From NCBI RefSeq assembly GCF_040938485.1, contig NW_027270975.1, positions 1,178,001-1,242,000 of the forward strand: DNA of 64,000 nucleotides, read 5' to 3'. Both the position numbers and the translations under genes were made by a program. Origin of the DNA: Diadema antillarum. Taxonomy: Eukaryota. The notes under the pieces were generated by a model. The model searched no databases and was not told where the DNA came from. It saw only the letters and a list, made by a program, of their open reading frames with translations. Shown here piece by piece: positions 1 to 64,000 of the stretch; positions within the stretch are counted from its first letter, which is position 1; every line of letters begins with the position of its first letter.

Positions 1-251
1 AAGGGTCAAAAGTCAAGTAAAAATCATCAGTTCCCCAAATACCTGCACTCTGACATTTTAATCATTCATCCAATTGAACCTAGTTCCAGGAAAGTGAACA
101 TTCAGCACATTTGTGGCAAACCTGTCATTTTAATATTTTGCCAATTGTGTGAAACTGTCATCACACATTGTCAAGACATTGTACTATAGACCTATTAGGA
201 GAACCATGCATTATGGCGGAGGCATATCAGTCGCCGTAGCGATATATCTAG
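1..251 (+). mobile_element. 3' end of a probable non-autonomous Helitron-like repeat (truncated by the window start)
   Basis: Ends in a short GC hairpin (gtcgc-cgta-gcgat) about 6 nt before CTAG (248-251) followed by T. This is the canonical Helitron 3' architecture. The 5' end lies outside the window. Confidence 0.4.
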
Positions 252-1870
252 TTTTGCTTGCATTGAGCCTTAGTTTGTCAGCACTGTTGTCAAGGTAACA
301 AAGGTCTATACTTCAAAACTATTGAGAAAGCGTCCTGACGAAGATGCTGATTTTACTGAAAGATAAACAGGTGGGAGATATGATTGGTCCTCTTTGTTCT
401 TCAGGCACATTTATCTTCCATATTTGTCATGTAATTTTTCTCATACTGTGAGCTCGGTGGATTCTGAACTGCTTGAAAGGGAGTGTTTAATAAATCAGAC
501 AGTAGTAACATCAACAAAGTTTACATATTTGTATATGACTATTACTTGATATGCGTTGCAACTTTCATTAGCCTATGCATGTATTGTAGTGTAGGTTGTA
601 GCAAAAGATAATTATAACTATTCAAATTGGATTTTATTCAGTGCAGCCTAATTTTAATTGTCAGAAACCATGATTGATGTATCACCTTGAAGAATCTTCT
701 CATATGACTTGTCCTGGATGCGAAGGAGTTAAGGATAGAGCACCAGTGTGTATCGACACCCCGCCCTCAGCTAGCCAAGTGTGAATGTCATGTGATGGAT
801 GAGGGAAGACAGTAGTTTTGGGTCCAGACCTTTGGACAGAAAGATTCTTCTTGTCATTTTACCTTCCAGACTACAGTTTGGGAAGGACAATTTCAATACT
901 ACCTCTCTGTTAACAAAAACATATTATTTACCTTTATCTTTTTGTATAAAAAGATTGATAAGTGAAGCAAGTGTGTAGTGTTCAGTAAGAACAAATTTTT
1001 GATGTATAGGAAAAGCAAAACTTCATTACAAAGTATTTTAAAGCATGGGACCAAGACTGGTGTGGAAAAGTATGGTAGAAGATTAGTGTGATATGGTATG
1101 GGGTGATGATGAATCCAGATGGTCTCATATCCAAAATGCTATGATGAGAGGAAATTCAAGAGATTCCAAAATGCTGGAAAGAATTTGTCATATGCTGTCC
1201 ATCAATTTATCTCTGTGTTAGAGATCATTTTTGTACAAACTAAGCGTACAAATCAAACTGCAAACTAGAACCATTGTTCATCACTGTGCCCTTTTATGAC
1301 AAGGAACTCTTCTGTATGCATCTTAACTTCAAATACTGCTTTTACAAATTCTTGAAATTTAGGGCATTTTTAGTTCTGAATTTTGAGATTCAATTCAGGA
1401 ACATATTTGACTAACTTTTTTTTTGAAAAAAAAAACACACAAAGAAAGTATTCCATTTAGTGAGGGAACATATATGCTGCAATGCAACAAACCAGATGAA
1501 TCAAAATGCTTCTTCATGCCATGCACGTTATGAACTTACACGATATCTTTGCTCTTTTTTTTTCACAAAAATCTGCTGACTTATTTGGCATGGGAAAGCG
1601 GAGACATTCTACAAAAGTACCACCCTCTCTATGTTGTATTGTCTAGATTTCTGTGAAGTCACTCAGAAAGGGATTTCAGACAAAAGTGTAAAAGCATCTC
1701 ACAAATCGCATAAGAATTTACCTGTATGTTTCTATGATTCTTCACCTTTAATCTATGAAATTAGTAATTTAAAGAAGTATGCTGCAATTACTTTACTAAT
1801 TTTGAAATAACACTGCTCACATAAGTTCTTTCAATATGAATTGGCTCGTATTTATCTGAACAGTTGTCAT

Positions 1871-1893
1871 ACACACACACACACACACACACA
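1871..1893. repeat. (CA)n microsatellite
   Basis: Pure AC dinucleotide run. Confidence 0.95.
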
Positions 1894-2166
1894 AAATAAT
1901 AATGTGACAGTTTTTGTGACCTCGAGAGCAGCTGTTGCGTGTGTCAGAGAATGTTCCACTTTAATTCATGTTCTTGACCTTGAATACTAAGAACCAGTAT
2001 TCTATGCAATGGAATACACTTGCATTTGGCATTTCTCATCAAACTTTGTTCCTCGTGTGTTCAACGATGATATGTGCTGAAGCCCTGACAAACTGGGCTA
2101 CACTTGAAAGACAAACAGGAAAATTTCTTTCACAGCTGTCATCTCCAGATATAGTTTGTTACTTTA

Positions 2167-2943
2167 GTTACGTTCAGACGGGAGCCCTTAACCTCGAAGT
2201 TAGGAAACTTCGAGGTTAGAGCTTGTAGTTAGGGACCGTGAAGACGCACTCGTAGTTAGCAAACCTCGAGGTTTGCTCGATGTTTCGAGCCACGAGAAAT
2301 CTTATGGTTAGCGCTCTAACCACGAGCCGCGGGGGGTCCCCACTCGTAGTTAAGCACCGTGTGGACACAAAAAACAACGAACTCGAAGTTAAGAGTGACC
2401 TCGCCGTAAACTCCAGCCCCCCACAATTTCCCTCTGCTTCCGGGTCAACCTCCCAAACGTACACCACAAATACACTACACGTGAAAAACCTATGACGCAC
2501 GACACAACAACATCATCTTTTCTTCCCATGCGCTTGATCTCTGAAACTGAACATGTCGAACTCGCTACTGTATTCTATATTCTTCTCCGACGCTAAAAAA
2601 GAAATGTTTTCGACGAATATCTTCATAAAGGCATAAAGTCATCAGTGCAGTGCTATCTCTGCATATCATGACAGAGAAAAAGAGTACCTGTAAGCGAGTC
2701 CGACAGGGTTGGACTAAAGAATAAATAGACGCCTTGTTAGCAATGTGGGCTTAAACTTCCGGTTTTGTGGTTTTAACATCGAGTGGGACCCACTCGTAGT
2801 TACGGGGGGCAGAAGCTTAACCTCGAAGTTTCGTAACCTCGAGGTTACGATTCGTCGTGTGGACACACGTCGTAGTTAGGGGGCAAGAGCTAAACCTCGA
2901 GGTTTCCTAACCTCGAGGTTAGGGCCTACCGTCTGAACGTAAC
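2167..2943. mobile_element. Non-autonomous TIR DNA transposon (MITE), PIF/Harbinger-like architecture
   Basis: 15-bp perfect TIR gttacgttcagacgg / ccgtctgaacgtaac, extending imperfectly to ~50 bp. About 12 subterminal copies of the palindrome AACCTCGAGGTT and its variants. CpG-rich, no transposase. TSD unresolved. Confidence 0.85.
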
Positions 2944-3017
2944 TTTTGGCATGTCACCATTGTAAAGTTTACAGGGTTATGTGATGCACAAAAATAGCTT
3001 TCAACGTCACTGGTTTT

Positions 3018-3100
3018 GAGAGAGAGAGAGATGAATTAATAGATAAATCGTGAAAGAGATAGGGAGAGAGAGTAAGAGAGATAGAGGGAGAGGAAGAAGA
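3018..3100. repeat. (GA)n-rich purine tract
   Basis: Degenerate GA/AGAG repeats. Confidence 0.85.
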
Positions 3101-6100
3101 CAAGAATATACCAACAGCTAGGAGTACTGTACTCAAGTCTTAACATCATTTATTGTTGGCAATGATGCGGTTGTCATGGTAGATTGATGCAGGCAGGCAG
3201 GGGTACAGGTGCTTCCCTTCCAAGCTGGTCCTATCTCCTCATTCCATCTGACATGTTTTTCTCCTGTTTCTGCCAGGAGTCTTAGCTGACATTCATAGCT
3301 GGCATAGTTGATGATCATATTTCTCTATCTCCTGAAGAGAAACTGACTCTGAACTTTCACCCCTCTCCACAACCTCAGCAAAGTGGACCTACTCTCTTAC
3401 CCTCTCTCCAAATGGCTTCAGAAATGAGAAACCGTAGTCACAGCACTTGACATCATTCACTCTGTCTTGAGTTACTGTTTACGATAACCATGTTTAAGTA
3501 ATTGTCAGTTTCGCAACCCCATGAGATATGTGTCAGTTTACGAAGGTACAGGAATATGTGTCAAGCAACATGATGGTATTTCAAATGGTTTGTCATCGTC
3601 CTCCCAGCAATGTCGAAGTGAGTGTGATCAATTTACAGAGGGGATAAAGCAAATAAGCTTAAGAATTGATAGGGATCTTCAACATATAGCATTTCCAATA
3701 TACCAAATAAAATGCTGTATTTTCTTCTTAGTCCCTCTCAGGGGAAGTTTATGGCAACATCCGAAGAATTACCAAAAAACTCATCTATTCTGCTGCATCT
3801 AACTGTTTTCTTTTAAATGGATAAAATATTGTCAGCTCTTAACGCCAGATCCAAAATGAGCCACTGTGTTTGATAACCTTTGACCCAACTTGCAGTCAGC
3901 AGAGGTTATTCACCGGGCTTGGAAAAAAAATCTTTGCTGGGAATGAAAGGTGAAGAAAATGACCCACAATTCACGTTTATTTTTGTTGCGATGTTTAATG
4001 CTAGAGGGTAGAACGTTAACTGGCTCCAGACTTGAGAAAAATTTCTTTTGGGAGCTATTGGGTAAGGGGGAACTCTTCTATATAAGAGGCAACAAACTTA
4101 GTGTAAATATTTTCTGTCCAATTTAATGAAAACACATCTGTGTTAACTCATGGAGTCCCAGGAAAATTTGCTGCAGTAATTATTATCTTGTCATCATTAC
4201 ATTAGCATCTTCATTTCATATCTCATATCACAGAATGGTTATATGGAACTGTTTAAATTCATAAAGTCTACACAACATTGGAAGGAACTGTAAATCTGAG
4301 AGAGAAACATGAAATTTAGTCTTCTAGATGGTGTTACCAATCTAAGATTCAGTTATGAATGTAGCAATTAAGAAGTTTCTAATTCCCAAGCAAACAACAT
4401 ACTTGTATATGAACCTCAAAGACCTCACATGAAAGATATTTCGTAAACTCTACTTTATGAAACATTAACAATAAATAGTACAAATTGTGATTGGGATTAA
4501 TGGTTTGAAGAGAAGCTCTATTCCACATTCACATTGACCTGATTGAATCAAATGAAACAAGACTTTAGTTTTGTCAAGACTGACAAATTAGGCGATCCAT
4601 TTGAATTTGTGATAAGGGGTGATTGGCCATGCTGCACTCAGCAAAAAAAGAAAGTAAACACTTTTTCAAGTTTATCTTTCTCATAGACTGTCTGGCTAAA
4701 AATGGTGTTTTATATACTATGTTAAAGGTAATTCAATTAGCTATCAACCCAGTAGGTCAATGAAAATGTTAACTTAACGCATGAGTGAACACATTTGTTT
4801 TTCTCTTCCAAGGCAGAAAAGTAAAAATTGCAAAATGGACAAGTTGCTATTCAAGCGTATTTGTTCTTCCATATAATAATGCAAACAAAAGACAAGTTCA
4901 ACACAATAGAAATGCAAATTAATTTGCAAAAATCAACCTATGATCTCAATAATATCTCTGTAACCTTCCAAAGATAAAGAAAGGCAAAAATTATGGAGGA
5001 AAATGAATCTTCTGTCAAATCCGCAGTCAAAAGACATAAGAGAAAAATTATGGTAACAAAGAAAGTTAAATTTGAAACGTTATTCCAAATTAAGAAAATT
5101 TTAGATAATATTAGGTTCTTGAATTTGTCTCGTGCATTCTTAAATTCCTTGATTAAAAGGTAAAATGAAGAAATTCTGCCGATTTTATCACCTTTACGGC
5201 TTACTCCCTATATGTCATTTAAAGGTTGAATTGATGGACAATGCTTATGTTCCACCTTCAGTTTCCCTACTATGTTTTTGTTTTTAATATAAAGGGAAAT
5301 AAGGGCACAGAAACTTATTTCTGCTATTTCATTCATGTCTCTCATTGCGTTAAATTGGTCTTTTGTTATCATTTGCTATCTTGGAGGGCATTTGCAAATG
5401 AATCTCAATATGTCCAATTCTGCAATTTTTACTATTCTGCCTTGAAGGGCAAAAACGAATGTGTTCACTCATGCGTAAAATTTCCCTTTGTATACACCTA
5501 CTAGGTTGACAGCCAATTAAATAATCTTTGATATGGTATATGACACATTGATTTTTATAAAAATCTTCTATGAAAAATATTAACTGGAAAAAGTGTTTAC
5601 TTTCTTTTTTTGTTGAGTGTATTTTTCAGATGTTCAAGTGAAATATTAAATCAAAACATACCCATATGTGAAATCATATCAATTCAATTCAGTTTAATTC
5701 ATTGATTTTCATTCTCTTTTTTCAGACAAATCATAACACAGATTAAATCAGGACTTATATCATAGGCATATATACATTAGACATTACATCAATATCATTC
5801 AGTGTGAAGAAAGATATGATGTTCATAATTTTCACATATTTGTATTTGTATAAAACATATGAAATTGAGTGAAAATATGGGGTTTATGAGATAATAGAAT
5901 CATTAACAACTACATGTGCAAATTTCAGAAGGCAGGGATGTTCATAAAAGTGTTTGAATGTTGCAACAAGAAATATCAGGTAATGACGTGTGGACATCTA
6001 TTGAAAAACAAATTTCATAATATATATTTCACAAATGTGGTTTAGGACCTTTGTATGGCTTCTTTAACTTGAATCATCAACCAACATTCGGTTTCTCATT

Positions 6101-6956
6101 TGCAAATATCATATTAAAGAAGGCAGTTTAAAAGAATCATAGTACTTCAGTGGCGTCACATCACCATGAGGGATATTTTGCCACTGCTTTCTTATTACTA
6201 TCCCCTGTTAAAGAGGAGATGATGTCATTCAATATTGGAATCGTCTATGTATATGGCGTTTGACGACTGCCGACGCCCGATTGTGCCTGTGGTCATTTGC
6301 TGAAATAATTTTTTTTTCCCCTGCGAGGCACATGCCATGTATGATGAGCAGTGAGTGAAATGGGACTCACAAGGTCCCAGCAGGGTTGATATGCCTGCTT
6401 AGCAGAGTCTAACATTCCTCGGGTCAATTTTATTTATATCATTTTTTTTTTCTAAGGGAGAGAGTTGTTCAACTATTTAAAGCTCAGAAAGCTGTTTATT
6501 ACACTGCAACTTCCTCTCTTTGTCTCAACTAATTTTAACTAATAATTTTGAGAAATACACAGTGATTTTTGTTTAATAGTTGAATGGTGCCAGTTTCTTT
6601 GTTATCATGCAAGCAGCATATTGGGAAAATGTTTGCACACAAACTCCAGTGTAGGTATGGGGAGGTGAAAATAGCAGATTTTATATCATAAGTAGTAGGC
6701 CTATGACATTAATAAAAAAGACCCATGGGATGCCATTTATCACTGTTTTTTTTTAATTTGATGAATGATTATTACCATTCATCATTACCTTTTTCTGATA
6801 AAGCAATTTTGTAATTGTTTGTATTATCAGTTATCTGTGTTTCCCCCTCCCCCCCAAAAAAAAAAAAATTGTTTTCCCAAATGGTAGATAGGCAGTGAGT
6901 CCTTCACACCTGCCCCAGAGTACCTACAGCAAATCCAGGGAAAACAAGCATGTTAA

Positions 6957-7041
6957 CCCATTGAAGACTAGTCCCAAGTATACTCTGGCAGGTGTCTATG
7001 GGAAATGTGTATGACAACAAAATCAGCTCATCCACAGTAGG
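6957..7041 (+). mobile_element. 85-bp piggyBac-type micro-MITE, degenerate copy 1
   Basis: Aligns without gaps (85 bp) to the 17654-17738 copy. TTAA at 6953-6956, CCC start, decayed right TIR followed by TAAA. Confidence 0.8.
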
Positions 7042-7056
7042 TAAAGGAGTTATTGA

Positions 7057-7893
7057 GCGTGTTTCTACTGAGCGACAAAAATTCGAGGTGATGCGAGGCG
7101 ATGCGAGATGATTCGCGGTGATACACGGTGATGCGCGGCGATGCGCGGTGACACCTCAAATTTTTCCTCAGTAGAAACAGATCGGGTAGTGGCCGATGCG
7201 CGGTGATGCGAGGTGCTCCGTCGTCCACCTTTTGAGGTGGTCGATGTGCGGTGATGCGAGGGACGATTCTCAGTAGAAACACACCGGGTAGCGAAATTCA
7301 CGGTATACCGGAAGTCTCGAATTATTGGGAGCTTTCGCCCCGCGCTTTTCAAACGGTTCATCGCACACTCCAACACTTGTGTGTACACAGCGACCGTAAT
7401 TTCGCAAGCATTATGCCTTGTACCAACTATTACTATATACAGTATATGAGGTGGTACCATCGTCTAAATTGTTTGCGTGCCCAACAGCCTATTAGTATAC
7501 AATACTTGTTCGCGTTCATTTTCCCATAAAAATCGTATTGCCTCGAAGATGTAGATTCCCTAATTCGTTTTCGCTGCAATACTAATGTTAGTATGTCGGA
7601 GCCCCAGGAGAGCCTCGACCTGCAATGATTCCTAATAACCAAGTGGCAGGAAATGTTGGTGAGGGGCATTTTGGACAGAAGGACTAAACGAAATTCAGTG
7701 ACCTACCAGTGACCTGAAAATATGCGACTTCCGGATTCACCGCATTTAGCACGTCACCTCGCATCACCGCATATTTTATCACTCAGTAGAAACAGCTCGA
7801 GTGGTCGTAAAATACGAGGTCATGCGGGGGATAAAATTCGCGGTGATGCGAGGTGATGCGAGGTGGTGCGAGGTGCTCTCAGTAGAAACACCC
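7057..7893. mobile_element. Non-autonomous TIR DNA transposon (MITE) with internal repeat arrays, Harbinger-like
   Basis: TIR gcgtgtttctactgag / ctcagtagaaacaccc (15/16 match). Internal copies of ctcagtagaaaca at ~7168, ~7269 and ~7781. Arrays of (g/c)ggtgatgcg. CpG-rich. Confidence 0.85.
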
Positions 7894-8246
7894 TCAATGA
7901 CTTTAGCTGGTTGTTGCAGTGTCTTTATTCTTTGCATGTAGTGTTTATAGCCTAATCCATCACTGTTAGTTTTATTACATCATCATGGTATGTGTATGGC
8001 AGGCACTAATAAGACATCCACAAAAGAACTCCAGCTGGGGAAAAAACACATTGCAAACCAAATGAAGCATCAAAGAAGAATTTCTGAAGTACCTCATATC
8101 ATTTCACTCTCTCAAGTTGGCCTAAGATTTGATTTACCATGACTCACACTGGGAGGTTCATGACTAGTGACCATTTTGATTGCTGTAAAAATCAAAACAA
8201 ATACCTCCTGTGAGATGAGGATTTCTTTTATGTTGTGTATATATAT

Positions 8247-8495
8247 GAAGAGTTTGTTTGCAAAAACCGATAAGTCCATATTTGTCAAATGAAGATATTT
8301 GCGATTAAAGGTCAAGAAAAATAAAGAGAATTTAGTAAGAAAATGTTTGCTTCTTTTGACCATAACTTCAAAAATATACCTTTTTATGTAGTGACCAATA
8401 TATCATTTAAAAGGTAGTATTTTGTACTTTATGACAGAGACCGTACTTCAAAATCTTCAAAAATGGACTTATCGGTTTTTGCAAACAAACTCTTC
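8247..8495 (+). mobile_element. 249-bp MITE with 4-bp AWWT TSD (Sola-like), copy 1
   Basis: Perfect 33-bp TIR gaagagtttgtttgcaaaaaccgataagtccat. TSD ATAT at 8243-8246 and 8496-8499. Homologous copy at 49410-49656. Confidence 0.85.
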
Positions 8496-11400
8496 ATATT
8501 TTCCCTCAGTATCTACTGCAAGTGGAACTACAAGAGACCACCTGAAAATTAGTGATTTGTAGTAACATTTGATATTTTGAAGATGTGGTAGAACTAGTCT
8601 GCTTGGAAATTATTTTGATGTACAGCAGACTTTTCAAATATTATTTGTTAGAACCAGCTCTTTCAAGCTTGTGTCCATTGAACTACAGGGTACGATACTT
8701 CTGAGCTAATCATTGGCAGATTTTTTTGACGTCAGTTCAGAGCCATGACAACCAAATCTCTCATAGCTCTTGCTGTCTGCCTATGTGAGATTTTCTGGTT
8801 GTGTCCAGGATCAAAATGTAAGTGAAGTTAAGACTTTGAAAGAAGAGAGTTGTTAAACTTGGTAAGATAGAATGGTATCAGAGTTTCTTCTGGCGTTGTT
8901 CTCTCTCCATTTAGGCAGCAGTTGTGGAAGAGGCTGTCATGCTGATACTACTGTAGGAACAGCTGTCATTCCGTCACTTTAGTAAGGGCTCCTCACACAG
9001 CATGCATGGCTAATTGATCTGCCTGCCATTTGTGGCTCTCGTGGTATTGTTGTGAACTTTTTTGCGTACTCTCAGCACACTTTGAGCCCATCTCACGTGG
9101 AGTTTCCCTCCTCATCGCTCCAACCCACCCCAACATACGTGTGTAGATTTTTTTTTTTCTCTGTGCGGCTGCTTGATGTGATCGTCTGCTTGTCAAGTCC
9201 ATCAGAGCACACCCAGGGACTGCCACACTTCTCATCCCGTTTAAAAAATATTATCAGATTCATCGTCCCTCTTGCTCACGTAAAGTGTGTGTCTTCTACC
9301 AAAGGTAAACTTTTTGGAAGGGGGGGTGTGGAGCTGTTTACCCCAGATTGTGAGTTTCATATATGTGTCTGTTCATGTGTCCTAATATTTGCGCTCCTCC
9401 ATCTCTCATTTATTTTTTCCTCCTGAGGAAAAAATATGAAAGAAAAAAAATCTTAAAGCTTGTTGGGTCATTGACTGACCGCTGGTGCGCATCCTGGGGA
9501 CACGCACGGAGGATGTATTGGATTAGCATCTGCCTTTCACCAGACTCAAACCACACAAGATTTTCTCTGCTTCCGGATCGTCATCCAATTTGCAGGAAAG
9601 GTTGAAGAAGCGGGGGAGAGTCTGCAATCAACATCTTTACTTTATGCATATATATGCTTGGAATGCAGACAGTGAGACAAATTTTACTCCTTACGGAACC
9701 TTCGTACTCTGCTGGAATAAAAATTACGGAAGGAGAGCTGGAATGTGTCGTTAAGTCAATGTAAATTGCAGATATAGATTTGTGACACAGAAATCAGAGG
9801 AATCTACATTTATGGAATGTGTGTATTGATGAATTCGTGAGGCACCAAGAGATTATTGCAATTGGCCGTTTACCGTACTTCAGCAACAAAGCATGATTTT
9901 GCATGCACAGCTTGTTTGTGCATTTCATGCTTGTTTTTATATCCTGGACAAAAAATATGTTTATAGATACATATATATATTTGCTGACTGAAGAAAAGAT
10001 TGGAATGCAGGGGAAAAGTTTCTGTAACTCAATCGACCAGTTGAAGATGCAAGTACATGAATGATGATACATGAAAGCTGGACACTCCATTTTGTATATA
10101 GAGTCTGTGCTTTGTGACTGGTGCAGTTTCCACACCCTCCCAAGATCCCAAATTGGATGGCTCCTTGTGCATTTTTTTAATATCTCATCGTTTACAAATT
10201 TGAACCTCATGAATGATGCATCAGTGATTCAAATTCAATTTGTTATACCTTATGAGTGCTGCAAGGGGCAACACTCTGTAATTACAATGTGATGGTGATT
10301 CTTTGGGACATTCAATAAGTGCTGTCGAGGATGAAAAAGTAAGATTGAATTACCTTCTTTGTTGTTGCAAATTGAAGTTCAGTAAACATGATGAATGATG
10401 ACACATTGATTTTGGAAGTTGTGCATTACAATCAGTGGTCAAATTTCAAGGAGACTTTATGTCGTTCCTGTGGGGACCAGCTTTGTGATGTAATAAAGGA
10501 TACAAAAAGGTGCAAGAAGTGATATTATTCATGAACCTTATATACTGAACAAGATTTTACCAAGTGTGGCTCCAGTGGATTTACGAAATCTGTACTGCAC
10601 AAACAATGCCTTACCTTTGGAATTGACAAATTGGAATTTCAAGATACATACATCTCATCCATAGCATTTTACATCACTCTGTGGGATAAGGAGGAGGCTG
10701 AGAGGATCTTTGTATGTTGGAGCAGGGAGTTGAAAATCAGTGGAGTGACAAATTTGCCAAGCTGAGCTTTCACTTGTCGTACTCGCCAGTGATTGATATC
10801 CCATCCAGATTCAGATCTGCAGATGTCTTTGAAAATTTCACTCATCATCATGGCCGTGTTTGCTCATTTTGATTGACCCAAATTTTTGCTGTTGTTCTGT
10901 TGGAAATGCCTCTTCTGTGAATAATACTTTCTACTTCTGCATGTGGAAGCAAATTGTGATTCCTGAAGACTGCCACTTTATGCAGACAGTCAGTCATTTC
11001 CCCTCTTGCAACAGTTAATGTCAATTAGCTATTTACAGTCAGTTCTACGAGAGACGTTTGTGTTGCTGTTAATCAGCACAATCATCATTAACCCAGTGAT
11101 CAGATAAATGTAAAACATTGTTTTGGAGGTCAGATGGTGTTTGGTTTCAGGAGCAGTTCTCTTTTTGATTTTTCAAAAGCTTTACTGACAGTGTGACTGT
11201 GCATGAGGTCATTCCACTTTGACGTGTGTGTATGCAGGTAATGTGACCAGGCAGCTCTTCAATTTAATATTTTCAATATTGTAATTGGATACTTATCCTT
11301 TAGAAATTGAGAGTGATCAGAAGAAAAATAGATTGTGAAGGAAAGAGAAAAGAGACTTCAGAACAACTTGCTTTGTGCTCGCAATGCACATTTGGAGTGA

Positions 11401-12667
11401 TCTAAATCCCAGGCAACAAATATTTTGTGACTGGGTGATTGGTCGTTAAAGATTTCAATTACCTGCACCACGAACTGTTGATTTGCTATTCATGAGCGGC
11501 ACGATGGTCTAGTCATCCTGCGGCAAGTGATTGCCTTTGTTGTAGGCATGCGTCACTTCCACTCTCCTCAAACCAAGCTGAGGATGGGACATACACTTCA
11601 GTGACTGACTGCCTGCCCATCCATCATCACCGAATAATCTGTTGGTCAGTTAACCATCCCTGCCCCCTCTCCAGCAATCATCCTCACACCATCATCCCTG
11701 GCGAGGTGTTTCTCCTTGGTAACGGAGGAGTGTGCAGCATTTGCCAAGGGACTTCATCCCTGCCTCTTGGATTGCAAAGTGGTATCGGTGGATCCCAACC
11801 CATTGAAAAGCACGCAGCAGCCCCCCCCCCCCCCCCCCACACACACACATCCCTTCCATTAATCTTCTTGCATATTGTATCTTGTGTGTGTAGTAGGGAG
11901 AGCACTCCTGATTGAGTGAGGACATATCCTTGACCAAGAATCCTCATCTCCCTCCCTCTCTCTCTCACCTTGTGACACGTCTGTATATTCCTCTCTCTCA
12001 AGAAACCTGAAAACAAAAATTAGACCAACTGTTCAGCTGTGGATTTTTGTGCAACCTCTTCTTAAACATAGCAATTTCACCTCAGATTGCCATCGCCAGA
12101 TTGGGCCTGTCAGTAAGGAGGTAGATTTACCTTTGAGCGTTCAGCGCAGGAGCTTTGTGAAGTTTCATCTTGTGCCCCTCCCCCAACACAACTGTGTTTT
12201 CTACTCCGAAAGCAAGCTGTGAATAGGAGCAGGGAGAGGGAAAAAAGAGACAGAGGAGGACTGTGAATGGTGTATTAAGTTTCTCCAGACACTGGCCCAC
12301 TGTCTGAATATTAACCCCAGCCCCAGCCCAGCGAGGAGGACATTTGCCCCCATGTGGAAGGACCTGCTACCGTGTGCTCTACTGCTACCCTGGGCTGTAT
12401 TACCTCAATGTGCTCCCATGTGAAACACACCGCTCCCATGCTTCCCCCTTTTCTACAACCCTTTAGCTTGGCTCTGCCCTGGATCTTGGTAATCTTTAAC
12501 TAGGATTATATCAATTTGCTGGCAGCCTCCTCCATCTCCTCCATTTTTTCACCTATTCCTTCAGAGAGAGGTTTTTTTCCCTCCTTCTCAGTGGGGACAG
12601 GATTAAATGCTTTCTCTCTGGTGGTCGAGTCCTCACGGAGCCGTGAGACTGTGATTGGTCGTCCGAG

Positions 12668-12697
12668 ATGGGAGAATGTTACAGCCTGTTTAGCAAG
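12668..12697 (+). CDS. Candidate first coding exon MGECYSLFSK (N-myristoylation-type N-terminus) of an unidentified host gene
   Basis: Kozak-like gagATGG, 10 codons ending at a strong donor AAG|GTAAGG (phase 0). ATTGG (reverse CCAAT) upstream and a GC/CpG-richer region at 12080-12660. No transcript evidence. Confidence 0.35.
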
Positions 12698-13828
12698 GTA
12701 AGGATGCAGTCATATTGTCAAACATTGAGATACCACTGTGTGATGGATAATGTTTATCAGTTTGTCACATTTTGACACGTACCCCTGTGTACACGAGCTC
12801 CGCTTGCAGGATGGGATGTGAGCAAGGAATGGCATGCTAGTCACATTTTATGTTCTATTTCAAGGCACTTGCTTTATGAGGAAGGACAAATGTTTCATTT
12901 TCTATCACATTTTATGGCCAATGTATGATGACCTCAATATTCCGATGATTAGTTACATTGTTTGATTGATGTTATGCAGTTTGACAAGGACAATACAGAA
13001 ACATGCCTTATGAAAATTGTTATCGTACCTTCATTTGGTGAGAATTCATATCCAACCATGTCTTTTTTGATGTGCTGAAGAAGAATTGAAACAAGAGATG
13101 AGGGGATGTCTGTAAATGGATTTGACAGAGTAGATGCAATATTTAAGAATCGGGGGGGGGGGGGGGGGAGGAGTTAGGGGAGGCAGTGGAGATGGGGATA
13201 GGGAGGTAGGTTGATGAATTAGATCATGTTTAGGCAATCAATTGAAAAACCTGTCTTTCCATTGTGCCATGCTACATCAAGGCATGTTTGGAGAATGTGT
13301 TTTTAGGATGCAGTGAGATGGAGAATGGAATTTATGATGCCCGTATCTCTGTATGAATATAGGATGCTTCTGTAAACATCTGTAATTTACACTTGTCGAG
13401 CAAAATGTGGCACAAAGTAACAAATATTCATGTGACATTGTTTTTCATGTTCCCTCTCTGTCTCTCTATCTGCCTCACTTCCATGTACCTGCATGTGTGT
13501 GTGTTGCTGGGTATATGTTCATATGAGATAATAGATAGATGGATCAAGTTGTATATTTGGGTTGGGGATGGTATATCCATTACATCACATGCTACTCACG
13601 TCAACCTTGCTACGTCTTTGCTAGTGGTGGCAAAGAGTAAATGTAGGCAGCTGGGATAGCTTAAAGGTAGTAATAAGCATAGTATAAGTACAACATCCAC
13701 ACAAGTGGGGCTTACAAGATGATGATAGCTCTTAGAGATGAAGTGGATTGAAAGATTGACCTGGAGATTTTGCTTCGTGAAACTGAAATTAATAGTGCTA
13801 CAAGAAGGAGATGGGGTGTTAAACAAAC

Positions 13829-14043
13829 GGTGACACGATATCTGCTCCTGCAACAATTGCTCTTGTCTTATTTTCTTTAAGGACTTAGGGGTGAGGGTTA
13901 GGGTTGTAATATATAGGGTTGTAGGTTTAATTTGATGTGAGGATAGGATTAGGATTAGGGTTATGTTCGTGGGTACAATTTATTCTTGGCTTAGCGTGCA
14001 GATATTTCATGGGAGCAATCACAGGAGCATATGTCATGAAACC
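13829..14043. mobile_element. 215-bp MITE with 9-bp TSD (MULE/Mutator-like) containing telomere-like repeats
   Basis: Perfect 9-bp TSD taaacaaac at 13820-13828 and 14044-14052. Imperfect ~33-bp TIRs starting GG. Internal TTAGGG/TAGGAT/TAGGGT units. Confidence 0.8.
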
Positions 14044-14084
14044 TAAACAAACTAAATTAAGTAGGATAAGCACTTACAATGGCT

Positions 14085-14315
14085 TGGTTTATGGTGATGT
14101 TCAATTTATGGCAATCGTAGTGCTGGTGATGACAATGCTGATGGTGGTTGTCATGGTGGTGATAATGGTGATGATTATGATGGAAGTGAATAGTTCTCCT
14201 GCTACCAATGATGATGAGAATGAGGATGAGAATGATGATAACAATTGTGGTCATCTGATGAAGCAAATAGTTTAAGAGCGGTGATAGTTGTGATGATGAT
14301 AATGATGATGATGAA
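14085..14315. repeat. Degenerate (GAT/GGT)n trinucleotide low-complexity tract
   Basis: Runs of gat/ggt/aat triplets. Generates the spurious ORFs 13937-14275 and 14057-14425. Confidence 0.85.
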
Positions 14316-17300
14316 CTTTCATGTGTTTTATTCGTGTTCGACTGAGGAATGCTAAGTAAGATTAGATGCAGAGATGAAATTCGGGCAGAAGGGTCACTGA
14401 ACTTTAGCCAGAAAAACAAAAACAAAAACTAAAACAAAGTGTCATATTCCAGATGTAGCAGCAGCCAGAAATATTCAATAGTAATGTAATTTGGTGAACT
14501 TGATAGCACAAACAAGACAAATCATTATACTAATTAACAGATATAAAAGGACAAAGTGTAACATAAAATACATACTGAATTCTTCTAAGTATGTCATTTT
14601 CCAAATAAAATGGCAACTAGGAAAGTTCAATCAGAATTTAGTATGATATGTTTGAAAGAGGGAATGAGACAAATGTTCTAATGTATGTATATTGTATATT
14701 AGTTTTATATCCATTCAAAAGGGAGGGGATGATGGCATGTATCATCAATCACAACTTTGCCTATATTTCATTGCAATAGATATGACCGCATTGCAAAACA
14801 TATGAAACTTTAACATTCTGCAACTTTATCATTGTTTTATGACTGGCCTGAATGAAACTTCTCCTATCGGGTTTGATGTTAACCTGTTTGTTCATGTCAA
14901 TTTGAAAATGGAGTGGCTTCTACAACTGTAGATTTGATACTGTGTGTTAGATACAGCAAGGCTTTAAGCTCAGGTGCATGTACTAGGTAGAACTTAGAAG
15001 GGAAAGGAGTTCATCATAACATCCCAGGAAGGCTGAAGTACTGAGTAAACATATCACTTCATATGACTTTCATCAAAGTGAGAGCTCTATTATAAGAGGG
15101 CAGATACTAGCCAGTCTTACATAACATTTGTTGACCAAGTATACCCTAATGGTTTGTCCACTTGTTAAGAGCTAATGGAATATTGAAAACTGACTGCATT
15201 CTAGCTCTGTAGCATTGATTTGAAGTCATCTGTAAAATATGTCTTACCTTAGTAAATCTCATGAGCAAGACATGCACTGGAAGAAGAAGGAGGGAGTCCA
15301 GGGGACAGTGGGAGAGGAGATGGGGGGAGGAAGAGCTAGAGCTGAAAGGGGATTCTAACAAATGGTGTCACTGTGACTAGAAATCACAGTTCATACCGGG
15401 TTTTCACAACTATTACTTCATATTGCTGATGTAACATTGTCCATTTTCAGACAGCTAAAATGACTCATGGGAATCATGTACATAAAGTGTAAAACTTTTG
15501 TTCAGAGCTGAGAAATATTCAGGTACTAAAATGAATCTCTACTCGGACTGTGATCTTCAGTTCCTTTTAACAGCCGTGACACAAACACCATGACCTGTTT
15601 AAACATTCTTAACACTCATACATACAAGAGTATGCATGCACCGTAAGATATGCATGGCATACAGTTTGTGGTTAGGAATGAATACAATGTCAAGATAATG
15701 TTCTGACACCTCAAATGGGTTTAGAGGTCAAGCTATTCAGATGGCAGTCATGCACACATATTAAGCAAAAATATCTAAAAACTAGGCCCCAGAGAATTAA
15801 TAAAGATCACATCAGGTTTTCCATATTGATGTCTTTGCTTCTTTGTTGCCAGTTGCAAAGATATAAATGCAATAGCAACCTGCACATGATTTTTTTTTCT
15901 TATTTTATCAAAGCATAAATGAATATGATAGCTCATAAAAAGTTAGATGTTTAGGTTTCATAAAAAAGCTCAGCTGTGTCTTTGAGACTGAGATGAATTA
16001 CATCCATAGAATGGACCAAGATATATCAAAAGATCCTCCACTATGATACTGAGTCAAAGGTGCCAATATATCATCATAAAACCCACTCATTGGTAGCATA
16101 CCTTTTATGTTAGTGATGAAATACCTGCCATGTATCTTATTACAAACAAGAAAACAATGCGTGCTCATTGTATCGTGAAAAAACAATACAGTAAATGTTG
16201 CTGTGGCATTATAGTTTGCAGGGTATACAATGCATCTAAGACTCATGTTTTTGGTTTCTCCATTATTTTTTTTTTTTCCGTCTGACATGTGGAGGGATGA
16301 TAATCATGAGTGTTCAGCATTTCTGTAGTGTACACAAAGTTTGATGCCTTTTGTGTCTGGCCTTTTTTTTGGGGGGGGGGGGGGGATCGTGATATCAGTC
16401 TTTGATTCCAAAGTAAGGTTTTGAAATGTTTTTGGCACCCCAGGCCTCTAAAGCTCACTATTTTCAAATACTGTAGCTGTCTTCTCAGTCATTATAATTC
16501 TAATATCACCTGTGCTAGAGCAAGAATTGTGGAACTCTTGGCATTTAACTTTATATTCATATTTGAGCACTTATGTGTTGTGGATATATAAGGTTTGCTG
16601 CAAAAGTGTTGTTGGTGATAATGTCAGAGATAAAGATATCAGAGGTAAATATAAAGTCATATACTAAAATATAAATCCATCAGTCATGAAAGAATGGATA
16701 AACAATTTCTTTTCCAGACTAGCTAGGAGTGTAACAATTTGGGATCAGTGATGTAGGGCCTACAGTGGTTGGCTATACCACAGTGTTGGAGTCTTCAGAG
16801 TACTTGAGAGTTCCCATTTGAATGAGGTCATTGGGTCCAGCTAATTTACCTTGTTGTATTCCAGCCCCTCATAATGTCCATATACTTAGAACACACCAAC
16901 AAAATGACATCATATGAACATGATCTGCTATACACGATATATTTAAATACATAGTATGACATTGAATTGATGTACAGGAAACAGTTCATGTGATGAAAAT
17001 ACACCAAGAGTATTTTTAAAACTCCCCCTTCCAAAAAAAAAAAAAAAATCCTACTCTTGATGCTTGTTGTCAGATTTTGGAGATTTGAGCAAATAATCAA
17101 ATTGCAGATCCTCTCACTCACACTATACAATATAGTGCTGAAGGTGCAAAGTAGTGGTAATTGAAGAAAAGAGAAGAAAATTATTAAACAGGCATGAAAA
17201 GGGAAAACACCCATCGCTCTTTAAAGACAGACCTGTAAAATGATTTCTCAAAAGTGCACGGCAGTGTTTCTCATGAATAACGCATTACTTCTCTATATTT

Positions 17301-17653
17301 GAACTAGATATCATATTCAGTTTGCTGTTACTTCTGTTTTTGTTTTTGTTTTTGTTTGTTTGTTTGTTGTTGTATTTTTTACCTCTGACTGGTATACATA
17401 GGTCCATATGAAAAACAGTAGCAAGAATTTTCCTCAACAGACCTCAGAGATAGCAATAATTTGAAAAATTCTTTAAGTAAGACACAGAATGATTTGTTTG
17501 TATACCATAAAACCAGAAATTTTTACCAATTTCATAAGAGCCAAGATTTGCAAAATGAAATTAAGATGCACACAAAAGTTTCTGTCTACACTATTTACAT
17601 TGAATGCTAGTGGCAATTGGCAAAAATTTCATGCCACAAAATATCTTCCTTAA

Positions 17654-17738
17654 CCCGTTGAGGACGAGTCCCGAGTATACTCGGGCAAGTGTCTATGGGA
17701 AATGCGTGTTGTAGCAAAATCAGTCCGTCCTCAACGGG
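17654..17738 (+). mobile_element. 85-bp piggyBac-type micro-MITE, youngest copy
   Basis: TTAA TSDs at 17650-17653 and 17739-17742. 13-bp TIR cccgttgaggacg / cgtcctcaacggg. Internal perfect 16-bp palindrome cccgagtatactcggg at 17670-17685. Confidence 0.92.
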
Positions 17739-18984
17739 TTAACAGTAGGTAGATGACTTATTTTAGTTTACTTTTGAAATATAGTTTTTCATTCAGCATC
17801 TTTTTTTTTTAAATTCTCATTTTCTTCAAAAATTCATGTTTACTTGCAAACCATGATGTAGTTTGACTGTTACATCTGTTTTTAAAGTAATTTCCATTGC
17901 AACCATATTTTGCTGAATATCCTCTAATTAAAAACTGCATACTTTTTCATCCTTTAATATCACCTTTGTACGGATGAAAGCCTAGATGTAGTGTTAGGGA
18001 TATCAATAATGAAAAATGAAAACATAAAGAAGGAAAATGCTTTCCTCCATATGTCATAGTCGAACTTCAGCCCACAAACTTGTATGACTGGAATCAGAAG
18101 GATTATACTTGTATGTATGTATCAGAGTAGTGATAAGAGACCATGGTCATGAACTTCCAATTTAGTTTGTTAAACCTCTTCATCAGGTGGAGCATTGATA
18201 TACCACATTGTACCTCTGGTAGGACAAATTAAGTAACTCTGGGTTAAATTCAGAACAGAATGTCAAGGAAACTTAATGTGAGACATGAAAAGAGAGGATT
18301 ATTATAGCAGCAAAATTTATCTTAGCTTGTAGTGACTAAGATATGGCTGATGTAGTGATTCCATTTTGAAAACTGGAATGCCAAATATGGGATAGAGGAG
18401 AAATCCTCAACAAATTTGAGCTTCTGGAGCATGGGTCACATGTCAGCCTATTTTGAGCCTGACTTTGTTTTTAAAGTGTTTCTTTTCTTGTCCCTTGGGA
18501 AGCCATAGGCAGTTCATGCAGGTCGTCTCCATATGACGCTCCCTCCCCCTTGCTGGAAAGGAAAATTGTGTCTTGCTTATGAAAATAAAGAAGAAGTTGA
18601 GTTGATATAGGGAAATGGCTTTATTGCCATGCCTGGTTCATTATTCAGAATATCAAGTTATTACATCTTGAAATTAAATTAAGCTATCTGGGGCACAATT
18701 TATTTTTATTCAAAGCACAGGAGATTTTGAATATTTTTGTTTCTTTTCCAGCAAAGTGAGACATGGTTTTCTTCAAAATAAAACCATCAAGAAAATGGTT
18801 CATTTATATGTCTAAGTACAATATCATTAAGGGCACATGATGTACGGATCATGATGACTCAATTTCCCATTAGGATTTTTATTTATTTATTTATTTTTTT
18901 ATTTTTTAGATCTGTGAAGACTCTGAACATGTTCCAGTAATGTATTCATTGCACTGACCCCATCCTAACTCTTCTATCCTCCAC

Positions 18985-18989
<5 letters not shown>

Positions 18990-19041
<52 letters not shown>
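18990..19041. repeat. (CA)n microsatellite
   Basis: Near-pure AC run. Confidence 0.95.
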
Positions 19042-19569
19042 TTTTGCAGTCAATCTCGTACCCTCTCCCCCATTCCAGCTTCAAGTCAAACCTTTCCTAT
19101 GTTTGTAACAGACCCCCTCCAGCATTGGCGAAATTCCGCACAAATATTTCTTGATAGTATTGGGGGGGGGGGGGAGATTGCAGGTTGAATTCTGAAAAAG
19201 AGGAACTGACAGTGACAGAGAATGATTGCCTGTGGTAAAATATTCTAGTTATGAAAAATATTGTGACAATGTGAATTTGTGTTAAAGACTGGACATAGTT
19301 TTGCCACTTGTGACTCTTGAGGAATACATGACATTTAATAGGAATTTGACCCCATATATATATCTTGTTTGTTTGTTTGTTTGGTTTATTTCTGCATTTT
19401 CTTTCTCCGAATACAATTGCAAATGAAAACAATATGATACAGATACATACAAATCAATACAAAAAAAAATCATTTGCGTAACAACATTCAGTCTGAAGTG
19501 GCATAATTATGAATCAAAATAACATATTAAGGCTTACTGTATCTAATAACAAAGGAGAAATCAATACAG

Positions 19570-19610
19570 GGGACCGTCATCATAAGCAGAGCTTGACGTG
19601 GATGAGGCCC
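19570..19610 (-). other. LINE 3' UTR stem-loop (candidate RT recognition element)
   Basis: Minus-strand gggcctcatc pairs with gatgacggtccc around an inner aagc-tct-gctt hairpin, about 200 nt upstream of the tail. Confidence 0.55.
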
Positions 19611-20043
19611 TATCTGAATATGTGATACCAATGTAATACAACACCAATTATATATGTACTCATAAAACTCTTAATCTTAATACACAAAACACATTTTGCT
19701 ACAGAAAAAAAAAACAGAAAAGAAAAAATAGTGACTTGGCGCTTTAGAACAAGAAAAAAAACAGCACGCAGCACCATTGACTGCTGCATGGTATAGTAGA
19801 CAATAAAAGTGTAGGTGTGTGCGAGTGACAGTGCGTCGTGTGTGCAGGTGACAGTGCAAGAGAGAATAAAGGCTGTAGCATGCCTATTTTGGGGGTAAGG
19901 TATACGCTTTAATGAATGTATGCAATATCATTATCAAAGAAAGGAAAGGAACGGGAGGGAATGAAAAAAAAAACACTTTGCATGGATCAGGGCTTACTGA
20001 GATTTCAGAAAAAAAGAAGAAAAAGTACATTGATCAAAAACTA

Positions 20044-23000
20044 CTAACTGGAGACATATTTCAATAATAAATACTTTTTTAAATGAGCTTTAAAGGAAAA
20101 CAGTGAAGTACACTGCTTTAATTGATCAGGTAGGTTATTCCAGACATCGGGACCGTAATGTCTAATTGATTTCTGAGCTAAAACAGTTTTGGGGTTTACA
20201 AGGTGAAAATCTGTCGAACGGCGAGTTGGATATGTGTGTATATTCGAATTTAAGTGAAAAATATTATGAAATAAAGAGGGAAGTTGATTTGTTGCATACT
20301 TGTACATAAATATACCTGTTTGTAAAATGTGGATGTCCTGAAGCTTCAAAGTATGCAAACGATGAAATAAAGGGTCTGTATGAGATAAGTATGTGGAATT
20401 AGTAATGATACGAATAGCACGCTTTTGGAGTAAATACAATGAATTCAGTTTAGTAATACTACAATTTCCCCATACAATATTTGAATACAATATATAAGGC
20501 AAAATTAAAGAATTATATAAAATAATCAGGGATCGTTCTGATAAGAGATCTTTCAACTTCCAGAGTACACCAATATTTCTTGATAGGGTCCTTTGTAAAC
20601 AGGATATATGTTCGTTCCATGTTAAATGAGAATCGATTGTAATGCCTAAAAATCTAATAACCTGTTTCTCGCAAAGAGAAAACCCATCAATTGATATGTT
20701 GACATTAAGATCCTGTGAGTAGGGTTTTCTAAAATAAACGAAATTTGTCTTGTTAACATTCAAAGATAACTTGTTTGATTTAAACCAATTCAATATATTC
20801 AATAATTCAGTGTTCAAACGATTAACAAGTGTCCCTATATCATAATCTGATGTAATAATGGATGTATCATCAGCAAAAAGTATAAAATTCAAAGATGGAG
20901 AAGAACCTATAATATCATTTATATAAATGTTAAACAACAGAGGCCCTCAAATGGAGCCTTGAGGTACCCCACATTTAATATCAAGTTTGTGTGATTCATA
21001 AGACTGAAAACTAACATACTGTTGACGGTTTTGCAAATAATTTATAAACCAGAGCAGAGCGTGACCTCGTATACCATACGTATTAAGTTTATGTATCAAT
21101 ACTTCATGGTCGATGGTGTCGAATGCTTTCGACAAATCCATGTATATACCTATAACATGCTTTTTATCAGCAAAAGCTTCAATCATTTTATCACACATGT
21201 GAGCGATTGCATAGTCAGTAGAATATCCACTTCTAAATCCAAATTGATTGGGTATCAATAAATTATTGGTTTGTAAAAACTGATATAACCTTTTATACAC
21301 AATTTTTTCAAGAACTTTGGATATACTTGGTAATAATGAAATTGGTCTATAATTACTCATTAATTTAAAGTCATCTTTTTTATGAATGGGAATAACTTTT
21401 GCAAGTTTGAATGAGTTCGGAAAAATGCCTGTTGAAAGAGACATATTAAATACGTGAGTTAGAGGGCTTGCAATGTAAAAGATTATTTGTTTCAATAAAT
21501 GAACACTAAGACCATCATGCCCACTCGATTTAGTTGTTTTCAGATTCCGAACAATATTGATTATTTCATGGTCATTGGTAGGCGTGAGAAATAATGAATT
21601 TTCACAAGGATTGGGTAAATAATCAGTAAAATGTGTATTACATGAATTCATATTAGATGCTAAACTAGGACCAATATTTATAAAATAATCATTAAATGAA
21701 TTGGCAATTGTGGTAAAATCAGTAATTTCCTCATTGTCAATGATGATAGAGTTGGTAGTTTCTTTTACCGTCTTTCCCATAAGAGCATTGACAGTTTTCC
21801 ACAATGAAAAAAGATTATCCTTATTTTTTTCTATATTAGTTGAATAATACAATTTTCGGGACAATCTTATTACTGATGTTAATTGATTTCTATATTTCCG
21901 GTATTTCATAAATGAGTTATTACTTTGATTCTTTATTGCTTGCTTATATAACTTATTACGGGTTGATATAGACCGCATAATACCTTTGGTAATCCAGGGT
22001 TGTCTATTTTTCTTTAAAGGTTTCCGTTTTAAACCAAAGGAATATTTCTCTGATAATAATACAATAATCTGCAGATAAATTTTTCATAAGCAGTATCAGC
22101 ATTGCTTTCATCAAATACATCGTCCCATTCTTCCTGCGCTAAATCAAATATCAAAGAATTTATATTACTTTCTGTTTCCTTATAATACATTTGAGATTTT
22201 TTATTTTCAAAATATTGTTTTATTTTCAAAGAACTATTGTTGATGGTAAAAACAGGTAAATGATCGGATATATCATAATAAAATATACCATTTGTGAATT
22301 CTGTGTTTATTACATTTGAAAATATATTATCAATAAGAGTTTTTGATGTACTAGAAATTCTTGTTGGGTTGTTGATATGTGGTTGAAATGAGAAAGTTGC
22401 TAATAAACTTAGCAACTGCATTGTATGATTATCAGAATTATTTAAAAGATCAATATTAAAATCTCCCATTATAAAAGTGTCTTTCTTTTCCTGAGAAATA
22501 ATACTCAGAATTTGATCAAAACTTTCTAAAAAACAATCAATGTTATTTCTTGGGGACCTATATATATTACCTATTATTATATTTTTTGCTTTACTGTTCA
22601 CAATTTCAACAAAAATATCTTCCGTACCCTCGATATGTAAGTCATGCCTGACTTTTATATCAATGCTATTTCTAATGTAGAAAGCAACCCCACCTCCCTT
22701 GCCTAAGTAACGATCAGAACGATACATTCGATAATGCTCTAAATTAAACATTGGTGGTGAATTTGTATTAAGCCAAGTTTCTGATATGCCAATTATACTA
22801 AATTGAAAATTTTGTAAAGAGGAAAGAAATGATTCTATGGAATCAAAATTCTTATTTAAACTTCTGGCATTGATGTGAAGAAGACTAAACAAACCCAAAA
22901 ATGATTGAAATTTATTTTGTTTTATGAGTGCATTAAACTCGGCAGTTGTGTAATAAGTACTTTCGGAGTCATTCAAACTTTGATCATCAAAGATCATACC

Positions 23001-23123
23001 ATGAGGGATCATTGTCGGTGTGGGGGTATGAGTAGAAATTGAAGGGTTGTGGGAAGAGGTTTGAGTGCAAGTGCAGGTGTCTGTGTGTGCATGTGCGCTG
23101 AGCGTGCGTGCGTGTGCATTCAT
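20044..23123 (-). pseudogene. LINE ORF2 (APE endonuclease - reverse transcriptase) with one frameshift and one premature stop
   Basis: EN motifs HINARSL, ISETWL, IYRSP, GDFNID, LIDNIF, SDHLPV. RT motifs KVIPIHKK, NYRPISLL, QFGFR, DLSKAFD, QGSI*GPLLF, FADD, FLG. A 1-nt frameshift at ~22030 joins ...IPLV to KRKPLKKNRQPWITKG. In-frame TGA at 20947-20949 replaces the Leu of QGSILGP. Confidence 0.95.
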
Positions 23124-26100
23124 CTTGAGTGTATGTGATAAAGAGTGAAGCGTCTAAATTATTTACTTGAAACTAGAGTCACCGTATACAGAACTAGAAA
23201 AATATACAATGTCTGGAATATGCGGGAAGAATTAATGGGTAAAAAAAAAACCTACAACAGTATTTGGCAGTCTGCCAGGGGTACCAAAATGGGTAATTAT
23301 ATACAGCAAATATTATCTAAATAATCACTTTTTATATATTTACGAGAAAAAAAAAACCAAAGTGATTGCGAAGAGAATCACGATACATACGAGTCTCATT
23401 GAACCCAGAGTGATTGAGCAAGAAGATGACAGGAGCAGTGACATTGGTGTATTGACCAAAATTTAAAAAAAAAATCCAGCTGGTATAACAATCTCAGCTC
23501 TGGGGAGGTACAAAAAAAATGGAATTTAGCAGTAAATAGCCTTGTGTGAAGTACTGAAATTATTGTGAGCTATTACGAAACCAAAGAAGCTAACAGTATA
23601 CAACTTAATACAGTTAATGAACTTAGAGAAACTTGGTGGGCTTAAAGTCATTGGACAAGGGTTTTCATATTTTCATATTTTCATATTTTGTTTTCATATT
23701 TTGTATTGTGTCATATGATTTACATTAAAAAGAAAAATCAGCTCTAAATATAAAACTCATGGTGCATATTTTTAAGGATGTCATCATATATGCCTACATC
23801 ATTTCATCGCTTTTTAATGTACCGATTGTAGATTGACAATGTGCTTATTATGAATGATGTGTTACAAGACATATTCCATGGTCATCAAGGAAGTGGAAGT
23901 AATCAATCACAAAATCTTGATCAATTTTTAGCTCAGTTTAAAATCCTGGACAATTGTTCAAAATGTCTGTCAGAAGTGGAGTAGTATCTGACATTAAAAG
24001 AGCTAATACAGTCATGGATGACACTCCTCACATGAGACATGCTTAAAGTATTCCTACTTTAATTTATCCATTTATTCACTATTTTGATATTTTTCCTTGC
24101 TATGACTCTGTATTGGATACATGGACATTCCATCTCGACCAGTATTCCAACAAAAGTCATATTCTCCACACCATTCTCTGTAACAACAAGGAGGTTCGAG
24201 AAATGGAGTCACAACAGTCTTATTCACTTTGATCCCATGCTCGAAGCCGCCACTCAAAAATACTTGGAAGTATGTGTCAAACTGGATCTGCCGCTCAGAT
24301 GCGAAGACAATTGACTCCTGTCTCATTGCATAATCACCCGCCACTTTCCAAGGAAGATATGTCTTTGTGATGGTAATTACTTTTCGCTATCCCTACTTAC
24401 AAACGATGGGTGGTAGGCAATGGTATATGCATGGGGGTGCGCGAATAGAAATTGCTCAAATATTGCTGAAATAGATATCAAAATTACCCGACTGCACGTG
24501 TCTGTACGCTAATCTGACATATTAATTTATAAAGAACTATACTTGAAGATGGTACCATATTAGTTTTATTTGGCGGAAATAAGGAAAAAAGTGATAAAAC
24601 TGGTTTTCCATGAGGGTAAAATTTCAAACACTTTCACAAAATACAGCTCAGATTTACACTTTTGCACATATTTTCGAACGGAATTGACTTTTGTTTTATA
24701 TGCTTTATCATTAGGTGAAATTTCATTGCATTTGATATATAAACGAGCAGCATATACCCGATATTATGTTAGCGTTAAAAATGAATCTTCAGATTGCTCA
24801 GAAAGATGGTGCCTTCAAGCTTCAAGCATCGAACATCAAAGGCACAAATGCACCTGTGGAATTCTTTTGTCCATCCATAGAAAACTGACAGCTGATTGAA
24901 TAATTATAGTCAGTTGTAACTCCATCCTTCGAACCTCCTTGGTAACAAGCAGATGAGGAATAAGTAGTTAAAGACAACATGGTTTTATGACTTGTGGCTA
25001 TTTGGAAAGGGTCTATTATGACACTGCATAGCTGATATGCATACATTCACTAGTTTTAGTTTCTTTTCGTTTTATGTGTTTTTTCTTTCTTCGTGATTCT
25101 AATATCTTAAGTATCAATGGTAGATCCCTGTCCTTGAATGTACTTTTAAACCTGTTGCAAGATATGATTTTTTCAAATGGTCATTGTGACAGCAATTTAA
25201 AGTAATTTAAAGTAATAATTTTGTACAATATTTCAAGAATATACTCTGTCTGCAGTCTCGTACATTTTTTTAAACTTCCTGATCATATTGACTGCTGCCA
25301 TACCAGATCTGGATTTTGGATTCAATAAAAGATGAATAGATATTTGATTTATGCCAAATTCCTTTCTTCTTTATCTGGTTTGTCATTCAGAGTCAGTTTG
25401 CAGAATTACTCATCGGAACCAAAATTGTTGCTTCTCCACGATACCCTAGTGAATCTTAACAAGCAGAACGTTTTCCTTCCTTTACTACCTTTCAGATCCT
25501 TGCACGGCAGCCATTCCAAAGTTTTATGGGCATCATTTATAACTCCTGGTAGACATTTGGATTGCAAGCACTTCTAACTTAGAGACATTACTCATATGAA
25601 CATTGGGTATGTGCAGTTTGTTTGAACAATGACACGGTGGTGCATTTACTCATGTAGAGGGTTCTCTTTTGGTTATATGTTAGGCTACTTTCTTGTGTCT
25701 GTGTGTTAGATATCAAAATTGTCTTTGAGTGCAGCTGGAGGGTTATACCATGCCCCCTTCCTTAAAGTGCAACTCCAATCCCAGCGCAAAATTGGCTTTG
25801 ATAGATAGAGCAGAATCAAGTTACTGAAAAGGTAGACATTTTCTCAAAGATATGGCATTTTGCAATTTCACATGTTTTTCCCTTAAGGTGAACTGTCATA
25901 CACTACATGTTTTTTTTTAATCTTCATCTATGGAGGTGGTATTGAGTCACAGTTAATACAATAGTCAAAGGAAATCACTGTGTAGGTGGAAGTGGCTTAT
26001 GCCTTGCTTATGTGTACCATCTCCACATACAACCGTGAATGTCATTTTAAGCGACTGTACTGTGTCACCTTTGCTCCAGATCACTTGTGGCACTCATTAC

Positions 26101-26769
26101 TTAGAGTTATTGATATGCCCCTTTAAATTCATGCCTCCTTACATATTTACTCCCTAGTCTCTTGTACCTAGACCCATTTGGGTTGCCCTTTTATAGTCTG
26201 TAGGAAGTGATTAATAATGTCACGATGTTAAAGTGATGTGTTTGGGTTTCATCCTTTCCCTTTCAGGGGCAGGAGCTATTTCTCTTTTCTTACAACACGG
26301 GCACTTATTTTTGGTCTTAAAGTATGCATTCAATAATGGGACATCTATTTATTGCACATATTTTTCTCATTGGTTACTACTCAAAGTATGAAATTCCAGA
26401 ATGAGATATATTTGTTGCACATATTTTTCTCAGTGGTTAATACAACAGACTAGTCTTGGGAAATCTTCTTGGTGCCATACAAAATGCATGAGGAGTAAAT
26501 GTGTGTCAAATATTGAAATTTGATAAGTAACTGGCCTACCAGTGTGTGTATGCAAATGATATGACAGTCTATAGTCTCTTCTAGTCATTGGAGTGCTATG
26601 AGAAAAGGAAGAGAACTATTATGAAGGCTGTGAATCCATCTTCCAGTATTAAAAGGTCATTTTATTGTGCTCTGAAAGATGGTCATTGAAGTTTTATCAC
26701 ATTCTGTCCCTAATGTCATTTAAAAAAGATATTAAAATAATGATGATTTGTTTGTTTGCAACAGGGACA

Positions 26770-27290
26770 AAGCACCATTTTTACCTGACATCTCCAACAG
26801 CACCAAGCTCAGGAGCCTAGTAATTAGTTTAATGCAAATTGTCCTTGACTTGAAATTAGTTATCCATATTGCCACTGGCTTAATCTAATAAATGCTGAGT
26901 GATCAAAGGGCAGAAGATGAAACATTCCTTCTAGGAATATATGATATTGATCACCCTCAGATGTTCATGAGTCTCTAGGAATGCATTATGTTCCTATTGA
27001 TCAAAGAAATTAGACAGCCAATAATTCTGGTAACTTTATGGCCATGTCTACCCTATCTCTAAAGGGCCATATCATTATTCCTTGTAGCCACCTGCTCTTC
27101 ATACACTGCCTTGTTGTACATGTCTGAGACAATTAAAATCTTGTCCAGCTGCCACTCCTGTCTTTCCATAGTTCTGGTCTGTAGATATACACAATTCTCC
27201 TTGTCATGCACCATTGATAGAGTGATAATTAAAACATGGCATTGGGATGGTGGAGCGTCTTCTCATGATTAGATTTTTATTGTGTACAGT
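26770..27290 (+). mobile_element. Highly degraded L2-like LINE fragment (C-terminal ORF2 region)
   Basis: Conceptual translations LRSLVI...DLKLVIHIA and LFIHCLVVHV*DN*NLVQLP resemble the L2 motifs RNLGV..D..L...HI and LVHALV.SRLD.CNSLLYGLP. Many stops. Confidence 0.35.
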
Positions 27291-27309
27291 TGTACCTTAG
27301 ATTAATAAG

Positions 27310-28090
27310 TGCAAATGGCAGATGGCATGTTGAACAATAATGCTGAAAGGTCAAGTAGCTCAAAAAGTTTTTTCAGAGGTCATTTTCACCTTTTGAAGGA
27401 AGTCTCTGTCAGACCAATATTATTGGTTGTGATGGTGGTACTCTTTGGTCTATCAGTTGATCAGCAAGACATTCAGATTTCCTCTGTATTTGCATGTTAC
27501 ACTTTATAATGAAATTCTTTCTGCTCAACTACTTGCAATAACATGAAACCAGTTTCTCTTTTGTATTTAGACTGCCTACTGTGGAAGGTTAGATTGTTTG
27601 TATTTTTACAATACACTTTATGAAAGCTACTGATATGATCTTCATCAAAAAAGTTGCTATGGAAACCAATCAAGACAAACTTGATGTATATTATCAAAAT
27701 CGCAGAAAACCCATGAATCTTGTCTAAGGTTTATTTGAAAGAGTAGAACATTCTGGCACTAGAGAGGATGTTATTGTGGGGACATTAATCAACTGACTCA
27801 TCATTTTGGAAGTGCAGTGCAAACAGTTCTGAGATGGTCTTTGTCAGATAGGCGTGAAATGATAGTATGTTTCCACATCATTCCAACAACCGTGTTTCTG
27901 ATGAATGTGGCAGTGCTGTCCAGGGTACTCTTGGATTAGAATTCCTGGATATAAAGGATGCATATGTGTTGAAGCATTCATCATAGCATGGGCACACAAT
28001 CATCTTGATCTTTTCACATTTTTCAGTGTAATAAAGTAAATTATTGCAAGTGAAAGGGTTGCTAAATTTCCTCTCTAAATGCATATTTGA
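27310..28090 (-). mobile_element. Highly degraded CR1/L2-group LINE fragment (linker and N-terminal RT region)
   Basis: One reading frame with stops gives FNTYASFISRN..., ...PHNNIL..., ...STTITTNNIGLTE...LLDLSALL. These are collinear with the FN.YF..I / ST..A...I.E...DLSKAFD region of the intact copy at 20947-21978. Confidence 0.5.
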
Positions 28091-29222
28091 TATTTGTGAT
28101 GTACAATGCCTCCAGTATTAAAAGTTCATGGTGCATCATTATGTTTACTGATGTTAATCATGTAAAATTCTATTTGTTAATGTTTTTTGATACTTGCACA
28201 TCAGTTTTTGTTAGAGTCCAGACATTACATGCAATTTCATGACATGTTAAACAAGATGTTCTGGCCAAGGAAGAAATAAAGATATGAGGGATGATGCATT
28301 AAACGTATGATTTGATATCTGGTGTTCAAATGTATCACCTTGTTTGTGCAAATCTGGGAGTAAGTATTATTGAAATATAATGAAATCTTTAGAGGTCTTT
28401 ACCCTTGTTTATAGATATGACTTAGTGATTTAGGATGGAAATGTAGCAATGTATATCATATTTCTATGGCATGAATCATCATACGAATTACCAATGGAGC
28501 TAGTGTCTGTTATGAATCACTCAGGATGTATTGCGCATGAAGGCTGCAACTAAATAGCTGTTTAGAGAAAGATTATTGGCTGACACCACTTGTTATATGT
28601 ATGCTACATTTATGTAGGAGCTGCGGTCAATTCATAGTGATTATTTGTGTATCATTTACACATTTTACGTAAATATTTGGATTCTTGCAACCTGCCAGTA
28701 ATTAAAGGAGTCTGAACTGATAGACCAGTCATCCAGCCATGCTTACTGTCCACACAGCTGGCCCTCGTAAATAAACAGAGTAGAAATTATATTTCAATTC
28801 CCTCCCCACTATGCATACAGTGACATACACACCATTCAGGAAAGTCCAGTATAAATAAAAACCATAAAAAGACAACTTCTTTGTGTTCAATATGACTTCC
28901 CTTGATACAGTCCAGATGGAATTCTGGTGCAGAGGAAATTGGCCAGAAGAAAAAAAAAAAAAGAATGAAAAAAATGAGGCCAGAAGGCACCGTAATGATT
29001 TATGTGATTAGATGTGAAAAACGATGGTCGCCATGTCTCCCACAAACATGTCTATGTCAAGTTCTTAGTGTAGGCCTATGTATCAAAATGAGAGACTGTC
29101 GTACATTGGCATGTTTCTTTGTTGAATTACACCCAATCCATGGTGAATGACCATGTCTACTGGAATATTACTCAAAGCAGCATTTTCAGTCCCGTGAGCT
29201 GACATACCCCCTAATGATAATG

Positions 29223-29350
29223 NNNNNNNNNNNNNNNNNNNNNNNNNNNNNNNNNNNNNNNNNNNNNNNNNNNNNNNNNNNNNNNNNNNNNNNNNNNNNN
29301 NNNNNNNNNNNNNNNNNNNNNNNNNNNNNNNNNNNNNNNNNNNNNNNNNN
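29223..29350. other. Assembly gap (N run)
   Basis: 128 N. Confidence 1.
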
Positions 29351-32300
29351 AATTATGACTCTTTCTAATATCAAGTGACACCTTCACATTTATTCCTTCC
29401 CTTTGACATACTTTGTGTTGCAACATTTTTTTATTCTCTTAAATCCACCACGTGTGCTTTTGTTTTTCAGACACAACTTGATACAAACAATGCTGTGTAA
29501 GTGGTCATGGTTAGATGATGCATTTTATTATTCTGTTCCAGGGTGAGGTTTCCCTTTTCCTTCCGATCTGACGTCTTCCTCTAGGCCTACATTTATCTAA
29601 AATGGATCTGTTGCCCAAATGTGTCAAGTCGTAGTGATGTACACAATCGGCCAATCAGGATTTGTACTTGTTTATGCTTAATCTCATATTTCTGTCATTA
29701 TGATCACCAACTGAAGATCAGGAAAATATCAGCACCATGGCCTTAGTACAGTACTATCCTCTTACTTATATTACAATGTGTGTCTGCACACCGTTTTGCA
29801 GAAGTATGGTTTTTGTGTGTGTGCACAGGGTAATAACCCTTGTATAATCACAGTTTGTTTGGGGTTTTTTGTGTGGATATTCTACCCCAACAGCATCATA
29901 ATGAATGATATAAATAATTTGGTCATGGACCAGTAAGTTAGCTGGTAACAAGAAGAATACCTCCCTCCTCTCCCCCATCCCACACGCAGAGCTCTGATTC
30001 TGGACACTGACTGTCCTCAGATAAAAGGACAAAGAATGAACATGTACTCATCACAGATGACATACTTTGTATAATAATGATAATGACAATATACAATTAA
30101 CAAAAACCAACAACAACAACCCTTGCATGGCTTTGCCTCATTGGTTGACTCGACACAAAGGACATTAAAATGAAATTGAGGAATGAGATCATAGCTGTCG
30201 ACGCAAACCTCCAAGGAGTCATATTGGAGCACGATACAAAGAAACACTGAGAAACCATCATACCAGGCTACCTCTATGGAATTCCCAGTCATTATCTATT
30301 TCTCTGTGTTACACTGTGATATATTTCTCTGTACAAATATCTATGCAACTGTTTTTGCCTCCACCCAGTGTTCAAAAGTGGGATTGGGATGGGTTTAGCA
30401 AAGATGTGATAGTGTAGCTTTCTTTCCCCCCCCCCCATACTTTTTTTTTCTTGTTAGTAAATTGCTGGCCATGATGACTCATTTTGAACGTAATGCAGGA
30501 AAATTATCGTTATGCCGTTGGGTGTTTGTGTGTGGTTTTTAGGAATATGCAGTGCTGGGACTCTAATGCTTAATGGTGGTGGATTGAGTTAAGGTTGAGA
30601 GAGAGAGAGAGAGGGTAAGACAGAGGGAAGGAAATTTGGATTGTGAGAGAGCAATATTGAAATGGCAAAATAGATAATAAAGGGGGCATATGTGCATCGA
30701 CGTTGTGAAGAACAGAGAAATGTGGGGATCAGAGGGGAACAGAATATATTCAAGATGAGCATTATGGTATTGCGAATGATAGATGAGAAGAGAGAGAGGG
30801 GGAAAAAGAGAGAGAGAGAATTGGAGTGGAATATTTCAATGAGGCACTCAGAATAAGAGATTGTATTGAATGTCAAAATAAGAGACTGAAATTTTGGATG
30901 GCAGAGGGCAAAGATGATAACTCTAGAGGAACAGGTGTGATGACATTAGACACAGAAAATGAGGGGCAAGGGTGATAGAAAAGATGAGAAAATTAATTAT
31001 TTCAAATATCGGTATATGAACAGTCTAAATATTATAGAGGAACAGATTTGGAGAAGGATTTTTTTTTTCCATATTGGAGAAAGCTGTGCTCATTGTAAGC
31101 ATTATCCAATGTTGCAGCTTAGTTGATTTCTTTTTTTTTAAAAGTAAGATAGTTTAATTTACTTTTGGAAAATGTTACCTTCTTAATACTTGTCTTAACT
31201 TACTCAATCTCTCTCTATTTTTTCTTGCATTTCAATGACATTCCTTACTTTCAGGTTTGTTTCCTTTATTTGCATAGAATACTGGATTAAACCATGAGCC
31301 ATTTAGTTTGTCAAGATGTGAAATTTTAATTTCATAGTTTACTATTTACCTTCAACTGAATAAAATAATGGTCAGAAATTACAAAATTAGTAAGGGAAGG
31401 GGTCAATGAGAAGGCAAGTTGACATGTTTCAAATTCATTTCAGGACAGGACAATATAAATGGTAAGATATAAATGTGAAAAGAGACTTCAATCTCTGAAA
31501 CTCATTATACTTGCAGAAATATACCCTAGAACTGCATATATCCAGAGCCTGACCTGCCACTGACCTGTCTTTCTTGTTTGTCTGTGATCTAACTATTTAC
31601 TTGGTAGGAAGATGCTGAAAGAGTCTGTGGTTTTGTGGTGGGGGAATCCTGAACTTCCTCTCAAACCACAAAGTGACATAAGGGGATGCCAAGTTGGACA
31701 TATGTGAGGTCAATGTACTTCAGCAATACTCAATCAATTTGTGTTGGTATGTTGCTAAGTGTATTAGCCTTTCCTGCAGATGTAAGCATTTGTGAAATGT
31801 GTGTGTATGTGAAAGGAGAGAGAGTGTGTGTACGTGCATTCATGTGTGTGTCAAAGATAAAGAATGAAATGATACAGCTTGCAATTTTTCAATGTAATGA
31901 TGTTTAAAATTTAACTTTGTGCTTGCTGCAAGTGATAATTCTTTTGATATGATCTTCACAAAAAAAACCCACACACATTCAGCACATGTACATGGCATAC
32001 AGGAAAATTAAGAAAAGAGTGACAAAGGCAGTCTTGTAAAATCACCATATAATAGTCTTCATTCAAGTCACATGTCATTAATTATGTTACCAGAAAAATC
32101 CTCTTATTACCTTACTTTGGCTAAGATAGATGCATGTCTTTGTGTTGACATGCACTGTTAATCATTTGTAGACCCTTGATGGAAATGTCTGGTAATTTAT
32201 CATCTATACCTACTCATCCTTTTAAAGCTTTTATGTACTGATCTTATTGATTGCCATGCTTCCATACGTAGTAATTTGTAGAACATTTTAGAAGGTGTGA

Positions 32301-32727
32301 TAGATGTTATGTCCAGTATTTAATTACATATATGTGTATGTGATAAAAAAACCCCTAAAATGACTTTGAAATGCTCCATCCTGCCATGAAGGGCATGTTT
32401 TAAGAAACAAAGCAACGAACAGGTTAGTAATTATATTCTTCATCAGCCACCAGGATGCGTCATGGATGTTAAACTTCTAAGTTTGTTTCTGAAGCAGATA
32501 ATCACACAAGGTTACATCTAGGTTATGTTCGGATGGATTGCAAACCTAACATTTTTGTGATAGTATGACAAACTGAGACTTAAGATATATTTTATTATCT
32601 TGGTGCATTCAATTACCAGGTATATGTACCATATAAATATGAATAAAGATAGCCTTTTGGGAAATTTGGTGGTCCGACATCAATTCTCAGTGGGGCCCCA
32701 TGCAGGACACTGCTAATGTCGAGCCTT

Positions 32728-32730
<3 letters not shown>

Positions 32731-32773
<43 letters not shown>
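32731..32773. repeat. (TA)n microsatellite flanking a mariner-type MITE
   Basis: Pure AT run. Confidence 0.95.
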
Positions 32774-32776
<3 letters not shown>

Positions 32777-32858
32777 TCAAACCTGCCTTAGCAGCCACCT
32801 GTCTATAGCGGCCACTTTTTTCGTCTCCCTTGGGGGGTGGCCGCTATAGACAGGTTTG

Positions 32859-32862
<4 letters not shown>
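32774..32862 (+). mobile_element. 89-bp Tc1/mariner-type MITE (deletion derivative of the 32909-33465 family)
   Basis: TA-flanked. Termini cagtcaaacctg / caggtttgattg. Consists of the 5' end joined to the 3' end of the long element at the repeated motif acctgtctatagcggccac. Confidence 0.88.

Positions 32863-32908
<46 letters not shown>
32863..32908. repeat. (TA)n microsatellite between two MITEs
   Basis: Pure TA run of 46 nt. Confidence 0.95.
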
Positions 32909-32911
<3 letters not shown>

Positions 32912-33465
32912 TCAAACCTGCCTTAGCGGCCACCTCTCTATAGCGGCCACCTGTCTATAGCGGCCACTGAAAAATCTCCCCGAGAGAAAAGCAATGTTAA
33001 AGACCCTGTGTATAGCGGCCACCTGTCTAACGCGGCCAGCGGCCACAAATTTTGTTTCCCGTGGTAGATTTTAACCTGTCTATAGCGACCAAAAACTCGA
33101 TGGAGCCGTAGCCGAGCCGATAATTCAGCATGTTTTTCTTCTTGTTAGCCGTGCCAGTCATTCCTGGGCAATGTTCAGTGATCGCCATCGTTGCAAACAT
33201 CACTTATTCAGTCACAATAATGCACTAGTGTTAAGCTTTCTTCATGACTGTGCACATGCTACATGTACTGTGCAACAATTTCATAAACACCGGCATTGTT
33301 CTATGTATGATACACACATGTGCATACGTACACACATACATGTACATGTAAGTATATATAGATGTATACAACGATGATACATGTTACCTGTCTATAGCGG
33401 CCACCTGTCTATAACGGCCACTTTTCCCGTATCCCTTGGGTGGCCGCTATAGACAGGTTTGACTG
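32909..33465 (+). mobile_element. 557-bp Tc1/mariner(pogo)-type MITE
   Basis: TA TSD context. 12-bp perfect TIR cagtcaaacctg / caggtttgactg, extending to ~26 bp. At least six internal copies of (a)cctgtctatagcggccac. Confidence 0.9.
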
Positions 33466-34330
33466 TATATATATATATTTTTTTTTTTATATATGATTTT
33501 GGCAAATGTAAGGGCACCAAAGCAAGAAACCACACCCAGGTATCATGTTCCTGATTTTGGAAGAAAAATGCTACAATGGAGTTGACACTTCATTTCCCCA
33601 AGTGTTATTAACTGTGACCCTATCCATTACCATCTTACTTTGAGGAAAATGTACTCAGAGTCCTGCTTGTGAGCTGCTTACTTCAGTCTGTTGTTTACAC
33701 AGTTAAATGAGAGGTTATTAAACCTTTTGTTGAAGTAATTTGATCATTATCTGCAAGGTTATTACACAGCTTACCTCCACACCAAAGAAATGGATCTCAT
33801 TTCACTTGACCGCTGACAGAAAAAAATATGAAGTTTGATATTCAGAATCTTGTTCTGAATATAAAAAGGAGAGTCTTGATTTCTTTACAACTTTCTAGTT
33901 TCTCCAGAATTTGTTATCATTTAGACGTAGCAAAGAGGACTGTTCACACTAAATTTACACTAGTCACACAACAGTGAGAGTTACAATAGTAACAATAGCT
34001 GCCAAAAACATCATGCAAAGGTTGCTGTTGTGGTTTGCAGTATAAACCCAAACTACACATAATTCAAAATTTTGTCACATGTAATTAAAATGTGTATGTG
34101 CTGGTTAGACTATTGTGATATCATGTTTATGTTAAAATCTTCAACATATTATCAATTTGCTTTTCAGAGTATGTATGGATGAAACTGAAGGAATGAGTGC
34201 CCCCCCCCCCCATACTTACAGAATGTTGCACCTGTTGCAAGAGACTTCAATGAGAACAGCTGAGGAATGTAGATAATGTGTCAACTAAAGTCAATTATTC
34301 TCAGCTGACAAGGCTGTGCTCAAGACTATA

Positions 34331-34723
34331 GGGCCATTCTCATTGCAAAAAATCGCGATATGAAAACTCGCGATGTTTTACCTTTGTGTCCACATTGGCA
34401 GGTAAACATCCCAAAGTTAGCTCCGGTGCCAACAATCGCGATCTTTCATGACGTACTGAGCATGCCCAGTTTACTCCAATCGCGCGCTCGGCCTTTGTTT
34501 GGGGTCAAGCGGATATTGAAGTCACGTGAGTAATATTGCGATATTTCTGCTGCGTGTGTTCTCATTGCAAAACTCCTTGCGAAGTTTCGCTCGAAGTTAG
34601 AAAAATCGCACTCCGTCTTGCGATTTTTCGGGCGATGGTTTAGTGAGAGTTGCTAGGCAACTTTCACTGTAACTTCGCGATTTTTCTAATATCGTGAGTT
34701 TTCACCTGCAATGAGAATGGCCC
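34331..34723. mobile_element. 393-bp CpG-rich MITE (superfamily uncertain)
   Basis: Perfect 17-bp TIR gggccattctcattgca / tgcaatgagaatggccc, flanked by TA on both sides. Many tcgcga motifs and an internal TIR-like copy at ~34560. Confidence 0.85.
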
Positions 34724-35406
34724 TATTAGTGAAGGTTTCAGCCAATACCCAAAGATATTGCCCTTATACCAAAGTTTAACTTTGGTATCAGATGGTGTAG
34801 TATTACTTGTGCAATCTGAGTGATACTGTAATGCATACCAGTCCTTGGAGAAAAAAAAAAATGCTCCATGTTTGAAATCAACTGTGACATGCAAATGTGA
34901 ATTCAAGTTTATGCAGTTAGAATCCAGAAATGAAAATAATTTTGTGACCGGATGTATTTAATTACCTTATGGGGTGCGGTTTACTTCATCAAAATTGTGA
35001 GGTTGGTTCTAGCAATGTATGAAGTACACTTAAAAATCTGTGTACCATGAGGTATAAGGAAAAATCAAACCAAATTTTTTCTTTGTTGTAGTCATCGTAA
35101 CTATAGACACGATGGTTTCTTGAGTAATCAGGATAAAATTGTACTGATAATGTTTTATCACCGGGTTGATGTATGTCAGTGTAGGATATAACTTGTCCAT
35201 GCTTTGCTGAGTTAATTTTGTCCTTTTTTCACTCTTGATAAGCTTCAGGCTGAACCACAATTAATGCATCTACAGTGTAGCTATTTTAGAGCCGAGGAAT
35301 GTTTTCCACTACACAGATAATTCAGAGTTAAAATATTTCTTTAAAATAATGTGAGGAATAATTTATTGAACAGCACACTATTCATGGACTCCCAGGAGAC
35401 TCTTAA

Positions 35407-35975
35407 AGGACAAGTTCACCTTCATAAACATAAGGATTGAGAGAATGCAACAATATTAGTAGAGCACATCAGTGAAAGTTTGAGGAAAATTGGACAATCG
35501 ATGCATAAGTTATGAATTTTTAAATTTTTTGTGTTGGAACCGCTGGATGAGGAGACTACTACAGATTGTGAGTCATATGCGTACAACAGTATAAAGAAAA
35601 TGTAAAAGAAAATTCAGCATATTTTCACTTTTTTCGCATAATAAAAGAGCTCTTGACTTGCCTCTTTCTAAAGGCAGGGGGAATAATATTACCCATAACA
35701 TTTGTCGGTAACGAGTCAGGGGAATGTGTACTTTTTCCAAAAGATGGCATTTTGTGAAATTCTCTTTATATTTTCCTTATATTGTTGTACGCATGTGACA
35801 TCTAAGTTATTCATACACTGGAGTAGTCTTCTCATCCAGCGGTTACTGCACAAAAACTTCAAAAATTCATAACTTTTGAACGGATTATCTGATTTTCCTC
35901 AAACTTTCAATGATGTGTTCTACTAATATTGCTACATTCTCTCAGTCCTTATGTTTATGAAGGTGAACTTGTCCT
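35407..35975. mobile_element. 569-bp Kolobok-type fold-back MITE
   Basis: TTAA TSDs at 35403-35406 and 35976-35979 with 5'-AG (RR) termini. 30-bp perfect TIR aggacaagttcaccttcataaacataagga. Arms are similar over ~200 bp. Confidence 0.88.
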
Positions 35976-36699
35976 TTAAGTTAGGCTGACTATTCCTACA
36001 TGAAACCCACAGGACAGAACTTGAATACTGGGATTGATAAAAGTTGAGCTCTCTATTTCAATTTCCCATGACTCCTTCCTTCATCCTCCTTTCCCTGTTG
36101 TGTGCTAAGCACTACAAATATGTCTAGTTTTCAAGAAACAAACCCCAAACAAACATCTGCCTTCACTTCCTGCTGTCAATATTTTGCTTTGTGCAACTAA
36201 ATCACTCTCACATATTTCAGTGAACTAAACTACATCATGAATATTGTTCATGCAAATGTTTTTTTTTTTGTTTATCAAGATGGTTTATTACTGAAAAAAA
36301 TTACTTTAAAGATATCTACCCATATTGATTACAATATGTCAGTACTTTTTATGACAGAGTTTCAAAAGATTTTCAGAAATATGAACAGTACATAAGTCAA
36401 CTTTTTAAACAATAACGTGTGGATGTTTCTTTCTTGATAATCACAGATAAGGAGATTCTATTTCTCAGTTACACACTAAGAATGTATCGAGAATTAAAAT
36501 GAATTAGAGGTTCTCTGTAAGTGAGCCACCAGGCATATTTATGTTTTGTTTCATATCATGTTGCATTTTGTTTCAATCATTATTTCATCTTAGATTTGCT
36601 TCCAGCTAATGATAGCTCCTGATTTTGACCTTGTCTGCATTCAATCACATCCCTGAAAAAAATGTGTATTCCACGATGGCGATTTCAGCCACTCTCAAA

Positions 36700-36775
36700 A
36701 TTGTCAGTAAATCCCAAATCATGAAAAATTAGACTCGCTATCAAAATATTTGGCAGTTTGATACTGTACAGTGTA
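36700..36775 (-). mobile_element. Degenerate end fragment of the 48311-48534 MITE family
   Basis: aaaattagactcgcta..aaatatttggc matches the reverse complement of the 48311 left end. Confidence 0.5.
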
Positions 36776-37297
36776 TCACTGAAATAAGTATGAACACCTA
36801 TTTTGAATGTTCATTTATGAAATATGTGGATGCTGTATCACATAGTATGTTTGAAATAACTTTTAGAGGTTGTGTCCCATTTTCATGTATGCAACATATA
36901 AGCAAGTGATTTCATGATATGGAGGAGATACTATAGGTCCTACATGTACATATATATGCAATCTGAGTAACTGGAACCACAGGCCTACTACTACTATAGT
37001 ATTTACTTCTCAAGTTCTACTTCATTTCAAGCTATATTTTGATAGAAAAATGTGTAAATACATTGGATTGCAGTTGATTCAAGGTGTAGCTCCGTGGACC
37101 TGGTAAGATGTTCAGAAAGGTTTATACAAGTGGAGCTCTGTGTCATTGTCAGTGACAAACCTACTTCTGATTCGTCATGCCCATGATAAGTTGAAGAGAG
37201 AAGAATTATGGCAGAGAGAGCTCCTGCTGTGATCCAGGGTTATGTGACAACAAACCAGTGAGAAATTATCTTAGGCATGTGAGTGAGAGTTTGCATT

Positions 37298-37308
37298 TGT
37301 GTGCGTGC

Positions 37309-37370
<62 letters not shown>
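37298..37370. repeat. (TG)n / (TGCG)n microsatellite
   Basis: Long GT run. Further GT runs lie at ~37488-37558. Confidence 0.95.
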
Positions 37371-37373
<3 letters not shown>

Positions 37374-37483
37374 GGTGATACCCAAAAGTTGATGTTTGTG
37401 GTACTATATGCATGGAAGTGAATAAGTATCATTTCAAAAAAAAAAAAAAAATGGGTGTGTGTGAGAGTGTTGTGTATATGAAA

Positions 37484-37521
<38 letters not shown>

Positions 37522-39224
37522 AAGATGTTTCGGGTTGTTTGAGTGTGTGTGTGTGTGTAAGTTTGTGCTTAAATACATATTATTCTTTTATCCGTATCTC
37601 TCTTCAATACATTCATGTAGTGACATTAAGCAGTCTTTAAATGTTTTTCAAGAAATTGTGCTTGTGTGAAAGTAATAATGTCATGACACAAATGTGACAA
37701 GAATATTTATTTGTTTTATGAAATCATTCTTGGAAGAGTTACAACAAATACTGACAGGAAAAAAGAAAAACACTGTTTGGTATCTAGAGAAGCTACCATG
37801 GCACTTCAAAAGTTTCTGCAATGGCATGCAATTATCGCAATATTGCCTTTGACCCATGGAGCTAGAGATTTTTGGTACATGCCTTTGACAGATACGTGCA
37901 TTGGAATGAGAAATGAGGCTACCAATTGATATAACATATGACATGAGAAAGGTTCTAAGTGACAAGCATGGGGGGGGGGGGCGGTTAGTGGAGATAGATC
38001 CCAAATTAAAACAAAATGTGGCAGTCTGGTTCTTACAGCCCAATCAACATAGCTTTCTTCACTGATCCATTTCAAGTTAAGTGACTGCTAATTAGCCACA
38101 GATGAGGATTTAATTATCCCTCTTTGACCCTAGATGGCCCAGTTCAGATTTTAAAGATTATCAGACCACTGATGAACAAATATTTGACTAATGACAGACT
38201 TATTGTTTCGATTGTAGTGTTGATTATGATATTTTCATGCTAGTGTGAGTAGTGTCCATTCATCAGATTATTAATCAGGGATGCTATGCAGAAGAAGAAT
38301 TCTTCTCAGAACTGTATCAATGAATGATCATGCAAGTGTTGTTCATCTTTTTAGTGCCCCTGCATGTTGATTTGCTTGCAAAATTCTTTTATAGTGGTTT
38401 CAAGCTAAATTCACTCACAAAGTTAGGAATATTGATACTCTATTAGTGGAAAAGTCAGCAACGAAAATAGGATTCCATTGGGATATTGATGCTCAGTAGG
38501 CCCTACAATGTACATCATCTTATGATGGATATCCCAACAAATGGCTTTTCTTTGGAATTGATATTGTAAATACAGACTCTAGAAAAATTGTATGTCAATA
38601 CATTATTTATAGACTTTTTGTGGACAGAAGTTTTAAGTGTGAATGGGTTCAAGGTGATTTACTATGTGACCATGCTGAAGCGGCCATTGGTTAGGATGTG
38701 TGATGGCCAGTAAAGCAGGATGGGCCAGGAACAAAATGTCTGGAATGCCCCTCAGAAATGCCCTAATGATGTTTGCCACTATTTTGCTTGTGTCATATAT
38801 CCTGCTAATATGTGTGACCCTGTTTACATTGGGACAGCAAGATCAATATCGTAGCATTGCTGGATATCAGGCTGCCCCATGGGTCTCTCTGCATCACTTG
38901 CATAGACTTGGAATGTAAAAGTGGTGAGTGAAGCTGTGATGTGATGTGGGCTACACCATAAGCATCGTGTAGGGATGGTCCAGTTTCACAGAAGTAACTG
39001 CTGCCAATTTTCTTTATGGTCAGAGAGCATGTGCCTATGACATGCACTTGTATCTTACATTATAAAGCTTGTCCTCATATCCCTTTGAATTTTGTGCATT
39101 TATGCAAATTTATTTACATGATTACATCAGTTTAATTCATAAGTGCAATTCATGTATATATTTTAATCTGTATGCATATGTAAATGGAAGGATGGAATTT
39201 AATGATATAAGCATTGATAATACA

Positions 39225-39490
39225 AAACATGATGATGAGTTTAAGGAGAAGGAAGATGAAGAGGAAGAAGAAGAGGACAAGTTTTATAAGAAATGGATGA
39301 TGGTGGAGGTAATGATGATGGCGATGATAGTATTGATGATGGTGATAATGGAAGTGGTGGTGGTGTTGATGGTGGTGGTGATGGTAATGGTGGTATTGGT
39401 GGTATTGGTGAGGTTAGTGATATTTGGAGTGGTGGTAGTGATGCTGGTGATGGCGGTGGTGATGGAGGTATTGATGATGGTGCAAGAAGG
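39225..39490. repeat. Degenerate (GAT/GGT/GAA)n low-complexity tract
   Basis: Triplet repeats. They explain ORFs 39069-39566, 39284-39532 and 39293-39493. Confidence 0.85.
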
Positions 39491-39639
39491 TGAGAGTGGC
39501 ATTGATATCATAGTGATAAAAGATAAGTCCACTTCTTGCCATCATCAGTTCAGTCTTGTAATGTAGACCTACCTTGCTGTTCTCTTCATCATGCCAGTAT
39601 AAATCAAACTGAGAGATCTTGTATCACTTTAAAAAGGAC

Positions 39640-40260
39640 TACATACAAGCACCAAAGAACATTTGAAGAAAAGTACAGAAGATGATGTTCATGAAAATTC
39701 CTCTAGAGAGGACCAACTATGATAGGTGTTCAATCCATTGTTTTTTCAGCCCTTCCTCTTAATACTCAACAGTTTTGACAAATGGCATAGATAGGATGAG
39801 CAGGGAGATGAGGTTCACCTCCTTGGGATGAGTGAGGCTTAGGAAAGCATTTATAGAGTGTGAAGGATTCTGAAAGAGGCAATTGAGGCCTTGTTGTTAC
39901 TGGTAGAGGCATTTTAACAAGATTATGAGTAGATCATGTAGAGTGAGAAATGAGATGGATAAAGATGTTTCCTGGTGGACTGAAAAGATGATGTTGATAG
40001 AGAAACTGGTGGATAGAGAGGGATTAATGAATAATGGATGGTAGGGGTTGGTGAGGATGGTAAAGATGGCTTTCACACTAGAATAACAAAACTTGTTTGT
40101 ACACTTGGACTTGAATGCATATTTTGCTACTTGACCATTTTTTGTTCTGTTTTGCTTTTTGTCTTTGGTTAGACTGAATTCCAATTGAATTGCATTAATT
40201 CCAAACAAGTTTCTGATGTCAAATGTGACCAATCATGTTCTGGACGTACTTCCAATCAGC
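39640..40260 (-). mobile_element. Degraded L2-like LINE fragment (pre-RT and RT start)
   Basis: Translation with stops ...LLIILLKCLYQ*...SINAFLS...MPFVKTVEY*EEGLKNNGLNTYHSWSSL parallels the L2 pattern P.WLLK.CL / IIN.SL / V.PLLKK..LD...L.NYRPVSNL. Confidence 0.5.
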
Positions 40261-41206
40261 CTTTACTCGGGTGTGTGTTTATAATATCTTAATGATTTGA
40301 CTTTTTAAACTCAATTATAGGGTAGAGCCAAGCTTGACCTTGTTTTAACTCCTGCCTTAGTGTGTAATATAAATATGTGTGTGCATGTACTTCTGCATGT
40401 ATTCATTAATAAAGCCTATAAAGAGTTTTATCTTTGACAAGCCAAGGTGTTAGTGATACAGTCATTCTATGTGGAGTGCCTGCATGCAGACTGATGGTGA
40501 GACTTATATCTGTGACCACACTGTCACTATCCCCAAACAGGTTTAGTTATACATTACAAAACATATTTGTAAACTTTTTTTGAATATTATTTCTACAGTG
40601 TGAACCTGGTAGAGATGGTGCTGTCTTATGACTGTCACCTCTAAGATATGAGAAGTCCTGTATGCTTCTGACAAAGGTGCACATAATGGCTCCTTGATCT
40701 AGCTGGAATGCCATAAACACTAAATCTGATTACACAGTTTGATCTGTGAAAGATCTGATCACATTGATCCTCTGTTGTTCATCTTCCCTTTTAAAGGCTT
40801 AGAAGACCATAAAGCAGGATAAACCTTCAATTTGTAAGCTCGCATAAAAATATTGTTACTAGAGCTTGCAGCCAATTGTCAACATAAACCATGATATACC
40901 TTTGCCAATGAAAATGTCGGTGAATTCTGCTAAGATTGCTGTATCATGCTATTTTAGATTAACTGTACATAAAGATGCATGATATACATGTAGGTATTGT
41001 GTGCAGATTTTCTTTCCTTGCTGTCAAATCATCCTGGAGACCATTGAATGATTTCATAAGATCAGATAGACGAAGTACTAGACATTTGTTCCAATTTTAT
41101 CATATCACTATAAAGCGCTGTGACTATTTAGTAGCACTGTAGCAGTGGGCAATGAGTTCAATCCCATGTGTCTTGTGATAGCTCAGACATATCAACTAAC
41201 TTAAAA

Positions 41207-42062
41207 GGCGTGTCTTCATCAGCCCGAAGTTTCAAAATAGCGCGCTATCTTGCAGTTATCAAACTAGTCCGATGTCAAAATAGCGCGCTATCTGTGTAGT
41301 GAAGACGCAAATAGCTATTTGATCGGGAAAATTTTCCCCCAAATCTTGGTCTAGTTCGTCAACTAGAGCGCTAATTTGTGAAATAGCGCGCTATTTTGGG
41401 TGCGTCTCCATCAGTCCAAAATTTTCTCGATCCCTCACCGCTTCTGGTTAGCCAGCTGGCAATGGAAAGCGTATGTACAAGCTAGTCATTGCTAGTGATT
41501 GTGTATAGTACATTACACGCACGGTGTATTCAAGGATCACAATATAGGCCTACTGTTGTTGTCATCTTTAAAACCAGGGAGGCGATTTCTCTTACCTCCC
41601 TATTAAAACTCAGTGCCGAGCATGCTAGCTGTTTTTTTGTAAACTTCTTCTTCTGGTCCACTCTACCTTAGCTGAAGATTCTTGCAGATTGTGTGCATTT
41701 TGGATTTGTTAAAACATTGCAATTCGTTAATTTCATATTTAAGATGCCTCACTGGACAGAAGAAAAAGTAGCATTAATAATATCCCTTTGGAGAGAATTT
41801 GCTGTACTGCTCACCCCTCCCCCACCCCCCTGGTTGTAGAATCGTACATACGGTGATATAGGAGATTTTGAGCGGGGAAATCCACTTTCGAACCGCGAGC
41901 CAGGCAGAGTGATATTGCAAAGTGTGCATGCGTCAATTTTCGGACTAATTTCCCGATGCAGGCTGTTCGAGCTGATGAAGACGCACATTCGCTGTATCGG
42001 GCTATTTTTTAAGACCGCAAAATGTCCCGCTAGTTTGAACTTCGGGCTGATGAAGACACGCC
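41207..42062. mobile_element. 856-bp non-autonomous TIR transposon (Harbinger-like architecture)
   Basis: 25-bp perfect TIR ggcgtgtcttcatcagcccgaagtt / aacttcgggctgatgaagacacgcc. Repeated palindrome atagcgcgctat at ~41237, ~41280 and ~41384. TTAA-like flanks; TSD unresolved. Confidence 0.88.
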
Positions 42063-43694
42063 TTAAGAGAATAGCTGGAAACATTTGTTATTGTAAGCCT
42101 TTCCTTGACAGACTATTGAACAGCACTTCAGTTGCACAGAAGGAAGTAGGTGATGTTTCTCATTTTCTTACCAGTGATCTTACTAAAGATATTGGTTTGT
42201 ATAATTCTAATTCAATCAAATGTAAGCTATTTTTAAGGCAAACCTATTTTATTGATATCTTGCAAGTAGAGAGGTTTTTTTTTGGTCTTGTTTTGTCTTA
42301 TTTTGTTTTGTTTTGTTTTTTGCTTGGGAAATCTTCATTTAACTCAAAACTGTAGGTTCTCTTATAGCTGGAAACGACATTTACTGTCTGAATTTTAGAC
42401 TATTATTCACCCACAAATCTAAGGGTAAATGTCAGACCCCCTGATTACATAATCTGTGCCCTATCAGCTGCAGAATGTAGAATCTGAAGAGACTGTCTGC
42501 AGCCTTCCCCTACCCCCCCCCCCCCAATTCCCTCAAGGTTGTCAAGACCAGTGAAAACAAACAGATAATCCTCCCACATTTTATTGGATTGACCTCAGCT
42601 GACCTTATCCTGAGCAGGTAAAGTTCAGTGAACCACCTGAGATGCAGAAACAACAATCACTTCTCCCACACCCCATGCATGCTTTACACGGGAGCTTTCT
42701 TCAGGCTTTTCATGGTATATGGATGTAGGCCTACATCTTTGTAATTACACATCTAAAACACATTAACTATTCTTGGAGACTGCAAACCACAAACAACATG
42801 CCACACTATAACTGTGTCACAAATTGCATCACAAATTTGAAGATAAGAAAAGGTGTACATCTCTGCCAGTGAATGTATCTAGAAACATGCTTACGATATC
42901 ATCGAAGTCTTCATTAATACCATGGAGCTATGTAGCTCCGTGTTAACACCCAGCTACTTACATTTTCAACTTGTAGTGAGCTTCGTGATTATATATCCAT
43001 CTTCCTGTCACAGTAATGTGGCTATTGTGCCATTATAGCATGATAATGATATGTGAATATTATCTTCTTCTCCCATATTACCAGAAATTTGCTGCATGTC
43101 ATGAAGGTATCTGAATCAGCAATTTAGTGAAACTCTGTAGGCTAAAAATTATAAATATGCTTGATTTTCTCCCTTTTCCACTACAGAACTGTATTGAAAG
43201 ACAGGTCAAAGCACTTCTTTGAACAATAGTATAGTTTCACTAGCAGTGATCAGAAGAAAAATACTGGTATATAAAAGATTTCTAACAGTTGTTGTGGATC
43301 ATACCATTTTATCAAGAATTTGAGCTTAGTAATTCCAAGTTTCCTTGTGATGAAGTGCCTCTTGGCATGCTTGCTGCCTCAATATCTGGATTAGCCTCAT
43401 TCTTTAGGAATTTCATTATGATTAGTTGGATCATTCCTACAAAGAGGATTATATTGGAAAATTCGAATTGCACACTATGTGGTGCACCACTGTGATGTGT
43501 GTGTGTGTGTGTTTCTGTGTGTGCGAGTGTATGTGTGTTTAAAAAGCTTGTTACGGACAACATACAGTTGTATCCCTGGCTTGCTAGTAATAAACTCTTG
43601 CAGCCAGATATTGTGAGAGATTTAACAGTTCGTGGAACGTCAAACGAATGTCTCAAAGCTTTCAATCACAAATGAAAGTAGCTGATATCTTTAT

Positions 43695-43779
43695 CCCATT
43701 GAAGACTGGCTGATTTTGATACAGCACATATTTCCCATAGACACTTGCCTGAGTATACTTGGGACTCATCCTCAATGGG
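43695..43779 (-). mobile_element. 85-bp piggyBac-type micro-MITE, copy 3 (inverted)
   Basis: Reverse-complement match to 17654-17738. Flanks TTAT / TTAA. CpG sites converted to TpG/CpA. Confidence 0.85.
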
Positions 43780-44196
43780 TTAATTAACACTTATTGTATC
43801 TATGCAGGGTAAATGAATATTAGTTACCTGAATGATCAATATTGATGATCTTTGAAATTTATCAAAGAGGCATATCTGGTAGCATCAATTTGATAGCGTT
43901 TATGGAAGAATGAAAATGGCATGTACATGTATGATGTTTGTTGTTTTTACCCAGTATTCATCAAGAAATCATATCTCTATTTTCAGATAAACATCTTTTT
44001 TCAATTTTCAGCATATTGTTTCCTGATGAAATGGTGACATGTCTATTTGTTATGTAGTAGTTTAAATTCTCCTGTGCAAATGATCTGTAGTGAGTTGTCT
44101 AAAGGTTTCATCATGCATGCAGAATCACTTAAAATTATTGAGTGTGCATTGTACCATGTAGAGTAGAAAGCAATTAATTTGTTATTTATAGCTCAT

Positions 44197-44242
44197 GCAT
44201 ATATGACATTTATGCTAACGCATATATGACATTTATGCTAAC
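44197..44242. repeat. Perfect 23-bp tandem duplication
   Basis: gcatatatgacatttatgctaac x2. Confidence 0.95.
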
Positions 44243-44303
44243 ACATACTGAACATAGTGGTGTATGCCAGCCACATAGTAGATTTACATGTAAAGCAAAA
44301 ACT

Positions 44304-44535
44304 GTTACGTTCAGACAGTGATCCTTAACCTCAAGGATAAGTTCTATGGGGCACCAAGTGTCCCACGGTTGATTTCGTTATGAAATCAGTAATTGAATCA
44401 GTCATTTTATCAATCATTTCATCAAAGGAATGAGTAATTTCATAACAAAATTGACTGTGTGACACTTGGCACCCCATGGAACTTATCCTCGAGGTTAGCT
44501 GTCCTCAAGGTTAATGATCACCATCTGAACATAAC
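44304..44535. mobile_element. 232-bp fold-back MITE related to the 2167-2943 element
   Basis: Same termini (gttacgttcagac / tctgaacataac) and decayed taacctcgagg motifs. The ~85-bp arms form a near-complete hairpin. Confidence 0.8.
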
Positions 44536-46694
44536 AAGTGAATAACTAATGGATTTAGAAATTTGATTAATTCTGAAATGAATTACAAGCTTTCAGTTGT
44601 CCAGATATTTCTGTGGCTCAGGTTGGGAATAGTTGACCTGGATGGATTTCAGTTTACGGTCATTTCCAGAGGCAATATTTAACTCACTGCTTAGCAATCC
44701 TATCAAGGAGCTTCAATTACTCCACGTAGAGGTCAGCAATGATGAGACCAGAACACAGATCTATGATATGAAATGCCTTCTTTAATTTTGAACTCTCAAA
44801 CCACATTTTGTGTAAAATCATGTCAAACAACAACCACAGTGTTTTGTTTAATAAGATGAGATGCATTATGTGGATCACTGTGAGATATGTACAAATGTAA
44901 ACTGTCACCATATTACCTTATATAGATAAAGTCACAGACATTCAAATGGAGAAAACTATAAAATTATGTGATTAGCTGAAAATATGAGATAATAGATATC
45001 AGTTTGAAAAGCAAAAGGTATAGATATTTTGTACCCTTTGCCTAAATTTGAAAGTCAACGAGTGTTTTGAAATAGGAATTTTTTGTTTCTGAAGCAAGTT
45101 GACAGGTGTTTCACACAACCCAATGTGTTTGAATGTCTAATCTTTGATATCCATACTTGATGACATGCAAACTTTAGAGTTGATCTTCTGAACATTATGC
45201 TCAGGTAACGACTTTTTTATTCTTTCTGTAGAAATTTTTTTGGGATCAGGTAGGAAAAGTTCGCATCTTTGGAACTCTTGGAATCTTGGAAAATGTTATA
45301 GTACCAAAATAAGAAACTTGATATTCAGTGATCTCATGAGGTATTTCTTGCTCACAAATTTAAAGTCAAGGAATTTCCGTTTTATGTCTCGCTTACCATA
45401 CAGAAACATTTCGTGACATCTCAACAATCGAGATGTGTCATCCAAGTGCTGTCTTTGTTCCAGTTGCCTTTAAATATGGACAACATTTTAGGGCCAATGA
45501 ATCGTTCTCACAAAGAAGGGCTCCCCTTGTTATCTTTACATTGTGCTCTTTGTTCACATGGTTGCCTCACTTTATGGTGGGCAAAGTTTGCATTTTTATT
45601 TGTTACTCAAATGCAATGGTAAACAACATTAGATGATAAACAATAGAAGGCAATAAATCTTAGCGTGTTGTGTTCCCCTGATCCCTACCCATAATGTTTG
45701 TGATGATTTATAGGGCATGTCTGTGTGGATTTTAGATGCCAAGAAAACAGCAAGCTATTCATCATGTTCCTACTTTTGTGTAATTTCTCTTCAGGAATAT
45801 GTGGGTTTTCAAATAAATCTGCATGGAGAAGGATAGCATAGGTCCTATTACAGACGTTTGATAATCAAACCATATAGATATATATTTTGGTATATCTGTT
45901 AACAAATTATTTGATATGAATATTGTGTAGTCTTTCAAAGATTAGATGAGGGAAAAATACCAGTGATTTATCAGAAGAATCAAAAAGAAGTTCATCAAGT
46001 CGCTCAATACGAGCTCACAAACTGAGAATGTAGAGAGGACATGGCTTTGCCATACACTGCTAGTAGGAATGGAATGCTATGCATGTGTGCTAAACAGTTG
46101 TACAATTTCTGCATTACTAGGTCCCCCTAACGGTAATATCTGGAGTAGCTCTGTGAATTGCGACTGTTGCGACTTTCTCCCTCATTCTAAAAACGTGCAC
46201 TTGCAAACAACTTCCCTCTCTTGGGGTTGCCTAGGTTTCTTCTAATTGGAGCCTCGGATGGGAAGGGCTCTGAGAAAAGGAAAAAAAAAATCACCATGAG
46301 TCAGAAGTTTGGTAAATAGTCGTCTGTATTGATCGGATGAACAGCAGGCTGATCGTAGCCTTTAACAAGAAAGAAATAGGGAGGGGATTTCAAGCAAAAG
46401 GTGTGTAATGGATCTTGCGGAGTGAAAAGAAGTGGTGGAGAGGTGTTCAAACAGTGTCTGAAGGTAATAACTCTCGGTTGTAACGAGAATCAATTCATGA
46501 TTTATTGTTTATAAATGGTAAGAAAGATACATTTCAATACATGTATCACTGCACTGCTGGTTAAACACCAATAATTGATAGACTAACTTTGTTACAGGAA
46601 GAAAAGCTTGAAAACATGATAATTTACTTTCAACATGGAATTATTACCCAAAGTGAGAAAGCAAATACCAAGTTGATTACTCACTTGTATTTTA

Positions 46695-47095
46695 TGGGAA
46701 TGAAGCCAAAATATAAGTGTGTATTGAGTAAATGCAGAAATATAAGATGAAATACATCAGTGAAGTTTGAGGAAAATCAGATGATCTTTTTAAAAGTAAT
46801 TGATTTTTCAAAGTTTTAGTACGGTAGTTTTAGTACTTGATAAGAAGACTACCAAAATTTGTGATGCCACAGTTGGACAACAGTAAGAAGAAAAAAGAAA
46901 AATTTCAATAATTTTCATTTTTCCATCATAATGAATGAGCACTTGGCTCTTTCAGAAGGCAGGAGGAATAATATTATCCTCAACATATGTCAATAACAAA
47001 TGCAGGAAATGTGTACTTTTCATAAAAAAGTGAAATTTTGTAGGATTTTCTTTATATTTTCATTATATCTTTGTTCAACTGTAACATCACAAATC
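46695..47095. mobile_element. Degenerate partial copy of the Kolobok-type family at 35407
   Basis: Shares catcagtgaa(a)gtttgaggaaaat and gaaggcagg..gaataatatta...aaatgtgtacttt blocks with 35407-35975. Ends eroded. Confidence 0.55.
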
Positions 47096-48310
47096 GACTC
47101 TATGTGACAGGCAGAAAGGATGCAGATTTGTCATGTTTACGTGCCATGCTGAAAGACAGGACAACAAAGATGACTGCATATTTGACAGAAAGGGAGTGAT
47201 AAATGATGGTAATTTGACAAACATTCTGCACCTAGAGAATGCAGCTATCCAGAGCACCCTCAGAATGAACATCATGTGTATAGTATGGTATAGTAGCAAG
47301 AGGGGGTGAATGAATGAAATTGCTTTGAGTAGATCTAGTGTACCATGTAATGGTGGAAAGTACAATTTAAGTTTGTTTTAATTGTCTTGTATTTTTAATT
47401 TATCCTTTGAATTTAAAAATGGCATCTGAATACTATATTCTGTGAGAATGAGAAGCACACTGTAGGGGAAAATGATGTCACCATCTAGATAACAGACAGT
47501 GCCACACAGGTTGTAATTGTGAAGGGAAACTGGAGAAAAATTGAAAGCTTTGTACCCCACGCTGGTACTACATGCATCATGAATTTTTTTGCCATTTTTT
47601 TTTTTAAATCTCACAACACTTCAATGGAAAGAGAAGCAGAAGACACAAGGGAGGCAAAACCAAATTTGCATACTTAGCAAACAGGCTTTGGCAGTATCCT
47701 CAGTATGAAAACGGAGCTCAAACTATAAGTCTTTCCATTACCAATGTGATATAAGCTACAGAACATCATGCTTCATTTTGGAGTGTCCCCGGGGCTTTTG
47801 TGCACTTTTTCTTCCCTATCGAAATCTCAAAGTGGAGTAATAGTAAACGTGTATGCTTCTCAATCAGTGTGAGCACAATCTGCTCGTAGATGTATTAAGA
47901 TAAGCACATGAAATTGATACTATGAGAAGTATTCTGCAAAATATTTGCCCGGTGGTGGAAATAACCCCATCCCTATCAAGGCTTCGTGTGCGAAGCATTC
48001 AGCAAACGGATAATTACAATGTTTGCAGATGTGTTCACACAAATGCACACGCACACATATATGCAAGAGTTTTGTCAGTCTCACATCCCTGCTCACACTC
48101 CAAGCTTTTCCGTCTTGCTTGACCCACCTCCCAAAACCAGGCTTCTGGGCCATGCAATCATGCTCAGGGCCTCCAGTGTAATCACACATATACTCCTTTT
48201 GGCATGCCAGAGTTTCTCCCTATAGCTCTGACTTGTCAAGCATCTGAAAAATCATTTTGACAAGGGTAGCACCTTTTTGTCTCCTGACTATAAAGATTGA
48301 TCATAAATTA

Positions 48311-48534
48311 CTGTATATGCCATATATTTAGCGAGTCTAAATTTTTGCGAATCGGGACTTCCCAACGATTTCACGAGTGGGTAAATTCACGATCATGGAG
48401 TAATGTACTGTATGGAGAAATGTATACGTGTATATATCAGAGTCATTATTTTCGCGGTCTTTAATTTTGCGAATAGCACCTGACTTGCTAAATTCACAAA
48501 AATAAAAACCTTGCGAAATATTTGGCGTATACAG
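48311..48534. mobile_element. 224-bp Tc1/mariner-type MITE
   Basis: TA flanks at 48309-48310 and 48535-48536. 25-bp TIR with 4 mismatches (ctgtatatgccatatatttagcgag vs ctgtatacgccaaatatttcgcaag). Confidence 0.8.
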
Positions 48535-49409
48535 TAGTCGGCACCTTCCATATGCAGCACTTGATATCTTATCCCATTCTTGCTGAGAAAAAGTAACTTA
48601 CTACAGATATCATACATAGCATGTGATGACTTCTTTAAGTACTGGCTCAAGAGAATACCATGTCTATAAGTAATCTATTGCTGGGAGCCATGTTTCATTA
48701 AACTTCTAATCATTGATTATTATAGCAATCTAGTCTGAAATCTTTGATGTTTTTTTGAATGTGTTCTGATTTTGTCATACACAATATGAGATTATTTGAG
48801 TCTACCATAGCCTTGTAGGATAAGTATTATATTTTAGATAGTGGTGTTATAAAATAAGTGATAGGTTGCAATATAATCAATATCAAACACTGTGAGAATC
48901 TCATCGGCATTTGGCTGAATGAAGCCGTGACAATAATGTTGATACCCTGTGACTCATGGAAAAACATGCAAAAATATTTTAATGACTGGTATTAATTGTA
49001 TATGGGCATGATATATCTCTGTCTTAATGATGGATCATTTGCCTTTCCAGGGTGGTGTAGGTTGAAAACTGCACCTACCTTTGATATATGACTCACACAG
49101 TATTGTGAGTCAGAATAAAAGAAGTTTGTGATCTTGTGGATGGGTCACAAAAATGACTGAATATTTTTTCTTTTCATCCCACAACGAGGATTTTCTTAAT
49201 GACTATTCTTTAATATTACATTTAGGGGGTGGAATTATCAGTAAAATTGAAAACACTTAAGAGTGGAAAGAAGATTGAAAATGTCAGTCCCAATTCTTTG
49301 AGTTTATATGAATGTTGAATAGGTTTCCAGGTGTATACTAATGGGTACTTTTCTGGTTTAGATACTGCTGTATATCCCTCATCCAAATTGGTAAATTCAC
49401 TGAGCAAAT

Positions 49410-49656
49410 GAAGGGTTTGTGTGCAAAAACCGATTAGTCCATTTTTGAAGATTTTGAAGTATGATCTCTGTCATAAAGAACAAAATAATACCTTTTAAAT
49501 TATATATTGGTCACTACATATAAAGGTATATTGTTTAAGTTATGGTCAAAAGAAGCAAAAATTTTCTTATTATTCTCTTTATTTTTCTTGACCTTTAATC
49601 CCAAATATCTCCATTTGGCAAATATGGACTTATCGGTTTTTGCAAACAAACTCTTC
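49410..49656 (-). mobile_element. 247-bp Sola-like MITE, copy 2 (inverted relative to 8247)
   Basis: TSD AAAT at 49406-49409 and 49657-49660. Same TIR and internal sequence as 8247-8495 in the opposite orientation. Confidence 0.85.
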
Positions 49657-52370
49657 AAATCACCATTTCTAACAACATTGAAACCCTCTATTCACTGCTA
49701 ATACTATATACACTCTTTATTTAATGTGTTTTTTTTCTCTCATTTTTTTCTTTTGTGAATTTCAACCTAAATTCATGAAATCAGCAACTGGCATACCCAT
49801 TGTCTCCTGAAATACCAATGTACCATATTTTATCTTCAAAGTAGGAAATTCACTTACTTCTCTTTTGTTTCCCATTCCTTCCTTATTTTTCTCCATCACA
49901 AATAAAATCATTATTGCTTTGCATATCCTAATATCTAGATCTTCAGTGAAAGATATGAACTTGAAAAAGTATGTACTTTCTTTTCTTTTCTTTCTTTCTT
50001 TTTTTTTTTTTTTGGCTGAGTGTATGTTGACATCAATGAATGACCCTCCAGGAGATACTATGGAGGAATGCTGTGCTACAGATCATACATACACGGTCAT
50101 ATCTGTACCCATGAGAAACCAGTATGCTGCCCTCTGAGTTTAAAGACAATACAGTGTTAGCATCAGTCAGTAGGGAGGATGACACTCTTATCACTAGGTT
50201 TGTGCTTGTATGGGGGGGGGGGGGGGTGTATAGTGTTGTTGGTTAGGAGTCTAAAATGATGTTTTGGCTGTGCTTATCTATCAGTCTTTGTATTGGACTT
50301 TGACTGTCATGTGCTAATACATTTATTGGGTAATATGTTGATGGTGTGTGTTCAAAGTCTCATAATTGTATTAATGATGTGAAATGTATTGGATAAGTAT
50401 ATTGACAACAACATGTGCTATGTGCATGGTCGTAGAATACCTAGACTTCGAACACTAGCAGCCTATGATATCTTTGAAACTGGAAATTTTGGAAGTGTTC
50501 TTTTCTGTGTGTGTGTGTTATTAGGAAAGTAAGTTATCATCTTTTAATATCTATATCTTTATGATTGTTTTTTTGTGCATATTTTTGGTCTCTCGAGGTA
50601 ATTCACTCATTACTGATATACTATGGATGTCCGATTGTGTCATTGTCGACCTGAGGCTTGAGTGGAATATCACAAGTGCGTGTCCTGTAACTGTATGCAT
50701 TATGCATTAAGTCGTCTTCACAAAGTTGTACTTCAGCCTTTCTGTAAACTGTCTCTTACCACAAAACTCCTACTGAGCTAGTCTTTGTCAAGGCTCATAT
50801 GGGCCTTACTTCCCAGTTGTGAACACAATTCAAAGAGCTAAGCAGCCGACATAATGTGTTTGAATCTGACATCTTTTTTGTTGTTGATGAAGCAATATTG
50901 TTAGATAATTAAAGTTGGTAAAATGTTGTTTCAAATTCCATATTAGTGTCATTACATCATACAAAATGATTTGCTTGTGACAAAATTTAGATGTGAGTCA
51001 TTTTTTTGCTGCAAAAGTCTATGTAGGCCTATACTTGAATATAGAGTTAAAATTCAAAGATGAGCTAATTTATTTACTTCAAAAACTAACCCTGGATGCA
51101 ACTAGATCTGATGGACCAGCTTTACAAATAAAGATGACTAGAACTTGCTGAAGACCATGCATTTGCAAAACTTCGAATGGGGATAGTTATTTTTAGGATA
51201 GTTAATTTTGTGTATATGTTTCTAAGGGGATCATGTGTAGCAGTATTGTTAAGGGATAGCTATTAATCTATTTTGTCTAAACCTGCTTTAAATACAGCAT
51301 CTGTCTATCTCACTGAAACATTAATTTCTTAGTTCTAAACTTCAAGTACATGTTCAGTGTTTTCCACTATTTATACATTTTGGTCACTGCCAGATAATCA
51401 CACAATCAGCCGGCGCTCTGAATACTGCATAAAACAGCCTCCACAAACTCCTCTGACCCACACATGGAAATACAACACAGACAATGCTCTAAAACTTTTG
51501 TGTTACCTTGTTCCCTGTTTTTAGTTTAACAGAAGCTGTCAGACATAGTGTTATTTCCTATATTTAGATCATCAGGAGGCATGGTTCACCCTGATACAAT
51601 GAGGTTAGAGAAATAAACTGGTAGCTGTGCAGGAATTGTAAATATTCCTTGCCCCTAGTGAAACAAGCCATTCATTCCATTTCTTGCTGACCTAAATATA
51701 GCATTGACTTGGTGGCTGGGGGAGAGAGCATGACCATGACTGACTCTTCACTCTGTTGTGCATGAAAAGTTGCACATACTTTGATTGGACTCAGTTCTTT
51801 TTATTTGTCTCTGTTTGTCTCTCTCCTTACCTCTCTTTCTCTCTGAGAGCTTTCAGATTTTGAGCAGAAGAACTTGTTTGTAAACATGTTTAGAAACACA
51901 TTTTATACTAATCAACTCATATTAGTATGTCTGAAAGTAACTCAGAATCCCACTTGTCCCAACATGATTCACAAATTATATTCGGTCACTGGTTGTCAGG
52001 AGGAATGTTTTAATGTAGTTCTGTTGAAAGTACAATTGAAAAGATCATGACAAGCTTGATATTGTATTCACTTCCACCATAAGATGTGCATTTATGCATG
52101 CATACTACTTGCATTCAAGAGTATAGAGTTGCAAGGTGATGGAGTTTAGGGTATAGGTATAGGGTACAGCAGTCTGGCGGTTGTCATGGTGAGTCATTGA
52201 AATGTATGACCACTAGTTTTCACTCTGTTTACAATACACCCTTTGGGAAATGTGATAACAGATAGCTTCTTTGTTAAACTCTTAAATGCTTCTTTGTTTT
52301 TGTTTCTCTGTTTCCATCTGTTTGTATGTCTGTCTGTCTGTGCTTCCCTCCATTTCTTTCTCTCTCATAG

Positions 52371-52388
52371 GAGTGGAAGTTTGTTTTG
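52371..52388 (+). CDS. Candidate 18-nt microexon (EWKFVL if phase 0)
   Basis: Long pyrimidine tract ending ctctcatAG and donor TTG|GTATGT. Length is a multiple of 3. Lies 620 nt upstream of the basic exon at 53009. Confidence 0.25.
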
Positions 52389-53008
52389 GTATGTGCAGCT
52401 GGCAGGCTGGCTACTGGGGTGTGCAAGCACTCTCTTATCCTGTAGGCCCAGTCCCTGCTGTATGACATGAAGACATGCATCATAACAATTGAGTTATGTT
52501 TCACAGTCAGACATATCATTACATCCAGGCCCAGCTCATGTTGCTTGTATTTGTTCCTAGTCTTACCTTCAGGCCAGCTCCGGGGATGGACACATTGATG
52601 TGATGGTATTTGAAATGCCATAGGCATGTAAATAGGAAAAAGAATCTGGTGCATACTGAAGGGTATTCTTATTGTTGTTTAACTGGAAACATATCAGTAT
52701 TTTTCTCCTAGAAAGTGTACGATGTAGTACATGAGGTGAGATTAGTCTTGAGATGGTAGTCCTCTGTTTTCAGGGAATCAATTTTGTTGGTCTGTATTGG
52801 CCTTTTTATTTAGAAGGCAATCAGTAGCAAAGTCTTTTTCCGAAAATGTATTGAATCTAGTAGATTATGATTTCCATTTGTACGTAAACATCTTTGCGAA
52901 GAAGGGTGTGTATAAAGAGGTTGCTAAAATATGCTTTGTATTTGTATCTTTGTATGATTTGTATCTGGATTTGTATCATTCTTGTGCTAATTGTTTTTTT
53001 CATTTTAG

Positions 53009-53152
53009 GATCCAGAGAGAAAGAGAGCCAAACGTCAAAAAAGAAAACAGCAAAAAGCCAAACAAGTAAAAGCGAAACGCCAAAAAGAGAGAGCAAGTTC
53101 AGAAAGAAAAAGGAGACCAAGGAATAACAGGAAACAATCAAATAAGTTACCG
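53009..53152 (+). CDS. Coding exon A, Lys/Arg-rich: DPERKRAKRQKRKQQKAKQVKAKRQKERASSERKRRPRNNRKQSNKLP
   Basis: Branch-like gctaat + T tract + AG (53007-53008). 144 nt; only phase 0 is open across it. Donor CCG|GTGTGG. Paralogous to the exon at 55444. Confidence 0.7.
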
Positions 53153-54894
53153 GTGTGGCTTTCAAATCCACTTTCATTGCTTGGAGGTTTGGTTTTCTGC
53201 TGTGTGTTTGTATGGGGTTTTCTTTTGCCTGCAATCTGTTTTTCTGTTACCATACAAAGATAATCTTTCTTACCAATCTTTTCTTCACTTTGTTATGACA
53301 ATCAATGCACAGATGCCTATCACAATTCAGAATGCTTACAGAAGAAGACCCACATTTATCTCTTTGCCTTCAAGTAGGCTACATGATGGGGTCTTGTGTA
53401 AAGTCTATGTGGATGTCAGAATCTCAGAAAGAATACATTATGAATTAATCTGTTTCATCACAATTCTTTTTTTTTAAAGTCAGTTTTTCTTGTTTTGCAG
53501 TAATTTTGTTTGTGTCATTTTGGTTTCTCATTTTTATTTTTCATTGTTTGAGTTTGCCCTTTGGACATAGGGGTATTTGGATATTTGATCACATGCCCAG
53601 ACCAAATCACATTTGTGTAGGTTTTCTCATTTTTGTTATTTTTCATCTTCTTATTTGCTTTTCCTTTGAGATGTACTTATGTTTTTCTTTGCTATTTTCA
53701 TTCATTTCAACCATAATGAAAGATAGTCAAATGTCAAATTTATAAAACTTTTGGAAAAACATACAAAGAAATAATTCATGAAAAATGTTTCTACTGAAAT
53801 TAAATCTTATCCAGATAATTATATATGTATTTGTATGAAATACATAACGAACCATGCCTCTTTATTGTCTTACAGAAAGTCTGGCTTATGAATTTTGAAC
53901 ACTTTCCTGGTTTCCATGATTTTTTTTTGCATGTGTCATACAAATGCACTGTCTGAAGTGTTTGTTTATTCTTAATTATTCACTTTTGTAATAATTTGAC
54001 TTTAATAATATAAGAAAACAAGCTTCACAATTTCAGTTTGCACCCTTTAAGTTCCCTTTAGTTTGGTCCATTCAGCATAATATTTTGATCTCTTTTGGAA
54101 TGTCCAGAAGTTAAAAGCCAAAAGAAGCTGGCTGATGCAGAAGATAAGCCTGGAAGAGAGAAGCATATTCGAGGAAAATGAAAGTGCAGCTGCTGGTGGG
54201 CAAATACTGTTGATGAGACAAACGTTCAGAAATACCTGACAGTTTGAATGTCTGCAGATTGTAGCATTTCTTGGCATCTTGATGTCGCTGTCTTTGTTAT
54301 GTGACCTTGATAACACTCAGATGATTTCATGTGGACATGCCACTTCAGAAAGGATAACACTTCTCAATTTAAATCAGACACATCACAATTTAATTCTGCT
54401 TTTCAATCACTCTCATGTTTCATCATTTATGCGTTAAAATTCTTTTGTTTTGGAGTAATTTAAAAGTTCCTGATAAATATAGCTCTGTTTAGATACTGCC
54501 TTATATTGTGAAATATAAGATCTTAAGATATTCAAATATCTTTGACTAACATTAGTTGTTCAATTTTGCTCACATTTTTTCCAGTCTGTTGCTCTGATTT
54601 CACTTATGTTATTCAGGAACATATTTGTCTCTGCTGTAAATATTATTGCAAAGTACACATAGACCTACTGGAATGCCCCTATATATGTACACTATGTGTA
54701 CATGTACATGTGCATATCACCAACACGCTCACATACACAACTTCTTGAAGGGTAAACAACCCAACATGCATCTGTAGACTCAGTGAATCCAGCAGTAGCA
54801 GTGAATCTTGAGGAAATTTGTACTATCAGTTCAAAGTTATGAATTGTTGATATCTTAGTGCCACCGTTGCTAGAAAAGCAGGCTAATACAGTTT

Positions 54895-55250
54895 GTGATG
54901 TCATAGAAGTAGAAGATGTACAGAAAATATAAAGGAAATTCTACATATTTTCATTTTTCTAGCATAATGAAGGAGTATCAGACTTACCTCCTGCGGGAGG
55001 CATGAGGAATAATATTACCTTTAGCATAAATATGTCAGTAATAAGTTAAAGGAGGTTGTACTGTTCTTAAAAAATGAAATTTTGTAGACTTCTCTTTACA
55101 TCAATCCACTTCTGTGACATCACTCATTTTTCTAGCCTTCTTATCCATTGATGAGATGGCATGTGGTTTTAATCAATATATTAAATATGCATAGCTTCTG
55201 AACAGATTGTCCAATTTTCCTCCAATTTCACTGATGTATTCTCTGCATGA
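54895..55250. mobile_element. Degenerate internal fragment of the Kolobok-type family (35407)
   Basis: Collinear similarity to ~35570-35930 (ggaataatattacc..., attttcctc.aa.tttca.tgatgt). Confidence 0.5.
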
Positions 55251-55443
55251 ACAGAATCCACATACATGTTGGGGTACGTAAGTCTTGCTGTGTATTTTTC
55301 ATCTTATATTTTTTTTCTTCTTAATTTTTCTTCTTTATTTCATACTTTTTATGTTATTTTCACATTACAGTATGGTTGAATCTGTGTTTTGCTGCAGTGA
55401 TTAAATTCATGACATTTAGATTATTATTCTTTTTTTTATGTAG

Positions 55444-55542
55444 GAATCCCACAGGAAGAGAAATAATCAGCAAAAAGCAAAAGCAAGTGGTAAACGGAAA
55501 GCAAGTGCAACAAATGAAAGGAAATACCCAGACAATTTGCCG
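55444..55542 (+). CDS. Coding exon B, basic: ESHRKRNNQQKAKASGKRKASATNERKYPDNLP
   Basis: T-rich tract + AG (55442-55443). 99 nt, phase 0/0. Donor CCG|GTGGGG. Shares RKR, QQKAK, ERK..P and terminal LP with exon A. Confidence 0.68.
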
Positions 55543-56384
55543 GTGGGGATTTCAGTGTTTTCTTTCAGTCTTGATGAGATGTTGAGAGAGTTTTCTGCTT
55601 GGTTTGCCATTGTTTGCACATTTTATGCACCAAAGATTGATAACATGAGAACACAAGGCACTCAATGTGTTATGTATTTCTCAATTTATTTGTCTTATTT
55701 TACATTTATATTCTGGCTATGATTGCCAGGAGTTGCTGTCAACATATATGCAGAAAGCATCTAGTTTTCTTTTGGCAGAGTATTCACATTTCATCTTAAA
55801 AGATGTCATACATCAATTTTACCAGTGTCATACAACACTGGCACAGCCCATGGTACAATGAACCTGCAAAGATAAATAGAGAAAATGTTTGTAGTGTCTG
55901 AAAGTAGACTAGCTCCTCACATACCATTTGTCTACATCGGGCTGGTAGAAGGAATAAACAAGGGGGAAGGGAAAAAACTGTGACTTCACAACTCCAAACT
56001 CATTACAAGGCAAGCAAGCATGTACTCAGACATGACCAGGGGAGCATCGGTCTGTAAATGTGAAGAATTAACTCCACGTTTGACATCCGTGCGCGGCTCA
56101 GCGCTCCCGTGATCATGTTGCAATTACACGCCTTGATGCGCCAGTAGGGCTGCGGATTGTCAAATGTTTGGTTGTGTAAACGTACTGGTAACCTTTCTTT
56201 TTGTGTGTTGTTGTTGATCCGCAAGACACAAAGCCCCACGGATGGAAGTATTATAGAGCATTCTTTTCACTGATGCGAGCCTGGAAAGTTTGTTTGTGAG
56301 TTTGGTGTGCAACGGTATTCTTTCTTTTGGTGAGTTTCATTGTTTTTGACACTTTGTCCCAATCCTCTCTCATCCTTTTCACAG

Positions 56385-56393
56385 GGTGGCTGA
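56385..56393 (+). CDS. Candidate short terminal coding exon (Gly-Gly-stop) followed by 3'UTR-like sequence
   Basis: Strong acceptor ...cctctctcatccttttcacAG. Phase-0 reading GGT GGC TGA. Unverified. Confidence 0.25.
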   Translation, partial: GG

Positions 56394-59300
56394 ATCTCTA
56401 TCTCTGTTAGCTGTATATCTATTTCTTTCACTTTCAAAAGAATTTTATGACAGTTACTAGTTGTCATTATAGGTTTAGTATATATGGGCAGTCATAAAAA
56501 TGCTGTATGCAACTTGATGATTGTATTGCCTGCATATTTGTCACTGCAGAATTCAAGTGGTACGAATGATGATGGACTTGTGTTGAGCAAATTTACAAAT
56601 TTAGTGTCATTGCTGGTCAGTTGTATGTTTAGTACAGTGGAAGAAAGTATGTTTCTAGGCAATTTAAGGTTTAATCCGCTTGTTCAACTTTTTATTGAAC
56701 TGATCAAAGGAATATGATACAAATGCTAATCCCAAAGCAAACAGCAATCACATTTGTAAAGTTGAGTCAATCTCAAACTGCAAGTTACCCAAGCAGAGCC
56801 TGTAGAGAATGAAAGCTAAGCTAAGGCTATCCATTTAAACAAATTTTCAGTGCATTGGGTGCTTGTATTGTGGTATCATAGAATTTTGCTCCACTCACTC
56901 ATCTCACAAAACAAGGGATATATTCATACGTAGCTTCTTTTGAGGGTTTCTCATAGGTATGTTCTTTTACAATTAGAATTTAAGACTCATTCTCTATCTT
57001 TACTATGGTTCTGGCCACCAGTGTCCTTCCATGGTTTTCTTTTAAAGAAATATCCTTTCAGAAAATCAGAAATGTGTTAAGAAGTTGGAGAAACTGCAAG
57101 GAATCGCAAATAGTGTTTTAATGTCATACTTTGCTGGTGGTGCTGTCAAATTAACTACTTCATTGCTGTGTAGAATATTATTCTCAGCATGAGTGCGAGA
57201 AATTGGAGTAAAGCATAGATAACATTTATATTTTAGGGTCCTGTTTTTCATTACTTTAATTTCAGGGTTGTTATTTATATAGTGAAGTCATGGTAAGTCA
57301 ACTCGTGCATGTTTCTGCATCATGAAATGCCAGTAATCTGGAGACTTTTTAAACATTTTTATTTCATTGCAAGTATGCACTTTGAGATTAAAGTCTGCAC
57401 AAAAAGCATTTGATCTGTGCACTTTTCCAATGTCAATCTGAATTTGTTTGGATACACCCTCACCAGTTTTGGAACTCTGTTACAAGTACTCAGAGGTAGA
57501 TACACAAATCTAAAATAGTTAACATAAATTTGACTTTCCACTTAGAAGGCAGCCAGCCAGAGCAGAGACTAACATTGACTTTCCAGACTCTATCCACACC
57601 CACCAAATACTAACAATCCTACCTAGAGTGGTCCCAGACACTTTGACTGCCTCAACTTTGTCATCTTTTCACCTACCATCTCTTACCTGAAGAAGACTGG
57701 AGGCACTTGTGAGAATGTCTGCATCAGTTCAGTCTTTGATTAACCCCTCCAAGGACTAGATTGTCAAAATACTAATGATATTGTTTGCAAAGAGGTTGCC
57801 AGTGGTAATGACAGGGTTACATTCTGTATGGGAATGTTTGTTTCTTCACTTCAGAGAAATAAGTGCTGCTTGAGTGGTAACTATGCTTCCCTTTGTGAAG
57901 CTGGTATGACCAAGGAGGTACGCCTTGATATGACTGTTGAAGTACAAATTTTGCAGCATCCTTTTCTGGTGGTTTTACCACCCAGGGTTCAATTAATAAA
58001 GAGTATGAAAGGGTCCAGCACCATTCCTCATCTTGAGCACATAACCACTGGAATTATAAAGAATTGACGCTCAGCAGAAATGGTGCATGTCGATTGTGTG
58101 TGCTAAAAAGTGCAAGTCTTTTTTTCCAGTCTCATTCATTTTGAAAGCATAGCCAAGAAAAATGTATATCATGTGATGGCTTTACATCCATTGATTTAGA
58201 AATGTGCATGTTGATTATTTTGTTGGCACAATTCTTTAAAATAAGATACCATCATGAGATTTATAAGAGTCAAAGATACATTAGCATGTCATGGTTTGTT
58301 GAGATTTGATTTGATTTCTTTCAATTCAATTTATATTGTGTGAAGTGGACAGATTTCATTTCATTGTTTCAATCACACTTGACTTGATCTTAGATGGTGG
58401 CTTGTGATACAAATTGTTTTTGTTTGATTTTTTTCCCACTGGAAGTTGTCTGAGATCAACTGCTTCATTCTTTTTATTGTATCCCTATTTGTTTGTGTTT
58501 TTTTCAAGCAATTACATGTACTATTATTTTGTTGTGTAAATTTGAATTTAAGAGTGAAACATGAAAAAGAGGAAAAATCATGATTCTTCTTAATAATAAA
58601 AGTGTTTCAAGATTTAAGTCTCATTGTATATTTGGGCAGATGATGTTGACCATGTTCACTGATGGACAGCAATTGCAATTGTGCAGAACTTGACATTCCT
58701 TTGCAGTGTCAGTGGATGAGATACAGAATCACATTTCACACAGTTTTCCTCCTCAACCTCTCTGTGATGTGAAAGTGAAGATGGATGATCCCAGTTGGAT
58801 GTCAAAATGAGTTTTTGGATCTCTTAAAGGGAAACCTCATGTTCAAGTTATCTTAGATAAAAAGAATGGAATCAAACATGATAATGCAGAAAATTAAAAG
58901 TATTGTTAAAATTGGACATAGTGAAAGAGAGAGTTGAATTCCACAGTTTCGCATTTTTTTAAATTCCAGAACAATTGCACTACTATTCATATAAGTAATA
59001 TGAAATTATGAAGTCTTAGTTTCACAGATCTCCCATTTTTATACACACAAATCTTCAACAAATTTGTTTCACATGAATTCCATGCTGCATATAACATTGT
59101 CCTAGATTTGTAACAATTGAACAAAAATGACTTTGTTACATATTTTTTGAATAATTGGCATAGAGACTTATCTTGCAATTTTTTTTGTGTGTGTAGTAAC
59201 TAATGAGAGAGTAATAAAGCAATAGCATTATCACATTGTTTAATTGTTTAATACCACAGTATTTCAAAAACATGATAAAGTATAAAGTTTGTAATTTTCT

Positions 59301-60819
59301 TTAATAATACCTTTTTTTATGGGATGTTTACTCTTCAGTTTGTTTAACTTTTAATACTGATTTTACTAAATCACCTTGAATGAGGAGTACAATTTCCCTT
59401 TAAACAGAGAATTGAAGTTGTAATACAAGGGGCTCCACATTGGTTCTTATTTCCAGCTTTATGCAGGTAACTGTCCTACAACTGTATTAGCAAATGTATT
59501 CCTCTATATACAGAATGCTTTGGTAATGGATAATGCAAGAGTGGAAATGGTATTCAAATGGGGGATGGGGGTCAGGGAGGGTATTGTAAATGGTCTTGCT
59601 CTTAGCAATGTTGATGGTATGCTTTTCTTCTTTTTAGTGTGTATGCACAGACAGAGCAAAGTACAGACTTCATTTGTGATGGTACACAGCAGTTGAGAAA
59701 GTGCACGTTTTTGTTCATTGACTTAGACATATCTTAAGGGGCTGGCCTCTTTGAATTCCATCCTATTATCTCATTGCATCACATTGTCACCTGGAATGGA
59801 CCCCTTGCTGCTAAACGACCATCTCTTCAATGGAAGGGTCCATTCGAACAGGTCTTAGGCCTGGAGACAGAACCAACAGTGGACCTACAAAGAGTCCATA
59901 ACAATTATGTGATACTCCTAATGGCCACTTACCATGTCTGCGCAAACATCAGACTTACCAAATTAGGGGGTGGGGGTACAAGTTATATTCAAATGCTGGT
60001 GATAGTCTCATTTCTCAGACTTATGTCATTCATAATGCAATGTAATAAGATTAATTTTTCCCTCACCCTTCCTCATCCACATCAAATGTGTTTTACATAT
60101 GTGTATGATGTTGTGTTTTAGGCCTATATACTTTACACATACATGCATACATACATACATAGGCGTACATACATAATATCCATACACACATGCATATACA
60201 TGTGTATTGTATGTACATGTGCATACAGGAAGAAAGTTGTGTAGTTTATCAATACATGTATCTTAAAATCTAGGCACTTAGCATGTCCTATAGAATTGAA
60301 GGTCATGTGAAATCTCAAGCTATCATTCCGTCATTGTAATGAAAATAACTGATGTATCCTATACTTTCTAGCAGTTGTTAAAATGATCTTATGATTTTAT
60401 ATTGTGTGTTTTTTTTTGTATAGTTCAATTGAAGAAATTGTGATTTTGGGACAGTGTATGTGTTATGGTATTGATGATAGTGATAATGACAATAATAATG
60501 ATAAAAGGAGAAGAAACAAGAATCCCCCCTGTGTTCCCATCCTCTAGGCCATTGAGAAGTTATGTGGTCTATAGCAGGTGTTGATAAATTGTTTTGACAA
60601 AAGAAAGCATCCCTTTCAATATTTCTGATAGCAATTATTATTGTACAAAGAACAGGGCATGCACACTAAAATCAATCAAAGATTGTACTTCTACTAATTG
60701 TAAAATTCTACTAAGTACACAAAAATACTCATTAATCATTTACTTAATGTGAAATATTTAACATTCAATTGCTAACCCTGATGAACAAAGTTATGCACAT
60801 ATGTAGGCAAGATGGTTAA

Positions 60820-61201
60820 AGGGACTGTACAGTACTGGTTGAGGTGGGGATTCATGTTTTGAACATTGCTAAGTGAGATAATGAGAAACCTCTCATGAAA
60901 TATGAAAGAGCATGTAATTTTAAGAAGGATTCAATGTTTATTTGATGAAAATTGGTTTTCAAATGGCTGAGATATCCAAAAAGTGATAATAATAAAAGGC
61001 GACAGGCCACGCTTTTTATTAGGATCTCTTTGTTTCACCTTGTTTTTGGATATCTCAGCCATTTTCAAACCGATTTCATCAAATAAACTTTTGATACCCC
61101 CTAGAATTGCATGCTCTTTGACATCTCATAGAGTGGTTTCGAAATATCTCGCAAAACTTTAAAAGCTAAATCCTCACCTCAACCAGAACTGTACACACCC
61201 T
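60820..61201. mobile_element. 382-bp Kolobok-type fold-back MITE (second family)
   Basis: TTAA TSDs at 60816-60819 and 61202-61205 with AG termini. Imperfect arms (agggactgtacagtactggttgaggtgggg vs agggtgtgtacagttctggttgaggtgagg) extend >100 bp. Confidence 0.85.
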
Positions 61202-61722
61202 TTAAATGTTAACTTTTTATGAGATATCAATATTCCATTTTCATCAGACCTGGGGCAGTAATAACAAAGAGATCTGAAGAAAAACTGGAAGCATATGTTG
61301 AGTACAATATTACCACCAAGTTCCATACCGAATTTTAACGTTTCTTTTGAAATATATCTTGAAATTATAAATATTGAGAATCACTTCTTTGGTTTCCATT
61401 AACAAACTCTATGGAAGATCGTGTGTGGAGTATGAACGTCAAAGCCAGTGGAATGCTATGCATGCATTATTGTCGTGCTATAGAACCTACTTCATAAATT
61501 TGCCCAAATTGTTAAAAGATTACACATTTTGTATTTACGTCCCTGACTATTCTTTTATCATTTGCTAATAATTGACATTTTCAAAAAGAAACTCATAACC
61601 CATTTAGTTCAAGATCAGAACTGATGATTTCAAATGCATTGTGGATTATTTGTATTAGTAGTTGATTTATATGTTTGTTCTCTTATGACAATTGTAAAGT
61701 GCTTCAAAACATGTTTGTCCTA

Positions 61723-62009
61723 NNNNNNNNNNNNNNNNNNNNNNNNNNNNNNNNNNNNNNNNNNNNNNNNNNNNNNNNNNNNNNNNNNNNNNNNNNNNNN
61801 NNNNNNNNNNNNNNNNNNNNNNNNNNNNNNNNNNNNNNNNNNNNNNNNNNNNNNNNNNNNNNNNNNNNNNNNNNNNNNNNNNNNNNNNNNNNNNNNNNNN
61901 NNNNNNNNNNNNNNNNNNNNNNNNNNNNNNNNNNNNNNNNNNNNNNNNNNNNNNNNNNNNNNNNNNNNNNNNNNNNNNNNNNNNNNNNNNNNNNNNNNNN
62001 NNNNNNNNN
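61723..62009. other. Assembly gap (N run)
   Basis: 287 N. Confidence 1.
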
Positions 62010-62499
62010 GAATTGTAGCTGTTTCCAACTCCTGTTTGGTTGGCCAGTTGTGGCTGCTTTTTGACACCCAGCCATGCTGGTTTAGAAAGTGAAATACCCA
62101 TCATACATTGGCCAACTATTGCTGCTTCATACAGTATCATAATCCTGTGGAACTCTTGACGTGGTTTGAAGTTTACTGCCTGTAGCTCAGCAATCAAGGG
62201 GGCTGGGGTACAGTCTGGATCACTCAGTGTAGGAATGCCAGACAAGATTCGAACAGGCTCATCCATCGTCAATGCTCATATCTACCACTCAGAAGCGAAA
62301 AGCTATCCCCTATCACCCCACCCCCGTCACTAGAACTGTTACTTCCAGCTGGTTTTCATATGTCAGAGTTTACCTCACAGTGTATATTCTCTGCTCTGAA
62401 TTTTTTTTTACCCAGTAGTTTTTCTTTCTCAGTGGAAGAGAGTTGTTTTATTGCATGAACACCAACCCCCACCCCCCCCCCCCCCCAGTCCTCGTAGAC

Positions 62500-62768
62500 C
62501 TCACAATTGATTTGCTATGGTGTAGTTCAGTGGTGCAGTTCTCTGGTGCGGTTTGTGGCGAAAGATGCGCCAATGCCAGGCAGCTCTTTGGCGGGACGGA
62601 GGAGTAGAAATCAAAATTTATTGCTGTGGAGTGAACGAGGGATGAACCAGCCAGATACAGAGTTATCTCTCTGCCAACTGGAATGTTATTGTGTGCTGCG
62701 TGTGATACATTCTAGAGATACCTGGCCGTGTGTAATATTCATAAAGCTCTTTACAAGGAAATCTATGT
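62500..62768 (+). promoter_or_regulatory. CpG-retaining promoter / first-exon-like region
   Basis: Local CpG enrichment without TIRs. CCAAT at 62570-62574, E2F-like TTTGGCGG at 62587-62594, donor-like |GTGAGT at 62769. Confidence 0.3.
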
Positions 62769-62936
62769 GTGAGTTTATTGCATTCTCCCTGGAAAGGTGT
62801 GTCATCTCTAGTGACTTCCACAGAAAAGGAGCAAGCAGAAGTTGTATAGCCATATCACAACATTCTGAGTGAACATTTACTGGTCATTTGAATGATTTGA
62901 GAAATGGATACTGGTTCACTTCTTTTTGTTTTTCAG

Positions 62937-62961
62937 AAGTAGAAAATACTGTGAGAGGCAG
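62937..62961 (+). other. 25-nt exon with textbook splice sites (5'UTR or frame-changing microexon)
   Basis: Acceptor cacttctttttgtttttcAG and donor CAG|GTGAGT. Open as EVENTVRG (phase 1) or SRKYCERQ (phase 2). Confidence 0.5.
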
Positions 62962-64000
62962 GTGAGTTTATTGTAATGTCTGTGATTGTCATAAGATTGT
63001 TTCAATTGCTTGATAATTTAGCCAAGCCATTTTTCCATGAAAATTTTACAGATTTGGCATGTAACATGCAGATCCGTTCGTATGATCATGGTTTTCTCTT
63101 TCTCCTTTGATATGCCATCTGTAGATTTATGCTTTCAGCAGGAAAATGCCCATCATTAGGTCAAGATATGTGGATGGATTCCAGCTTTGAGCTGTTTTGT
63201 GATGATTACTTATGGGACCTCAAGGCCAAGATGTACATATTTTGCTCTGTCACAAGTAAATGTGAATATATATCCTGTAACAAAAATTGTAATGCATCTT
63301 CAAGTACTAGAAAGTGTAGAAATATCATTTGGGCAGTGCCTTGTTAAACCAGACACATTGTATGGATTAATATCAAAACAGGTAAAAAGAAACCCCCCTT
63401 AAACTAACAAGAGAAGAAGTCATGTGCAATTCTTTCACTGAAGTGCAGAATAATGGCAAAGTACCTGCTTGGCCTATTCATAGGCATTAGCTGGCTTTGT
63501 ATTGAATACTAGTTGTAGGCACATTAGAGGGGCTGTCATAGGTCACTGTCAAATTAGTATGACTGTGGGTAACAGGGAAAGAGAAAAACATGTGCTGCAG
63601 GTGGGTTGATGGTTACAGCAGAGAGTTATTAACATATGAGTGTGATACAGCTACACTGGAGTTTCAGTATATACCAAGGGAGAAAAATTAAGCACAGGAA
63701 TCAAAATGAATAAATGTTCCAATGAAAAGAAAACATACAGGATAAATAGAATATTGGTGAGATTATCAATCAGTTGAAGTGTTATATTTTAGATAATGAT
63801 CAGAAATAGTTATACTAAGTTTGTTCATTTTTATGAATCTTTCTTCAGTATGAAACTAGCTGGAATGTGATGTGTTCATTTGAATGAATTTGAGTCTTTT
63901 TTTTAGGCCTGAAAACCTTCTTTCCAAATGTGAATACAAAACAAATAATAAAAGCCCTGCATAATGTCTTCAAGTTCTTAATTTTCTTAGCCCATCACCT

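What the first reader, a model, noticed from the sequence alone, without database searches (positions are those of the whole stretch)
53009..55542. Tandemly duplicated Lys/Arg-rich exon pair: candidate mutually exclusive charge-switch cassette
Seen: two phase-0/0 exons 2.3 kb apart that the ORF track misses. A is 48 aa (23 K/R, net about +19) and B is 33 aa (10 K/R, net about +7). They align (DPERKR/ESHRKR, QQKAK/QQKAK, KRQKERASSERKRRP/KRKASATNERKYP, KLP/NLP) and share a weak donor context (ccg|gtgtggctttca vs ccg|gtggggatttca). Established: tandem duplicated exons with identical phases are the usual origin of mutually exclusive splicing, and alternative basic exons tune heparin/matrix retention (VEGF-A exon 6, PDGF-A exon 6) or nuclear import. 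Inference: the host protein swaps a strongly basic patch for a weaker one. The gene could not be identified.
Basis: partly seen in the sequence, partly recalled or inferred. Interest (0 to 1): 0.75.

Follow-up and report, generated by a model that had tools for sequence, protein, structure and literature searches.

The report
Sea-urchin tensin basic exon, intronic copy
The first lysine/arginine-rich piece is a real, already annotated coding exon of the sea urchin Diadema antillarum's tensin gene, and the second is an unannotated, diverged look-alike in the next intron whose use in any mRNA, let alone as an either/or switch, remains unshown.

Summary

Window 12668-12697 encodes residues 1-10 (exon 1). 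The C1 domain exon lies beyond the window.

Exon B (55444-55542) sits 2.3 kb into intron 2 and is in no annotated protein. A and B are the only two A-rich, T-poor islands in 64 kb. They resemble each other beyond composition, but only modestly (13 of 5000 protein shuffles and 31 of 2000 DNA shuffles reach the observed score), and 10 of the first 12 intron bases after the donor are identical. A diverged tandem copy is the likeliest origin.

Nothing shows that B is spliced. No RNA run was served, the codon differences show no purifying selection, and exon-like open AG..GT pieces are common here.

None of the enforcing mechanisms I could test applies: the intron between the exons is 2291 nt, the donors are U2-type, and both exons are multiples of three. 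No docking complement of the shared donor motif was found; other competing structures were not excluded.

The VEGF/PDGF matrix-retention analogy fails, because tensin is an intracellular adhesion adaptor. This is an ordinary candidate of a known kind.

The parts
12668..12697 (+). Coding part of tensin exon 1: ATG plus 9 codons (MGECYSLFSK), ending in phase 0 at a consensus donor AAG|GTAAGG
   Evidence: tblastn of P0001 residues 1-10 gives 100% identity. The sequence and an in-frame stop upstream of the ATG are seen. It has the strongest donor score of the exon scan (7.4) and lies in a GC-rich island at 11433-12748.
12698..53008 (+). Intron 1, 40311 nt, holding an antisense LINE at 20047-23153
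   Evidence: Coordinates follow; length; the LINE open frames are.
53009..53152 (+). Exon A = annotated exon 2 of tensin-1-like: 48 codons, phase 0/0, 23 K/R, net +19, 76% purine
   Evidence: It equals residues 11-58 of XP_071485521.1 at 100% identity, and the model continues with PQEAI from another exon.
53153..53164 (+). Donor and first 12 intron bases after A (GTGTGGCTTTCA), shared 10 of 12 with the bases after B
   Evidence: identity is 10/12 here, falling to 10/30 and then 14/60 further on.
53153..55443 (+). First 2291 nt of intron 2, between A and B
   Evidence: It holds a 41+32 nt inverted-repeat pair at 54873-55145.
55444..55542 (+). Piece B: unannotated exon-like diverged copy of the 3' two thirds of A; 33 codons, phase 0/0, 10 K/R, net +7, 71% purine
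   Evidence: It is absent from the only annotated product.
55543..55554 (+). Donor-like site and first 12 bases after B (GTGGGGATTTCA)
55543..64000 (+). Rest of intron 2 visible in the window; exon 3 (start of the C1 domain) is not in the window
   Evidence: tblastn of P0001 residues 59-123 finds nothing in the window. The gene range is 126 kb.

Best explanation
The locus is the 5' end of the Diadema antillarum tensin gene on the + strand. Exon 1 (12668-12697) encodes MGECYSLFSK. After a 40-kb intron, exon 2 (piece A, 53009-53152) adds a 48-residue, net +19, low-complexity and presumably disordered basic segment. This segment sits directly before the C1 zinc finger and the PTEN-like PTP-C2 module. 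Shown: A is in the annotated protein with these exact borders. Inferred: the segment acts as an electrostatic or nuclear-localisation patch; it contains three K-K/R-x-K/R motifs. Piece B is most likely a diverged tandem copy of the 3' part of exon 2 that landed in intron 2. It keeps a T-rich acceptor, a purine-rich body, a U2-type donor with G at -1 and +5, an open frame and 3n length. It is not part of the main mRNA. I put about 35-40% on B being spliced into some transcripts. If it is, it would most likely be as an independently included, frame-neutral cassette (1-A-B-3 or 1-B-3) rather than as an enforced either/or partner. Otherwise it is a relic whose T-poor composition has kept it free of stops.
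For: The exhaustive HMMER search with the A frame found a single hit, 98% identical over query residues 1-49. That hit is XP_071485521.1, tensin-1-like of Diadema antillarum. tblastn places residues 1-10 at 12668-12697 and residues 11-58 at 53009-53152, both at 100% identity. Pfam finds C1_1 (33.3 bits against a cutoff of 26.5) and PTEN_C2 (47 bits against 27.1). A and B are the only A-rich, T-poor islands in the window, are reciprocal best blastn hits, and have shuffle P of about 0.003 (protein) and 0.016 (DNA). Ten of the 12 intron bases after the donor are identical, then similarity drops to background. All exon combinations stay in frame without stops. B is absent from the annotation: the 90% cluster has one member, and a search with the N-terminal 120 residues returns only P0001.
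Against: No transcript evidence of any kind could be obtained for either piece; support for A rests on an NCBI model. The A-B similarity is only 64-68% over 75-84 nt in compositionally biased sequence (BLAST E 0.026). Codon differences are 2 synonymous against 14 non-synonymous, with mismatches of 9, 6 and 12 at codon positions 1, 2 and 3, so neither selection nor decay can be told apart. The annotation used only 12 RNA-seq runs from four tissues (PMC13511894), so absence of B from it is weak evidence. No orthologous locus could be examined: the L. variegatus locus L001 does not reach the N-terminal exons.
Confidence: 0.55

Rival explanations
1. One reading: A and B are mutually exclusive alternative exons, so tensin carries either a +19 or a +7 basic patch before its C1 domain.
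For: A and B share phase, both have 3n length, and both have intact splice signals. They differ by 45 nt, inside the 60-nt tolerance used to predict such exons in human (PMC5740500). In that study 654 verified mutually exclusive exons were ones newly predicted in introns, from 1,722 novel exons predicted. The donor-flanking 12 nt are conserved.
Against: No B-containing isoform is annotated. The 2291-nt spacing rules out steric hindrance, both donors are GT U2-type, and joint inclusion stays in frame, so decay of joint products cannot enforce exclusivity. No complement of the shared motif is present on either strand of the window. The inverted repeats nearby are short, AT-rich and numerous (45 pairs in 5 kb). 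PMC5740500 reports that all mutually exclusive exons with analysed protein structures lie inside folded domains, whereas cassette exons tend to lie in disordered regions. This is a low-complexity basic stretch, presumably disordered.
Confidence: 0.1
2. B is not related to A at all: it is a chance purine-rich low-complexity patch in a long AT-rich intron that happens to be flanked by AG and GT.
For: T-poor sequence is open in nearly all frames; B is open in two frames. About six phase-0, 3n exon-like pieces occur per 64 kb on this strand, three more of them in the visible part of intron 2. There is no period-3 signal. BLAST E is only 0.026. The shared 15-mer pattern was derived from the data, and 6 of 100 shuffles give two matches.
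Against: Only two such islands exist in 64 kb, and they lie 2.3 kb apart on the same strand, one of them a proven exon. Similarity exceeds composition-matched shuffles. The alignment is collinear and puts both borders in register, with 10 of 12 identical bases just past the donor.
Confidence: 0.25
3. A and B are alternative last exons that read through the 'donor' into a hydrophobic tail, giving a polybasic-plus-tail-anchor ending.
For: The A frame stays open to 53260 and encodes about 26 hydrophobic residues and then a stop. The B frame stays open to 55719.
Against: The annotated protein leaves A exactly at 53152 and goes on into the C1 domain. The stretch after A is T-rich and A-poor, which yields hydrophobic codons by composition alone. 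The B tail has charged residues in it. Pfam matches are all below cutoff. No protein of 46-147 residues shares words with the 84-residue frame.
Confidence: 0.03

Closest known systems
Unannotated tandem exon duplicates found in introns next to their parent exon (Hatje et al. 2017, PMC5740500; Ivanov and Pervouchine 2022, PMC9013439)
   Same: An annotated coding exon has a weaker look-alike in the adjacent intron, with the same frame, similar length and GT-AG borders. This is exactly the kind of candidate those surveys predict by similarity and then test with junction reads.
   Different: Similarity here is low (44% of residues, 64-68% of bases) and sits in low-complexity sequence. [quoted passage not shown] No junction reads are available.
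Vertebrate tensin-2 (TNS2, C1-TEN): C1 domain next to a PTP-C2 module
   Same: The order C1, then PTEN-like phosphatase, then C2 is seen in the urchin protein, with SH2 and PTB further on in the L. variegatus neighbour model.
   Different: The urchin protein has a 48-residue +19 exon before the C1 domain that has no detectable relative in 1.84 billion representative proteins. I did not compare it with the human N-terminus using a tool.
PTEN N-terminal polybasic PIP2-binding motif (from my own knowledge, not tested here)
   Same: A basic cluster lies N-terminal to a PTEN-type phosphatase-C2 module, which suggests binding to acidic membranes or nuclear shuttling.
   Different: The urchin patch is much longer. 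It is separated from the PTP domain by the C1 domain and by roughly 135-150 residues rich in Ser, Pro and Gln. Any lipid binding is untested.
   Same: A short, optional Lys/Arg-rich exon.
   Different: Those act outside the cell on heparan sulphate. The host here is a cytoplasmic adhesion adaptor whose N-terminal exons show no obvious signal peptide by eye, and no cystine-knot domain is found by Pfam.

Membership tests
Tensin family (host gene) | PTEN-like phosphatase domain followed by a PTEN-type C2 domain | tested here: met
   PTEN_C2 scores 47 bits against a cutoff of 27.1. Residues 255-500 are 86% identical to L. variegatus tensin-3-like, and about 42-57% identical to the other listed homologs, most of them named tensin. 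The phosphatase Pfam match alone is below cutoff (20.2 against 27).
Tensin family (host gene) | C-terminal SH2 and PTB domains | tested here: inconclusive
These are not in the 500-residue model. The next model, 0.9 kb downstream, has 1833 residues with no Pfam hit on record. The equivalent 1952-residue L. variegatus model carries SH2 and PTB.
Tensin family (host gene) | C1 domain before the PTP domain (TNS2-type architecture) | tested here: met
   C1_1 scores 33.3 bits against a cutoff of 26.5, at residues 68-114.
Mutually exclusive exon pair from tandem duplication | Neighbouring exons of one gene with sequence similarity, the same frame and similar length | tested here: inconclusive
   Frame and phase are the same, and the lengths are 144 and 99 nt. 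Similarity is modest: shuffle P is 0.003 for protein and 0.016 for DNA. B is not an annotated exon.
Mutually exclusive exon pair from tandem duplication | Junction reads from each exon to both flanking exons, and none joining the two | not testable with these tools
Mutually exclusive exon pair from tandem duplication | A mechanism that forbids joint inclusion (steric hindrance, U2/U12 incompatibility, frame shift with decay, or competing RNA structures) | tested here: not met
   The intron is 2291 nt, the donors are GTGTGG and GTGGGG, and both exons are 3n with no stop at any junction. There is no complement of the shared motif. Other competing structures are not excluded.
Heparin-binding alternative exon of PDGF/VEGF-type growth factors | The host is a secreted cystine-knot growth factor | tested here: not met
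   The host protein is tensin-1-like, with C1 and PTEN_C2 domains.
N-myristoyl plus polybasic membrane switch (Src or MARCKS type) | An N-terminal Met-Gly that fits the N-myristoylation rule, next to a basic cluster | tested here: not met
   MGECYS has Glu after Gly, which the PROSITE-style pattern G-{EDRKHPFYW}-x(2)-[STAGCN]-{P} excludes. The pattern was recalled from memory. The basic cluster itself is present.

The most novel reading that the evidence does not exclude
B is a regulated alternative exon, used in tissues or stages not sampled for the annotation. It replaces or extends exon 2, so that sea-urchin tensin is made with a +19, +7 or +26 basic patch immediately before its C1 domain. 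This would tune nuclear entry or binding to acidic membranes at adhesions. The 12 conserved bases after each donor would be a shared splicing-control element.
Probability: 0.12. Interest if true: 0.5.

Novelty: new member of a known kind. Interest (0 to 1): 0.3.

Why it matters
What is left is a testable candidate for an unannotated alternative exon in an echinoderm tensin. If B is used, it would give a simple natural series of charge variants next to a C1 domain whose function in tensins is still called unclear (PMC12383349). If it is not used, it is one more example of how purine-rich exon duplicates can stay exon-like in introns for a long time without being exons. That is a caution for sequence-only exon calls in AT-rich genomes.

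Tried and rejected
- **RNA evidence.** The look-up of sequencing runs (kind rna) listed no run and used its only call, so read laying could not be used.
- **Tail-anchor reading.** I considered that both frames read through into a hydrophobic tail. I rejected it once the annotated protein was seen to splice at 53152.
- **Family scan.** Pfam on the A and B read-through frames and eight other open stretches gave nothing above cutoff; two searches were coordinate slips of mine.
- **Word search.** The 84-residue A frame found no candidate.
- **Period-3 signal.** It was at background for A and B, and flagged only triplet repeats and the LINE.
- **GC peaks and splice-site exon scan.** Besides A and B they found exon 1 but no further convincing exon.
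- **Orthologues.** The N-terminal 120 residues found only the query. The PTP-C2 region found L. variegatus tensin-3-like, whose model starts after the C1 domain. Its locus L001 (10 kb of upstream flank) holds no exon 1, A-like or C1 exon and no comparable A-rich island upstream. Full-length urchin tensins are too long for the word search's length window.
- **Docking or selector search.** The shared 15-mer has no antisense match, and the local inverted repeats look like chance AT-rich pairs.
- **Exon-like piece at 54108-54236.** This piece between A and B has a weak acceptor (88th percentile) and no family match; I dropped it.
- **Myristoyl switch.** The Met-Gly start fails the sequence rule.

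Full report
**What is in the sequence**

Piece A (53009-53152) has 48 codons, 23 K/R and net +19. Piece B (55444-55542) has 33 codons, 10 K/R and net +7.

Each piece begins right after a TAG that is both an in-frame stop and the AG of an acceptor behind a T-rich tract. Each ends at CCG|GTG.GG. On a crude metazoan splice matrix, with weights I recalled from memory, the sites rank as follows:

| Site | Percentile in the window |
|---|---|
| A donor | 99.3rd of all GT |
| B donor | 99.7th of all GT |
| A acceptor | 94.9th of all AG |
| B acceptor | 98.9th of all AG |

A is 55% A and 7% T; B is 48% A and 11% T. They are the only two 99-nt stretches on the + strand of the 64-kb window with at least 45% A and at most 12% T. 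The island edges fall on the claimed borders.

**How much of this is chance**

T-poor sequence seldom forms stop codons. Around A all three frames are almost open, and B is open in two frames, so openness says little.

An exon scan with the same splice thresholds returned 27 candidate intervals on the + strand. About six of them are phase-0 and 3n, and three more of those lie in the visible part of intron 2. Neither piece shows a period-3 signal.

The A-B resemblance does go beyond composition, but only modestly:
- B is A's best non-self blastn hit and vice versa (84 bp, 68%, E 0.026).
- The peptide local score of 53 is reached by 13 of 5000 shuffles of B.
- The DNA score is reached by 31 of 2000 block-wise shuffles.

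The alignment is collinear and puts both donors in register. Ten of the first 12 intron bases are identical, after which identity falls to 10/30 and 14/60.

**Identity of the gene**

I used the exhaustive profile search only after the family scan and the word search had left the piece open. It gave one hit in 1.84 billion representatives: P0001, 98% identical over query residues 1-49.

tblastn against the window gave these placements:
- Residues 1-10 (MGECYSLFSK) lie at 12668-12697, at 100% identity.
- Residues 11-58 lie at 53009-53152, at 100% identity.
- Residue 59 onward (PQEAIDPQSHTFK..., the C1 domain) is not in the window.

Exon 1 has an ATG with G at -3 and +4, an in-frame stop upstream, and a consensus donor AAG|GTAAGG. 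Pfam finds C1_1 and PTEN_C2 above their cutoffs.

The gene call spans 126 kb, and an 1833-residue model follows 0.9 kb downstream. In Lytechinus variegatus the same split is seen, and there the downstream model carries SH2 and PTB.

So A is exon 2 of a C1-PTP-C2 tensin. It follows a 40311-nt intron 1, and B lies 2291 nt into intron 2.

**What this does to the early alternatives**

Both frames read on past the donor into hydrophobic codons, which at first suggested alternative tail-anchor endings. The annotated protein leaves A exactly at 53152, and the stretch after A is simply T-rich. I reject that reading.

**Status of B**

B is in no annotated product. P0001's 90% cluster has a single member. 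A search with its first 120 residues, which would catch any 275-875-residue isoform sharing exon 1 and the C1 domain, returned only P0001.

This absence is weak evidence. [quoted passage not shown] No RNA run was served to me, so no read could be laid on the region.

Between A and B, 14 of 16 differing codons change the residue. Mismatches at codon positions 1, 2 and 3 are 9, 6 and 12. That fits relaxed constraint on a low-complexity basic segment as well as it fits neutral decay.

No orthologous intron could be examined. The only urchin relative within the word search's length window starts after the C1 domain, and its locus does not reach the N-terminal exons. The A exon itself has no detectable relative outside D. 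antillarum. It is therefore either young or fast-evolving.

**Mutual exclusivity**

All combinations 1-A-3, 1-B-3 and 1-A-B-3 stay in frame with no stop. Testing the known enforcing mechanisms gave:
- Steric hindrance is excluded by the 2291-nt spacing.
- Both donors are GT U2-type.
- Joint inclusion does not shift the frame.
- The shared 15-mer has no antisense partner in the window.
- The local inverted repeats are short, AT-rich and numerous.

Hatje et al. report that all mutually exclusive exons with analysed protein structures lie in folded domains, while cassette exons favour disordered regions (PMC5740500). A and B encode a low-complexity basic stretch that I take to be disordered; I ran no disorder or structure prediction. 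If B is used, an independent cassette is the more natural mode.

In favour of some use:
- Purine-rich bodies are classic splicing enhancers (my own knowledge).
- B keeps good splice sites.
- In human, 654 of the verified mutually exclusive exons were ones newly predicted in introns, from 1,722 novel exons predicted.

**Likely function of the basic segment**

Tensin is an intracellular adhesion adaptor, so the VEGF/PDGF matrix-retention analogy does not apply. A carries three K-K/R-x-K/R motifs and one bipartite-type match. By eye, B reads KR, ten residues, then KRKAS, which also fits the bipartite rule; my script's greedy pattern missed it.

Nuclear import, or electrostatic binding to acidic membranes next to the C1 domain, are the plausible roles; both are inferred. 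A myristoyl-electrostatic switch is unlikely, because Glu follows the N-terminal Gly.

**Verdict**

- A is an already annotated exon (about 95% sure).
- A-B homology by tandem duplication is likely (about 70%).
- Any splicing of B is open (35-40%).
- Strict mutual exclusivity is unlikely (about 10%).

This is a routine candidate of a known kind. It can be settled by mapping existing RNA-seq or by one RT-PCR.

Noticed in passing
window 20047-23153, minus strand: A non-LTR retrotransposon (LINE) with long open frames for an endonuclease-like and a reverse-transcriptase-like protein (300, 378 and 374 residues, adjacent). It lies antisense inside tensin intron 1. I named it from the look of the translation only.
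   Followed up: no
beyond the window (gene call); L001:10001-42501: In both D. antillarum (500 + 1833 residues, 0.9 kb apart) and L. variegatus (497 + 1952 residues, 35 nt apart) the tensin locus is annotated as two adjacent genes. The split falls in or just after the C2 domain: the D. antillarum model stops inside it, the L. variegatus one about 95 residues further on. The D. antillarum model ends in STTITCV where L. variegatus continues the C2 domain. This looks like a split or truncated model rather than two genes.
   Followed up: partly
P0001 residues 68-114; P0003 and P0023: A sea-urchin, a scorpion and a mirid-bug tensin model all carry a C1 domain before the PTP-C2 module. This sits badly with a recent review's statement that the C1 domain of TNS2 is a late, lineage-specific acquisition (PMC12383349).
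   Followed up: partly
window 54873-55145: Two nested inverted-repeat pairs (41 nt at 76% and 32 nt at 81% complementary) form a roughly 270-nt hairpin-like element between A and B. It may be a small foldback transposon.
   Followed up: no
window 39151-39550 and 14041-14290: These are the strongest period-3 signals in the window (24.9 and 9.6 times background). They come from triplet-type low-complexity repeats that are open in several frames (His-, Val/Met- and Pro/Ser-rich translations), not from recognisable genes.
   Followed up: no
window 54108-54236: An exon-like open piece (KLKAKRSW...RNT, then a stop) lies between A and B, behind a weak acceptor (88th percentile). It has no family match.
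   Followed up: partly
window 29223-29350 and 61723-62009: There are two runs of N (128 and 287 bases). The genome paper describes this assembly as free of gaps, so these are presumably masked on purpose.
   Followed up: no
window 11433-12748: A GC-rich island (up to 61% GC against a 36.5% window mean) with a C18 run and a CA repeat at about 11820-11850 lies just upstream of the tensin start codon. It is probably the promoter and 5' UTR.
   Followed up: no
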